A stretch of DNA of 64,000 nucleotides from Takakia lepidozioides (GCA_030704615.1 CM060732.1:61628001-61692000), one strand, 5' to 3'. Positions 1-64,000 are shown, counted from the first letter of the stretch. Translations and numbers: made by a program. Notes: generated from the sequence alone by a model not told the origin.

Positions 1-2802
1 ATATATGCTCGGCTTAGCGACAAGTGCTCCATACTCCGTTGGTATCACTGGCATAGCCCGTGACTGCTTTTGCGTTTCAACATGCAAATCATGCTGCAAT
101 GGTTTGTCATGGATACCACTGTACCCCTTCAACTTATTGGCATTGACTCTTCCCAGCATCTCTTTGTTAATGGTTTGTAACATGGCGGTGTTGTTATCAT
201 ACATCTTCTGTATGACATAAGGTCCTTTCCATGGTGATTTAAGCTTAGAAGCTTTAATCTTTCCTTTCTTCTGCAACCAAAGAACCAAATCTCCCATCTT
301 AAAAGTCTTTATTTTGCCTTCATTAAACTGTTCCTTTCTCTTCATCTGAATTCTGGTCATGTTATCAGCTGCATCAGCACGTACTTCTTCCACATGGTAT
401 AATTCATGTTTCCTGACCTTAATTGAATCTTGCAATTCCATTATCTTTCCCCATTCCGTTCTCATGGTAGGTAACAGGAATTCCACTGGAAGTAAAGCTT
501 CCATACCATAAACTAATTGGAATGGTGTATACTTAGTGGTGACTTTATATGAAGTCCTGTATGACCACAAAGCTGTCAGCAGCTTTGTATCCCAATCCGT
601 TCTGTTTGCATTGACTATCTTAGCCAAGATAGTACATAGTATTTTGTTGGTAGCCTCTGCCTGTCCATTACCCTGTGGGTAATATGTTGTACTTTTCTTA
701 TGCACAATCATGAACTCTTTAGTCAATAATTCAATGGTCTCATTAATGAAGTGACTTCCCTGATCACTGATAAATTCCAAGGGACAGCCAAATCGTGTAA
801 GTATGTTCTCATACAGGAACCTTGCTGTGGACTTGGCTGTGTTGTCCCTCAAAGCTTTAGCTTCCACCCACTTCGTAGTATAATCAGTGGATGTAATTAT
901 GTACCTGTTCTGTGTATTCTTGGCTGGTGGGTTAATTGGTCCAACAAAGTCTAGTCCCCATTTCTGAAATGGTTCTGTAGGCATTAAGGCCATCTTTCCA
1001 GATCTCTGCAAAGGTCCTAGCCTCTGACATTCATCACAACTCTGACAATACTTGTGTACATCTTTGAACAAAGTAGGCCACCAGTAACCTGCGAGTAGTA
1101 TCTTCCTACTGGTAGTCTCTTCTCCAAAATGACCTCCAGCCACTCCTTTATGATCTTCCTCCAAAACTTTATTTACTTCATGGTGGTACAAGCATCGTTT
1201 AAGTACTCCATCAGGTCCTAGCTTATACATTCTGCTTCCTACCATAGTATAAGGAAAAGCCTTGATAGCGATTCTCTTCCTCTGCTCCTTACCATAACTA
1301 GGTGGGCACTGACCATGAGTAAGGTAGTATCTGATTGGTCACTGCCAATCTAACCATTCATCTGCACTTCCTTGCACCTCCATTACAAATAAACTCGCAT
1401 CAGGTAACTGATCGTCTACTCCTGTGGCGGCCTCTCCTGTTGTTAGTCGTGACAAATGATCTGCCACAAGATGCAAACGGCCAGGCTTGTAAACAACTTC
1501 GAACTCAAACTCATGCAAGATTATTAACCACCTCGCTATCCTTCCACTTATCAAAGGTTTGTTCACCAGATATATCAGAGCCTGGTGATCCACATAAAAC
1601 ATAAACTTTCTTCCCAATAGGTAATGCCTGAATTTCTTGACTGCATAAATCATTGCCAGTGCTTCTCTTTCAGTTGTGCTATAGTTCCTTTCAGCACTGT
1701 TCATCAATGTGCTAGCATAGTACACAGGTGAATCTATATTTCCTGTAACATTCTGGGCTAACACCGCTCCCAACGCTTCTCCTGAGGCATCACAGTGAAC
1801 ATGAAATACTACATGCCAGTGAGGGTTAATCAGCACAGGTGTAGTTGTTACTGACAATGTAAGTTCCTCAAAAGCCTGTTGACATTCAGCTGTCCATGCA
1901 AATACTGCATCTTTCTTCAGAAGCTTGCTCAATGGTGCTGCTATTTGTGCATACCTTTTGACAAATCTTCTGTAATAATTGGTTTGCCTAAGGAATATCC
2001 TTAGACTCTTAACATTTGTTGGTGGTGGAGAGGCTTTAATGGCCTCTGTCTTCCTAGGATCCACAAGAAGTCCCCTCTTACACACAATGTGTCCCAGAAG
2101 CACGTCTGAGTTCACACAGAAAGTACATTTATCTGGATTCAGGCCGAGACCTCTCATTCTGCATCTGGCCAGCCATAACTCCAATTTATGCAAGTGCTCA
2201 TTCTTAGAGCTGTACACACTGAAATCATCCAAGAACACCTGCATGAAATCATCCAGATACTCATGAAAAGATTCACTTATCACTCTCTGAAGGTTGCTGG
2301 TGCATTACAAAGTCCAAAGGGCATGACTTTGTATGCATAAGCACCCCAGTCTGTGATGAAAGCTGTCTTTCCTTGGTCTTCTTCTGCCACTTGCACTTGA
2401 TTATAACCACTGAAGCCATCCATGAATGAGTACATCTCATGGCCTGCCACAGTGTCCAATACTGCTTCTGTGAATGGCAAAGGGAAAGGATCTTTCTTCG
2501 TACAAGCATTCAGCTTCTTGCACACAAACTCTTAGTTTACCATTCTTCTTGGGAACTATCACAATGGGTGACAACCAAGTTGTATACACTATTGGGTATA
2601 TAAACTTAGCCTCAGCCAACTTCTTGATCTCTTCTCCAACCTTCTGTGCGTAGTTGGGATTCATTCTGTACCTTGCCTGCTTGATTGGTACTGACCCTGG
2701 TTCCAGTTCAATCTTATGCTGACAAATTTCAGGTGGTATCCCTTTTAGATCCTCATAGGTCCAAGCAAATACATCTCTGTATTTGATGAACAAACTCTTA
2801 GC
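1..2802 (-). pseudogene. pol of copy A (RT, RNase H, integrase), frameshifted; protease deleted
   Basis: RT motifs DGFSGYNQ, MPFGLCNAPATF, FLDD; RNase H DASGEALGAVL and NYSTTEREALA; integrase collinear with copy B; several small deletions split the frame. Confidence 0.95.
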
Positions 2803-2816
2803 ATAGTAACATAGTA

Positions 2817-4724
2817 ACAATAGTAACATAGTTCTTCACCATTGGGTCCTCGCCCTTGGTCTGCTCTTGGATTATTTCTGTAATCCAGATTCCCGGGCTG
2901 GTAATTCCCCCTTGGATTACCCTGATAGTTGCCTCTGGAATTTCCTTGGTAATTCCCTCTTGAATTACCTCTCCCTTCCATGCCATTGTTATAACCACCA
3001 GGCCTACCATAGTGGTCCTGATCACTGTTTCTTCTTGGCTGGGGCTGCACTTGATGCACCCTTACTTGCCTAGGTTCTCTAGCTGTTGTCCTTCTGTTGT
3101 AGTAACAATTCTCAGTAGAATGGTTATCCATTTTACAGATAGTACAGTGTTTCTCCTTCATGTGGCATTCAGTGGTGGTATGGCCTTCATTCTGGCACTT
3201 TGCACACCAAACACCCTTCCTCCAATGTGTTGCAGCCTCTCTGGCATACTTCTTCAAGATTTCTTCTAATCTTTTCTCATAGTTATCCCTCTTCAACTTC
3301 TCCTTTCTCTTACTATTCCTTTTCAGTTCTTGCTCTTCTTCTTCATCTGACTCATCCTCAGAGTCCTCATCATCCCTTTTCTCTCTCCTGAGCATTCCCA
3401 ATTGCTCAATTCTGTTTGCAGTTTCAAATGCCTCCTCCACTGTATTATGGGATAACATATCCACTTTCTTCTGCAACTCTGATCTTAGTCCACTCACAAA
3501 CCAAGTCTTTTGTAAACCTGGTGCTGGTACAGCAGCCAGCTTTTTCATCATCAATTCCATCTTTTCCATATACTCCTCAACAGTTTCATGCTTCTTTTGC
3601 TTTAACTGTTGTAAACTTCCATACACTTCATCCTCAGTTTTACTTGTCCTGAACCTATTTCGGAATGTTGTATTCAAGCCATTCCAGGTTAGGAAATGAT
3701 TATCAAGGAATCTCGCATACCATTCACTTGCTTTCTTGATAAGTGAACAAGGAAACAATCTCATCTTGGCATCATCGCCATTCTCATTGTTCACTATACA
3801 CATGTGCTCAAATTGGCTAATGTGTACATCGGGATCCCCTTTTCCTGAATATATTGGAAAAGGTGGTTTTGCCCGTGTTGGTTGTAACGCCATCTGTGGC
3901 CCTACATTCTGCCCACTGACAGGTGCTTGCACCCTTGCTGGTGCTGGTCCTTCAAGACCTGTTGTTGTTGTGGTGGATCTTCCACCAAGTGGTGGCCCTT
4001 GAGCACTCCCTGCTACTGGCCCCACGATATTCACAGTATTCCCAGCTCCAGTTGCACTACTTCTCACACTCCCTGTCCCCCCAGAGCCAGATCCAGGCAG
4101 CCCGCCTGATCCCCCTGAGCCGACACCTTCGTTGGCCTGTGATCCAAGTGCTCCACTTATTCCAGGTCCAACGGGTTGGGATGTCCTGGTTGTAGTCTCA
4201 ACCTCAGCTGTTGGGTCTACTTCTTCATACTCTTCCTCTTCCAATTTCTTCTCTCTATTTTCATCCTCCAAGTTCTGCCCTTGGGTTTCTTCTTCACTCA
4301 TGTAACTCAACTGCAATGGTGTTGGAGAGTCTCAACTCTCCGTTGGCTTTGCCACATCCTCTCCTCCTTCTTCACCTTCCGCTTCAAAAACTGGAGTTCC
4401 TGCTTTTGGTGTTCCATGCCAACTCTTATCAAAGATTTCTGTCAAATCTTTTATCCAGGGATGTACCTCAGATCTTTCACCTCGTGATTGATCTTCTTCT
4501 TGTACCAATTCCCTTAATCTTTCTTGCAAGGAAAAAGAAGGAGTGGCATCCAAGTCTAGTTGTTCCGGTATGGGTGATGTACTCTTTGATCTTAATGGTG
4601 TGAGAGGTCCAGATGATTCCCCTATGTCTATTCCTCTCTCCCAAAGATATGGATAATTAGCTTTCAGATAGCTTTCTCTTTTTGCTGAATATCTCTGGCG
4701 TCTAGCTTCTCTTTCATCACTCAT
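2817..4724 (-). pseudogene. gag of copy A with long acidic/Gly-rich N-terminal extension
   Basis: ORFs 4332-4724 and 2745-4316 join into one frame when compared with copy B; retrotransposon gag core (DPDVHISQF..LFPCSL..WY), two CX2CX4HX4C knuckles, NYQGNSRG repeats. Confidence 0.9.
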
Positions 4725-4745
4725 GTCCCATGTCTTTCATTTCTT

Positions 4746-5441
4746 TTAATGTGGCAATAACCAAAACTCTCTTCTGTAATATCTCTCGTATATGCCTGGG
4801 TTTCTTTCAAGCTTCAATGCACCCTTGGCTATACTAGAAGTCTCCGTTACCATATAACCATAGGGCAAACAAGTCTGGAAAGCTATTCTTGGTGTGAGTT
4901 TGATCCACAAAATATCCTTTGGAATCCAATTCTTTACCAGTACAAGCTCTTCATGCATATGAGTATAAACATTCACCTTTCTTTCCTCCCAGCCTTCAAA
5001 CTCTACTCGCTTAATGGATAGCAATGCTATCACATAAACCAGTGTTGGTAACCAACGTGCTCTTCCTCTACATGCCACCTGATAAATCTTTATCACTCCT
5101 TTCTCCAGACCCCATTCAGGGTCAGCATCATGCACTCTCTTAAGAATGTTTTCTTTACAACCATCTGGCAATTCCAAGAACCTCTGAAAGAATCGTTTGG
5201 ACAATCTTTCCTTCTCAGTTTCACAAGGAATTTGATTCACATCAAATTCTTTAATTCTCCAACCACCATGATCCCACCAGATGCCTGTCACATCTGGTTG
5301 TTCATGACCCAGTTCCCCAGTATGGTCGCCAACTGTCGCGCGGCTTTTACTCACCCATCCCTTCGCTATCCGAGGCGGAAACTCCAAGATAGAAGAGTTG
5401 GAAATCTCTAAGCACTCAGCCCGCTCAGAACAATCAGTCAT
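4746..5441 (-). CDS. Extra ORF0 (231 aa, unknown function) upstream of gag, starting inside the LTR
   Basis: Intact ORF; conserved in copy B (50698-51388, frameshifted there); ATG at 5441 lies within LTR 5334-6296. Confidence 0.7.
   Translation of the reverse strand: MTDCSERAECLEISNSSILEFPPRIAKGWVSKSRATVGDHTGELGHEQPDVTGIWWDHGGWRIKEFDVNQIPCETEKERLSKRFFQRFLELPDGCKENILKRVHDADPEWGLEKGVIKIYQVACRGRARWLPTLVYVIALLSIKRVEFEGWEERKVNVYTHMHEELVLVKNWIPKDILWIKLTPRIAFQTCLPYGYMVTETSSIAKGALKLERNPGIYERYYRREFWLLPH
5314..5331 (-). promoter_or_regulatory. Primer binding site, tRNA-Arg-like
   Basis: TGGCGACCATACTGGGGA 2 nt after the LTR-terminal CA; similar to the TGGCGACTCCACTGGGGA tRNA-Arg PBS type of plant non-chromoviruses. 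Confidence 0.8.
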
Positions 5442-6296
5442 GACCTACAGCTAGTGTATCATTGGGGTGTTTCCTATTTGTTTTCCTTCCCGCATTCATG
5501 TTAGCTAGTTACCTTACTGTTGGTAATTAAGTATCAGTTTGCTTCAGCAATCTATCGGATTCCATCAACTCATCCATTCATTCCACAGCTTCACTCAGAT
5601 CTCTCTACACAGTATGAGTATGAAGTATGTATCAGATTAATATCTATCAAGTATCAGGCTGAAGCCATGGAGTCTCTAATCTGCTCTACATTACAACTCT
5701 TCTGCTTGCATTCATCAAGCATCAACAGATCGTCCTCCTCCTACTCCGTGCTCTCCCTCTTTCTGCTCAGAGATGCGCTCTCTGCCTCATTTCCCCCCAG
5801 TGATGTCCGAAGTCCCCCCAAGAAGTCATCATTTTCCAGTCCTTGCTCCCGGCTTTATCTTCCTACCCGTTGTTCTAACCGTTTCCCTCACTAACCGTCA
5901 TCCGTGAACTAACATGTTCCATTCGCAAATGTTGTTCCCCACAATCGTTCCCTGTCCTGCTATCCGTTCCCTATGGTCGTGACAGCTGTGTCAAGCTATG
6001 AATGGCTGTGTGACTGTGTTGGGCTGTGACGGATGTGTCGGCTTTATCGGACTGTGACGGGCTGTGTGGGACTGTGACGAGCTGTGTTGGCTGTGACGGG
6101 CTGTGTCGGACTGTGACGGGCTGTGTTGGCTGTGACGAGCTGTGTCGGGCTGTGTTGGCTGTGACGGGCTGTGTAACCCCCCCCTAAAGTGCGCTGCTGT
6201 CACCCCTAAGGCTCCTGTTGGTCTCAGTCTGTGCAAAAATTAAGGGTACCCCACAGATCCCGTAAAAGTGCCTAAGTCTCAGACAGTCCTCTAACA
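5334..6296 (-). repeat. 5' LTR of copy A (about 963 bp) with internal (GT)CACAGCC tandem array at about 5985-6175
   Basis: TG...CA termini; homologous to LTRs 49928-50804 and 61984-62937. Confidence 0.92.
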
Positions 6297-7511
6297 CCAG
6301 CACCAGCAAGGGTGCCAACACCTGTCAGTGGGCAGAAGGAAGGGCCACAGATGGCGTTACAACCAACACGGGCAAAACCTCTTTTTTCCAATATATTCAC
6401 GAAAAGGGGATCCCGATGTACACATTAGCCAATTTGAGCACATGTGTATAGTGAACAGTGAGAATGGCGATGATGCCAAGATGAGATTGTTTCCTTGTTC
6501 ACTTATCAAGAAAACAAGTGAATGGTATGCAAGATTCCCTGATAATCATTTCCTAACCTGGAATGGCTTGAATACAACATTCCGAAATAGGTTCAGGACA
6601 AGTAAAACTGAGAATGAAGTGTATGGAAGTTTACAACAGTTAAAGCAAAAGAAGCATGAAACTGTTGAGGAGTATATGGAAAAGATGGAATTGATGATGA
6701 AAAAGCTGGCTGCTGTACCAGCACCAGGTTTACAAAAGACTTGGTTTGTGAGTGGACTAAGACCAGAGTTGCAGAAGAAAGTGGATATGTTACCCCATAA
6801 TACAGTGGAGGAGGCATTTGAAATTGCAAACAGAATTGAGCAATTGAGAATGCTCAGGAGAGAGAAAAGGGATGATGAGGACTCTGAGGATGAGTCAGAT
6901 GAAGAAGAAGAGCAAGAACTGAAAAGGAATAGTAAGAGAAAGGAGAAGTTGAAGAGGGATAACTATGAGAAAAGATTAGAAGAAATCTTGAAGAAGTATG
7001 CCAGAGAGGCTGCAACACATTGGAGGAAGGGTGTTTGGTGTGTAAAGTGCCAGAATGAAGGCCATACCACCACTGAATGCCACATGAAGGAGAAACACTG
7101 TACTATCTGTAAAATGGATAACCATTCTACTGAGAATTGTTACTACAACAGAAGGACAACAGCTAGAGAACCTAGGCAAGTAAGGGTGCATCAAGTGCAG
7201 CCCCAGCCAAGAAGAAACAGTGATCAGGACCACTATGGTAGGCCTGGTGGTTATAACAATGGCATGGAAGGGAGAGGTAATTCAAGAGGGAATTACCAAG
7301 GGAATTCCAGAGGCAACTATCAGGGTAATCCAAGGGGGAATTACCAGCTAGGGAATCAGGATTACAAAAATAATCCAAGAGCAGACCAAGGGCGAGGACC
7401 CAATGGTGAAGAACTGTGTTACTATTGTAATCAACTAGGACATCGCAAGGCAGCCTGTTCATTCTGGATTAGACACCAGAATGAGATGAGAGCTCCTGTG
7501 AATGAAGGCCC
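6297..7511 (+). pseudogene. gag fragment of a third copy (C) of the same Gypsy family, cut at its 5' side by copy A and truncated at its 3' side
   Basis: Sequence immediately after the LTR terminus matches copy B gag from about 52185 (ccagcaccagcaagggtgcc) to about 53394 (aatgaaggccc). Confidence 0.92.
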
Positions 7512-7577
7512 TGCCCCCACCACAGGGGCAGCCCCTCATGTGTCCCGACCCCCTGCCCTCAAGGCAAAGGGCCGCGA

Positions 7578-10500
7578 CATCACACATGTATTCGCTCTTG
7601 CAAATAGCCGTAAAAAAAATCCAAACGATTTATGACGATCTATATTCCGGACATTCAGTCCACAAGAGCTGGAAATTGTTAATTCGATGTTTGAACACAA
7701 TTGGATCCCAACAAGAGATATCGGCAACAAGGGCAGTCAGTTACCTGATGAAATATCCAGACCATTTGACAGACCACCAATTTGCATATTTGCCGTGGTA
7801 TAGTTTATCGGCATGGATCCGTGAACAAGAACAATTTCGATCGAACGAAGATGGAAACAACGATTTGAACAACACACCTGACGATAACGACCCCGAAAAC
7901 ACCTTCGAAATGTTCAAAGTCGAAAGATCCGAACAGAATGATAAGTTGATTATGTATAATTTTCACATCGACTACCAGAGCAGGCCACACAAGTTCGGGG
8001 AAATGTCACCTTACGAGTTATGCAGCAAATCGTGCAAGGTGAAAAACCCGTACTATTACAAATTCATGCATGAACATCCGCAAAGTGACACCCACAGTGT
8101 ATACGAATCCCAGGTAACCAAAGTGCCAGTAATACAAAGTTACAAAATACCTTAAAAAAAAAATGATGCGACAACGTACGCTCGCGCTATTTATATTCTA
8201 TTCATGCCATGGAGATCCATCCACGACTTAAAGCTAAGATCACAACAAAGTTGGGAAGACACTCTCGACGAACTATATCCAATATGTTCGGAATTCAACA
8301 GGAAAATCATCACAAATATCGACATGCTCCACGAATGCAAAGAATCACGAGACTCCGACAGACTGTTACTGAATAACGAAAATCCAGATTTTGATGAGAT
8401 TCCAGAAGACATCAACATCGACCCCTTATACAATGAGATGCCAGACAAAATGCACGATGACGATGACGACGATATATATGTGGACGACAATTCAGCGTCG
8501 CAACAACATACAGAAGACATAGTCACAAAAAGCCAGAAATTACAAATCGAATATCTCATGTGCAATACAAGCGAAAATCAATATGTGACCGAGGTTACCA
8601 ACAAGCTCGTTACGGATGCCAACGGAAAAATATCACCACAACACCATACCGCACCAAAAATAGGAATGATCCAAACTGAAACAAAAAAATCAAATAGAAC
8701 CCAAATCAATAAATGGTTGAAAACATTAGGCGAATCCAAAAATCCGCCCACCGGCATTGACAACGACCTGTACAAGTTTGCAAATGCAACTCAGTCATCC
8801 AAAAACATTAACCTCCAACACAAAAATCCAGAATTGAGAGAAATTCCAAAAACCGAATCAATGGATATTACAGATGACAATAGGCAAGAGCCTATGAGAA
8901 AACTACATACGGCCTAACACAATCATATTGACCCAGCAAATGAGACAAGCCCATGATCTACAATATGCGAAATTGCTACAGAATCTACGTGAAGACAACT
9001 TCATCCAAACGGATTTCGAATTATTACAGACAAGATTCATGTCGAACATGAAAATCAACCTCTTCAACGAACCATGGGATAAAGCAACGTACATTGTACC
9101 TCGAAACCAATTAAAGAACGCCATCAATCACCAAATGATAGAATACTACACACGTAAATCTAACCACGCATCCTACACCTACAAGAAGCACGCACTCCGC
9201 GACGAGTTCCAATTTGCAATCCGACAGACTGTACCCGGGAATAGAAGCCACAACCTTCTTCCATTTTTGAGATTGTACAAGGAAATGACAGTCATGCTAA
9301 CCGACAATTTGTATCCTAGATTGGGGCTTGTAAACGGTGCAGTCGGACAAATAGTGGGGATCTCAACAACAGAAGACGATTGGATCGTACGGGAAGATAT
9401 TTTAATGCACCCGCCAAATCACGTATTAATCGACTTTGGGGAATTCATCAGTCAACACCAAACATTGAGTAGCATAAATTTAGAAAATCTCCCAGAAAAC
9501 GTAGTGCCCATCACACCCGTTTCAAGAACGTTCGATTATCACCACATGGAGGATGAACTGAAAAAACCAAAGAAATTCAAAATCAGCAGACGTCAATTGC
9601 CTCTGATACCCGCATACTGCCTAATCGACTACAAAGGCCAAGGCAAAACTTTCGACATGATAATCATCGACTTGCAAAAACCACCAGATGGACACCCCTT
9701 GAACTTGCACAACATTTACGTCACACTGTCTCGTTTGCGTTCCCTACAAGGACTAGTAATACTTCGGGACATTAAGTTCGAAGACATCCAAGGAGCCAAA
9801 TTCAGGACAGGCTCACTAGAGTTCATGGCTCCACAAGCCGATTGTAATGTCCAAAAACAAAAATCACATAAGGCCACGAAACACATCAGCACAGTGAATA
9901 CAAACCTTGCCGCCAAAACACTCCAACCAAGACACACGTACAGAGAAATAAAAATGCCAACCAATTCTGAAGCCGAACATCCCACACCGATAGAATCAAA
10001 TGAAATCCAAACTTGCTCAGAATTAGCTCCCACACCGCTCGAAATCATAGAAATCGATTCCGAAGACGAACAATCCGACACAGAAAACACAGATTTGCGC
10101 CAAGAAACATATTGGCACGAATATCTCCTATTGACAACGCACGACGAACAAATCATCTTGGATGGCAATGGATGGTTGTGTGACCAGCATTTGGCGGCCG
10201 GGATGCAAATACTATTTGATCAGGAACTGGAAACACAAAACTACCAGCAACATGCGTATTCGACTCTATTGGGCAGAACGAAATACACCAAGAAGTGTTT
10301 GCAGCACGTGTTCGTCAACAACAACCATTGGATTCTAACAATGATAAATCCGAACAAAACTAATTGTCAATGTACAGTGTTTGATTCCAGCATGCCCACG
10401 GATAAGAAGCTACCGAACGAAATAGAACAACATCTCGCGAAATTAATCCCAGTCCCACAATTCAATTATTTCTATGCCGATGTCATGCAACAGACTGACG

Positions 10501-10655
10501 GTTCATCTTGTGGTGTATTTGCAATAGCTTATGCCACGGATATAACATTCGGATTAAATCCCGCACATTCCCGATACGCAACATCCACCATGAGAACCCA
10601 CTTGAGAGATTGCATAAACAATCGAAGAATTGAGCCATTTCCAAAACAACATTAA
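7578..10655 (+). pseudogene. Helitron RepHel remnant: post-Rep region, PIF1-like helicase C-half, C-terminal Ulp1/C48-like cysteine protease
   Basis: QQEISATRAVSYL..PDHLTDHQF (post-Rep motif); LTQQMRQ, RQLPLIPAYCLIDYKGQGKT, IYVTLSRLRSL (PIF1 motifs IV-VI); WLCDQHL..HWI..FDS..QQTDGSSCGVFAIAYA (C48 His-Asp-Gln-Cys). Walker A/B region is absent near 8917. Confidence 0.88.
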
Positions 10656-11024
10656 ATTTAAAATGGTGTAGTGTGCGTGGGATCCAGCCCAATGTTGGGA
10701 ATGCCATAGGTGTGTGCGTTGGTATTTGTTGTTTCCTTCGAGGCTCAGAGTCGGGATGCTATGGAGGGCTTGGGTTTCGTTTCTCGGGGGGGGGGGGGGG
10801 GTGTGTCTGCATACCGGGCAGAAAAGGGGGTTCAAATCCCCCTCACTTCTTGGGCATAGATAGGGGTATGCCTATAACGGTTATACTTTTGCATTGTTCC
10901 TCATGTTTTCTGCATAGTATATATTTCCAATAATGAAAAGAAACACTGTATGCGTGGGGATGACCAATTGAACGTAGTTCTGAGAATTTGTCGCTAGTAG
11001 TGCGGAGCAACGCGAAGCCCTAGT
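7578..11024 (+). mobile_element. Helitron-like (Helentron/HLE2-type) element unit 1, 5'-truncated derivative of an autonomous element
   Basis: RepHel coding remnants followed by a subterminal region and a 3' end (GTCGCTAG + hairpins + CTAG|TT) shared with units 2-4. Confidence 0.85.
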
Positions 11025-11053
11025 TCTAGCGACGACCGAAGGTCGGAAGCTAG
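10990..11053 (+). repeat. Head-to-tail junction 1: 3' end (subTIR + twin mini-hairpins + CTAG), TT, 5' end (subTIR + hairpin)
   Basis: gtcgctag tagtGCGGAGCaacGCGAAGCcctag tt ctagcgacgaccgaaggtcggaagctag; the same string recurs at 17680-17744 and inverted at 41492-41555. Confidence 0.85.
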
Positions 11054-12239
11054 TTTAGAGTAGAGCAGGTATAGGGTGCCATAGTGCCATGTCATCATCG
11101 CCACATCATCGTAGCCAGGTCATCGTCGTCGTCAATTTCTTTGGAATCTACCCGGACGGCCCGCATGAAATATGCCAATAGAAATCGCCGCGCCAACGTC
11201 TTTGGAACTGCCCGCAATGCCCGGATCTTGATCTTCTTGAACTGCAGGAGCTTTGCATTTTCCACCATCGTTCACCTTGCAAGCACAGGCATGGAAAGCT
11301 TGAAGGAGCAGGGATCAAGTGTGTGTCCAGATTCATCCAAAAAGGCCGGATTTCAAGCTCCAGATTACCTATGATTCGAAAAGACAACAAATGGGGAGGA
11401 GTTTCTTGCAGACGGAATCGGAAGCTTTCACTCGTGATTGGGTGGGAAAGAAGAAAAGTGCAGCTTAGATTACACCTTACTTCCTTGTTTTAGACCTGCA
11501 CAGTGAGTCTCCATGATTGATTTTCCATGAGCACGAAGGGTATGTCAGGTTGTGTCTGGTTGCAAAAGTCCCACATCTGCTTGAAGCTAAACCCAAGTTT
11601 CAAACCTAATCTTAGATTGACTAGATTGTAATTGTTGTCTGTCCGCCATAATCTCCCTGCAACGAGTGTTCACTGGAAACAATAAATGCAAACTGTGAGT
11701 CTGACATTCAAAGCTGAAGGTTGCTCTTTTTCCATGTTTCAGCCTTCTTGGTCATTATTTTTGTGACCATTGTTTTGTTAAACGTGGTGATAATGAAAGA
11801 GGGGAGTGCCCATAGACCTGAGCATGAGCCCTTTAAGCAACTTGAAGAAGGAATAGCACTTTCTGTCCCAGCAAATTGAGCTCTCTTTCTGTTTTTGCCT
11901 ATAGATCCATCCTCATCAAAGGCATTCAATTGAACAATTTGCCTGATTTTGGTGATATCAGGTTGCAGGTTGTTGGATCCCAGCAAAATTCCATATCCAG
12001 GAGCAATGGTGCCATTGGGACTGGGCAGATGGGTAGCACACCCAGCGTGAGCAAGAGTGAAATCCAATTTTGGATGTTGCTTGAATGCAGTTATGGGACT
12101 GAGGTGAGTGGGCGGGCTGGTGATCAGAAGCGCAAATTGTCAGACATGCTTGGACCTCCCTGTAGCAAAGAGGACCTAGAGCTCTTCTATCAAGCATTTT
12201 CGGAAATATGGCAGAGACTGGAAAAAGGTATCTTATGAC

Positions 12240-15200
12240 CACAATTAACTTGTTGAGATTGTGTGCATTTGCGATGCGTGTGCAAGCCTGGCAGCTCTGG
12301 AAAAGGGCGAAAGAGGTCCATGGCGACATTGTCAGAGCTGCAATTGTACCAATTGTCATTATGAACAATACTCTCGTGGACATGTATGAAGGGAGTGTTT
12401 GATAGTATGGCTGAATGAGATGTGGTGTCGTGGAGTGCGATGACAATGCGTGTGCAAGCCTGGCAGCCTTGGAAAGGTGCAAAGAGGTCCATGGTGACAT
12501 CGTCAAATCTGGAATTGTACCCGATGTCATTCTGAACACTGCCCTGCTGGACATATGTCAAATGTGAGTGCATCGAGGATGCAAAGGGAGTGTTCGACAG
12601 TATGGCTGAATGAGATGTGGTGTCGTGGAGTGCGATGATTGCAGGATATGCTTTGGAGACCTATAAGCAAATGTTGCGCGAAGGGGTGAAGCCCAACCGC
12701 ATCACATTTGTTTGTGTTTGCAATGCATATGAAAGCCTGCGAGCCCTGGAAAAGCAAGGACAATGTGGTGAGGGCACCTTCTTCGTCGACCTATTTCAGC
12801 CTGTTTTGCGCTCTCATCAAACTCAGCCTTGAGATGCATATTGAATTTTGTAAGTTAGCTCGTTGGGTGGATCTGTGGTGGTTTGGAATGACTTTGACAA
12901 GTAACTGCCGATGTGGCAGCAGGAAAGTATCCAAAAACAGATAACAGAGATGAGGATCTACCAAGCATGGGTGTGGTACGAATGCTTTGGAGACCTATGA
13001 GCAAATGATGCATGAAGGGGTGAAGCCCCACCACATCACGTTTATTTGTGTTTGCAATGCGTGTGCAAGCTTAGGAGCCCTGGAAAAGGGCAAAGAGATC
13101 CATGATGACATCGTCAAAGCTGGAACTGTACGAGATGTCATTCTGAACACTGCCGTGGTGGACATGTATGCCAAATGTGGGCGTATTAAAGATGCAAAGG
13201 GAGTTTTCATTTGGACATGAAATGATTGACACTGGCCTTTTTATGCAGTTGGCTGTTTCACTTGGTAACAATAATACTCTTCACTATCTCGAAGGAGAAG
13301 ACATCAACGTCCTACTGCGACAGGTCTGTGCTCCAGTTTTAATTCAGATCTAGGAGCAAATGTTGCGCGAAGGGGCGAAGTCCAACCACATCACATTTGT
13401 TTGTCTTTGCAATGCGTGTGCAAGCCTGGGAGCTCTGGAAAAGGGGAAAGAGGTCCGTGGTGACATTGTCCAAGCTGGAATTGTACCAGATGTCATTCTG
13501 AACACTACCCTGGTGGACAGGTATGCCAAATGTGGGTGCATTGTCAGACCTGCAATTGTACAAAATGTCATTCAGAACAATACCCTTGTGGACATGTATG
13601 AAGGGAGTTTTCGACAGTATGGTTGAACGAGATGTGGTGTCGTGGAGTGCGATGATTGTAGGATATGCACAACAAGGGTGCGGGATGGAGGCTTTGGAGA
13701 CCTAGGAGCAAATGTTGTGCGAAGTGGCGAAGCCCAACCACATCACATTTGTTTGTGTTTGCAATGTGTGTGCAAGCTTGGGAGCCCTGGAAAAGGGGAA
13801 AGAGGTCCGTGGTGACATCGTCAAAGCTGGAATTGTACCTGATGTCATCCTGAACACTGCCCTGGTGGACATGTATGCCAAAATATGGGTGCATTAAGGA
13901 TAAGAATGGAGTTAATTTCAACACCATGGTTGAACGAGATGTGGTGTCATGGAACGCGATGCTTGCAGGGGCGTGGGATGGAGGCTTTGGAGACCTAGAT
14001 GAAGCCACATCACGTTTGTGTGCATTTGCAGTTCGTGTGCAAGCCTGGCAGCCTTGGAAAAGGGCAAAGAGGTGCATTGTTGCATCGCCAAAGCTGGAAT
14101 TGTACCCGATGTGATTCTGAACAACACCCTCGTGGACATGTATGCCAAATGTGGGTGCATCAAAGATGCGGATGAAGTGTTCAACACTATGGCTGAACAA
14201 GATTTGGTGTCATGGAATGCCATGCTTGCAGGATATGCACAGCAGGGGCGCGGGATGGAGGCCTTGGAGACCTATGAGCAAATGATGGGTAAGGGGTGAA
14301 GTGTGACCACATCACGTTTGTGTGCGTTTGCAATGCTTGTGCAAGCTTGGCAGCCCTGGAAAAGGGCAAAGGGTGCATGATGACATCATCAAAGCTGGAA
14401 TTGTACCAAGGTTGCAATGCGTGTGCAAACCTGGGAGCCCTGGAAAATGGGAAAGAGGTCTATGGTGACATTGTCAAAGCTGGAATTGCACCAGATTCAT
14501 CCTAAACATTGCCCTGATGGACATATGCCAAATGTGGGTGGATCGAGGATGCAAAGGGAGTTTTCAACACTGTGGTTGAAAGAAATGTGGTGTCCTGGAA
14601 CGCTATGCTTGCAGGGTATGCACAGCAAGGGCACGGGATGGAGGCCTTGGTGACCTGTGAACAAATGATGGGGGAAGTGGTGATGCCCTCATGGAGTGCA
14701 ATGATTGCAGGATATTAAAGTGGAGAACAGCCTTCTTGACGCCAAATGTGGGAGTGGAAAAGATGCACGTCAGGTTTTTGACAAAATGCCTGAACGAGAT
14801 GTGGTCTCATGGAATGCCATGATTACAGGATATGTTGAGCATGGCTATGCTGAAGAGGCTTTCAAGATACAAGCAAATGGAACTGGACGCGATGACACCG
14901 TACAGGGTCACATTCGTTTCTGTTGTCAATGCATGTGCCAATCTAGGGGCCCTGGAAAAGGGCATGCGGGTCCATGTTGATATTAAGAAAGCTGGGGTTG
15001 TGTCATATATTAACTTGGACAATGCCCTTGTTAACATGTATGCCAAATGTGGGAGTGTTCACGACGCATGTCAAGTGTTTGAAAATATGGTTCAGCAAGC
15101 ATGGAATGCCATAATTGCAGGATATGCTCAGCATGGGTGTAGTACAGAGGCCTTCCAACTATTTGAATAGATGCAGCAGGAAGACTTGAAGCTAGATGGT

Positions 15201-16270
15201 ATCACGGCCTCACTCCTACAGTGGAGCATTTTTGCTGCATTGTGGACCTTCTTGGCCGTGTAGGCCGATGAGATGAGGCAGAGGACTTCATCAACAAAAT
15301 GCCAATTGAACCAGATGCTCTGGTTTGGGGGACCTTGCTTGCTGCTGCTTGAATTCATGGGGATGTGGAGGTAGCAGAACATGCAGCAAAATCTCTTCTC
15401 AAGTGCGATCCCAACCACCATGCAACTTATGTGCTGCTATCCAACATCTACGCCGCATCTGACAGGTGACAATATGACACAACATGATGTGGTTTCATGG
15501 AGGACCATGATTGCAGCATATGCTCCGCATGAGTATGGCAAGGAGGCTGTTGAGATGTATGAACAAATGCAAAATAAAGGGCTAACGCTCAACAACGTCA
15601 CATTCACTTGTGTTCTCAATGCATGTGCCAGCTTGGGAGCCTTGGAGAAGGGCAAAGAGGTCCATGCTAACATCATTAAATCTGGAATTGCATGCTACAT
15701 AAGAAGACTACGCTTGTGGACACGTATGCAAAATGTGGGAGCATAAAGGATGCGCGTCAAGCTTTTGACAATTGGCTAAACGAGAGATAGTATCATGGAA
15801 CACCATGATCGCAGGGTGTGCTCAACATGGATGTGGCAAAGAGGCTTTCGAGATATACAAGAGATTGCAGTAAGACAGGCTGGAGGCTTTGGAGACCTAT
15901 GAACAAATGATGGGGGAAGTGGTGAAGCCCGACCACATCACGTTTGCGTGCGTTTGCAGTGCGTATGCAAGCCTGGCAGCCCTGGAAAAGAGCATGGTTG
16001 CATCGCCAAGGCTGGAATTGTACCAGGTGTAGTTCTGAACAATCCCCTCGTGGACATGTATGCCAGATGTGGAATGCGATGATCGCAAGATATGCCCAGG
16101 GAGGTCCTGCAACTATTTGAAGGAATGCAAAAGAATGGCTTGAAGCTGGACAACCTTTATATGTGTTCTCTCTGCATATAGCCACACCGGCCTACTGAAT
16201 GAAGGAAGACGGTACTTTGATTCCCTGAGTCAAGATCATGGTATCACTCCAACAGTAAAGCACTTTGGCT
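12240..16270 (+). pseudogene. Mosaic of PLS-class PPR fragments (P-L-S triplets, partial E domain)
   Basis: Repeated [67 protein letters not shown] motifs with many stops and frameshifts. Confidence 0.92.
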
Positions 16271-17232
16271 GCAGACAAGGAGGCCTTACGCAACTTCATC
16301 AGCAGTGCAATGCTGTTTGGTGAGGACATTCTTAGACTGTCACTTCCTTCAATTGATTCCTTAAAATCAGGTGGCTGGAGGGGGTTTATGAGTTTGAATC
16401 AGGGGTTAAATGTATTGAAAGACAGTGTTGATATCAAGGACGAGAGCTTCATGGCAAATTGCAAGGCTATGGAGCAGCTCCTGGTTGACCTTAGTAGGCA
16501 ACAAGTTGAGAAGGTACCTCCTCTGTTGTGAGAGAGAGGACAGAGCACATGCCTCCATCTTTAAAGCCTTGCAAGTGGCTTTGGCTAATGTGATGCTCAT
16601 ATGCTCACAAATCTGGCGAGATGTGGCTGTTTGTTTTCGTGAAGAGGGCGTATCAACTAGAACAGAATGAGAAAGAGAAATGAACTTTATAACATCCACA
16701 GAGAGGTAAAATGTTTTTCGCATAGTATACATTTCCAATCAAAAGATACAAAGAGACAAGACAGTTTCAAGAGAAATGATCTTTTTTCATAAAAAAACAA
16801 TTGCTTAGTCATTGATAATTGTTTTCAATGTTTTACATAAGTTTTTTCAAAGATTTACCAAACTACAACTTTAATAAATTCCATATTTTCTACGTGTATA
16901 GGAGTTTTGGCCAAAAGTTTAACTGCTATTATCTGGAAAGAAATCCCATGTTTCTTCTTTCGGAGGTTTTGCCAATATCTTGAGTGGCACTTGATGGCCA
17001 CAAAGTCTCCCATATTCACAAACGATCCCGCAATTTTACCGGGCAGAAAAGGGGGTTCAACTCCCCCTCACTTCTTGGGCATATATAGGGGTATGCCTAT
17101 GACGATTATACTTTTGCATAGTTCCTCATGTTTTCTGCATAATATATATTTCCAATTATCAAAAGAATCACTGTATGCGTGGGGATGACCCACCCCTTTT
17201 TGTGCCAATTGAACAGTAGTTCTCATTATTCG

Positions 17233-17464
17233 CACATCAGCTGGCAGCTCAGCTGTTAAGTGCACAGTGTGTCGCCCTGGTGGTTGGGGGTTCAAACCCG
17301 CTGCCCTGCCTGGTGTGTGGATTGTTCATGACCGGTTGGTCTGGTGGTGACGTTTCCCACCTGTGTGCCTAATGGCTTATCTGAGTTAATTTTTCCCCCT
17401 CCTCAAGGGCCTGAATTGTGAGCAGTCGTTCCCAGGTTTTCTTTAAATAAATAAATAAATAAAT
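17233..17464 (+). mobile_element. tRNA-derived SINE with (AAAT)n tail
   Basis: A-box-like GGCAGCTCAGCTG (about 17243), B-box GGTTCAAACCC (about 17289), (AAAT)n tail at about 17445-17464; no clear TSD. Confidence 0.6.
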
Positions 17465-17679
17465 TCTCAACGACTTCCGCTCTACACAAAACAAATGCTA
17501 AATCCCTCCCCCTCACTTCTTGGGCGTAGATAGAATTAGCTGCATCAAACAAGAGACGTGACATGATAGCTTGGGCAACACTTTGCTTCTGAAAAACAAT
17601 GAAATACGGGATGTTTGTATATAACACCACGGGGATAACCCACCCCTTTTTGTGAAAATTGAACATAGTTATCAGAATT

Positions 17680-17744
17680 CGTCGCTAGTAACGCGGAGCA
17701 ACGCGAAGCCCTAGTTCTAGCGACGACCGAAGGTCGAGAGCTAG
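17680..17744 (+). repeat. Head-to-tail junction 2
   Basis: cgtcgctagtaacgcggagcaacgcgaagccctag tt ctagcgacgaccgaaggtcgagagctag. Confidence 0.85.
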
Positions 17745-18059
17745 TTTAGCGTAGAGCAGGAATAGGGTGCCATAGTGCCACATCATCGTAGCCACGTGTC
17801 GTAGCCACCTGTCGTCGCCACGTTTCGTACGTCGTCAATTTCTTTGGGCCCTGCCCAATCTGCCCGAAAATAACTGGGAAAAAAACCCGGATAGATGATG
17901 CCCCCGCGTTCTTGATCGCGTTTACAAGGTTCTTGGAAGAGTCAGCTTGGTCTTACGCCGTGTTTCAATCTCTTTCTGCACCGTGGTGGTTCTCACAGAC
18001 CAATCTGGCATTACCTGACTACAGACACAAGCAGCACACAGAATGTGGAACCTTTGACC

Positions 18060-21000
18060 AATGGTACGTGAAGGGGTGACGCCCACCAAGGTCACGTTCG
18101 TTTCTGCTCTCAGCAGCGTGTGCCAGCATAGGTGCCCTGGAAAAGGGAAAACAGGTCCAAACTGACATTTTGAAAGCTGGAATTGCACCAGATATCATTC
18201 TAGAGGCTGCCCTTGCTGCCATCTATGCCAAGTGCGGGAGCATGAAGGAGGCCCGTTGAGTTTTCGTCAATATGGCTGGGCGAGATGTGGTTTCATGGAG
18301 TGCGATGATTGCAGGATATGCTCAGCAAGGGTGTGGTCAGGAGGCCTTGGAGACCTATGAGCAAATGATATGGGAAGGGTGGGTACCGGACAAAGTCACA
18401 TTCACTTCCGTTCTCGATGCATGTGCCAGCCTAGCAGACGTGGAAAAGGCCAAAAAGATCCATGCTGATATTATCAAAGCCAGAATTGAGCCACCCGACA
18501 TCCTTGAGCGCGGATGGGTTTCACGCAATATGGTGACGGTACCCTCTTCTTCGACCTATTTCAGCCTGTTTTTGCCTCTCATCAGACTAGGCCCTGAGAT
18601 GCCTGTTATCAGAATCAGCCCTAAATTTTCATGTTGAATTCTGCAAGTTAGCTGGTTGACTAAACCTTTGATAATTTGGAATGACTGACATGAATACTGC
18701 CAATGTGACAATAGGAAAGTATCCAGAAACAGGTAACAAAGACGAGAGCTGTGGAATGAATACTTTTCTGACCCCTGTTAATGGTGGGACAATCGAGGCA
18801 AAAAAGGTAAATGCCTGTTGGATTACAGAGAGTAGCAGATGCAATTGAGCATAGGAACTAGTGTGATAAGTTGAGTTGGGTGTTTCCTAGAACAAATCTA
18901 GGCTGTCATTGTCAGCTGCTAGCAGCAAAGCAAGGATGTATGCATGATTTGTACATAGGCATGGATAGCTGAAGGAGCAGGGATAGAGTGTGGGTCCAGA
19001 CTCATCCAACAGGGCCGGACTTCAAGCTCTAGATGACCTATGATTCCCTGTGGATCAACAGCTACAAGAAACCTGCATGGGGAAATGGTCAACTAACTAG
19101 CGCAACATAAAGAGTGCAGTCTTAATATTCAGTGACAAGCTGCCATCACACCCCATCGATTCATCAGCTCCTGACAACGGGTGTTGCACATATATTACTA
19201 TGCTCAAATTTATGGGCATATACCGTTACCACAACTTCTGAAAGAGGATCAAGAGAGGGAGTCCACAATGCCTCTTCTGGCACTTCTGGGCATGTGAAGA
19301 TGCTTTGTGAGGCAAGCAGACTGAAAGAGGCTCTACAAACTTTAAACCAAGGAGGAATTTCAGCAGATTCAGATACGTATGTTTGTCTCTTGCATAAGTG
19401 CATCAAGATGAAAGGCCTTGAAGCTGGAAAGCAGGTGCACACGAGGGGTGAAGCCCATCCACATCACGTTCGTTTGTGTTTGCGGACTCAGAATCAGATC
19501 CTTGAAAACCGCTTCTTCCGCCAGGACTTAACCTGTTTGACAGGGCAATCCTGCTTCCAAGATAGAGTCGATTAACTTAGGGTATGTGTTTTTAGTCCTA
19601 CATTGCAGCTGACCCAACCATCTGACCTTGAATTCCTCTCGTCTGGAGGGAGAGATAGAGAGAGTATTCCTAAGACGTTGTTTGCCGTAGCCTTGTGGCC
19701 ATTGACTCCGCGCCCAGTTTAAACAATTGATCCGGGTTTTCCAGATATCCTCTAGAAATCCCTTTACACAAGCATCAACCTGCTGTGTGTGGTTTGCCCA
19801 ATAACTAGGCCCCAAAAGGGCCTGGGCGTTTGGCTCAGCCTCGAGACTTTCAAAGTTGGTAAACAGAGGTACAGGCGTATGAGCAAATGATGCGCGAAGG
19901 GGTGAAGCCCAACCACATCACGCTGAACAGGATGTGGTGTCCTGGAATGCGATGATTGCAGGATATGCCCAGCATGGATATGAGCTGGAGGCTTTGGAGA
20001 CCTATGAACAAATGATGGGGGAAGGGGTGAAGCCCAACCACATCACGTTTGTGTGCGTTTGCAATGCGTGTGCAAAGCCTGGCAGCCCTGGAAAAGGGCA
20101 AAGAGGTCCATGGTGACATTATCAAAGCTGGAATTGTATCAGATGTCATTCTGAACACTGCCCTCGTGGACATGTATGCCAAATGTGGCAGCATCGAGGA
20201 TGCGAAGGCAGTGTTCAACAATATGGCTGAATGAAATGTGGTGTCATGGAACGCGATGCTTGCAGGGCATACACAACAGGGGCGCGGGATGGAGGCTTTG
20301 GAGACGTGTGAGCAGATGATGGTGGAAGGGGTGAAGCCCGACCACATCACATCTATGCGTTTGCAAGCCTGGCAGCCCTGGAAAAGGGCAAAGAGTGCAT
20401 GGTTGTATCGCAAAAGCTGGAATTGTACCAGATGTGATTCTGAACGATATCCTCGTGGGCATGTATGCAAAATGTGGGTGCATCGAGGATGCGGAGGGAG
20501 TGTTTGACAGTATGGCTGAACGAGATTTGGTGTCGTGGAGTGCGATGATTGCAGGGTATGCACAGCAAGGGCGCGGGATGGAGGCTTTGGAGACCTATGA
20601 GCAAATGATGGGGGAAGGGGTGAAGCCCGACCGCATCACGTTTGTTTCCGTTTGTAATGCCTGTGCAAGCCTGGCAGCCCTGGAAAAGGGAAAAGAGGTC
20701 CATGGTGACATCGTCAAAGCTGGAATTGTACACTGCCCTAGTGGACATGTATGCCAAATGTGGGTGCATTGAGGATGCGAAGGGAGTGTTTGACAATATG
20801 GCTGAACGAAATGTGGTGTCATGGAACGCGATGTTCGCAGGATATGCCCAGCATGGTGTCATAGGGAGGTCCTGCAACTATTTGAGGGAATGTAAAAGAA
20901 TGGCTTGAAGCCGGACAGTATCACCTTTATATGTGTTCTCTCTGCATGCAGCCACTCTGGCCTACTGAATGAAGGAAATCAAGATCATGGTGTCACTCCG

Positions 21001-24000
21001 ACAGTAAAGCACTTTGGCTGTATGGTGGACCTTCTTGGACGTGCGGGACAACTGGATGAGGTAGTGGATCTGATTAATAAGATGCCAATCAATCCAGACG
21101 TTGTGGTGTGGAAGGCCTTGCTTCGTGCCTGCAGAATCCATGGCAATGTGGAGATGGCTGAACGTGCGGCAACATCTATCCTCAAATGGGATGAACACTA
21201 GGATGCCGCGACTTATGTGTTGCTATCAAACATCTATGCTGCAGCTGGTAGGTGGGATAATACTGCAAAGGTGAGAAGAATGATGAAGGTTAGAGGGGTT
21301 AGAAAGGAGCCAGGTCGCTGCTACATTGAGGTTGGCAATAGGGTGCACACCTTCGTTGTAGATGACATCCCAGAATTAAGGAAATCCATGCTGAGCTGAG
21401 TCTGGGCAGATGAAAGGAGGCGGGGTATGTGCCTGACACGTGTTTGTATTGCATGATGTGGGGGAGGAGGAAAAGGAATTTTTTGTTTGCCACCACAGTG
21501 AGAAGCTGGCCATTGGTTTTCTGTCTGGAGACGAAGGTAGTGGATCTGCCAACATCCAGTCCAACAAGTGAAGTCCTGGCAGAACGGGAAGAGGAGATTT
21601 CAAGTACCTGGATATTAGGCAAGAGGAACTGACCCTGCTAAGATGAAGTTGACTTGGAAGTTGACTTGGAAGCTGACGTGTCCAAGGCCATGTTGGAAGA
21701 GTGCAGAATGTCCGAACAACAGTTAGGCATAAAACCCTGAACTCATTTCCGGTTTGTGACATGGATGAGTGAAGGGCAGCCTTGCGTGTGCAAACCTGGG
21801 AGCCCTGGAAAAGGGGAAAGAGGTCCATGATGAGATCGTCAAAGCTGGAATTGTACTAGATGTCATTCTGAACACTGCCCTGGTGGACATGTATGCCAAA
21901 TGTGGGTGCATTAAGGATGCAAAGGCAGTTTTCAACAATATGCAGGCTGAACAAGATGTGGTGTCGTGGAGCGCGATGCTTGCAGGGTATGCACAACAGG
22001 GAGGCTTTGGAGACCTATGAGCAAATGATGGGGGAAGGGGTGAAGCCCAACCATATCACGTTCCTTTGCGTTTGCAATGCGTGTGCAAGCCTGGGAGCCC
22101 TGGAAAAGGGCAAAGAGGTCCATGATGACATCGTCAAAGCTGGAATTCTACCAGATGTCATTCTGAACACTGCCCTGGTGGACATGTATGCCAAATGTGG
22201 GTGCATTAAGGATGCAAAGGCAGTTTTGAAAGTTCAACAATATGCAGGCTGAACGAGATGTGGTGTCATGGAGCGTGATGCTTGCAGGGTATGCACAGCA
22301 GGGACGTGGGGTGGAGGCTTTGGAGACCTATGAACAAATGATGGGGGAAGGGGTGAAGCCCAACCACATCACGTTTGTGTGTGTTTGCAATGCATGCGCA
22401 AGCCTGGCAGCTCTGGAAAATGGCAAAGAGGCCCATGGCGACATTGTCAGGGCTGGAATTGTACCCGATGTCATTCTGAACAATGCCCTCATGGACATGT
22501 ATGCCAAATGTGGGAGCATTGAGGATGCGAAGGCAGTGTTCAACAATATGGCTGAATGAAATGTGGTGTCGTGGACCGCGATGCTTGCAGGGTATGCACA
22601 GCAGGAGCGCGGGACGGAGGCTTTGGAGACCTATGAGCAATGATGGTGGAAGGGGTGAAGCCCGACCACATCACATCTGTGCGTTTGCAAGCCTGGCAGC
22701 CCTGGAAAAGGGCAAAGAGGTGCAAGGTGACATCGTCAAAGCTGGAATTGTACCAGATGTCATTGTGAACACTACCATAGTGGACATGTATGCCAAATGT
22801 GGGTGCATTAAGGATGCAAAGGGAGTTTTCAACACTATGGCTGAACGAGATGTGGTGTCATTGAAGACGATGCTTGCAGGGTATCCACAGCAGGGACGTG
22901 GTATGGGGGCTTTGGAGACCTTGATCAGATGATGGGGCAAGGGGTGAAGCCCAACCACATCACGTTTCTATGCATTAGCAATGCGTGTGCAAGCCTGGCA
23001 GCTCTGGAAAAGGGCAAAGAGGTCCATGGCGACATGGTCAAGCTGCAGTTGTACCAAATGTCATTATGAACAATACCCTCGTGGACATGTATGAAGGGAG
23101 TGTTTGACAATATGGCTGAATGAGATGTGGTGTCGTGGAGTGCGATGATTGCAGGATATGCACAGCAAGGGCACGGGATGGAGGCTTTGGAGACCTATGA
23201 GCAAATGATGTGCGAAGGGGGTGAAGCCCAACTACATGACGTTTGTTTGCATTTGCAATGCGTGTGCAAGCCTGGCAGCCCTGGAAAAGTGCAAAGAGGT
23301 CCATGGTGACATTATCAAATCTGGAATTGTACCCGATGTCATTGTGAACACTGCCCTGGTGGACATGTATGTCAAATGTGGGTGCATCGAGGATGCAAAT
23401 GGAGTGTTTGACAATATTGCTGAACGTGATGTGGTGCGTGCATTGAGGCTGGACTTGAGGGGGATGTCCCTGTGGGGACTGCCCTTGTCAGCATGTATTG
23501 CAGGTGTGAGAGTTTGATGGATGCCACCCGAGTATTTGACGTGCAATGCCCAAGCGAGATGGGCTCTCGTGGACTGCTATGATTGCAGGATCTGCTCAAC
23601 ATGGTCATGGTCTTTTTAACTCTTTCAGCGCATGCAAAGAGAAGGCATGAAGGCAGATATTGTCTCTTTTATTATTGTCCTCAACACTTGTGCTGGCCCG
23701 GAGGCTTTAGAACGGGGCAAGCAGCTCCTTGCCAGCATCATCAAAGCTGAATTTGAGTCAGATGTTGGACTCGGGAATGCCCTTGTCAGTATGTATTGCA
23801 AGTGCGGGAGTGTGATGGATGCACTCAATGTGTTTGTCAGAATGCCTAAGCGAGATGTGGTCTCATGGACTGCGATGATTGGAGGATGTGCACATAGTGG
23901 TCATGGTGAGGAGGCTTTCAAACTCTTTCGACAAATGCAAAGAGAGGGTGTGAAGCATCCCTGGAACAGGGCAAGTGGGTCCATGCCTACATTATCAAAT

Positions 24001-25545
24001 CTGTGTGTGAGTCAGATGCTACGTCAGGAATGCCCTCATTGATTTGTACTAGTGTGAAGCCAAATGAGGTCACATTTATTGGTGTTCTCTCTGCATGCAG
24101 CCATTTGGGCCTTGTAGATGAAGGTGGTCATTATTTTCAATCCATGTGTCAAGAGCATGGCATTACACCAACAGAAAAGCACTGCACCTGCATGGTTAAC
24201 CTCCTTGGCCATGCAGGGCGCTTGGATGAAGAAGATTTTATTGCCAACATGGCACTCAAACCAGGTGCTTCAGTGTGAGGGGCCTTGCCCGCAGAATCTA
24301 TGGAAATGTGGAGTTAGCAGAGTGTGTTGCAGAATGTATTTTCAAGGTGGAATCACAAGATGGATACATTTGCCATTGGAGATAGATCTCACCCACAAGC
24401 AGAGGAGATCTATGATGCGTTAGAGAGATTGACTTGGCAGATTAAGGAGGTGGGATATGTGCCTGAGACACGCTTTGTGTTGCGTGATGTGGATCAGCAG
24501 ATGAAGGAACAGGCTCTTTACCACCACAGCGAAAAGCTGGCCATAGCTTTTGGGCTCATTAGCACACCCCCTCAAATACCAAATGTCATTCTGAACATTG
24601 CCCAACGCGATGCTTGCAGGGTATGCACAACAGGGGCGCGGGATGGAGGCTTTGGAGACCTATGAACAAATGATGGGGGAAAAGGTGAAGTGCAACCACA
24701 TCACGTTTGTGTGCATTGGAAATGCTTGTGCAAGCCTAGCAGCCATGGAAAAGGGAAAAGTGTGGGTCTAGATTCAGCATCTGCGGCACAATTCATAAAA
24801 TCAGGCACTGCTAATGAAGGCATCTTCTTCAAAACATTTCACCCTGTTTTCCCCCCTTATCGAAATCGTCCTTAAATTTTCATGTTGATTTCTGCAAGTT
24901 ACTGGTTGAGTGAACCTTTGATAGTTGGCAATGCGTGTGCAAGCCTGGCAGCTCTGGAGAAGGGCAAAGAGGTCCATGGCGACATTGTCAGAGCTGCAAT
25001 TGTACCACATGTCATTCTGAACAATACCCTCGTGGACATGTATGAAGGGAACAATATGGCTGAATGAGATGTGGTGTCGTGGAACTTGATGTTTGTAGGG
25101 TCTGCACAGCAGGGGCACTGGATGGAGGTTTTGGCACCAGATGTTGTGCTTGGCACACTATGTAAACCAAGTAAGACCAGGGAGTAGTTGAGCAGCTCAG
25201 TCTCAACCCTTTCCTAGTGCCAACAAACTCTGATGTGGATTCACGCCAACAAAGGTCTGGAAGCTGGAAAGCAGGTGCACACTCACAAGCATCGCAGGGT
25301 ATGCACAGCAGGGACGTGTGATGGTGGATTTGGAGACCTATGATCAAATTATGGGGGAAGGGGTGAAGCCCAACCACATCATGTTTTTGTGCGATTGCAA
25401 TGCTTGTGCAAGCCTGGCAGCCCTGGAAAAGGTCAAAAGAGGTCTATGGTGACATTGTCAAAGCTGGAATTGTACCAGATGTCATTCTGAACTCTGCCCT
25501 GGTGGACATGTATGCCCAATGTGGGTGCATTGAGGATGCAAAGCA
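18060..25545 (+). pseudogene. PLS PPR array pieces including an N-terminus (about 19260-19440) and two partial E-DYW segments (about 20860-21520 and 24050-24580)
   Basis: PLS triplets; E domain (CMVDLLGRAGQL..WKALL.ACRIHG); PG box VRKEPGRCYIEV; GYVPETRFVLRDV..HHSEKLAIAFGLISTPP; all disrupted. Confidence 0.92.
19485..19868 (+). mobile_element. Probable LTR fragment with degenerate tRNA-iMet PBS embedded in the PPR array
   Basis: Non-PPR insert ending ...gagactttCA aagt TGGTAAACAGAG, resembling LTR-CA followed by TGGTATCAGAG. Confidence 0.45.
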
Positions 25546-26037
25546 AGGAACTTATGTGTACTCTGTTTATGTACTGAGTGGCAAGGAGGCTTTGGAGATT
25601 GTGAATGGGTGATGCCTGGTAGGTGAACCTCATGTGTATTCTGATGCCTGTGCCAGTCTTTGAGCACTGAAAAAGTGCAGATGGATCTGTATGTATTTGT
25701 AAGCCTTTACGTTCTGATGTGAGGTTCTCTGGTTTTATGACAGGAACAAAACAATTGTGAGCAGGAAGTGTAGGGCCAGCTCCTATTGGAATTCCTCAAT
25801 CAGCATAGCTGGGCCTGAATCAAACATCAATGGACTAGGCCTTTCGTCTTCACTAGGTGTTGTTGCTAAAAAAATAACCGATTGTGAGAGGGTCCCTAAT
25901 CGAATGATGCTTCCAAGTACAGGTGAAGCAGAGGAATATAACATACTATTACATCGCACTTTGCACCTAACTTCCCAACAAAGCGGTGTAGCATCAACCT
26001 CGGTCTGAGAGAGAAAGCCACAGTTCTATAGATTAGC

Positions 26038-26544
26038 GTGATTAATTTTAAAGTTGCACTCTTAGGGTTTAATAATTCTCCTAAAAAACCCACCGATATA
26101 TATTTTCATCTGCCCCTGCCTCTCTCTCTCTCTCTCTACACCATACATACAAACAACCATGTCAACGTCGGAAATAGCCGACAGAGGAGAGGCGAGGACA
26201 TGACGTGGATGGGTGGAAACAACATGAGCTTCACGAAAAAGCTCCTAAAAACTAACGCAAACAACAACTTTGGCTCGACGTCCAGTAACAACAAATGTCA
26301 AAAAACAAACAACGACGGGATGTACAATACAATAGAAGTCCTTAACGAAAATGGCCAAAAAATGGATGGAGAATCCGTACGTTCAGGGGATCTCGTTGCA
26401 GTCAAGTGTAACATCCGATATTGGATGAATTTCCATCACAAGAAACACGGGCTTTCATTCCAATTAAAAGGGGTCAAACTGTTGGCCAAAGCACAAGGAG
26501 ACAGAGTGACAACTGGAGCAAAAGCATATACTGGTAGAGCTTAA
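26038..26544 (+). CDS. Putative OB-fold ssDNA-binding protein fragment (T7 gp2.5/Enc34/DUF2815-like)
   Basis: C-half IEVLNENGQKMDGESVRSGDLVAVKCNIRYWMNFHHKKHGLSFQLKGVKLL follows the gp2.5-like pattern; base composition resembles the RepHel ORF; lies 100 bp before the element 3' end. The true start is uncertain. Confidence 0.5.
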   Translation: MINFKVALLGFNNSPKKPTDIYFHLPLPLSLSLYTIHTNNHVNVGNSRQRRGEDMTWMGGNNMSFTKKLLKTNANNNFGSTSSNNKCQKTNNDGMYNTIEVLNENGQKMDGESVRSGDLVAVKCNIRYWMNFHHKKHGLSFQLKGVKLLAKAQGDRVTTGAKAYTGRA

Positions 26545-26643
26545 ATTAGACACATCTAAACGTTCCATGTAAGGGGGCCACCATATTTTCTCTCTCTCAT
26601 GATCCTCGAGTATGGCCCATCCGTCCGGACGTCCTTCTCAGAA

Positions 26644-26682
26644 GTCGTCGCTAGTAGTGCGGAGCAACGCGAAGCCCTAGTT
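26644..26682 (+). repeat. Free 3' terminus of the plus-strand tandem array
   Basis: gtcgtcgctagtagtgcggagcaacgcgaagccctag|tt, not followed by a new 5' end. Confidence 0.85.
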
Positions 26683-26708
26683 GTTTTTTCCATTTCTTCT
26701 TCCAAGAG

Positions 26709-26900
26709 ACAACCAACATGTAGCTCAGTGGTAATGGGCACGTACCACCACGTTGGATGTGGCTGTGGGTTCAAACCACGGTTTGGTGTGTCATGAAGGT
26801 GTCCACCTTCCAGCTGGAAGGCAGTAGCCCTTGTGGTGAAGTGACACCATAAGTTACGCTCCCTTCGGAAGGCGCGTCATACTTTTTTTTTTTTTTTTTC
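26709..26900 (+). mobile_element. tRNA-derived SINE with poly(T) tail and 10-bp TSD
   Basis: A-box TAGCTCAGTGGTA, B-box GGTTCAAACC, T-run at 26883-26899; direct repeat CTTCCAAGAG at 26699-26708 and 26901-26910. Confidence 0.8.
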
Positions 26901-26999
26901 CTTCCAAGAGGTGAGCCTGGACGAGGGAAGGATCTAGACATCACTGGGCAGTACGGAACGTTTCATCCCTCTGGAAACGGAGCAAGGAGCGAGGAAGAG

Positions 27000-29900
27000 A
27001 TGGGGGGGAGAGGCAGGGCCGGCAAGCGCGGGCGCACGCAACGCCGCGACTTTCGGGATGGACGACCGAATGTGTGGAAGAAACCTCGCCCCGATCCTTC
27101 AGTGGCAGCTCCTGCCTCCGAAGCGGGGTGGATGCCCTTCGTGATGGAGAGCCCATCCTTTGAACTTTTCTACAAGGTTTCTTTTCTCGCACTTTATCGA
27201 GAGGATTTTCAGTCGTGACGGTTGTAGGGTTGTTTGTTTGTTTCGTACATGAGATTCAGGCTCTTTTTTTATGACCATAGAGAAGCTTTAATTCTTCCAA
27301 GCCGAGCTTAGTTAGGCTCAAATGATTGTCGCAATCCATGCATAGTGAGTTCTCTCTTGCCTTTGTCTTGACAATTTAAGGGAGGTTTGGTGCATGGCAA
27401 CTGGATTGATGGATTCAAACTATGGCAGTTAGTAGTAGCATAGCCAAAGGTTAGCTTGTTACAGATCTAGTGGTAATCAGGATTTAGGGTTAGAGGTTTG
27501 ACCGTTTTTGTAATTCATCAAGCGGCTGAAGAGTGAGGTTGAGACATTACATTGGGGCTTACACAACACATTCCTTTTCATGTTTTTTCTGGAGCCATCG
27601 GAAGGTGGTATGCCACTCCTTGATCAATTGGAGTATAATACATATGTCCTCCATCATTTGAAGGACCACGAACTATCTGAAGCGTAGGCCAGGCACTTCA
27701 ATTGTCAAAAATGTGACAGGTGAATAAATGCGGTTTGACTTGATAGCCAGCTTGGTTGTACAGTTCAGGGAGTTGCTGGTGAGTTCAACTGCATTCTCTG
27801 CCATCTATGGCAGTTTGACAACTCAAGTAGATCATATTGTAAATGCAGGTGGGTACCCCCTCGGAAATGTTGATACATGTGAGCAGTGTTGATTCCTTCC
27901 TGCAAGTGTCCCCGAAAATTTCAACTGAGTTAGGTTTGGATGGTAAGGTGTTCTAATAGTGTGAATGTACGGTCGGAAACAGAAGCAGGGGATAGTACCT
28001 CTGGAGGAGTGGGATGAGTTCATCTCAACATTGCGGAAGCCTTTGCCCACAACTTTCCGGATTAATGGCAGGTAATGAGCAAGCATTTACATTCAAACAA
28101 GTCTTACGAGTTGGGTTGTGCCATATAACACCATCCAAGATATGGAATTAAGCTAAAAATGGATTCACCTTCTACTATGTGGCCCGCTTTACATCGAAGG
28201 TATCATATTGTTCACCTATTTGTGGCTTGATGGCAATCTTCCTCTAGATAACTATTCATGAGTTCCTAACTTGCTTGAGCCCATGTGGTTATGTGACGAG
28301 TGTGTGTGGTTGATGTTGTGTAGTGGACAATTTGCACATGAGATAAGGGATCAAATGCAGTGGGAATTGTTGGATTACTTGAAAAATGGTGCAGAGGTAT
28401 GATGTTTGAACAGCCAATCGCTGGAACATGTTAGAACTTCGATGATGTATAGGAATGAGATTGGGAGCATCACACGGCAAGAAGCTGTTAGCATGGTGAG
28501 AGGCCCTTTCTGCCTTCCTCCCTATTCCGTTTAAGATCCAGCTGAAGTTGAGGCTTACCTTGTTTATCTTGCTGTTTTGTGTTTCTTCCCCACTTGTGAA
28601 TCTTACTTTAATGTCCTGTCATGACCTATTACCGACCAATTAATAAATGAAGATACATAGCCCATGACACACACTCTGAACTCATGCAGGTGTACTTATC
28701 TCAGTTTCAACATGTTTGAAAGTCCACTGTCACACATGGCTATTACAGGGTCATCTATTACTAGTCACTGACCCCACCCCTCTTATTCATGCCTCTACAA
28801 CTTTCCCATTTCTTTGTGAAATCTTAAAATTCCACCAGGACCTGGTAGCTCTGGTCGAATGCCATGGTGATGGGCACTCCAGGAAAGAGTATCAAATATG
28901 GCTGACCCATGTGCATAGTTTTGTGTATGTGCAGCTGCCACCACTTTTCCTGGATGTGCAACCTCATCACCGTGTTCTTGATAGTAAGCTTGTCACTTCT
29001 GCATTTGGGATCTCGAGGTGAAATTGTGGCTTAAGAAATTATTCATCTTCAGTGTATTTCAGAGATTTAAGCCATTCTGCAATGAAGTTGATCTACAGGC
29101 CTATACATAATAATCATCATTGTTCATAGAAAGAAATAAAAAACAGAGGCTTCTTTAATCATTTTCCTTTTCGTTAGCATGACTTACCAGAGTATTAATC
29201 ACCAGTTTCAGTGTCTGACAGATGTGCTTAATTTGTATATTCATCTCGTTGTTTGTGTTCCATTCAGTGATCATATTCAGTCTCAATAAAATATGTGATT
29301 CTTACCTTGCCTATGCATCTGTACTTAAGAGGCATAGTCAAACTGTGTTTTGTTGGCTCAGTGAGGAAGCGCTAACCGGATGATTTAGTTTAAAGATTTA
29401 ACCAATACGAGGGTATATGAGGTGTTTCTGGCCTGCATGTCATTACAACAGGTTTCATCTTATCGATAAATTGCTTCTCTCTTCCATTTCTCGTTGGAGG
29501 CAAGTTATTGTTGCCTTTTGAAGTAATGTGGTGTTTGGGGTTGCTACAGTGTGTGCAGCACCTGGCTCCAAGACTTTCCAGCTTTTGGAGATGATTCATC
29601 GAGCAGACACACCCGGGGATCTTTCTGATGGCATGGTTTGTTCTCACACCCTCGCTCTCATGGGCCCTTGTGACCCTGTGGAGGTTATTAAGCTTCCCTT
29701 TTCTCCCAATTGCTTGAGCTTTTTGTAATTTTTTGGATTCAGTGGTTGTACTGTCTATTTTCTCTATGATATGTCTGCTGGTATACACGTGTCTTTGGCT
29801 CCCCTTCTATGTCCTATTTCTGTTTCTTTCTTTCTCTCCTTAGAGCTGGGCAAAGACTCGTTGTCTTCTTAGAGATTCCCAGCCCTGCCAGAGGCTTTCA

Positions 29901-32900
29901 GCTAAAGGCCGACTTACCTGCATGAGGCACTCCATCTTCAAGCAATGCTCGAGTACTCATGTCCCTTGGGCCCTCCTGCAGACGTAAGGAATTTTCTCAC
30001 TATTCTCTGTATTTCATGTCTTGTGCCCCATTGATGTGGGGAATGTAACAGTCATTTGTTGTTCCACGTTATATACACAGCATATGTGGGAGAAGTTCTC
30101 AACGTTGGTGATATAGCCATTTCTTCCTGCCTCTACAGCTATCTCTTGTGTGCAGGTAATAGCAAATGACTTGGATGTGCAACGCTGCCATTTGTTGATA
30201 CACCAGACAAAGCGCATGTGTAGCCCCAACATATTGGTCACAAACCATGAGGCCCAACACTTTCCAGGACTAAAAGACGGCGGCAGTTATGGAGATGCCA
30301 CTGTAAACATTGAGGGATTGCTCTTTGATCGCATCTTGTGCGATGTTCCTTGCAGTGGTGATGGTACCATCCGCAAAGCTCCTGACATCTGGAGGACATG
30401 GTGTGCTCTTTTTCTTATTAATTAACACACCTTCGCCAGGAATGTATTCTCATCATGTCATGCCATTTTGGTAGTTTATGGAAAGAGAAATGACAGTCTG
30501 GGAAGAAGGGGTGATGTGTAACTGTCTAAGGTTTTACTATAACATAGGAGGCTGGAGGTGTGTTGGTGCAATCAAATCATTATCCTGATACTGTATGCCT
30601 ACTTGGCACAATGGATGCCTCATAGTTTTCTGGGTCAACATGTATGTGATGCATGTACTTGATGGAGGATGGATACATGTGCAAGTCATTGGATTGATGT
30701 GTTTTAAGACTATTCTGCAGTCAACTTAATCCATATCACACATGATGTGACCTGCAGGAATTGTGGTGTAGCAAATGGCTTGCATCGTCTCCAAGTTCAA
30801 ATTGCAATTCGAGGTAGTGTCAGGCCAGTTATTCATTGTCAGAATCTTCATCCATGTCAGAAACTTCAGCCGTCACCCTGGTTGATGCTGGTTCCCAGCT
30901 CCCTCCAAGTCATAACTTAAGTTGTGACCTTGCATCCTAAGCTGTGGCTGGGTTGGTATCTTAAGATGTTGCAATTTGTTAAAAGTTGGTCCTCATTTCG
31001 CATATTCCATACATCTGTTCCCTTTATGTGGGGAATGAGTACCACAAACTTCTTCCATTGACTGTTTACCTTGTCTGCAGTTGAATATACTTTAATCACC
31101 CTTGCATAGGTAAGAGCGAACGGCTTGAACTTGGGCGAGAGAGGGTGGGGAAAGCGAACAGCCATATACTGCTTGACCAAATGCAATTATAATGTTTTGC
31201 TTCCAAGACAATTACTTGGAATAATATTGTTGGGCTGTCGGGTTATGAAGGGGTCGCTTTGCTGAAAGTTGGGGGACGGCTGGTGTACTCAACTTGCTCT
31301 TTAAATCCAGTGGAGGACGAGGCTGTTGTTGGGGAGGTATACCATAATCAAGTCTCTTCTCTAGTTGAATTTTGGTAAGTTATCCTATATTTTCAATCTG
31401 GAAGGTTTATAATTAATGCAAATTTGCGACGGCTGAATGATGTAACTAATTTGGAATGGTTGCCCCAGATTTGAGGGAAAGTGGTGGATGTCTGGAGCTG
31501 CTTGATGTTTCATCTGAGCTACCTGAGCTCAAGCGTAGGCCTGGTGTGACCTCCTGGAAGGTATATTATACTGTTTTATTTTCAGTTTTGTGCGAGGGTA
31601 TCTCTTTTTCTCTCATCCTTGCCGCATGACGCAAGGCTTTGTACAACCCCTTCTTTTCAGCTTTTGATGAACAAGCAGACTAAACAAGCAGTATAATAAG
31701 GGATCTCCCACTTTGGGTGAGTAATCAAACGAGGGAAAACAGAACTCATTTCCCAAAGTTGTCAAGATGATGGTGAGGATGTTGTGTCGATTCTTATTAT
31801 GGTGGTTATATGTTTTGGAAGGTGCTGTCTTGTGAGCATTGAAAGCATTGTTTTCACACTTTTTTGGCCCAAACTCAAGACAAGGCCTATACCTGTGTTC
31901 CTCGGTATCAGATTAAATCTCTGCCTGAAGTTAATACCATGATAAAGTCCACTCTGATAGACTTGTAGACATGGGGATTGACAACAAGTTTATTTTGTGT
32001 GTTTTGGTAACCCAGGTTCGAGATAGGAAGCGATGGTTGGGCTCTGCCTCTCAAATAGATAGGCACAGGGCAGGGGCAGTGGTACCTGGTATGTTTCCAT
32101 CTGGAAATGGTTGGGACCTCATAGATGGAAATGACCCAAGCTCGAAGGATGCCGCATCTACTGCACCACAGGTAACAACCGTTTCTATTCTCGACGCTTG
32201 GGTAGCAGCACAGATATGAGGTGTGAGATATCTATGGTAGGAGGAGATTCCATTTTCCTAAAGATTGGACAGACTGATATTGAAGTTAAAAATTGCATCG
32301 ACTAGATCCCACTTTAGAGCATATCTCTGAAGTCAATGACACTTGACAGGACCTGTCATCCTAGTTTTTTTGGTGCTTTTTCAGTTGCACTGATTGATGA
32401 TGAGATTTTGAGTAGATATGGAGGATGGTGTTGATGAGAAGAAGGAAATTGTGGAGGAGATAGACACTGAAGGCGGCCCAGCAGAGGTGGCAAGTCTGCC
32501 GCTTGAGCGGTGCATGCGGATACTGCCCCATGACCAGGATACCGGGGGATTTTTCATTGCTGTTTTCCGGAAGATGTCTCCTTTCAAAGGTTATTGATCT
32601 GTAATCCACTGTTGGTCCCTCTGTGCTCATTGCATCAAGCCAACCCTGCCCTCATCTTGGTTCTCTCTTTTGTAATCAACTGTCTGCTTACGGCCCTACT
32701 TTCTTTTGCAGTTATGCACAAAAGGAAGGGGGGTAATCAAAAGCTGACATGTGCTCCAGCAGGTGAGTTTGGCAGTGTTGCAAATGATTTTGTGTGTGTA
32801 TCTATTTTGAACTGACTAGATGTACATGGTTTCAGATTCCGGATTTGGAAGTTGATGTATTGTTGATCTTTATGCAGATGAAGAGCTAGCGATTCCAGAA

Positions 32901-34562
32901 ATATCGGAATCAGAAGTTGACTCTACATCACTCAACATTAATGAGCCCAATCCATCAAAGTTTCAGGACTCCAAGATTGATGGTTTCTTTCCTGAATATG
33001 GACAGTCAGGTGGCAGTCCTGACAGTTTAGCAACCACTATTGGGCAGGGGAATTCATGTGCAAGTCCAAGTGAAAACAACAGGAAAATAGATGATAGTTT
33101 AGCTGGCAATGTTTTGCAAGGGGAAGCCCTCACATCAGAGAACAAAGTTTCTGGACAGGAAGTGGATGGTTGCAAGGAGATCAAAGAAGCAAACAATATA
33201 GAAAGGTCAGGGGAATTGGAGGGAGGGTGAGGCCAAGCCCACCAACCAGAGGGTGGCAGGTGGCAGGTTCCAGCGCCAGGGTAGGTGGAAGGGGGTGGAC
33301 CCGGTGCTTTTTTTGAAAGATGAGCAGGTTATAGGGAGTTTGATAGCTTACTATGGCATTCAAGACTCGTTCCCACTTCGTGGCCGTCTTGTGACACGCA
33401 GTGAGGACGCATCTCGCCTGAAACGAATTTATTATTTCTCGGTCTGTGAGTGATGCCATTGAACTAAATTTTCGTGCTGGTGAACAGTTGAAGATAACAT
33501 CGGCTGGCCTGAAGATCTTTGTAAGCACTTTCAAAGTCTACTCCTGTTATTTCTTAACAATTGGTCTTTTTCTGTTGTCATGGTGTAGAGATATACATTT
33601 CACCTCTAAGGAGGCGCTGCTCCTGGATGTTCGTTCTTGCTCGCTCTCCTAGAAGTGAGAATTGCAATTGTTCCAATAGCATGCTCTGAAGCCCTCCACA
33701 CAAAGGCAGAGTCCACTGGCCTCTTGCCGAGACCCATGTCCAAATCATTCCTTTATTTTATTGACATCTTTATTGTGCAATATTGTGGGGTGGGGAGACA
33801 CCAGGAGCGGCAACAACCAAAAGATGGGACCTCTCCATGTGCCTTTCGGATTGCTTCTGAAGGCCTGTCAGTGTTGCTGCCTCACATCACAAAGCAGATT
33901 GTGTTTGCATCGAAGACAGATTTCAAGCTTTTGCTCTCCACAAATGCGGTTCCATTTTCCGCATTCAATGAATCTGCCTTCTCAGCTGCCCTGCAAAGCC
34001 TATTGCATGGTTGCTGTGTTGTTGCTCTTCCCAGCAGTAAGTGACCAGAAACCAATTCTTGTATTTATCTGTGGTTGTTTCATGTATCTTTTAGGGAGCC
34101 CATCCATGAAGTAATTGTCAGATTGGCAGCAGTTTCTAGCTTCACAAACCTAAAGAAACAAAGATAATTCCATTAGAAGAGAGGAATTGGCCAGAAGTTT
34201 TCCTAGTGGCCACTGATAACAGTTTGGTGTCTCTTAGGCTGAGCAATTCAATGCATATCATTGTTGCTTATAATATCACGTCCAAAACTCGCAGAAAGAA
34301 TTGCATGGCTTTGGTGGCATCATGTTCTCTAACCTCCCTGTCACTTGCAGAAGAGTCCAGTGAGGGGACTGATAATGCTACAGAAGATCGACCGCCCCCT
34401 GAAATTGCGGTTGGGTGCTGGCGGGGAAGGACGAATGTGAGTCTTCTGATCACAAAGGCCGAGGCATTACAAATGCTGCAGCGTCTCTCTCTCAATGCAG
34501 TGAATATTCCACCAACCGCTGCAGAAGGAGAGGAGGAAGTTGGACAGCCAGCAGAGCTCTGA
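27000..34562 (+). pseudogene. TRM4: tRNA (cytosine-5)-methyltransferase TRM4/NSUN2 family, multi-exon, with apparent lesions
   Basis: GT-AG exons 27000-27176, 27983-28071, 28324-28396, about 28453-28495 (NEIGSITRQEAVSM), 28935-28983 (PPLFLD), 29550-29635 (CAAPGSKT), 30156-30400 (DRILCDVPCSGDGT), 30758-30814, 31251-31336 ([12 protein letters not shown]), 31469-31560, 32016-32171, and later exons with RILPHDQDTGGFF, WKGVDP, FRIASEG, GCWRG. Gene identity is secure; pseudogene status is not, as lesions could be assembly error. Confidence 0.85.
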
Positions 34563-37500
34563 ATATCAGATTTGGAGCCAGCAGAGGTGGGAGTGCCACT
34601 GGCAGTTGGGGCCTCTGAGGAGAGAGCGAATGAGGAGAAGGAAGAGGTGGCGGAGGCTCTCTGCGAGGGCGCACAATCAAATTCCTTCTGTAGTATGGAT
34701 ACACTGCCTGGCCTACCCAATGAGACAGTGAAATTGCATCTATCTGACAGGGTCCATCAGAGATTTCACCGAATGCTGAAAGTGCTGAAGCTGACACACA
34801 GAACATTGATCCCCCACCTTCCCAAATGTAGTGGTTTAATTCGCGAGAAACTTGGCTCTTTTCACGAGTTATTAGGATTAGGATGTGACGGTGCCAACGA
34901 GGGTTACAGATTTCATCACGGGCAGTAGTTGGGGGTTCTGTTTCTAACTACAGGTTAATGTGTGGCCATTCTTTCATGTAAACATAATAGGAAGGTTACT
35001 GCAAACTACATTTTACAAATAGATATGGGTGATCAGAGTTTCATCCGTTTCTACAGAGACTGTTGTGAAGTAATCTCAAAGCTCCATGGTACCTGTAATT
35101 AAGATAGTCGGTGAAGGTAGACAGGGAGGCATCACTGCCTCCCGGCACGGCTACAGCCTGTAGCCGGTCAAGCCTCCCCAGCTACTGGACATAATCGAGG
35201 TTCTTGGAACTTTGAGCCAGTAATGCACGGTTTTTGTTTGCATTTTGTGAATGTTGCATTGAATGATTTTGTGTAGCTTTTGGTAGGTTTTGATTGTGCT
35301 GATGAAATTTTCTTCCAAGCTAGCTCGTCAACAACATTATGCTGTCATGATGCAGGGTCCAATGTCTGATCCCTACGCAATCTGACCGCGTAGATCTAAT
35401 TCCTGCATGTCAACCTTATTTTTATCTCAATTTGATGGTTGTGAGAACAATGTGTAGAAAGAAACCCAGGGTTTCAATTTTGTAGAGGTAGAGTGTCTCC
35501 ATCTGTCTCAGATCTTGGCACGGCCCTTATTGAAGCACCTGTCCATATGTCCATTGGATCAGAGATATGAATTCAAACGGAGGGGAGTGCTTTGTGGCAC
35601 TGAAAAATATGTCAGAGAAAAATTTGTCTGTGTCCAGATTTAGGTTAATAGTTATCCCTTTCAGTCTCTAATTCTAATCTGTCACTGCATTCACTCTATT
35701 GATTAATATATCTACGGTCCTATTTGTTTTTGGGGTCGTCCACTAACTAGTAACTACTTACGTCATGTAGTAAGGTGCAGGACCTCCTTATTTAGCCTCC
35801 CGGCAAGCGGTGGTGGAGCCTTTCAGAAGGCTTGACACAAGTCCTACCCTACAGAAACCTACTCCACTATTTGACACTTGTACACTAACTACCCCAAAGA
35901 AACCTCTAGTCCAGTTCCATTGGGACCCCCCATTGGCTCTTCCAATGCTCTGGCTGTTTTGACCTTACATAAATTAAGGTAACCTCACCCAATTCCAACA
36001 CCGCACCTAAAACCGTCGCCTATAAAAGCCCCCCATTTCCACCATCAAAGCAGTGCAGATGGATGACGGGAATGGGTGAGTCTGCAGACATGAATAGGTC
36101 TACTAGCGTGAACAGGCAAGCCTACTAACATGAATAAACGAGTCTACTTCTAACTAGGTAAAAAATACCATTGACTGTCCGGTCTTTGAAGCACTCAGAG
36201 CAGCCACTCTCTGGCATATCTTTGGAAGGCCATGTGCTCTTGGGAGGGATTAACTATACTACTACTGCTACTCTCACTAAGATTTTTTACGATCTTACCA
36301 TCGCAGCTAAAATGGCTTGGGAGAAAGTGTGTGCAGGAATCGCCAAAGCCCCTGAACGCCAGCATGCCCTCATCAACACCTTCCAGGCCACATGGGGAAG
36401 AAATGGCATCATCTGCAATTGTGGGGGCCCAGACTCCTGTGTTTGACCAAAAGAAATCCCCGCTCAATGGCAACACCACAGATCCCTCCTCTTCCGCTTC
36501 CCCTGAGTTCGACAAGTCGGATGTGAATTGGAAGCATGTCAGGACGTCGACGAAGACCAAGCTATTCTACATATAGACTAGTCATTCTTGGCTCTGATCT
36601 CCTCGCTTCTTCATCACCGCCCATGTTGGGCCTACCGAACATGGGCCTGGCTTCGTCCACAGGGTCTTCAGACTCTTGGCATTTGGGTATTCCCCACGTA
36701 TTTTCTGGGTCACTAGTTCTAGAGGTTATCTTCTGGTCCTTCACTGCCGGTCGTGCAGTTCAAAAATTGTTCCTCGGGCTATCCGTCACGGTCTCTGTGT
36801 TAAGCCTTATGGCAGCCTTCGGGCATCAAGGGTTTTAATTTTTTTCCCTTCAATAATTTTAATAAAGTTCCCACCAGGGACACTGTCCCCTGTTTTCATC
36901 AACAACAACAACAACAACAATAATAATAATGCCTTGTAAGGGAGAAAAACAATTTTTAGGCGTATTTCTTATTCGTGTGGTTTTGGGTAAGGTTAAACGA
37001 TGTCATTTCCCTCTCTCCAGCTGTCCCTCCATTGGAGCCCACCTGTCCATTTCAAACCCACATTTTTCCTCTCTTCTACGTGTTATTCCCCTGCTTTCCC
37101 ACCCCCCCCCACTTGGCCATGCCGCCTTCCTATCGGCGGATTTTTCTTAGAATGAAACTTGGGCTACATATTCACAGTTTTATCCAACATATGTTTTTTT
37201 GTTAGGATCTAGCTTTGCTGAGATGGTGTGCATTTTTGGCCTCATATAGAAATAAGTAAGCATGTTCATATACGTGGAGGTTATGGGTTGTGAGGCGAGA
37301 TGGCTAATATGCTGGATGTGCAATTCCATTTGACAAAGAACATATTGCAAGGGGATCAATCATCAAATAGTGAGCGAATGAAACCGAGATATTATATTTG
37401 TGGCATTTATCCAAGTAGGTCAAGTTGATATTGTATTTGGATACAAGCTGCCATGATATATAAATGGCATGTGTATAGGTGGGCAAAGATAGACATTTTT

Positions 37501-39699
37501 AAGAATGGTCATGCTAGGTCGTGGAGAATTGGTAGAACATACTATCCGTATGAGCGTAAACGTTATGGATTTGAGGGGCTTCGCATTTTATCAATAGTAT
37601 CGGTGTGAGTATTATTGTAAATTGTGTGCATAATTAATTGCAATAGATCTATATGCCGAGGGAAATGCGAGATATGATATTTGTTTTAGATGTGTGGTGG
37701 AGAGAGAGAACCAATGGAGCCACTATCAATGAGCATCTGTCTCTCACTGGAATGCTTTTTAACTTTGTAGCATACTGAGTAGTGGAGATGGGTGATATAG
37801 TAATGTGGCCTAAAGTAAAAATCAAGGTTAATTTCAGATTGTAGTAAGCACATTTTTTGAGTTGTACTTGTTTGAATTTGATAGAGAACAGAGATGAAAG
37901 ATGAAATGATTCACTAAGACCTCTCTACCCAACCATAGGAACATAATAAGCTCTTATTCCCCCTCCAAGCTCTTCGTATTTATACTCAAGATCTATTCCA
38001 AAATTAGCTTTAAATTAACTACATGCTCAACTTAAGTTTATTCTTCAGATCGCAATGGTGAGATTGTTAACCTGGATCAATTAGTAATATTTGCATCACA
38101 ATGCTTCCACTGTGCATACCCAGTTAAATTACTGCGTAGTCTGAAAGTAGACTGAGGTTATATAAAGATGGGAGAGATTGTGCTCCTAGGTGCAAACACC
38201 CCAACAACTGAGTTATGAAATTGACAATGTTTGCAATGGACAAAGCAGAAGTATACCTTCAAAAGATCAATCTCTGACTGTGTTTTCCACACCCACACAA
38301 CCCACATAACCAGATGTTAGATCTACCGCTGGATGGGTTAGTAACATCTGGACACAGGCCGACATCTGAGTCTTGTCCCTGGTACAATATGGGTCACAAG
38401 AAGCTAGTTGCAAGGCCAGTTGATTGCATATAAGTGACCCTCGCCAATAGAACACTTGCGGTGGACATAGAGGAGAACAGATTAGCTTCCCCGCCTTCTC
38501 CTTTGTCCTTCTTCTCAAGGTATTACTTGTCCATCATCTAGTTGCTACCTCCTCTTCTCATTCCCATCACACACAAAAGAATAAGTATTAAGGGCTGGAA
38601 GAGCCGGGAGGAGGTACGAACCATAATACCCGCAAGATCCACCGAGAGAATGTTCTCCAGGGATACCTGCTTGACCGCCATGACGTTCCAATTTTCAAAG
38701 TCCAAACATTCACATGCCCATGGGCACCCCTTCCTATCTCATCCCCAAACATGCATCCACAATGATCAAAATACTGAACCCAAATAGTAAAGGAGTGTAA
38801 ATCATCTCCGCAATTAAAGCTGGTTGCCCTTTCAGAGCTGTGAGCTTCCTGTCATACATATCCCCATGCATTTGCCCACCCTACTATCTGTTACGAATGT
38901 GAAGGTCAAGTGTTTGTGGCCTTCAGAACCAACTGTCATTAAGTGAAAGTGGGGGGATTGAAGGAGGCTAAGGCCCTATGACTTTCTTCTTCTCTACTAC
39001 TCTTCTCTTCCATGTACTTCTGTTTCTGCTATGCCTGATTGAAGCAAAGGTAGCAAAAGACAAGACAGACTAGTGTTTTCAGAATGCACATTTGCAAACA
39101 GCTATGTGTAACGAACCCTGATTGGTGACCTAGGTTTGTTGTGATATCTGGAAACTAGCACAAACTAACAATATGAACCTACGTGCCAGAGCTTCAGCTT
39201 TTGTTATGGGATTCAACTTACAGTGGCCTTGTTCGGATCCCATGAAAAGTAGCAGGTAAAGAAAGGTGGCTCATTTGCTTCCATTACTTTGAAGAAGGGT
39301 CCTCTGGTCTGTAATCAGCATCAACTTCCTTACCATCCATGCTTGCGTAACCTTCGTCTGCATCAATTCTCAATAGCAAATACAGGTCAGTTCAATTTCT
39401 CAACTCGTGCCCATCGCCTTCAAATGATCAACTTCTTAGCTGAATGGAAAGCTCATATGGAAGGAACAAAATTGATATCCTACAGGCCTCTTAGAAGGAC
39501 TAAAAAGGAGTAGGGGATGAGAGGAGACCACAATGAGCTGATTACTACTGCGGAAGGCTCACTCCCTAGCCAGACTTTCTGTGATGATGTCTGTTCTGGC
39601 CTTCTGAATTTGCTTCCAGAAGGTTCTTACAATGTCATTCTGTGTGGAAATATTTCATAGACAGAAGAAACAAGAAAAGTAAATTTACTGCATCCACAG

Positions 39700-41519
39700 G
39701 AGGCACGGGCCTATATGGACAAGTACAAGAGAAATTCAAAGGACGTGTCAACAAGAGACAGAAATAGAGCAGTACTGAATGCAAACCATAAGAAGATTTC
39801 CACACAGGAGATGCTCAAACAGGTGATATACCTGGAACGGCACCAGCCAATCGGTCTCTTTGCTGTCCTTCTTCTCCAAAACCTCCTGTGCACGAAGTTC
39901 CATAGATTCTCGCATCAACCGCCGCAAGAAAGCTACATCATCTGACCTAGCACTCAGGCCTTGTAGCAGTACTGCCCCCAGTTGCAGACATGTCTGTAAG
40001 CGAGAAACCAACAATATGAGGATAAAAAACCACTAGAGTGATCAATCGATTGGAAAATTTGATAAGAACTACCTTCCAGTGATCAGATCCTTGGATCCCA
40101 CACTCAACCAGCAACAATGAAGACAAGAAACGTGTACCAGGATTGCAAGTTTTCACACTCGTTAACATGCACTCAAGACTTACCTCTGCAGCTCTCAAGT
40201 ATAACGTCAGTGGTCCCAGCCTGTTTTTTAACTCCAGTAAATGCCCCAAGTCTTGAGCTCTTGCATAATTTGGTATCTGTACAACCCCCATCCATCTGGA
40301 CCTCTATCCCTGGTCCTTCAGCTATCCCTGCCTGTGTACAAATCATGAATACTTGCTGCTAGCAGCTGACACTGACGGCGTGAAGTTCTTCCAGCAAACA
40401 CCCCAACCCTACTTATTACAGTAGTTCCAATTCTTTCTCTCTGTAGTCCAACAGGCATTCACATTTTTAATGTCTCCATTGTCCCACCATCGATTGGGGT
40501 CGGAAAAGTGTTCATTCCAAAGCTTCTCCTCATCTCTGTTATCTGTTTTTGGATACTTTCCTGCTGCCACATCGGCGGTAACTTGTCAAAGTCACTCCAA
40601 ACCACCACAGATCCACCCAACGAGCTAACTTACAGAATTCAATATGCATCTCAGGGCCGAGTCTGATGAGACGGAAAAACAGGCTGAAATAGGTCGAAGA
40701 AGAAGGTGCCCTCACCACATTGTCCTTGACCTTGTGTTATGACCCATGGAGGATTTGACCGCCCATCAGCCCAAAAGGACCTCTTGTGTGTGCTTTGATG
40801 ATGTGAGCATGGGCCTCTTCGCCCTTTTCCAGGGCCCCTAGCCTACCACACGTATTGAGCACACAAGTAAACGTGACCCTGCCTTCCAGTATCATTTTCT
40901 CATAGATCTCCAGAGCCTCCCTACCATACCCATGCTGAGCATAACCCGTGATCATGGCGTTCCAAGAGACCACATCTTGTTGAGTCATATTGTCAAACAC
41001 TTTGCGCAACATACATGACAGCATGGGTTGTCTCTAGAATGATATCTGACCCAATTCCAGCTTTGATGATGTTGGCATATTGTACCTCTGTGCCATTTAC
41101 AAGAGCTTGGAGGCTCCCACACGCACGAAGAACGCAGACGAATGTCACCTTGTTTGGGGTGAGCTCTTGGTGTGCCCAATTACCTACTTGGTTCCCAATG
41201 TGCAGCGCCTCTTCAGTCATCTTTCATTACAGAGTGCTCTGATCACATCCTCACAGGCACTCGAAGGGTTCCTATCAACTAGCTCTCCTGGTCTTCTTTC
41301 AACAGCAGTAGTGATGGTGGAGGTGCTACCGCGCGTCTTCAGCTCCATTGGTTTTTTCGGGTAGGACGGGCAGGGTCCAAAACAATTGACGTTGATGACG
41401 TGGCTACGAAACGTGGCGATGATGACCTGGCTATGATGATGTGGTGACGATGATGTGGCACTATGGCACCCTATTCCTGCTCTAAGCTAAACTAGCTTCC
41501 GACCTTCTGTCGTCGCTAG
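39700..41519 (-). mobile_element. Helentron-like unit 5 (5' end at 41519; 3' end not found, left boundary approximate)
   Basis: 5' hairpin and head sequence as in units 2 and 3; PPR fragment 40737-41220; module 40380-40730 homologous to 12760-12960 and 18525-18920. Confidence 0.6.
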
Positions 41520-41555
41520 AACTAGGGCTTCGCGTTGCTTCGCACTACTAGTGAT
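41492..41555 (-). repeat. Head-to-tail junction 3 (inverted orientation)
   Basis: Reverse complement reads ..ctagtagtGCGAAGCaacGCGAAGCcctag tt ctagcgacgacagaaggtcggaagctag. Confidence 0.85.
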
Positions 41556-44500
41556 GAATTCTGAGAACTACGTTCAATTTTTCACAAAAAAGGGGTGGGT
41601 CATCCCCACGGTGTTACATGCAGAGATCCCGTGCTTTTTTTTTTTTTTGGAAGAAAAATGGTGGATCTGCATTTCAATGATCAATTTTCACAAGCCGCAT
41701 CAACCAATAACAAATACCCTTACATTCACTATATGAACTTTCAAGCATCCACCATGGATTGGATCTTGGTGGATTAACTTGGCTAGCTTTTGACAATATT
41801 CATGCAAGTTCGTCAAGGGCTCCATCCCAAGCTCATTAAAATTTGTATTCACTTCCGTCTTCAAGCTTTGGAGAAGCTCCACCACCCAAACCCAGAATTA
41901 GGACAACACTCTGATTTCCATCCACTGTCGCCAAAATCAGTCAAAAATCACCCCTTCAGTCAAGTGCAATTGTGGGCTGACTTCCCACCTATGCTGGGTA
42001 GACCCCACTATCAGGAAAAGGTGGATGGTCTGAGTAGCTACACAGATCAATGAATGAAGCAAGACACTTGCATCTTTCCAAGTAACATCATTTCACCAGT
42101 AATCACCACAAGAACAAATCCCATCTTCAAAGTAGTGGAAAGTAGTTAGCGTCCCATATAACAATTGCTCGGCCAACAATCTTTGAGATGAATTTGGTGG
42201 AGGTGTGGCAGTCTCCACACACTCGAAGATTCTTGATGAGTCGTGCTGATCAGCCCAAAACCAATGGCCAGATTCTCACTGTGGTGGCAAAGAGAATATT
42301 CCTTTCCTCCACATCATGCAATAAAAAGCGTGTGTTAGGCACATACCCCGCCTCCTTCATCTGCCCAGACAATCTTCTCAGTTCAGCATGGATTTCCTTA
42401 ATTCTGGGATGCAACTTGTCATTTGGCTCCTTTCTAACCCCTCTGACCTTCATCATTCTTCTCACCTTTTGCAGTATCATCCCACCTACCAGCTGCAGCA
42501 TAGATGTTTGATATAGCAACACATAAGTCGCGGCATCTTGTTCATCCCACTTGAGGATAGATGTTGCCACACATTCAGCCATCTCCACATTGCCATGGAT
42601 TCTGCAGGCACCAAGCAAGTCCTTCCACACCACAACATCTAGATTGATTGGCATTTTATTAATTAGGTCCACTGCCTCACGTAGTTGTCCCGCACGTCCA
42701 CAAGGTCCACCATGCAACCAAAGTGCTTTATTGGCGGGGTGGCACCATGATCTTGACTCAGGGAATCGAAGTAGCGTCTTCCTTCATTCAGTAGGCCAAT
42801 GTGGCTGCATGCAGAGAGAACACATATAAAGGTGATATTGTCCGGCTTCAAGCCGTTCTTTTGCATTCCTTCAAGTAGTTGTAGGACCTCCCTATGACAA
42901 CCATGTTGGACATATCCTGCGATCATCGCATTCCACGACACCACATTTCATTCAGCCACATTGTCAAATACTCCCTTTGCATCCTCAATGCACCCACATT
43001 TCGCATACAGGTCCACCAGGGCAGTGTCCAGAATGACATTTGGTACAATTCTAGCTTTGATGATGTCACCATGCACCCTTTGCCCTTTTCCAGGGCTGCC
43101 AGGCTTGCAAGCATTGCAAACACACACAAACGCGATGTGGTTGCACTTCACCCCTTCCCCCATCATATGCTCATAGGTCTCCAAGGCCTCCATCCCGCGC
43201 CCCTGTTGTGCATATCCTGCAAGCATGGCGTTCCATGACATCAAATCTCGTTCAGCCATACTGTTGAACACTCCCTCCGCATCCTCAATGCTCCCACATT
43301 TGGCATACATGTCCATGAGGGTATTATTCAAAATCACATCTGGTACAATTGCAGCTTTGGCGATGCAACCATGCACCTCTTTGCCCTTTTCCAGGGCTGC
43401 CAGGCTTGCACACGCACTGCAAACGCACACAAATGTGATGTGGTTGGGCTTCACCCCCCATCATTTGCTCATAGGTCTCCAAAGCCTCCATCCCACGCCC
43501 CTGCTGTGCATACCCCTGCAAGCATCACGTTCCACGACACCACATCTCGTTCAGCCATAGTGTTGAAATTAACTCCCTTTGCATCCTTAATGCACCCACA
43601 TTTGGCATACATGTCCACTAGGGCAGTGTTCAGGATGACATCTGGTACAATTCCAGCTTTGACGATGTCACCATGGACCTCTTTCCCCTTTTCCAGAGCT
43701 ACCAGGCTTGCACACGCATTGCAAACACAAACAAACGTGATGTGGTTGGTTTTCACCCCTTCGCACATCATTTGCTCATAGGTCTCCAAAGCCTCCATCC
43801 TGCACCCTTGTTGTGCATATCTTGCAATCATCACACTCCACGACATCACATCACGTTCAGCCATATTGTCAAACACTCCATTTGCATCCTCGATGCACCC
43901 ACATTTGACATACATGTCTACCAAGGCAATGTTCAGAATGACATCGGGTACAATTCCAGATTTGATAATGTCACCATGGACCTATTTGCACTTTTCCAGG
44001 GCTGTCAGGCTTGCACACGTATTGCAAATGCAAACAAATGTCATGTGGTTGGGCTTCACCCCCTTCGCACATCATTTGGTCATAGGTCTCCAAAGCCTCC
44101 ATCCCGCGCCCTTGCTGTGCATATCCTGCAATCATCGCACTCCACGACACCACATCTCGTTCAGCCATACTGTCGAATACTCCCTTCATACATGTCCACA
44201 AGGGTATTGTTCAGAATGACATTTGGTACAACTGCAGCTCTGACCATGTCGCCATGGACCTCTTTGCCCTTTTCCAGAGCTGCCAGGCTTGCACACGCAT
44301 TGCAAATGCACAGAAACATGATGTGGTCGGGTTTCACCCCTTCCCCCATCATGTGATCATAGGTCTCCAAAGCCTCCATACCACGTCCATGATGCTCCGC
44401 CGCTTAACATACATGTTGACAAGGGTGTTGAGTAGAAAAACATTTGGCGTGAATCCACTTTGGATAATGAAACTGTGCACATGCTTTCCAGCTTCAAAGC

Positions 44501-44793
44501 CTTTCATCTTGATGCACTTATGCAAGAGACAGACATACTCGAATCTGCTGAAAATGCCTCCTTGGTTTAAAGCCGTAAGCCTCTTTAGTCTGTCTGCCTC
44601 ACAAAGCATCTTCACATGCCCAGAAGTGCCAGAAGAGGCATGTGGACTCCCTCTCTTGATCCTTTCCAGAAGCTGTGAGTCATGGTTGAGGTGCCTGATT
44701 TGACCATCTACGCATGCAGGTTTCTTGTAGATAGTGATCCACAGGAATCATGCGTAATCTTGTGATTCAAATCTGGCCCTCCAAACCACCACA
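41521..44793 (-). mobile_element. Helentron-like unit 4 (3' end intact, 5' part truncated at the MULE)
   Basis: Subterminal block 41550-41640 is homologous to 17600-17680; cargo parallels unit 3 at about 18960-21520. Confidence 0.7.
42093..44660 (-). pseudogene. Near full-length PLS-E1-E2-DYW RNA editing factor pseudogene
   Basis: N-terminus (HVKMLCEA..), about 5 PLS triplets, E domain, [34 protein letters not shown], ending [12 protein letters not shown] at 42093; multiple frameshifts. Confidence 0.9.
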
Positions 44794-44799
44794 AATACA

Positions 44800-44960
44800 A
44801 CGACGCAATGGCGTGAGCGCGCGAGCGTACGCTCACGCCAGCTGACGTGGCGTGAGCCTGCACACACGCTGACGTGGCGTGAGCGTCATGTCAGCATGCT
44901 GATGTGGCGGTAAATGATGACGTGGCACTGTCCGTCATCTGCCACGTCAGCATTAACATG
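44800..44960. repeat. GC-rich palindromic terminus with TGACGTGGC repeats, probable MULE end
   Basis: tggcgtgagcg...cgctcacgcca 11-bp inverted repeat and several direct/inverted (C)TGACGTGGC motifs. Confidence 0.55.
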
Positions 44961-45389
44961 CGCCGCCTATAACCGTGGATGGTCCTATGACCGTGGAATT
45001 AATGCAGGGAATCTTGCCTAAATAGAATCAAGACGAGCGTTGAGGCCTACAATTGCAGCATCCAACATTGTGCAATTACAAATGCTTGTTTCACTTTTAC
45101 AATTACGAGGACGACAAAATATCCTCACAAAGTGTGCGCCATAAAGGCTGCCACGGGAAGACCTTCCTCCCTCCTCAAATAACAATGAGAGTTAGGATCA
45201 TCTTCAAAAGATGATTGTAGTGCATAGCGACAGCAAGACATGTAGACTTCGAACGGTGCAATGACAAATGTGCACTACCTAAAAGTTGTCACTCAGAGCT
45301 CACTCCGTATAGTTGGAGGCCATATCATTGCACCGCCGACGAATTGATGTGAATTACACATTTCAAATCATGGTCATCCACATACCACA

Positions 45390-48300
45390 TTACATAGTTG
45401 ATGCTACCCATGTGTTGTATCCCGCTGCAAAAGAGTATCGACCGTTGAAACTCATAGTGGCCTGGTGAATGAAGTTGTCACGTTTGGGATCGCAAACCAT
45501 CCTCTTCAAAAATATGAAATACAAATGTTTGCAGGGTATGAATTTACCTCTCTTGCCCAAACTGGTTGATAGCATATTCACAAAATCAGGACATGTGCAA
45601 TTGGGGAAATTGGAAACCGTGATGTCGTAGGTCCTGTCATGAACAGCAGATGTGGAAGTGATGATTGTGAATACCCGACCATATCCTGGATCGGGTACTT
45701 CCGTGGTGCTTCCAACACGAGCTTGGAGCATTCTTGCGGACTCCACTTTGCCAAAGTGTTCAGCGGTTGGAGGGAAACGCCGAACGAGCTTTCCATCTCG
45801 TTTGGTTGGCCACAAGTCAGGATTTGCCGGGGGACCGGGAGGACGCAGAAGTAGTAGCACATGCATGGAGTTGGGGTTGTCTCGCAAGGGAAAAACCTGC
45901 CTCCTCCAGCATTTCAATCTCCTGAAAGCTGAGATGTGTTCCCACCTTCACGGGCCAAACGGTTGGAGGAGATGGCTTCATCACTACGGAAGGCACAGTT
46001 CCATGCACACATCTGGCACAATCATCTGCGCAGAACCAGAACTTGTGGTTCTTGGCTTCTGGTTGACCGTATGGACGCATCAAGCCCGTGAAAGTCGGAG
46101 CAGGAGTTCGGGCACCACCTCTGGATATAGATGAAGTGCACTTCTCGAAATTAGTTGCCCTGATCGCTGTACATTTCACACGAGACCCTACACTTGTGCG
46201 TTCTATGTGCCAAACGTGGTCGGGGCATGCGGACTCAAGCACATCAAGGGGGTTGTTTCTCTCCTGCACCATTTCAGTGGCACTGTTTGATGCTGGAGCT
46301 TGCCGTCGTGTTGGAGGTTCCTCCACAATGGAGGTTCCGGACATGGAGCTGTCATGCAGGGGAACGAGGCTTCGAGAAGTTATCACGGTCTGCCCTGTGG
46401 GAATCTGAATCCGAACCAGGTGGAGTGTTCAATTTCCTCTTACAGGAGCCGAATCTCTCCTCCCCTTCAAGATGTGGAACTCTAGAAACAAGTGGCGTTC
46501 CCTGGGCATACATGCTCACCGCCCGTGCTATCTTGATTGGATCCCCAGATCTGTTTGCAGCACGCAACATCAACTCCATTTGTCCGGACCCTTGCCACCA
46601 ACCCACCTCGTAAGAAATCACGGTATCGGGTTTGTTGTTGCAAGGCACGTATCAAATCATCTGTTGTTGCCACATACAAATCCGACCTCGTTTCCCAGAC
46701 TGCTGCAACCATGCGTTGTGCACAGTTTCTGCCAAATTGCAAGATGGCATGTCCGCCATTTCCTCAATGGACATGTTCTGCAAAGTGAGAACCACACTTC
46801 AAAACAGTGAACAAAAAACAACATAAAGAAAGTGAGGACACAATAAAATGGAAAGCAAATGTATGAATAAAGCAATAAATATAAGCCTCGTACCAATGGC
46901 ATGGCTGCTCCCCACTGTCTATACCGGAAGTGCCAAAACGCCAGCCAATCTTCCAATGCTCTCATACTCTCAAGTGATGCAGCTCCAGAAGAGAACCACC
47001 AGGCACGAATTGTCTGGAACAAAGTGTCCGCCTCCTTCATTGTTCTAGCATCTTTGTACTCTTTGCACAATTTACGGTGCTGAGTCTGCATCTCTGGTTT
47101 GATGTCCGACTTTGTATGTTTTTCCAGAGATTGTGTCCAATGGAATAGACATGTACGCTCTCTTCCTGGCATAGGCACTTTTGGGTCGCCCGATCCGAAG
47201 ACAATACGAACAGCATTGAAATTTGCTTGAGCACTATCCGCCATGAAACCTGCGAAATTTGGCAGCCCATGGCAGCCCATGACACGTATCAGGGAATTCC
47301 ACATGAGCTTCTGGGATTCCGTATCCTCGGATTGCATGTCACAAACTGCAATTGTCATAACTCGTTGGTACACTGGATCGTAGACATGACAAGCCATTGT
47401 CGTCCAATCCTTCACTCGTTTCACATGATCAAACATAAGAAAACAGTTCTGCAAGTCCCCAGTCTTCTGCATCCGCTTCACGAGGCTAACCCCACTGCCC
47501 TCCCCAACAGTCGACATTTTGAAAAGAAAAACTTTGATGGCACCTTGACCTGGGAATACATTGTCCTGGATGTAATCGTACTTGCTCACTCGTTTCAATT
47601 CCAAAATGTTGTCTATGTAGCCTCTGATCCCAGAGCCCATTCTCAATGCATTGATCTGATGCCGAATGTTAGGTGAACTTAAAGTGGAGAAATGATCCAT
47701 GACCAGGTCCAATGCTGCACCGTCAAGTTTAGTCCCCACAGAATCCCCTTCACTCAAAATATGGCTTTCCAAGAAGGACTTGCTTGCGCCAAGAGCAATT
47801 GCAGATGTTGTTGCGGATGGGTTTCTCCCGAACTCCTGTTTAATCAACCTCGATACTGTCTCAACACTCTCCCTGTAATCCCCTTCGAGACAGGATGGTT
47901 ATGGAATCCGAAATGCACACAAGCTCTGTCATTGTTTTCAAACGGTGGACCATAGTACATTCTTGCTCCGCAGAGCGCCAAGCAGGATGGCACAAGTTTG
48001 CAGAATTTGCAGACGAAAGTGTTTGCCGGTGGAGGGGCAGTCCCAGGCTGAAATGGATTTTCCGCCAGACCCTCCCATTCGCTTTGATTATGAACCCCAG
48101 ACTGAAGAAAGTGTCTGCAATTCAAATTATCACACCTAAGGTGTCCATTGCAAACTGTCCTCCTGAAAACAAGCTTGTCATCATTCTGAATATTGGATGT
48201 TTTTGTTCTGCACCACGGGTGCCCGTCGTGTTTCTTGTCCATTCCATGCATCATGATTGTTACACCTCCAACTCGCGGAGGAGGAGGCAGCTCGAATAGG

Positions 48301-48991
48301 ATATCGCCATCAAAAGTCTCCGGCAAGAACTTCACAGGCACCTGCTTCAAAGATTCCCAATCAATTCCCCGCAACTCACTTTTGAATCCAGCCATTCCTC
48401 CCATCGCCCGCAATTTTGGAATGACACTACAAATCTCTTCTTCATCAGCTTCTCCAACCACAGTAGGAAGGACTGGATTTGGAATTTCACTTATGTCATC
48501 ATCGGAGAATCCGAAAGCTCAACGATTGGAGTGGAGGACGTCTGTTTTTTTTTTCACCACCACCTCCCTTGTCTTCAACGACCGAAGCAGCAGTCCCGGG
48601 CGTCACATATGACCCAAGGGACTTTCGCCGAGGCTCTCCAAGTACTCTGTATCGACCAGGACGCACTCTCCACTGGCTGATATGAGCCGTCTCATCACGG
48701 TTTTGGAAAGATATTTCAACAACTTCCCTTTAAGATCGTAAACCTCTTTCTCCAAAAAGAAACGGGTAGCCAAGACATGTTCTAGAACAATTGCAAATCC
48801 ATTGTCAAGGACTTCCTGGAGAACGGCACTGGTTTGTCGTCAGAGAAGAACTCCGCTTCAGAGGAAGCCATCTTCCTTCCTCGCGTACGTTTGTACCTTG
48901 CTATCGCAGATCTAGTGTAAATCGGTTTACTGATGTCTCCAGAACACAGTTGAAGAATGAGCAGAGAATATGGCGGAGGAAGCTCAGACAA
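45390..48991 (-). mobile_element. Mutator-like (MULE) transposase gene, frameshifted: GCM/WRKY-like Zn domain, DDE core, Cys-rich Zn finger, SWIM
   Basis: W.RTKTSN..CNGHLRC...C..CKFC..HFGFHNHP (47844-48461); FDHVKRV, FMADSAQA, CLFHWTQS (MULE D..D..CxxH); CTCPDF..PCKHLYF (SWIM); GT-AG intron 46778-46893. Confidence 0.8.
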
Positions 48992-49496
48992 CGACTGTGC
49001 TGTTATTCTTTCCAGATATGCAGCCGTCCATTTTAATTACTTTTCTTGTGGGCCCAGTGGTCAGAGTATCCTAGGAGCAGTGTCGGCAGCTGTTAAACCG
49101 TTAATCAGAACCTCATCAATAAACCCAATAACAAAGCCGACTTCCTGGAAGCATGCCACAGGATCTGAGGATGGGATTGCAGATTAAGTAAATGTATCTA
49201 TACTACTACCAATGATCATGCGCACTGGAAAGTTCCAAATGTGAAACGAATGTGGGGTTTGGCTAACAAGGATGACCGTGTATGATATTCCAAAATTTGT
49301 CATCAAACTCTCGTTCATTTACATTTATTTGTGTAAGACTGTGCGCCAATTTGGGATTCGCTGTTATTTTAAATATTGAAACGTTCCAATAAAAAACACG
49401 CCGTTTATTTTGGGCGACACACGTCAGACATCCATAACTGAATCGAACAGCTGTACACCAATTGCTGGCATGTGCACTAATAAGGGAACGACTATG

Positions 49497-49927
49497 TGTA
49501 ACGGTCACGCGAGAGGGAATCCGATGCTTCTAGAGACAAGCAACACGGCAATCCCGCAAGAAATCGGGAGTCACTGCGTTTTTCTACTTTTCGCGCTTAG
49601 AGGAGAGTGGTAGTCAAGCTGGAGAGGGTTCCTTCTACAATACGAAAGAAAAGAAAGTCTCTTTATTTTACTTCCCTTAGAGAGAGACGCAGAGCAAGAG
49701 AGCAAATGACGAGGCGTCGTTTGTTGGAGAACACAGGCCAAGGCAGCAGGTGAACGCAGAGACTGATTCACAAGAGCAGACGGAGACTGAGGCAGCGGCT
49801 GTGACACAGTCGGCGATAGAGTGCGCCAGCCTGTGGATGCAGAGATGATTCGCAGGGACACTGAAGGAGGTGGAAGCACGCGGAACGCCGAACCGGGAGA
49901 AGGTTAGAGCAGACAGAAATTTTTAGC
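49497..49927. repeat. Unrelated LTR-like segment abutting the clipped 5' LTR of copy B
   Basis: Starts TGTAACGG, non-coding, purine-rich, AATAAA on the minus strand near 49665; replaces the first 14 nt of the B LTR. Confidence 0.35.
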
Positions 49928-50804
49928 AGGGGACTTAGACACTTATACGGGATCTGTAGGGTACCCTTAATTTTTGCACAGACTGAGACCAACAGGAGCC
50001 TTAGGGGTGACAGCAGCGCACTGTAGAGGGGGGTTACTTCACAGTCGTCACAGCCGTCACACACAGCCACACAGCCAACACAGCCCGTCACAGTCGTCAC
50101 AGTACACAGCCCGTCACGTTCACAGTTCACAGCCAGTCACAGCCCGTCACAGTTTCACACAGCCAGTCACAGCTTGACACAGCTGTCACGATCATAGGGA
50201 ACGAAGAGTAGGACAGGGAACGACTGTGGGGAACAACACCTGCGAAGGGAACATGTTAGTTCACAGACGACGGTTAGAGAGGGAAACGGTTAGAACCGCG
50301 GATAGGAAGATAAAGGGAGAAACGGGAATGAGGATCATTATTCGGAGGAGGACTTCTTAGTCAGGCGGAGCGGAGATCGGAGAGATGGAGAGCACGGTGA
50401 AGGAGGAAAGAGGATTAGTAGATGCTTGTTATATGCAAAGCTGTAGTGATATTGTAGAGCAGATTAGAGACACAATGGCTTCGGCCTGATACCTGATAAA
50501 TCATAATCTGATACTTATACGATACAATCACACTGTGTAGAGAGATCTGAGTGAAGCTGTGGATGAATGGATGAGTGAAGGAAACCGATAGATTGATGAA
50601 GCAAACTGATACTTAATTATCAATGGTAAGGTAGCTAAGATGAATGCGGAAAGGGAAACAAATAGGAAACACCCCCATGATACACTAGCTGTAGGTCATG
50701 ACTGATTTTCTGCGCGGGCTGAGTACTTAGAGATTTCCAACTCTTCTATCTTGGAGTTTCCGCCTCGGATAGCGAAGGGATGGGTGAGTAAAAGCCGCGC
50801 GACA
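49928..50804 (+). repeat. 5' LTR of copy B (first 14 nt missing)
   Basis: Matches the 3' LTR from aggggacttagacac to gccgcgcgaca. Confidence 0.92.
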
Positions 50805-51388
50805 TTTGGCGACCATACTGGGGACCTGGGACATGAACAACCAGATGTGACAGGCATCTGGTGGGATCATGGTGGTTGGACCATTAAAGAATTTGAAGTG
50901 AATCAAATTCCCTGTGGAACGAAGGAAGAAAGATTGTCCAAACAATTCTTTCAAAGGTTCTTGGAATTGCCAGACGGTTGTAAAGAAAATATTCTTAAAC
51001 GAGTGCATGATGCTGATCCAGAATGGGGTCTGGAGAAAGGAGTGATAAAGATTTATCAGGTAGCCTGTAGAGGAAGAGCACGTTGGTTACCAACATTGGT
51101 TTATGTGATAGCATTGCTATCCATTAAACGAGTAGAGAAGGCTGGGAAGAAAGAAAGGTGAATGTTTATACTCATATGCATGAAGAGCTTGTACTGGTAA
51201 AGAATTGGATTCCAAAGGATATTTTGTGGATCAAACTCACACCAAGAACAGCTTTTCAGACTTGTTTGCCATATGGTTATATGGTAACGGAGACTTCAAG
51301 TATAGCCAAGGGTGCATTGAAGCTTGAAAGAAACCCAGGCATATACGAGAGATATTACAGAAGAGAGTTTTGGTTATTGCCACATTAA
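50698..51388 (+). pseudogene. ORF0 of copy B (frameshifted)
   Basis: Homologous to 4746-5441; 1-bp deletion near 50706 and a short deletion near 51137. Confidence 0.75.
50807..50824 (+). promoter_or_regulatory. Primer binding site, tRNA-Arg-like
   Basis: TGGCGACCATACTGGGGA, identical to copy A, absent after the 3' LTR. Confidence 0.82.
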
Positions 51389-51409
51389 AAGAAATGAAAG
51401 ACATGGGAC

Positions 51410-54400
51410 ATGAGTGATGAAAGAGAAGCTAGACGACAGAGATATTCAGCAAAAAGAGAAAGCTATCTGAAAGCTAATTATCCATATCTTTGGGAGAGAG
51501 GAATAGACATAGGGGAATCATCTGGACCTCTCACACCATCAAGATCAAAGAGTGCATCACCTATACCGGAAGAACTAGAGTTGGATGCCACTCCTTCTGT
51601 TTCTTTGCAAGAAAGATTAAGGGAATTGGTACAGGAAGAAGATCAATCACGAGGTGAAAGATCTGAGGTACATCCTTGGATAAAAGACTTGACAGAAATC
51701 TTTGATAAGTTGGCATGGAACACCAAAAGCAGGAACTCCAGTTTCTGAAGCAGAAGATGAAGAAGGAGAAGAGGATGTGGCAGAGCCAACGGAGAGTTCA
51801 GACTCTCCAACACCATTACAGTTGAGTTACATGAGTGAAGAAGAAACCCAAGGGCAGAACTTGGAGGATGAAAACAGAGAGAAGAAATTAGAAGAGGAAG
51901 AATATGAAGAAGTAGACCCAACAGCTGAGGTTGAGACTACAACCAGGACATCCCAACCCGTTGGACCTGGATCAAGTGGAGCACTTGGATCACAGGCCAA
52001 CGAAGGTGTCGGCTCAGGGGGATCAGGCGGGCTGCCTGGATCTGGCTCTGGGGGGACAGGGAGTGTGGGAAGTAGTGCAACTGAAGCTGGGAATACTGTG
52101 AATATCGTGGGGCCAGAAGCAAGGAGTGCTCAAGGGCCACCACTTGGTGGAAGATCCACCACAAAAACAACAGGTCCAGAAGGACCAGCACCAGCAAGGG
52201 TGCCAGCACCTGTCAGTGGGCAGAAGGTAGGGCCACAGATGGCGTTACAACCAACACGGGCAAAACCACCCTTTCCAATATTCAGGAAAAGGGGATCCCG
52301 ATGTACACATTAGCCAATTTGAGCACATGTGTATAGTGAACAATGAGAATGGCGATGATGCCAAGATGAGACTGTTTCCTTGTTCACTTATCAAGAAAGC
52401 AAGTGAATGGTATGCAAGATTCCCTGATAATCATTTCCTAACCTGGAATGGCTTGAATACAGCATTTCGAAATAGGTTCAGGACAAGTAAAACTGAGGAT
52501 GAAGTGTATGGAAGTTTACAACAGCTGAAGCAGAAGAAGCATGAAACTGTTGAAGAGTATATGGAGAAGATGGAATTGATGATGAAAAAGCTGGCTGCAG
52601 TACCAGCACCCGGTTTACAGAAGACTTGGTTTGTGAGTGGACTAAGACCAGAGTTGCAAAAGAAAGTGGATATGTTACCCCATAATACAGTGGAGGAGGC
52701 ATTTGAAACTGCGAACAGAATTGAGCAATTGGGAATGCTCAGGAGAGAGAAAAAAGAAGATGAGGACTCTGAGGATGAGTCAGATGAAGAAGAAGAGCAA
52801 GAACTAAAAAGAAAGAGTAAGAGAAAGGAGAAGTTGAAGAGGGATAACTATGAAAAAAATTGGAAGAAATCTTGAAGAAGTATGCCACAGAGGCTGCAAC
52901 ACATTGGAGGAAGGGTGTATGGTGTGCAAAGTGCCAGAATGAAGGCCATACCACCACAGAATGCCACATGAAGGAGAAACACTGTACTATCTGTAAAATG
53001 GATAACCATTCTACTGAGAATTGTTACTACAACAGAAGGACAGCTGCAAGAGAACCTAGGCAAGTAAGGGTGCATCAGGTGCAGCCCCAGCCAAGAAGAA
53101 ACAATGATCAGGACCACTATGGTAGGTCTGGTGGTTATAACAATGGCATGGAAGGGAGAGGTAATTCAAGAGGGAATTACCAAGGAAATTCCAGAGGCAA
53201 CTATCAGGGTAATCCAAGGGGGAATTACCAGCCCGGGAATCAGGATTATAGAAATAATCCAAGAACAGACCAAGGGCGAGGACCCAATGGTGAAGAGCTA
53301 TGTTACTATTGTAATCAGCCAGGACATCGCAAGGCAGCCTGTTCATTCTGGATAAGACACCAGAATGAGATGAGAGCTCCTGTGAATGAGGGCCCAGTGG
53401 TGGCAGCTCACATGGTTAGGCCATGTGTTGTACCAGAAGTAAGTACAATGATAGTAACAAGAAGTAAAGCCAAACTAATACCTCCAGTAGAAGAGGAAGA
53501 AGATGAGACTGGAAGTGGCAATGATATGCCTGAAGATGAAGAGACTTGGAAAGATGAGAAGGAACTGCACAAGGAAGTGGCAGATACTATAAGGGAAATG
53601 CAAAAGAGTACTGATATTCCTGTGGCAGATTCCTCTGATTCGGATGGAGAAAAGAAGGGAGTGAGGAAGAAAGGAAAAAAGAAGATGCAGACATGCAAAG
53701 TAATGAAGAGACTTTGGCTGAAGTAATATGTCAGACCAAAGCAGAAATTACCATTGGACAGCTATTAGCTGTGGCACCTTATTGTAGGCACAGGCTGTAT
53801 CAAGCAATCAATCGAATTGCCCAAGAGACAGGAAACACAGACCTGAACAGCAAGGTGACCAGTTATAATGTGAAGCCGGAAGGGCGAGAACCAGTCATGG
53901 ACTTTGATGATTCTATGCCAGTAATCCAATTGAGAATTGGAAGCACAGAACTAACTGTGTACTGATAGATGGTGGTTCTGGAGTAAATATCATGACAGAC
54001 CAATTAAGGAAGAAGCTTGGTCTAAGTAACATGAAACCAGCCCCATTTACAGTAACAATGGCAGATCAAAGAAGTGTACAGCCATTGGGATTAATAAGAG
54101 GAGTTAAGATACAGATACAGAAAATGATCTTTATGATCACAGTAACTGTATTAAAAATGGATGAAGTCATGGAGGCTTACTCCTTATTATTGGGACGTCC
54201 GTGGCTGAAACAGGCCAGGGTATTCCTGGACTCAGTTACTAACCGTGCATAATGGGATACACGAGATACAAATTACCACAAAGAAATCTAGTAGATTACC
54301 TGCTACAAGAAGACCTCGAGGAGTCAGAGAGTATGACTGGAGAGGAGGACTGGATGAGGAGCAGGAAGCTACCCTATTTGCTGCACACCCAGAGTGGGAG

Positions 54401-57400
54401 CAGGTTGCAGAGATGCGGCTGGAAAGCCTAAGTTGTTTGAGAGGTATCTGCTGTGGTGTAGTGACAGCAACACCAACTGAAGAGGAAACCAGCATTTACC
54501 CATCACATTTCTATGAAGAAGAGAAGGAGAAATAGAAATCCTAGAAGAACCAGCCACTGTGAGCTTACAGGATGAAGTGGTGACTGGTTGGACAATCACA
54601 GCTGATGAGCAGGTGAGAGAAGTAAATGTGGGAACTCAGGAGGAACCGAGGATGGTGAAAGTAGGAGCTGATTTGGAGCCGGAATTCTTCGAAGAAGCTA
54701 AAAGCTTGTTCATCAAATACAGAGATGTATTTGCTTGGAGCTATGAGGATCTAAAAGGGATACCACCTGAAGTCTGTCAGCATAAGATTGAACTGGAACC
54801 AGGGTCAGTACCAATCAAGCAGGCGAGGTATAGAATGAATCCCAACTACGCACAGAAGGTTGGAGAAGAGATAAAGAAGTTGGCTGAGGCTAAGTTTTAT
54901 ACCCAATAGAGTATACAACTTGGTTGTCACCCATTGTTATAGTTCCCAAGAAGAATGGCAAACTAAGAGTATGTGTGAACTATAAGAAGCTGAATGCTTG
55001 TACGAAGAAAGATCCTTTCCCTTTGCCATTCACAGAAGCAGTATTAGACACTGTGGCAGGCCATGAGATGTACTCATTCATGGATGGCTTCAGTGGTTAT
55101 AATCAAGTGCAAGTGGCAGAAGAAGACCAAGGGAAAACAGCTTTCATCACAGACTGGGGGGCTTATGCATACAAAGTCATGCCCTTTGGACTTTGTAATG
55201 CACCAGCGACCTTTCAGAGAGTGATAAGTGAATCTTTTCATGAGTATCTGGATGATTTCATGCAGGTTTCTTGGATGATTTCAGTGTGTACAGCTCTAAG
55301 ATGAGCACTTGCATAAATTGGAGTTATGTTGGCCAGATGCAGGATGAGAGGTCTGGGCCTGAATCCAGAGAAGTGTACTTTCTGTGTGAACTCAGGGGTG
55401 CTTCTGGGACACATTGTGTGTAAGAAGGGACTCCTGTGGATCCCAGGAAGACAGAGTCCATTAAAGCCTCTCCACCACCAGTGAATGTTAAAAGTCTAAG
55501 GAGATTCCTTGGGCAAACCAGTTATTACAGAAGATTTGTCAAAAGGTATGCACAAATAGCACCATTGAGCAAGCTCTGAAGAAAGATGCAGTGTTTGCCT
55601 GGACAGCTGAATGTCAACAGGCGTTTGAGGAAACTTACACTGTCAGTAACAACTACACCTGTGCTGATTAACCCTCACTGGCATGTAGTTTCATGTTCAC
55701 TGCGATGCATCAGGAGAAGCGTTGGGAGCGGTGTTAGCCCAGAATGTTACAGGGAATATAGATTCACCTGTGTACTATGCTAGCCGGTTGATGAACAGTG
55801 CTGAGAGGAACTATAGCACAACGGAAAGAGAAGCATTGGCAATGATTTATGCAGTGAAGAAATTCAGGCATTACCTATTGGGAAGAAAGTTTATGTTTTA
55901 TGTGGATCACCAGGCTCTGATATATCTGGTGAACAAACCTTTGATAAGTGGAAGGATAGCGAGGTGGTTAATAATCTTGCATGAGTTTGAGTTCGAGGTT
56001 ATTTACAAGCCTGGCCGTTTGCATCTTGTGGCAGATCATTGTCACGACTAACAACAGGAGAAGGCCGCCAGGAGTGGACGATCAGTTACCTGATGCGAGT
56101 TTATTTGTAATGGAGGTGCAAGGAAGTGCAGATGAATGGTTAGATTGGCAGTGGCCAATCAGATACTACCTTGCTCATGGTCAGTGCCCACCTAGTTATG
56201 GTAAGGAGCAGAGGAAGAGAATTGCTATCAAAGCTTTACCTTATACTATGGTAGGAAGCAGAATGTATAAGTTAGGACCTGATGGAGTACTAAAACGATG
56301 CTTGTACCACCATGAAGTAAATAAAGTTTTGGAGGAAGTTCATAAAGGAGTGGCTGGAGGTCATTTTGGAGAAGAGACTACCAGTAGAAAGATACTACTC
56401 GCAGGATACTGGTGGCCTACTTTGTTCAAAGATGTACACGAGTATTGTCAGAAGTGTGATGAATGTCAGAGGCTAGGACCTTTGCAGAGATCTGGAAGGA
56501 TGGCCTTGCATCCTACAATGCCTACGGAACCATTTCAGAAATGGGGACTAGACTTTGTTGGACCAATTAACCCACCATCCAAGAATACACGAAACAGGTA
56601 CATAATTACAGCCACTGATTATACTACAAAGTGGGTGGAAGCTAAAGCTTTGAGGGACAACACAGCCAAGTCCACAGCAAGGTTCCTGTACGAGAACATA
56701 CTTACACGATTGGCTGTCCCTTAGAATTTATCAGTGATCAAGGAAGTCACTTCATGAATGAGACCATTGAGTTGTTGACTAAAGAGTTTATGATTGTGCA
56801 TAGAAAGAGTACAACATATTACCCACAGGGTAATGGGCAGGCAGAGGCTACCAACAAAATACTATGTACTATCTTGGCTAAGATAGTCAATGCAAACAGA
56901 ACGGATTGGGATACAAAGCTGCTGACAGCTTTGTGGTCATACAGGACTTCATATAAAGTCACCACTAAGTATACACCATTCCAATTAGTTTATGGTATGG
57001 AAGCCTTACTTCCAGTGGAATTCCTGTTACCTACCATGAGAACGGAGTGGGGAAAAAGAATGGAATTGCAAGACTCCATCAAGGTCAGGAAACATGAATT
57101 ATACCATGTGGAAGAAGTACGTGCTGATGCAGCTGATAATATGACCAGAATTCAGATGAAGCGAAAGGAACAGTTTGATGAAGGCAAGTTAAAGACTTTT
57201 AAGACGGGGGATTTGGTTCTATGGTTGCAGAAGAAAGGAAAGATTCAAGCTTCTAAGCTTAAATCACCATGGAAAGGACCTTATGTCATACAAAAGATGT
57301 ATGATAACAACACCGCCATGTTACAAACCATTAACAAAGAAATGCTGGGAAGAGTCAATGCAAATAAGTTGAAGGGGTACAGTGGTATCCATGACAAACC

Positions 57401-57683
57401 CCTGCAGCATGATTTGCATGTTGAACCGCAAGAGCAGTCACGGGCTGCACCAGTGTTACGAACGGAGTATGGAACACTTGTCGCTAGGCCCAGCATATAT
57501 GACCAGGGTGGGCAAAACAAACGTGACACAGCCTATCACAGCCCATCACAGCCTATCACAGCCCATCACAGTTCACAGCCCATTTATTTATACACAGCCT
57601 ATCAACAACCTACCACAGCGTGTCACAGCCTATCACAGCTTACCACAGTGCATCACAGCCTATCACAGCGTAACACAGTATGA
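51410..57683 (+). pseudogene. gag-pol of copy B (gag, three Zn knuckles, aspartic protease, RT, RNase H, integrase), many frameshifts
   Basis: LIDGGSGVNI protease (about 53962), DGFSGYNQ, NYSTTEREALA, H-x6-H..CDEC integrase Zn finger, [32 protein letters not shown]. Confidence 0.95.
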
Positions 57684-57710
57684 CACAGCCTGTCACAGCT
57701 CAACACAGCC
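57524..57710 (+). repeat. (TAT)CACAGCC tandem array downstream of integrase
   Basis: Imperfect 10-mer repeats related to the LTR (GT)CACAGCC array. Confidence 0.8.
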
Positions 57711-58182
57711 TACTAAAGTTACACGATCCATAGAATCAGTGACAAGTGGACACATAATAACTTCAGGAAAATGGATGACGGAAGAGGAAACGGAAATTAC
57801 TTTAAAAATAGACACGTGGAGGTCAGGGCGCGACACACAGCAGAGAATGAAGTGCAAGGACAGGTGTCAAAAAGAAAGAGGACAAGAACGGCCGTCAAAA
57901 GGGATGAAAGGCGGGCCCATTAATGATACGGAAAAAGGGAAACGGAACGAACGGCAAGTACAGAAAAGCGAATTCTTGTCACATGTGTGATCCTAGTGGA
58001 CTATCCAACAGGGAAAGTCCACTAAAGAAGATAAAATTAAAATCCAGTCACAGCGGATACAGCCAATAGAAAACCAGAGAAAGGATCAAGAAAATGGAGG
58101 GAAATTGAGCGCAAGAGGCGGCGTCGTTCTGAGTAACGGGCGTCTCGACAGGACAGGCCATAAATGCTAACTTGGAAAAACT

Positions 58183-61100
58183 ATGGAGGAACTAACAGAC
58201 TATACGCTCGCAATATTACTTACGCAGTGGCATAGACACGAAAGGACAGAGCAGAGCTTTTCTCTTGAGCAATGCTTGCAAGCCCCGCAGGCTTACAAGA
58301 AATTACCCATAGCTTTCTGCGGCAACCATACGTTTATGCTTTGTGCACTACAGGCATTCCTGCAGTTGTTACAGCCAAAGCAGTTCTGTGAGTCTAAAAT
58401 GAAGAGAGTGAGAGGAATGGAGGAAATCAGGGTGAAGAGCACCACAATTCTGCAGAAACAAACGATGGCTACCCCACAGGCGATAAAGATACTGGAGGAG
58501 CTGAGATTGGAAGGATTGCAAAGCCTAGATTGGACACTACACCATAGACAGTACATGTTACAATTTTTGCAGAACTTTGAGCCAAGGACAGGAACAACAA
58601 CGGTGAAGGGAGTTGAATTAATGATTACTCCCCTATACCTCCAGCAATTGTTTCGATTGCCAGCAGGTCAGGTGCATGTGGAGGAACACAGGGCAAGACT
58701 GCAAATAGGGGACTTATTCCAAGAAGGGAGTTTCTTTAAAACTCAGGGTTATGCTTGTACCAAAGCTGTGTACCCAGGGTTAAAAGAGATAGGCCAGGTA
58801 TTGAACGTTCTGATTGCCCTGAAACAGAACCAACAATATTTGAGCAGATCCTTCACAGAGGAAATACTCAAAGGCCTGAAGGGACAAGAGGTACAATGGG
58901 CGGACATAATGTACAACGCACTGGTAGAGGAGATGAAAAGATTACAAGGTACTACCGCAAAGTCTCCTATCATAGTGTCTGGCCCAATCATTGCTCAAAT
59001 AATCCTTAATTCTGGCATACTTAATGCACAAGAAAGGAAGGAAATGGGAGTGTTTGAGCCAGAAACAACTGCAATGGAAGAGCAAGGCTCTTCACACAGT
59101 GAGGGTGGACTAGCAGCACAACCCGAGACTAAGAGGCAGAGAAGGGGAAAGACTGTAGTGGCGGATCCACTGGCTTCACGGATTCCGCATGATAATGTTT
59201 CCCAAGCTCATGGCCAGGAAGGGGCACAGCAGCACAGAAAATGCTATTACTGGAAGCAGGACCTTCAGAGAGGGAGGAGGAAGTTACTTCTGCATCACAA
59301 CCATCACAGCCACTTGAACGACTTGTCACAAGGTCACAAGTTATCCATGCAGCTCAACCCGAAATAATTGATTTGGAAAGTGAAGGGATAGATATTCCAA
59401 CTACAGAACAGATAGTGGCAGAAATAGAGAAAGGGGACCTTCTCTATGAATATTCTGGTCTGGTCAAGGAGACAGAAATCCCAGAGGTGCAACAGTTGCC
59501 CAAGGGAAATCCTGAGGTGCATATAATACACACACCTGTGTCGGAGGTACCACAGGCGGAAGGTCATGACACTGTAGCACCGGTGATAGATGAAGTAGTT
59601 CAGGAAGAAAATCCGGTGGGACAATGGCCTGAATGGTTAGTGAGACATCATACTGTTGAAGATCAGGAGGAACAGCAGCAACCTCACCATGATGACCCTC
59701 AACAGGCAATGCTGATGAGTTCCATAGGCAGGACACTTAATTTGTTGGGGACTTATGTCAAATCCCATGTTCCAATTACCCAATTGACAGCCTTGAAAGA
59801 GGAACTCAGGAAGGAGTTTGAGGCTCGACTTGCCACTGAGTGTGCAAACAAGGTCGATGAAGAGGTCACTCTCAAGATGAAGCAGGACTTGGGCAATACA
59901 GAAATGGCTTTGCAATTGGCCAAGCAACAATTGATTGAGGCAGGCCTCGCGCAAGACCAGTTGCACGAAGCACATAAGCAACAGCTATACCAAATGCAGG
60001 TGCAGCATGAAAGCAAGTTGCAAGAACTGAATGCACTACATACGGAGTTGCAGACAGTGCATAACAGGATGGCGATACAATGTGCTACATTTACAACTAT
60101 GCTTGACCAATCAACAAAAGAAATAAACAGTCAAGCGGAAAAATGTACGAAGGCAGAAGAAGAGAATGTTGAGCAAATGAAGCTCATTGTCGATATGAAG
60201 AATACAATCTGTCGCAATGAAGATACTTTCAAGCAATACAGGCAGATGGAAAGCTGATCAAGAGAAACACATCGTGGAGTTGCAACAAACCATCATGGCC
60301 AATAGAAATGAAATCGCGGTCAGTAACAAGGCTTGGAAGGAAGCCAATAATCTACTTGCTGCTATGCGCAATTGGTTGAGCCACAGGCGAAGCGCATGGA
60401 GGCTTTACAACAGCAGTTGGAATTGTACAAGCTAAGAGAGGAGCAAACTCTCAGGGGAACCACAAGCAGCTTGGTGGATAACAGCCTTATGCAGGTCTGG
60501 TTAGCACAAGGGCCAGTAGAGGGCAAAGCCCCACGGAAGCTCACCCAAAGCGAGATGAATGAGCTCAGGCTGCAGGTGCAGAACATTGCCACAACTACTA
60601 TAGACAATGTCTATAGTAGGATAGCAGAGTTACAAGAGGATGTAGACGGACTCCAGACTCAAGTGGAAGACCTCACTTCAAACATCGACCAAAGAGTCTA
60701 TATCCCTCAGGAACAGCTAATGGCTTCTTATTTACAAGCCAGAACTTTGGCTTTTCAGTCTTCACAGGAGGTGCAGGAGATGCCAATGATACAGGAGCCA
60801 GTACCACCACCACCACAACAGGTCAGTGTACCAGTAGCTGAACCTGTGGTTACTACAACCACACCACAGCCACCACAGCCGGAGGTATGGGGCAATGCCG
60901 CTTTTAACCCACCTAAAACTCCAGCTGCAAGGGAGTACAGTAGGGCTATGCTTATGCCCTTCAACCAAATTCCCATCATGTTGGATTTGGCTTGGAAAGA
61001 ATTTAGTCCTCCGCAGTCATTCGCACATTACTACCAAATCATGCGTATTTGGCTGCCAGTGGCAACTAGGACTAAAGTTCTTCCAAACAATCGACATATT

Positions 61101-61679
61101 GAAGATCATCACTTTGCACAATACTGGCACGAGGCAGGTACCATGTTGAGGGAATTGGTTGCTTTCCAGGTTGTACATGGACTCATTTATACCAAGACCA
61201 AGGAGATAGCAAGTATTGTCATGGGGTGCGGGCTATACTACGCTGCTTGTTTTCTGGTACGTTACCACATTGAGCAACAAAAGATGCAAACACGCTTTCA
61301 AAGTTATTCCAGTGGAGATCATTGGGTATTACCTTCGGTGCCACCTCATATGTACCTATATGACCCAAAAGTTATGATGCAAAAGGATTCTCAAATTCGT
61401 TCATGGTTTCAAGCAGCCTGCAACCATTTGTCAACACAGAAATTCGGACTTGATGACATTTTCTATAAGGGACATGTGGCATGGAAGTACTTGCACGCTG
61501 CACCAGTAATTGGTACCCCACTCACCTGGACAGACAAGGAGCTCAGTGTCTACACCAATTTTGCTGTTCAGCGGTTACACCAAGTTGTAAAATGCAAACT
61601 TCCAGACATGGTAGGACAGCATTGTATGCCCCAGATGATTCCAAAAAGTTCGAAAATTAAAACACCTGAGAGGCGATGA
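58183..61679 (+). pseudogene. Extra sense ORF downstream of pol (about 1100 aa if joined): Athila-ORF/'Transposase_32'-like N-domain, acidic linker, coiled coil, unknown C-domain
   Basis: Three consecutive ORFs (394, 338, 435 aa) inside the LTRs; motif YMLQFLQNF..TVKGVELMITP..LQQLFRLP..VQWA; Q/E/L heptad-rich segment at about 59780-60700. Confidence 0.7.
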
Positions 61680-61966
61680 GGATTCTGATACAACTGTTTC
61701 TTCACAGAATTCTTTTGACATGGGAGAAGACTATGCAATTCAGATGGCAGAAAAGAAGCGAGGGGTCTCCTATGCCGGAAAGGTTACCTCGATATCAGCC
61801 TCCAGAGGGCCTCACTTATCCAGGTAGTGATCAACCATCTCCGTCAACCAGAGACAGACCTCGGGCTCGTACACACAGTCCGCCACGAAACTCTCAACGT
61901 CAACAAGGTGCTCACTCACAAAGGTTTGCTACTCGGAAACAGTAAACCGTGAGGACACGGCTTTTT

Positions 61967-61980
61967 GAGGGGGGAAGGGG
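61967..61980 (+). promoter_or_regulatory. Polypurine tract
   Basis: GAGGGGGGAAGGGG, 3 nt before the 3' LTR TG. Confidence 0.9.
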
Positions 61981-61983
61981 TAA

Positions 61984-62937
61984 TGTTAGAGGACTGTAGG
62001 GGACTTAGACACTTATACGGGATCTGTAGGGTACCCTTAATTTTTGCACAGACTGAGACCAACAGGAGCCTTAGGGGTGACAGCAGCGCACTGTAGAGGG
62101 GGGTTACACACACACACAGTCGTCACAGCCCGTCACAGTCGTCACAGCTTACACAGCCAACACAGCCCGTCACAGTCGTCACAGCAGACACAGCCGATAC
62201 AGCCACACAGCCACACAGCCAGTCACAGCCCGACACAGCCAAACACAGTCGCACAGCCAGTCACAGCCCGTCACAGTTTCACACAGCCAGTCACAGCTTG
62301 ACACAGCGGTCACATCATAAGGAACGAAGAGTAGGACAGGGAACGACTGTGGGGAACAACACCTGCGAAGGGAACATGTTAGTTCACAGACAACGGTTAG
62401 CGAGGGAAACGGTTAGAACCGCGGAGAGGAAGATAAAGGGAGAAACGGGGAGATGAGGATCATTATTCGGAGGAGGACTTCTTAGTCAGGCTGGAGCGGA
62501 GATCGGAAGCAAAAGATGGAGAGCACGGTGAAGGAGGAAAGAGGATTAGTAGATGCTTGTTATATGCAAAGCTGTAGTGATATTGTAGAGCAGATTAGAG
62601 ACATAATGGCTTCGGCCTGATACCTGATAAATCATAATCTGATACTTATACGATACAATCACACTGTGTAGAGAGATCTGAGTGAAGCTGTGGATTGAAT
62701 GGATGAGTGAAGGAAACCGATAGATTGATGAAGCAAACTGATACTTAATTATCAATGGTAAGGTAGCTAAGATGAATGCGGAAAGGGAAACAAATAGGAA
62801 ACACCCCCATGATACACTAGCTGTAGGTCATGACTGATTGTTCTGCGCGGGCTGAGTACTTAGAGATTTCCAACTCTTCTATCTTGGAGTTTCCGCCTCG
62901 GATAGCGAAGGGATGGGTGAGTAAAAGCCGCGCGACA
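61984..62937 (+). repeat. 3' LTR of copy B (954 bp)
   Basis: TGTTAGAGG...GCGCGACA; longer CACAGCC array than the 5' LTR. Confidence 0.95.
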
Positions 62938-63653
62938 GGGGATCCAATTTCAAAACCTAAGAAGGCGCCAGTAAGTTTTCTCTAACTTACATTTCATTGT
63001 TGAAGATCTGCGTAGAGATTGAGTGGAATGTCCCAGACAGGGATTGTCGCTACCGACCATCACAACGGTGATTTGCTTTCTACTCCTCTGCTAAGGGTTT
63101 ACCGCACAATGAGTGGGTGACTATCGGTACCGTCATTCACTGTTGTTCAGATCATACAGTGTGTCTGATTGCCTTTCAAGCAGTCCTTCCTCTTCCCTTC
63201 TTTAGCAGGAACATGTGATTGAAGTCTACTGAATTGCGAGCGTCGTTAACGCCATTCGATTCTCCTCATGAGATTTATGTACCTATGTGTTTGAAGAGAG
63301 AGTGAGGGTCGGCATACCGTCAATCATCGTTGTTCAGATCATACAGTCTGATTGCCTTTCAAGCAGTCCTTCATCTTCCCATGCTGGCGACGGTAATCAC
63401 AATGGAGTTAATCTGAATAATCTGCACTTATTGTCCGCCCTAAACTATACTGAATGTCGTTGCCGCCAATCACTGACACATAGATATCATTACACAACAC
63501 CGATCCGGTAGGTCCTTATCTTTTGCGATTGTCGTTAACGCCGTTCGCTATCGCTCTCGCTTTTGTTTTGAATACGGCAGGATCAGCTTTGCTTGTGTAG
63601 ATTGTGCTGAATTGTTTCACACCATTCATAGTGAGTTTCTTGGAGACAGAGTG

Positions 63654-64000
63654 ATGGTCGTTACCGCCGTTCACTATTTGCAAATTACTCAGTCAGAATT
63701 AAATGGCATCGTGCAGAAAACTGTGAGGTCGAAGCCTACAGGATCAGAGGGGAAAGGATCTGGAGATGGGGACGAGTCCGGAAAAAGCTCAGAGAATACA
63801 GATGAAGCAGATGAATCTGAAGTGCACTACCTTGACAAGGTGAAAGAACTCATGTCATTCCAGAAGGTAAACTCTCAGGAGGTTATAAGGGACATGCTCG
63901 TATCTGGAGGGCGTCTGGACATCCCTCTGTGCCAGATGATATCTATGCCTGTTGTGCGTCCACCTCTTTCCCATGACATAACAAAATTGGATAGTGATTT
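63654..64000 (+). CDS. Open frame running off the window, unknown (probably TE-associated) protein
   Basis: Frame open from ATG 63654: MVVTAVHY..DESEVHYLDKVKELMSFQKVNSQEVIRDMLVSGGRLDIPLCQMISMPVVRPPLSHDITKLDSD; not in the ORF track because it has no stop. Confidence 0.45.
   Translation, partial: MVVTAVHYLQITQSELNGIVQKTVRSKPTGSEGKGSGDGDESGKSSENTDEADESEVHYLDKVKELMSFQKVNSQEVIRDMLVSGGRLDIPLCQMISMPVVRPPLSHDITKLDSD

Follow-up and report, generated by a model that had tools for sequence, protein, structure and literature searches.

The window analyzed here, a 64,000-nt stretch of the genome of Takakia lepidozioides (GCA_030704615.1 CM060732.1:61628001-61692000), probably harbors Helitron2-type (HLE2) rolling-circle transposons clustered head to tail. 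Pseudogenes of a PPR-DYW (pentatricopeptide) gene for organellar RNA editing make up the cargo of the non-autonomous units. The array is a new family within an already known element type, HLE2. Five units are distinguished, named A to E, and LF and RF denote the 5′ and 3′ flank of a unit. An earlier reading of the same DNA (the first-pass annotation) had described 3′ blocks fused through TT to 5′ blocks at 11024, 17715 and, inverted, 41520, and these junctions were confirmed to within one base. The lone 3′ end said to close the array is likewise present, as CTAG plus TT at 26677–26682, where it adjoins host DNA, and units B–E are indeed non-autonomous and filled by co-oriented PPR/E/DYW sequence. 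No tRNA genes or Rfam families were found in the 64-kb window. The units and the dinucleotides bounding them are as follows:

7586–11023, plus strand: unit A, a broken transposase copy
11024–11025: junction J1, TT separating the 3′ end of unit A from the 5′ end of unit B
11026–17714, plus strand: unit B, non-autonomous, 6.7 kb
17715–17716: junction J2, TT separating units B and C
17717–26680, plus strand: unit C, non-autonomous, 9.0 kb
26681–26682: TT behind the lone 3′ end of unit C, with T-rich host-side sequence beyond
44930–41522, minus strand: unit D, about 3.4 kb, with the simplest structure
41520–41521: junction J3, AA on the plus strand and TT in element orientation, separating the 3′ end of unit D from the 5′ end of unit E
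41519 to about 40300 (40301), minus strand: unit E, 5′ 1.2 kb only; no 3′ end found

Structure of the element ends

The 5′ core, CTAGCGACGAC, is exact in all three of its copies (11026–11036, 17717–17727 and, inverted, 41509–41519), and the inverse of this repeat is located 26 nt inside the 3′ tip, with the 3′ terminus reading ...CTAG. The 3′ core is exact (GTCGTCGCTAG, 11/11) at the lone end only (26644–26654). Because the 3′ cores at the junctions are the variants tttGTCGCTAG (8/11), TTCGTCGCTAG (10/11) and, in the inverted copy, TTCATCACTAG (8/11), the earlier description of the 11-bp cores as exact inverted repeats is true of one of the four 3′ ends and does not hold for the other three. 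Allowing up to one mismatch, the 11-mer occurs five times in the window against 0.16 occurrences expected by chance.

The lone end can be aligned with all three junctions. Similarity among the junctions extends 54–210 bp to the left of the TT and 100–130 bp to its right, while at the lone end the similarity with the other ends breaks off exactly at CTAGTT; identity between units at the ends is 82–92%. In all three 5′ copies the terminal repeat pairs with the bases behind it to form a hairpin, CGACC-GAA-GGTCG, nested in CTAG...CTAG (folding z-scores −2.3 to −3.3) and followed by a minisatellite of 13–14 bp, which is present in 2.6, 3.4 and 4.9 copies across the three 5′ flanks. Behind the 3′ repeat lies a conserved 3–4-bp stem, GCG-gagcaa-CGC, the folding energy of which is no better than that of shuffled sequence. 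TT is found after four of four 3′ ends and before three of three 5′ ends; the left flank of the array has been lost. The window contains no lone 5′ end: all three 5′ blocks follow a 3′ block, so that the 5′ boundary was placed by analogy with the symmetry of published elements rather than by comparing flanks.

Unit A and its transposase remnant

Unit A, a defunct copy of the autonomous partner, is composed of the following features:

7586–8347, plus strand: Rep-Hel linker, detected by tblastn with long RepHel proteins as queries
8928–10655, plus strand: open frame of 575 aa, coding for the C-terminal half of a Pif1-type helicase (with the 2B domain) in fusion with a C48/Ulp1 protease
10812–11023, plus strand: RF of unit A, with the tail common to unit B, the subterminal repeat at 10990–11000 (8/11), 26 nt, and CTAG at 11020–11023

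The coding remnant, a 5′-truncated RepHel-C48, spans 7586–10646 on the plus strand, in agreement with the RepHel/C48 remnants in matching orientation that had been noted for the first unit. Matches to long RepHel proteins in tblastn are limited to 7586–8347 and 8901–10646 on that strand, and the helicase C-terminal half and C48 domain stop 365 bp upstream of the first 3′ terminus, in matching orientation. Pfam assigns Peptidase_C48 (1.2e-5) and Pif1_2B, and the His, Asp and Cys context of the C48 protease is retained. Neither the Rep domain nor the Walker A/B half of the helicase is present; unit A was rejected as an autonomous element on the absence of the Rep domain and of a Walker A motif, which was not found in the helicase remnant.

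Seven of the eight long RepHel relatives tested carry DUF6570, Helitron_like_N and PIF1, and the eighth begins at Rep. The helicase-C48 fusion of unit A recurs in one of these relatives, and an AP endonuclease is present in another. Evidence for the HLE2 marker DUF6570 comes from the relatives; the unit A copy has lost its N-terminal half. Unit A gave no match to Exo_endo_phos (AP endonuclease), and an in-frame C48/Ulp1 protease follows the helicase up to the stop codon. Since the C48 protease is present and an AP endonuclease was not seen, the partner does not qualify as a strict-sense Helentron.

Composition of units B–E

The PPR, E and DYW pieces reported to fill the later units are present in units B–E, which are composed as follows:

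11026–11145, plus strand: LF of unit B, with terminal repeat, CGACC-GAA-GGTCG hairpin and 14-bp minisatellite (11092–11128)
11284–11377, plus strand: leader piece of unit B
12259–16100, plus strand: frameshifted PLS arrays of unit B, with an E piece at 15188–15439 and P2/L2 at 16098–16273
16906–17037, minus strand: inverted SSB-like fragment in the tail of unit B
17037–17190: 154-bp block in the tail of unit B, common to unit A
17191–17656: 466-bp insert in the tail of unit B
17627–17714, plus strand: RF of unit B
17717–17848, plus strand: LF of unit C, with 13-bp minisatellite (17786–17829)
18080–18634, plus strand: PPR fragment of unit C, interrupted by a nested repeat (18608–18988)
18954–19125, plus strand: leader of unit C
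19048 to about 21520, plus strand: first PPR-DYW copy of unit C, ending just after HSEKLA
21769 to about 24575, plus strand: second PLS/E/DYW-N copy of unit C, containing a tandem array of 289 bp × 4.4 (21783–23093)
up to 25609, plus strand: additional PLS pieces of unit C
26038–26541: SSB-like ORF of unit C
26600–26680, plus strand: RF of unit C
about 44931–44896, minus strand: LF remnant of unit D, minisatellite part only
about 44780–44700, minus strand: leader of unit D
44747–42093, minus strand: near-full-length, frameshifted PLS-E-DYW pseudogene of unit D, with a KNLRVC...CGDCH...DYW-stop end and a PLS array of 303 bp × 4.2
570-bp tail of unit D, then RF at 41617–41522, minus strand
41519–41385, minus strand: LF of unit E, with 14-bp minisatellite × 4.9, followed by a PPR fragment and a nested repeat

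PPR-like sequence covers 57% of unit B, 68% of unit C, 78% of unit D and 37% of unit E, on the element's strand in all four, and 0% of unit A and of the roughly 40 kb beyond the units (about 44 kb of the window altogether). Cargo identity between units is 80–94%, the same range as that of the ends. The PLS triplets form tandem arrays with a period of about 300 bp and 80–96% DNA identity. The central arrays in units C and D consist of 4.2–4.4 copies of 289–303 bp with 84% matches, and the PLS arrays at 22894–23440 and 44388–43839 are 94.5% identical. Other sequence is also common to particular pairs of units: A and B have a 3′ tail of 154 + 59 bp (94% and 90% identity), B and D have 143 bp in common, and unit E runs collinearly with the 5′-most 1.27 kb of unit C (77–91% identity), the same nested repeat included. 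The B–C junction may have given rise to the D–E junction by an old duplication.

The cargo in the window consists of pseudogenes, not of working editing factors. All copies are frameshifted and mosaic, no PPR frame is longer than about 170 aa, and the unit D pseudogene requires at least seven frame changes. Four of the five recognizable gene copies do not reach the end of the DYW domain, both DYW copies breaking off of unit C just past HSEKLA, and the CGDCH...DYW C-terminus is retained in unit D only. Neither a start codon nor a targeting peptide can be seen in the cargo, and there is no in-frame start upstream; none of the copies in the window has the open frame from targeting peptide to complete DYW domain (HxE, CxxCH and DYW) that defines a functional PLS-E-DYW protein. 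With every copy in this state, the earlier proposal that the family drives the expansion of working C-to-U editing factors is unsupported.

Copy number and search for further copies

Copy number was approached through Logan contigs from four public runs of the organism, belonging to two studies. In these short contigs, where depth does not equal copy number, the summed depth over end-block bins is 20–60 times that over RepHel bins in the four runs. Over the 5′ block there are 13–26 distinct contigs in three of the runs, and the remaining run has 2. The end-block family is multi-copy, since these 13–26 variants compare with three copies in the window. No contig end fell at 11024–11026 among the 24 listed of about 3,600 loose ends in the Logan contigs, and the 3′-end string had no match in JGI metagenome contigs. 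As a protein query, the RepHel-C48 frame had a single match (44% identity, on a 2.3-kb contig) and the N-terminal part of the cargo gene had none, in a collection that evidently does not contain the proteins of this genome.

Alternative explanations and proposed history

The cluster might be read as a plain segmental or tandem duplication of PPR pseudogenes, in which the junction would be a co-copied intergenic spacer and the RepHel remnant a coincidence. In its favor, PPR arrays are prone to recombination and each unit is a mosaic of the others; in addition, the D–E junction is like the B–C junction on both sides, and large inverted retrotransposon copies flank the cluster on both outer sides of the window. 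We nevertheless regard this explanation as very unlikely, and a duplicated-cluster spacer was rejected, because the supposed spacer has the full Helitron2-type end layout, a RepHel-C48 remnant in the right orientation, with a tail common to unit B, lies immediately 5′ of one 3′ end, the lone end breaks off to the base at CTAGTT, and contig variants of the end blocks far outnumber the three copies in the window. A further, likewise very unlikely alternative takes the junction block of about 260 bp to be a small independent element, such as a MITE-like or foldback insert whose stem measures 11 bp, which repeatedly landed in PPR-rich DNA and left the units as intervals. Pairing of the two 11-mers over a 28-nt loop is possible, and in the window the 5′ block is always accompanied by a 3′ block. 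Such an insert was rejected in view of the half-block that stops exactly at CTAGTT (26682), the pair-specific similarity outside the block (the 154-bp tail of A and B, the 143 bp of B and D, and the 1.27 kb of C and E), and the minisatellite part of the 5′ flank in unit D, which is distant from any 3′ block.

It could also be that the elements are correctly assigned to HLE2 and the PPR sequence is not mobile cargo, the elements having inserted into an old field of PPR pseudogenes or received PPR sequence by local gene conversion. The contig depth of the PLS triplets and leader exceeds that of the ends, so many copies of the PPR subfamily may sit outside the ends, and the PLS arrays bear signs of local exchange, as in the 94.5% identical pair above. 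This too we consider highly improbable, given that all four cargo units have their PPR sequence strictly inside the ends and on the element's strand, with none in the flanking host DNA, and that the 5′ end, a PPR fragment and the nested repeat are combined in the same way in units C and E.

Under the preferred reading, a cluster of HLE2 transposons with PPR-DYW cargo, an ancestral element would have captured a single PPR-DYW gene copy together with its upstream leader, apparently without start codon or targeting peptide. This copy would then have been amplified along with the element, and its PLS triplets may have been reshuffled via unequal recombination or replication slippage. Rolling-circle concatemers, read-through past the 3′ signal or insertion beside an existing end could each account for the head-to-tail joints. 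We infer transposition of the cargo-bearing units; the searches yielded no empty site, intact autonomous copy or second genomic locus.

Implications for PPR gene expansion

Early-diverging land plants have thousands of PPR genes, and the mode of their multiplication is still debated. The PLS triplets determine the RNA-target specificity of editing factors. HLE2 elements have been recognized in land plants only since 2024. In a 2026 survey, dispersed PPR copies are mostly ascribed to retroposition and Helitrons are unmentioned (PMC13386178). Land-plant HLE2 elements, tandem Helitron arrays and gene capture are already published (PMC11417382, PMC5148889, PMC7492417), so that the first-pass remark that no such system was known to have been described would apply to the PPR-DYW cargo and not to these features. 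Text searches of the literature found no paper connecting Helitrons and PPR-DYW genes, and PPR-DYW cargo in HLE2 elements looks undescribed.

A high-copy rolling-circle family with a PPR-DYW interior would represent a second, directly testable route of PPR multiplication. A stronger proposal, that in this heavily editing lineage the HLE2 family is a main vehicle of dispersed PPR-DYW duplication, spreading complete or almost complete editing-factor genes through the genome, and of triplet reshuffling and, occasionally, of new working editing factors, is unlikely; if it were true, a sizeable part of the thousands of counted "PPR genes" would be Helitron cargo. As a caution, some of the PPR genes counted in early-diverging land-plant genomes may be pseudogenes carried by transposons. 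With regard to transposons themselves, the locus adds a land-plant HLE2 family with a full HINE-like layout, in which a coding PLS triplet replaces the central satellite.

Comparison with known elements

Canonical Helitrons (HLE1) have a 5′-TC and a 3′-CTRR terminus, a hairpin 10–12 nt from the tip and an A/T target, and they lack terminal inverted repeats. The ends in the window differ in having inverted repeats and T/T flanks; CTAG fits CTRR, but the remaining HLE1 features do not fit. Like the gene-capturing HLE1 Helitrons of maize, rice and bats, the non-autonomous units contain chimeric, co-oriented host-gene fragments and occur in head-to-tail arrays.

Published Helitron2, HLE2 and HINE elements have a repeat of 12–16 nt, with the 3′ repeat 20–40 bp inside the terminus, and TT or T-rich targets (PMC11417382, PMC5148889, PMC7492417). 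The window elements resemble FoHeli1 and FoHeli2 of Fusarium oxysporum (PMC5148889) and HelenSM92 of Sphagnum (PMC11417382) in the repeat at the 5′ tip and its inverse 26 nt inside the 3′ tip, within the published 20–40 bp. They share with FoHeli1 and FoHeli2 a 5′ hairpin with a GAA loop (PMC5148889). The TT or T-rich bases at their flanks would fit the HLE2 target, and DUF6570 occurs in RepHel relatives of unit A. Extra domains fused to RepHel, including Peptidase_C48, and tandem copies are both published for HLE2 and both found in the window. Differences from published HLE2 elements are the repeat of 11 nt rather than 12–16 nt and the very weak 3′ stem-loop. Unlike in FoHeli1, FoHeli2 and HelenSM92, the sole transposase copy is truncated, and the PPR-DYW cargo is unreported in PMC5148889 and PMC11417382.

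A further parallel in layout is with the HINE elements of Drosophila and oyster (DINE-1, Cg_HINE), non-autonomous derivatives of Helentrons, which have 11–12-nt repeats and a 5′ flank of repeat, complementary repeat and microsatellite (PMC7492417); the window elements likewise have a 5′ flank of repeat, complementary repeat after a short spacer, and variable short tandem repeat. The 3′ flank of HINEs consists of a subterminal repeat and a short palindrome at TT or T-rich sites (PMC7492417), and the corresponding palindrome in the window is weak. The PLS arrays hold the place of the fixed-orientation central tandem repeats of HINE/DINE-1. In contrast to HINEs, however, the units are 3–9 kb rather than sub-kilobase, and their central repeats are protein-coding PLS triplets of about 300 bp that derive from a host gene, where HINEs have non-coding satellite monomers (PMC7492417).

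PPR-DYW-derived units

Four rolling-circle element copies, units B–E, are non-autonomous and have interiors that are derived from PPR-DYW genes and co-oriented with the element.

11026-17714, plus strand: unit B
17717-26680, plus strand: unit C
44930-41522, minus strand: unit D
41519 to ~40300, minus strand: unit E

The tblastn queries for measuring PPR-like coverage were peptides of PPR, E, and DYW pieces taken from the window itself. The first-pass annotation had described units filled with PPR sequence, and coverage is indeed 57% in B, 68% in C, 78% in D, and 37% in E, exclusively on the strand of the element. Coverage is 0% in unit A (the transposase remnant) and 0% in the other ~40 kb of the window.

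Unit D is the simplest. Its 5′ flank survives as a remnant (a 15-nt exact match, GTGCCACGTCATCAT, and the block's end) and is followed by a leader, a single near-full-length PLS-E-DYW gene whose end reads KNLRVC...CGDCH...DYW-stop (42093), a tail of 570 bp, and then the 3′ flank. Units B and C are longer mosaics. The first copy in unit C (19048 to ~21520) is collinear with the unit D gene at 86–91% identity and precedes another PLS/E/DYW-N copy; in each of the two, the DYW domain is cut a few codons past HSEKLA, at break points ~25 bp apart. The two remnants in unit B both lack a DYW domain. Frame changes and stops are found throughout every cargo copy, the longest PPR frame is ~170 aa, and neither an in-frame start nor a targeting peptide was seen upstream of the first repeat in these copies.

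PLS triplets are arranged in tandem arrays of 289–303 bp with 84% matches, and share 80–96% DNA identity across units. Triplets within ordinary PPR genes seem to be far less alike, and the high likeness found here points to recent array turnover. Inter-unit identity is 82–92% for the ends and 80–94% for the cargo, a range that fits, but does not prove, co-amplification of the two. The first 1.27 kb of units C and E is collinear and contains the same PPR fragment broken by the same nested repeat, so this composite was copied as one unit.

The leader (11284-11377, 18954-19125, and ~44780-44700 on the minus strand) lies directly upstream of the cargo PPR gene and is covered at very high contig depth in each of the four sequencing runs. 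Unit B retains only a 76–94-bp piece of it, and the loose-end read consensus agrees with the more complete version found in unit C. A high-copy repeat of 200–380 bp is nested in the PPR arrays of units B (12755-12956), C (18608-18988), and E (40527-40728, minus strand). The B and E copies are 94.5% identical, and loose ends of run contigs coincide exactly with positions 12755 and 12956.

Conserved ends and junctions

The end strings reported earlier were located by sequence inspection, at most 1 base from where they had been placed. The 5′ core, CTAGCGACGAC, is found at 11026-11036, 17717-17727, and inverted at 41509-41519, and the 3′ core, GTCGTCGCTAG, at 26644-26654. These 11-mers had been called exact inverted repeats, which is true of the 3′ copy at 26644-26654 but not of those at the three junctions (A-B, B-C, and D-E), which are degraded (8–10 of 11 matches). 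Allowing one mismatch, the 11-mer occurs 5 times in the window against 0.16 expected. The TT spacer is identical at all three joints. In alignments, ~60 bp to the left of TT is conserved at all four places (extending to as much as 210 bp for some pairs) and conservation to the right spans about 100–130 bp. Profiles of both blocks searched with nhmmer recover three 5′ blocks and four 3′ blocks in the window, together with a partial 3′-block repeat in the unit B tail (17176-17232, E = 3.4e-5) and a weak match to part of the 5′ block (44931-44896, minus strand). The proposed lone 3′ end is borne out at 26677-26682, where similarity ceases to the base at CTAG+TT and gives way to unrelated T-rich sequence.

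The conserved joints could be spacers within a gene cluster that was duplicated, or could be occupied by a small independent element. Both are unlikely, since similarity stops exactly at the lone end, pair-specific similarity reaches far past the joints, and unit D has a partial 5′ flank. In a third reading, the element would move without its PPR sequence; the strict confinement of PPR sequence to the units, and its co-orientation, argue against this.

Shortly before its 3′ end, unit C has an ORF (26038-26541, plus strand) that weakly matches gp2.5-like ssDNA-binding proteins (phrog_112, E = 1e-3), and a second fragment of the same protein, inverted in the unit B tail (16906-17037, minus strand), is 59% identical to the first (E = 7e-13). 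The ORF may be an accessory gene of an autonomous element. A perfect tRNA-like T-arm, GGGGGTTCAAATCCCCC, lies in the tail common to A and B (10812-10965, 17037-17190), a motif resembling a B box in the 466-bp insert within unit B (17191-17656), and a tRNA-like head directly after the array (26720-26790). These motifs, for which neither ARAGORN nor Rfam made a call, may be SINE fragments.

The sequence between the two clusters (26700-40300) has the appearance of ordinary, intron-containing host genes and has no PPR or RepHel similarity; the translation of the exon at 30150-30425 (…DVPCSGDGT…) includes what we take, by eye, to be a putative NOL1/NOP2/Sun-type methyltransferase motif. Three adjoining ORFs with the look of a MULE/SWIM-type transposase (45390-48461, minus strand) border unit D on its truncated 5′ side. 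They have a weak Pfam SWIM match and a best protein-atlas match by features of 0.95, to MULE clusters.

Transposase remnant in unit A

Unit A contains three long frames within 7586-10646 on the plus strand.

8928-10655, plus strand: last long frame, 575 aa, with Pfam Pif1_2B and Peptidase_C48
7586-8347, plus strand: Rep-Hel linker (tblastn)
8901-10646, plus strand: helicase C-half and C48 (tblastn)

A search of 1.84 billion representative proteins returned 565 matches at E up to 1e-10. All eight long matches scanned are RepHel (Rep-helicase transposase) proteins. Seven of them carry DUF6570, Helitron_like_N, and PIF1, and the eighth begins at the Rep domain. DUF6570 was proposed by the HELIANO authors as a marker of HLE2, the Helitron2/Helentron group (PMC11417382). 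The fusion of helicase to C48 (Ulp1-type) protease recurs in relative P0102, an AP endonuclease is found in P0075, and P0005 and P0075 have OTU-like matches.

When the 21 longest relatives were compared with the window by tblastn, matches fell only in 7586-8347 and 8901-10646, both on the plus strand. Unit A is a dead copy, because no Walker A motif occurs in any plus-strand frame of 7400-11030 and tblastn similarity is limited to the linker, the helicase C-half, and C48. The ATPase half of the helicase is missing; the His, Asp, and Cys context of C48 is retained. The remnant has the orientation previously assigned to it relative to the 3′ end, with its stop codon 365 bp before the terminus at 11023, and the tails of A and B have 154 + 59 bp in common (94% and 90% identity). 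A RepHel-C48 remnant, probably of the HLE2 kind, sits at one HLE2-type end.

On its 5′ side unit A is cut, and a Ty3-type gag fragment abuts there. A Ty3-type LTR retrotransposon (gag, RT-RNase H) occurs in two mutually inverted copies (1-7511 and 49932-57500, 92–95% identity), one on each outer side of the Helitron clusters, and the additional inverted gag piece next to unit A spans 6296-7511.

Copy number beyond the window

Independent data on the family came from Logan contigs, which cover four runs belonging to two studies. The ends are multi-copy and not confined to this locus: at position 11165/11166, inside the 5′ flank, there are 13–26 different contigs in three runs and 2 in the fourth, compared with three copies in the window. 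RepHel positions have as many as 12 contigs; the transposase is thus also multi-copy. Summed contig depth is 20–60 times greater in end-block bins than in RepHel bins, and greater still for the leader piece (11301-11377) and PLS triplets than for the end blocks; such depths are not copy numbers, and were therefore used only to reject single-locus ends. Among the loose contig ends listed, none falls at 11024-11026, which speaks neither for nor against the termini. Metagenome contig scans for the end string gave no match.

Proposed origin of the family and comparison with known elements

An ancestral element would have gained a PPR-DYW gene copy with its leader, and the composite could then have been mobilised in trans by a RepHel-C48 partner. 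PLS triplets may have expanded and been swapped inside the elements, like satellite monomers in HINEs (non-autonomous Helentron derivatives). The head-to-tail joints could have arisen from rolling-circle concatemers, read-through of the 3′ signal, or insertion beside an existing end; both kinds of explanation have been published for tandem Helitron2 copies (PMC5148889).

Published work already describes land-plant HLE2, C48 fusions, tandem arrays, and gene capture (PMC11417382, PMC7492417, PMC5148889), and our literature search found no paper linking Helitrons with PPR-DYW genes. On these two grounds, the elements are taken here to be a new family within an established kind. A 2026 kingdom-wide survey of editing factors puts dispersed PPR duplicates down to retroposition and does not mention Helitrons (PMC13386178). 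The suggestion that the family drives the expansion of working editing factors finds no support in the window, where all cargo is broken, and is improbable.

The ends are of HLE2 type. The 5′ tip, CTAGCGACGAC, forms with adjoining bases a small nested hairpin (CTAG..CGACC-GAA-GGTCG..CTAG) on folding, in three of three copies (z-scores −2.3 to −3.3), and a 13–14-bp minisatellite lies ~65 bp beyond it (2.6, 3.4, and 4.9 copies in three units). On the 3′ side, the inverted 11-mer lies 26 nt inside a terminus ending in CTAG; these last 26 nt contain only a conserved 3–4-bp stem, GCG-gagcaa-CGC, and fold no better than shuffled sequence. HLE2 elements carry short inverted repeats at their termini, a stem-loop after the right repeat, and T/T insertion (PMC11417382). 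In Helitron2 the 3′ repeat is 20–40 bp upstream of the terminus, and the 5′ hairpins of FoHeli1 and FoHeli2 of Fusarium oxysporum have a GAA loop (PMC5148889). The 5′ flank of HINEs combines an 11–12-bp subterminal repeat with a complementary repeat and a microsatellite; their interior consists of central tandem repeats, and their 3′ flank of a subterminal repeat and a palindrome (PMC7492417). Read as two termini, the window ends match this published layout of Helitron2/HLE2 and HINEs in their repeats, 5′ hairpin, and minisatellite; the 3′ stem is here only 3–4 bp.
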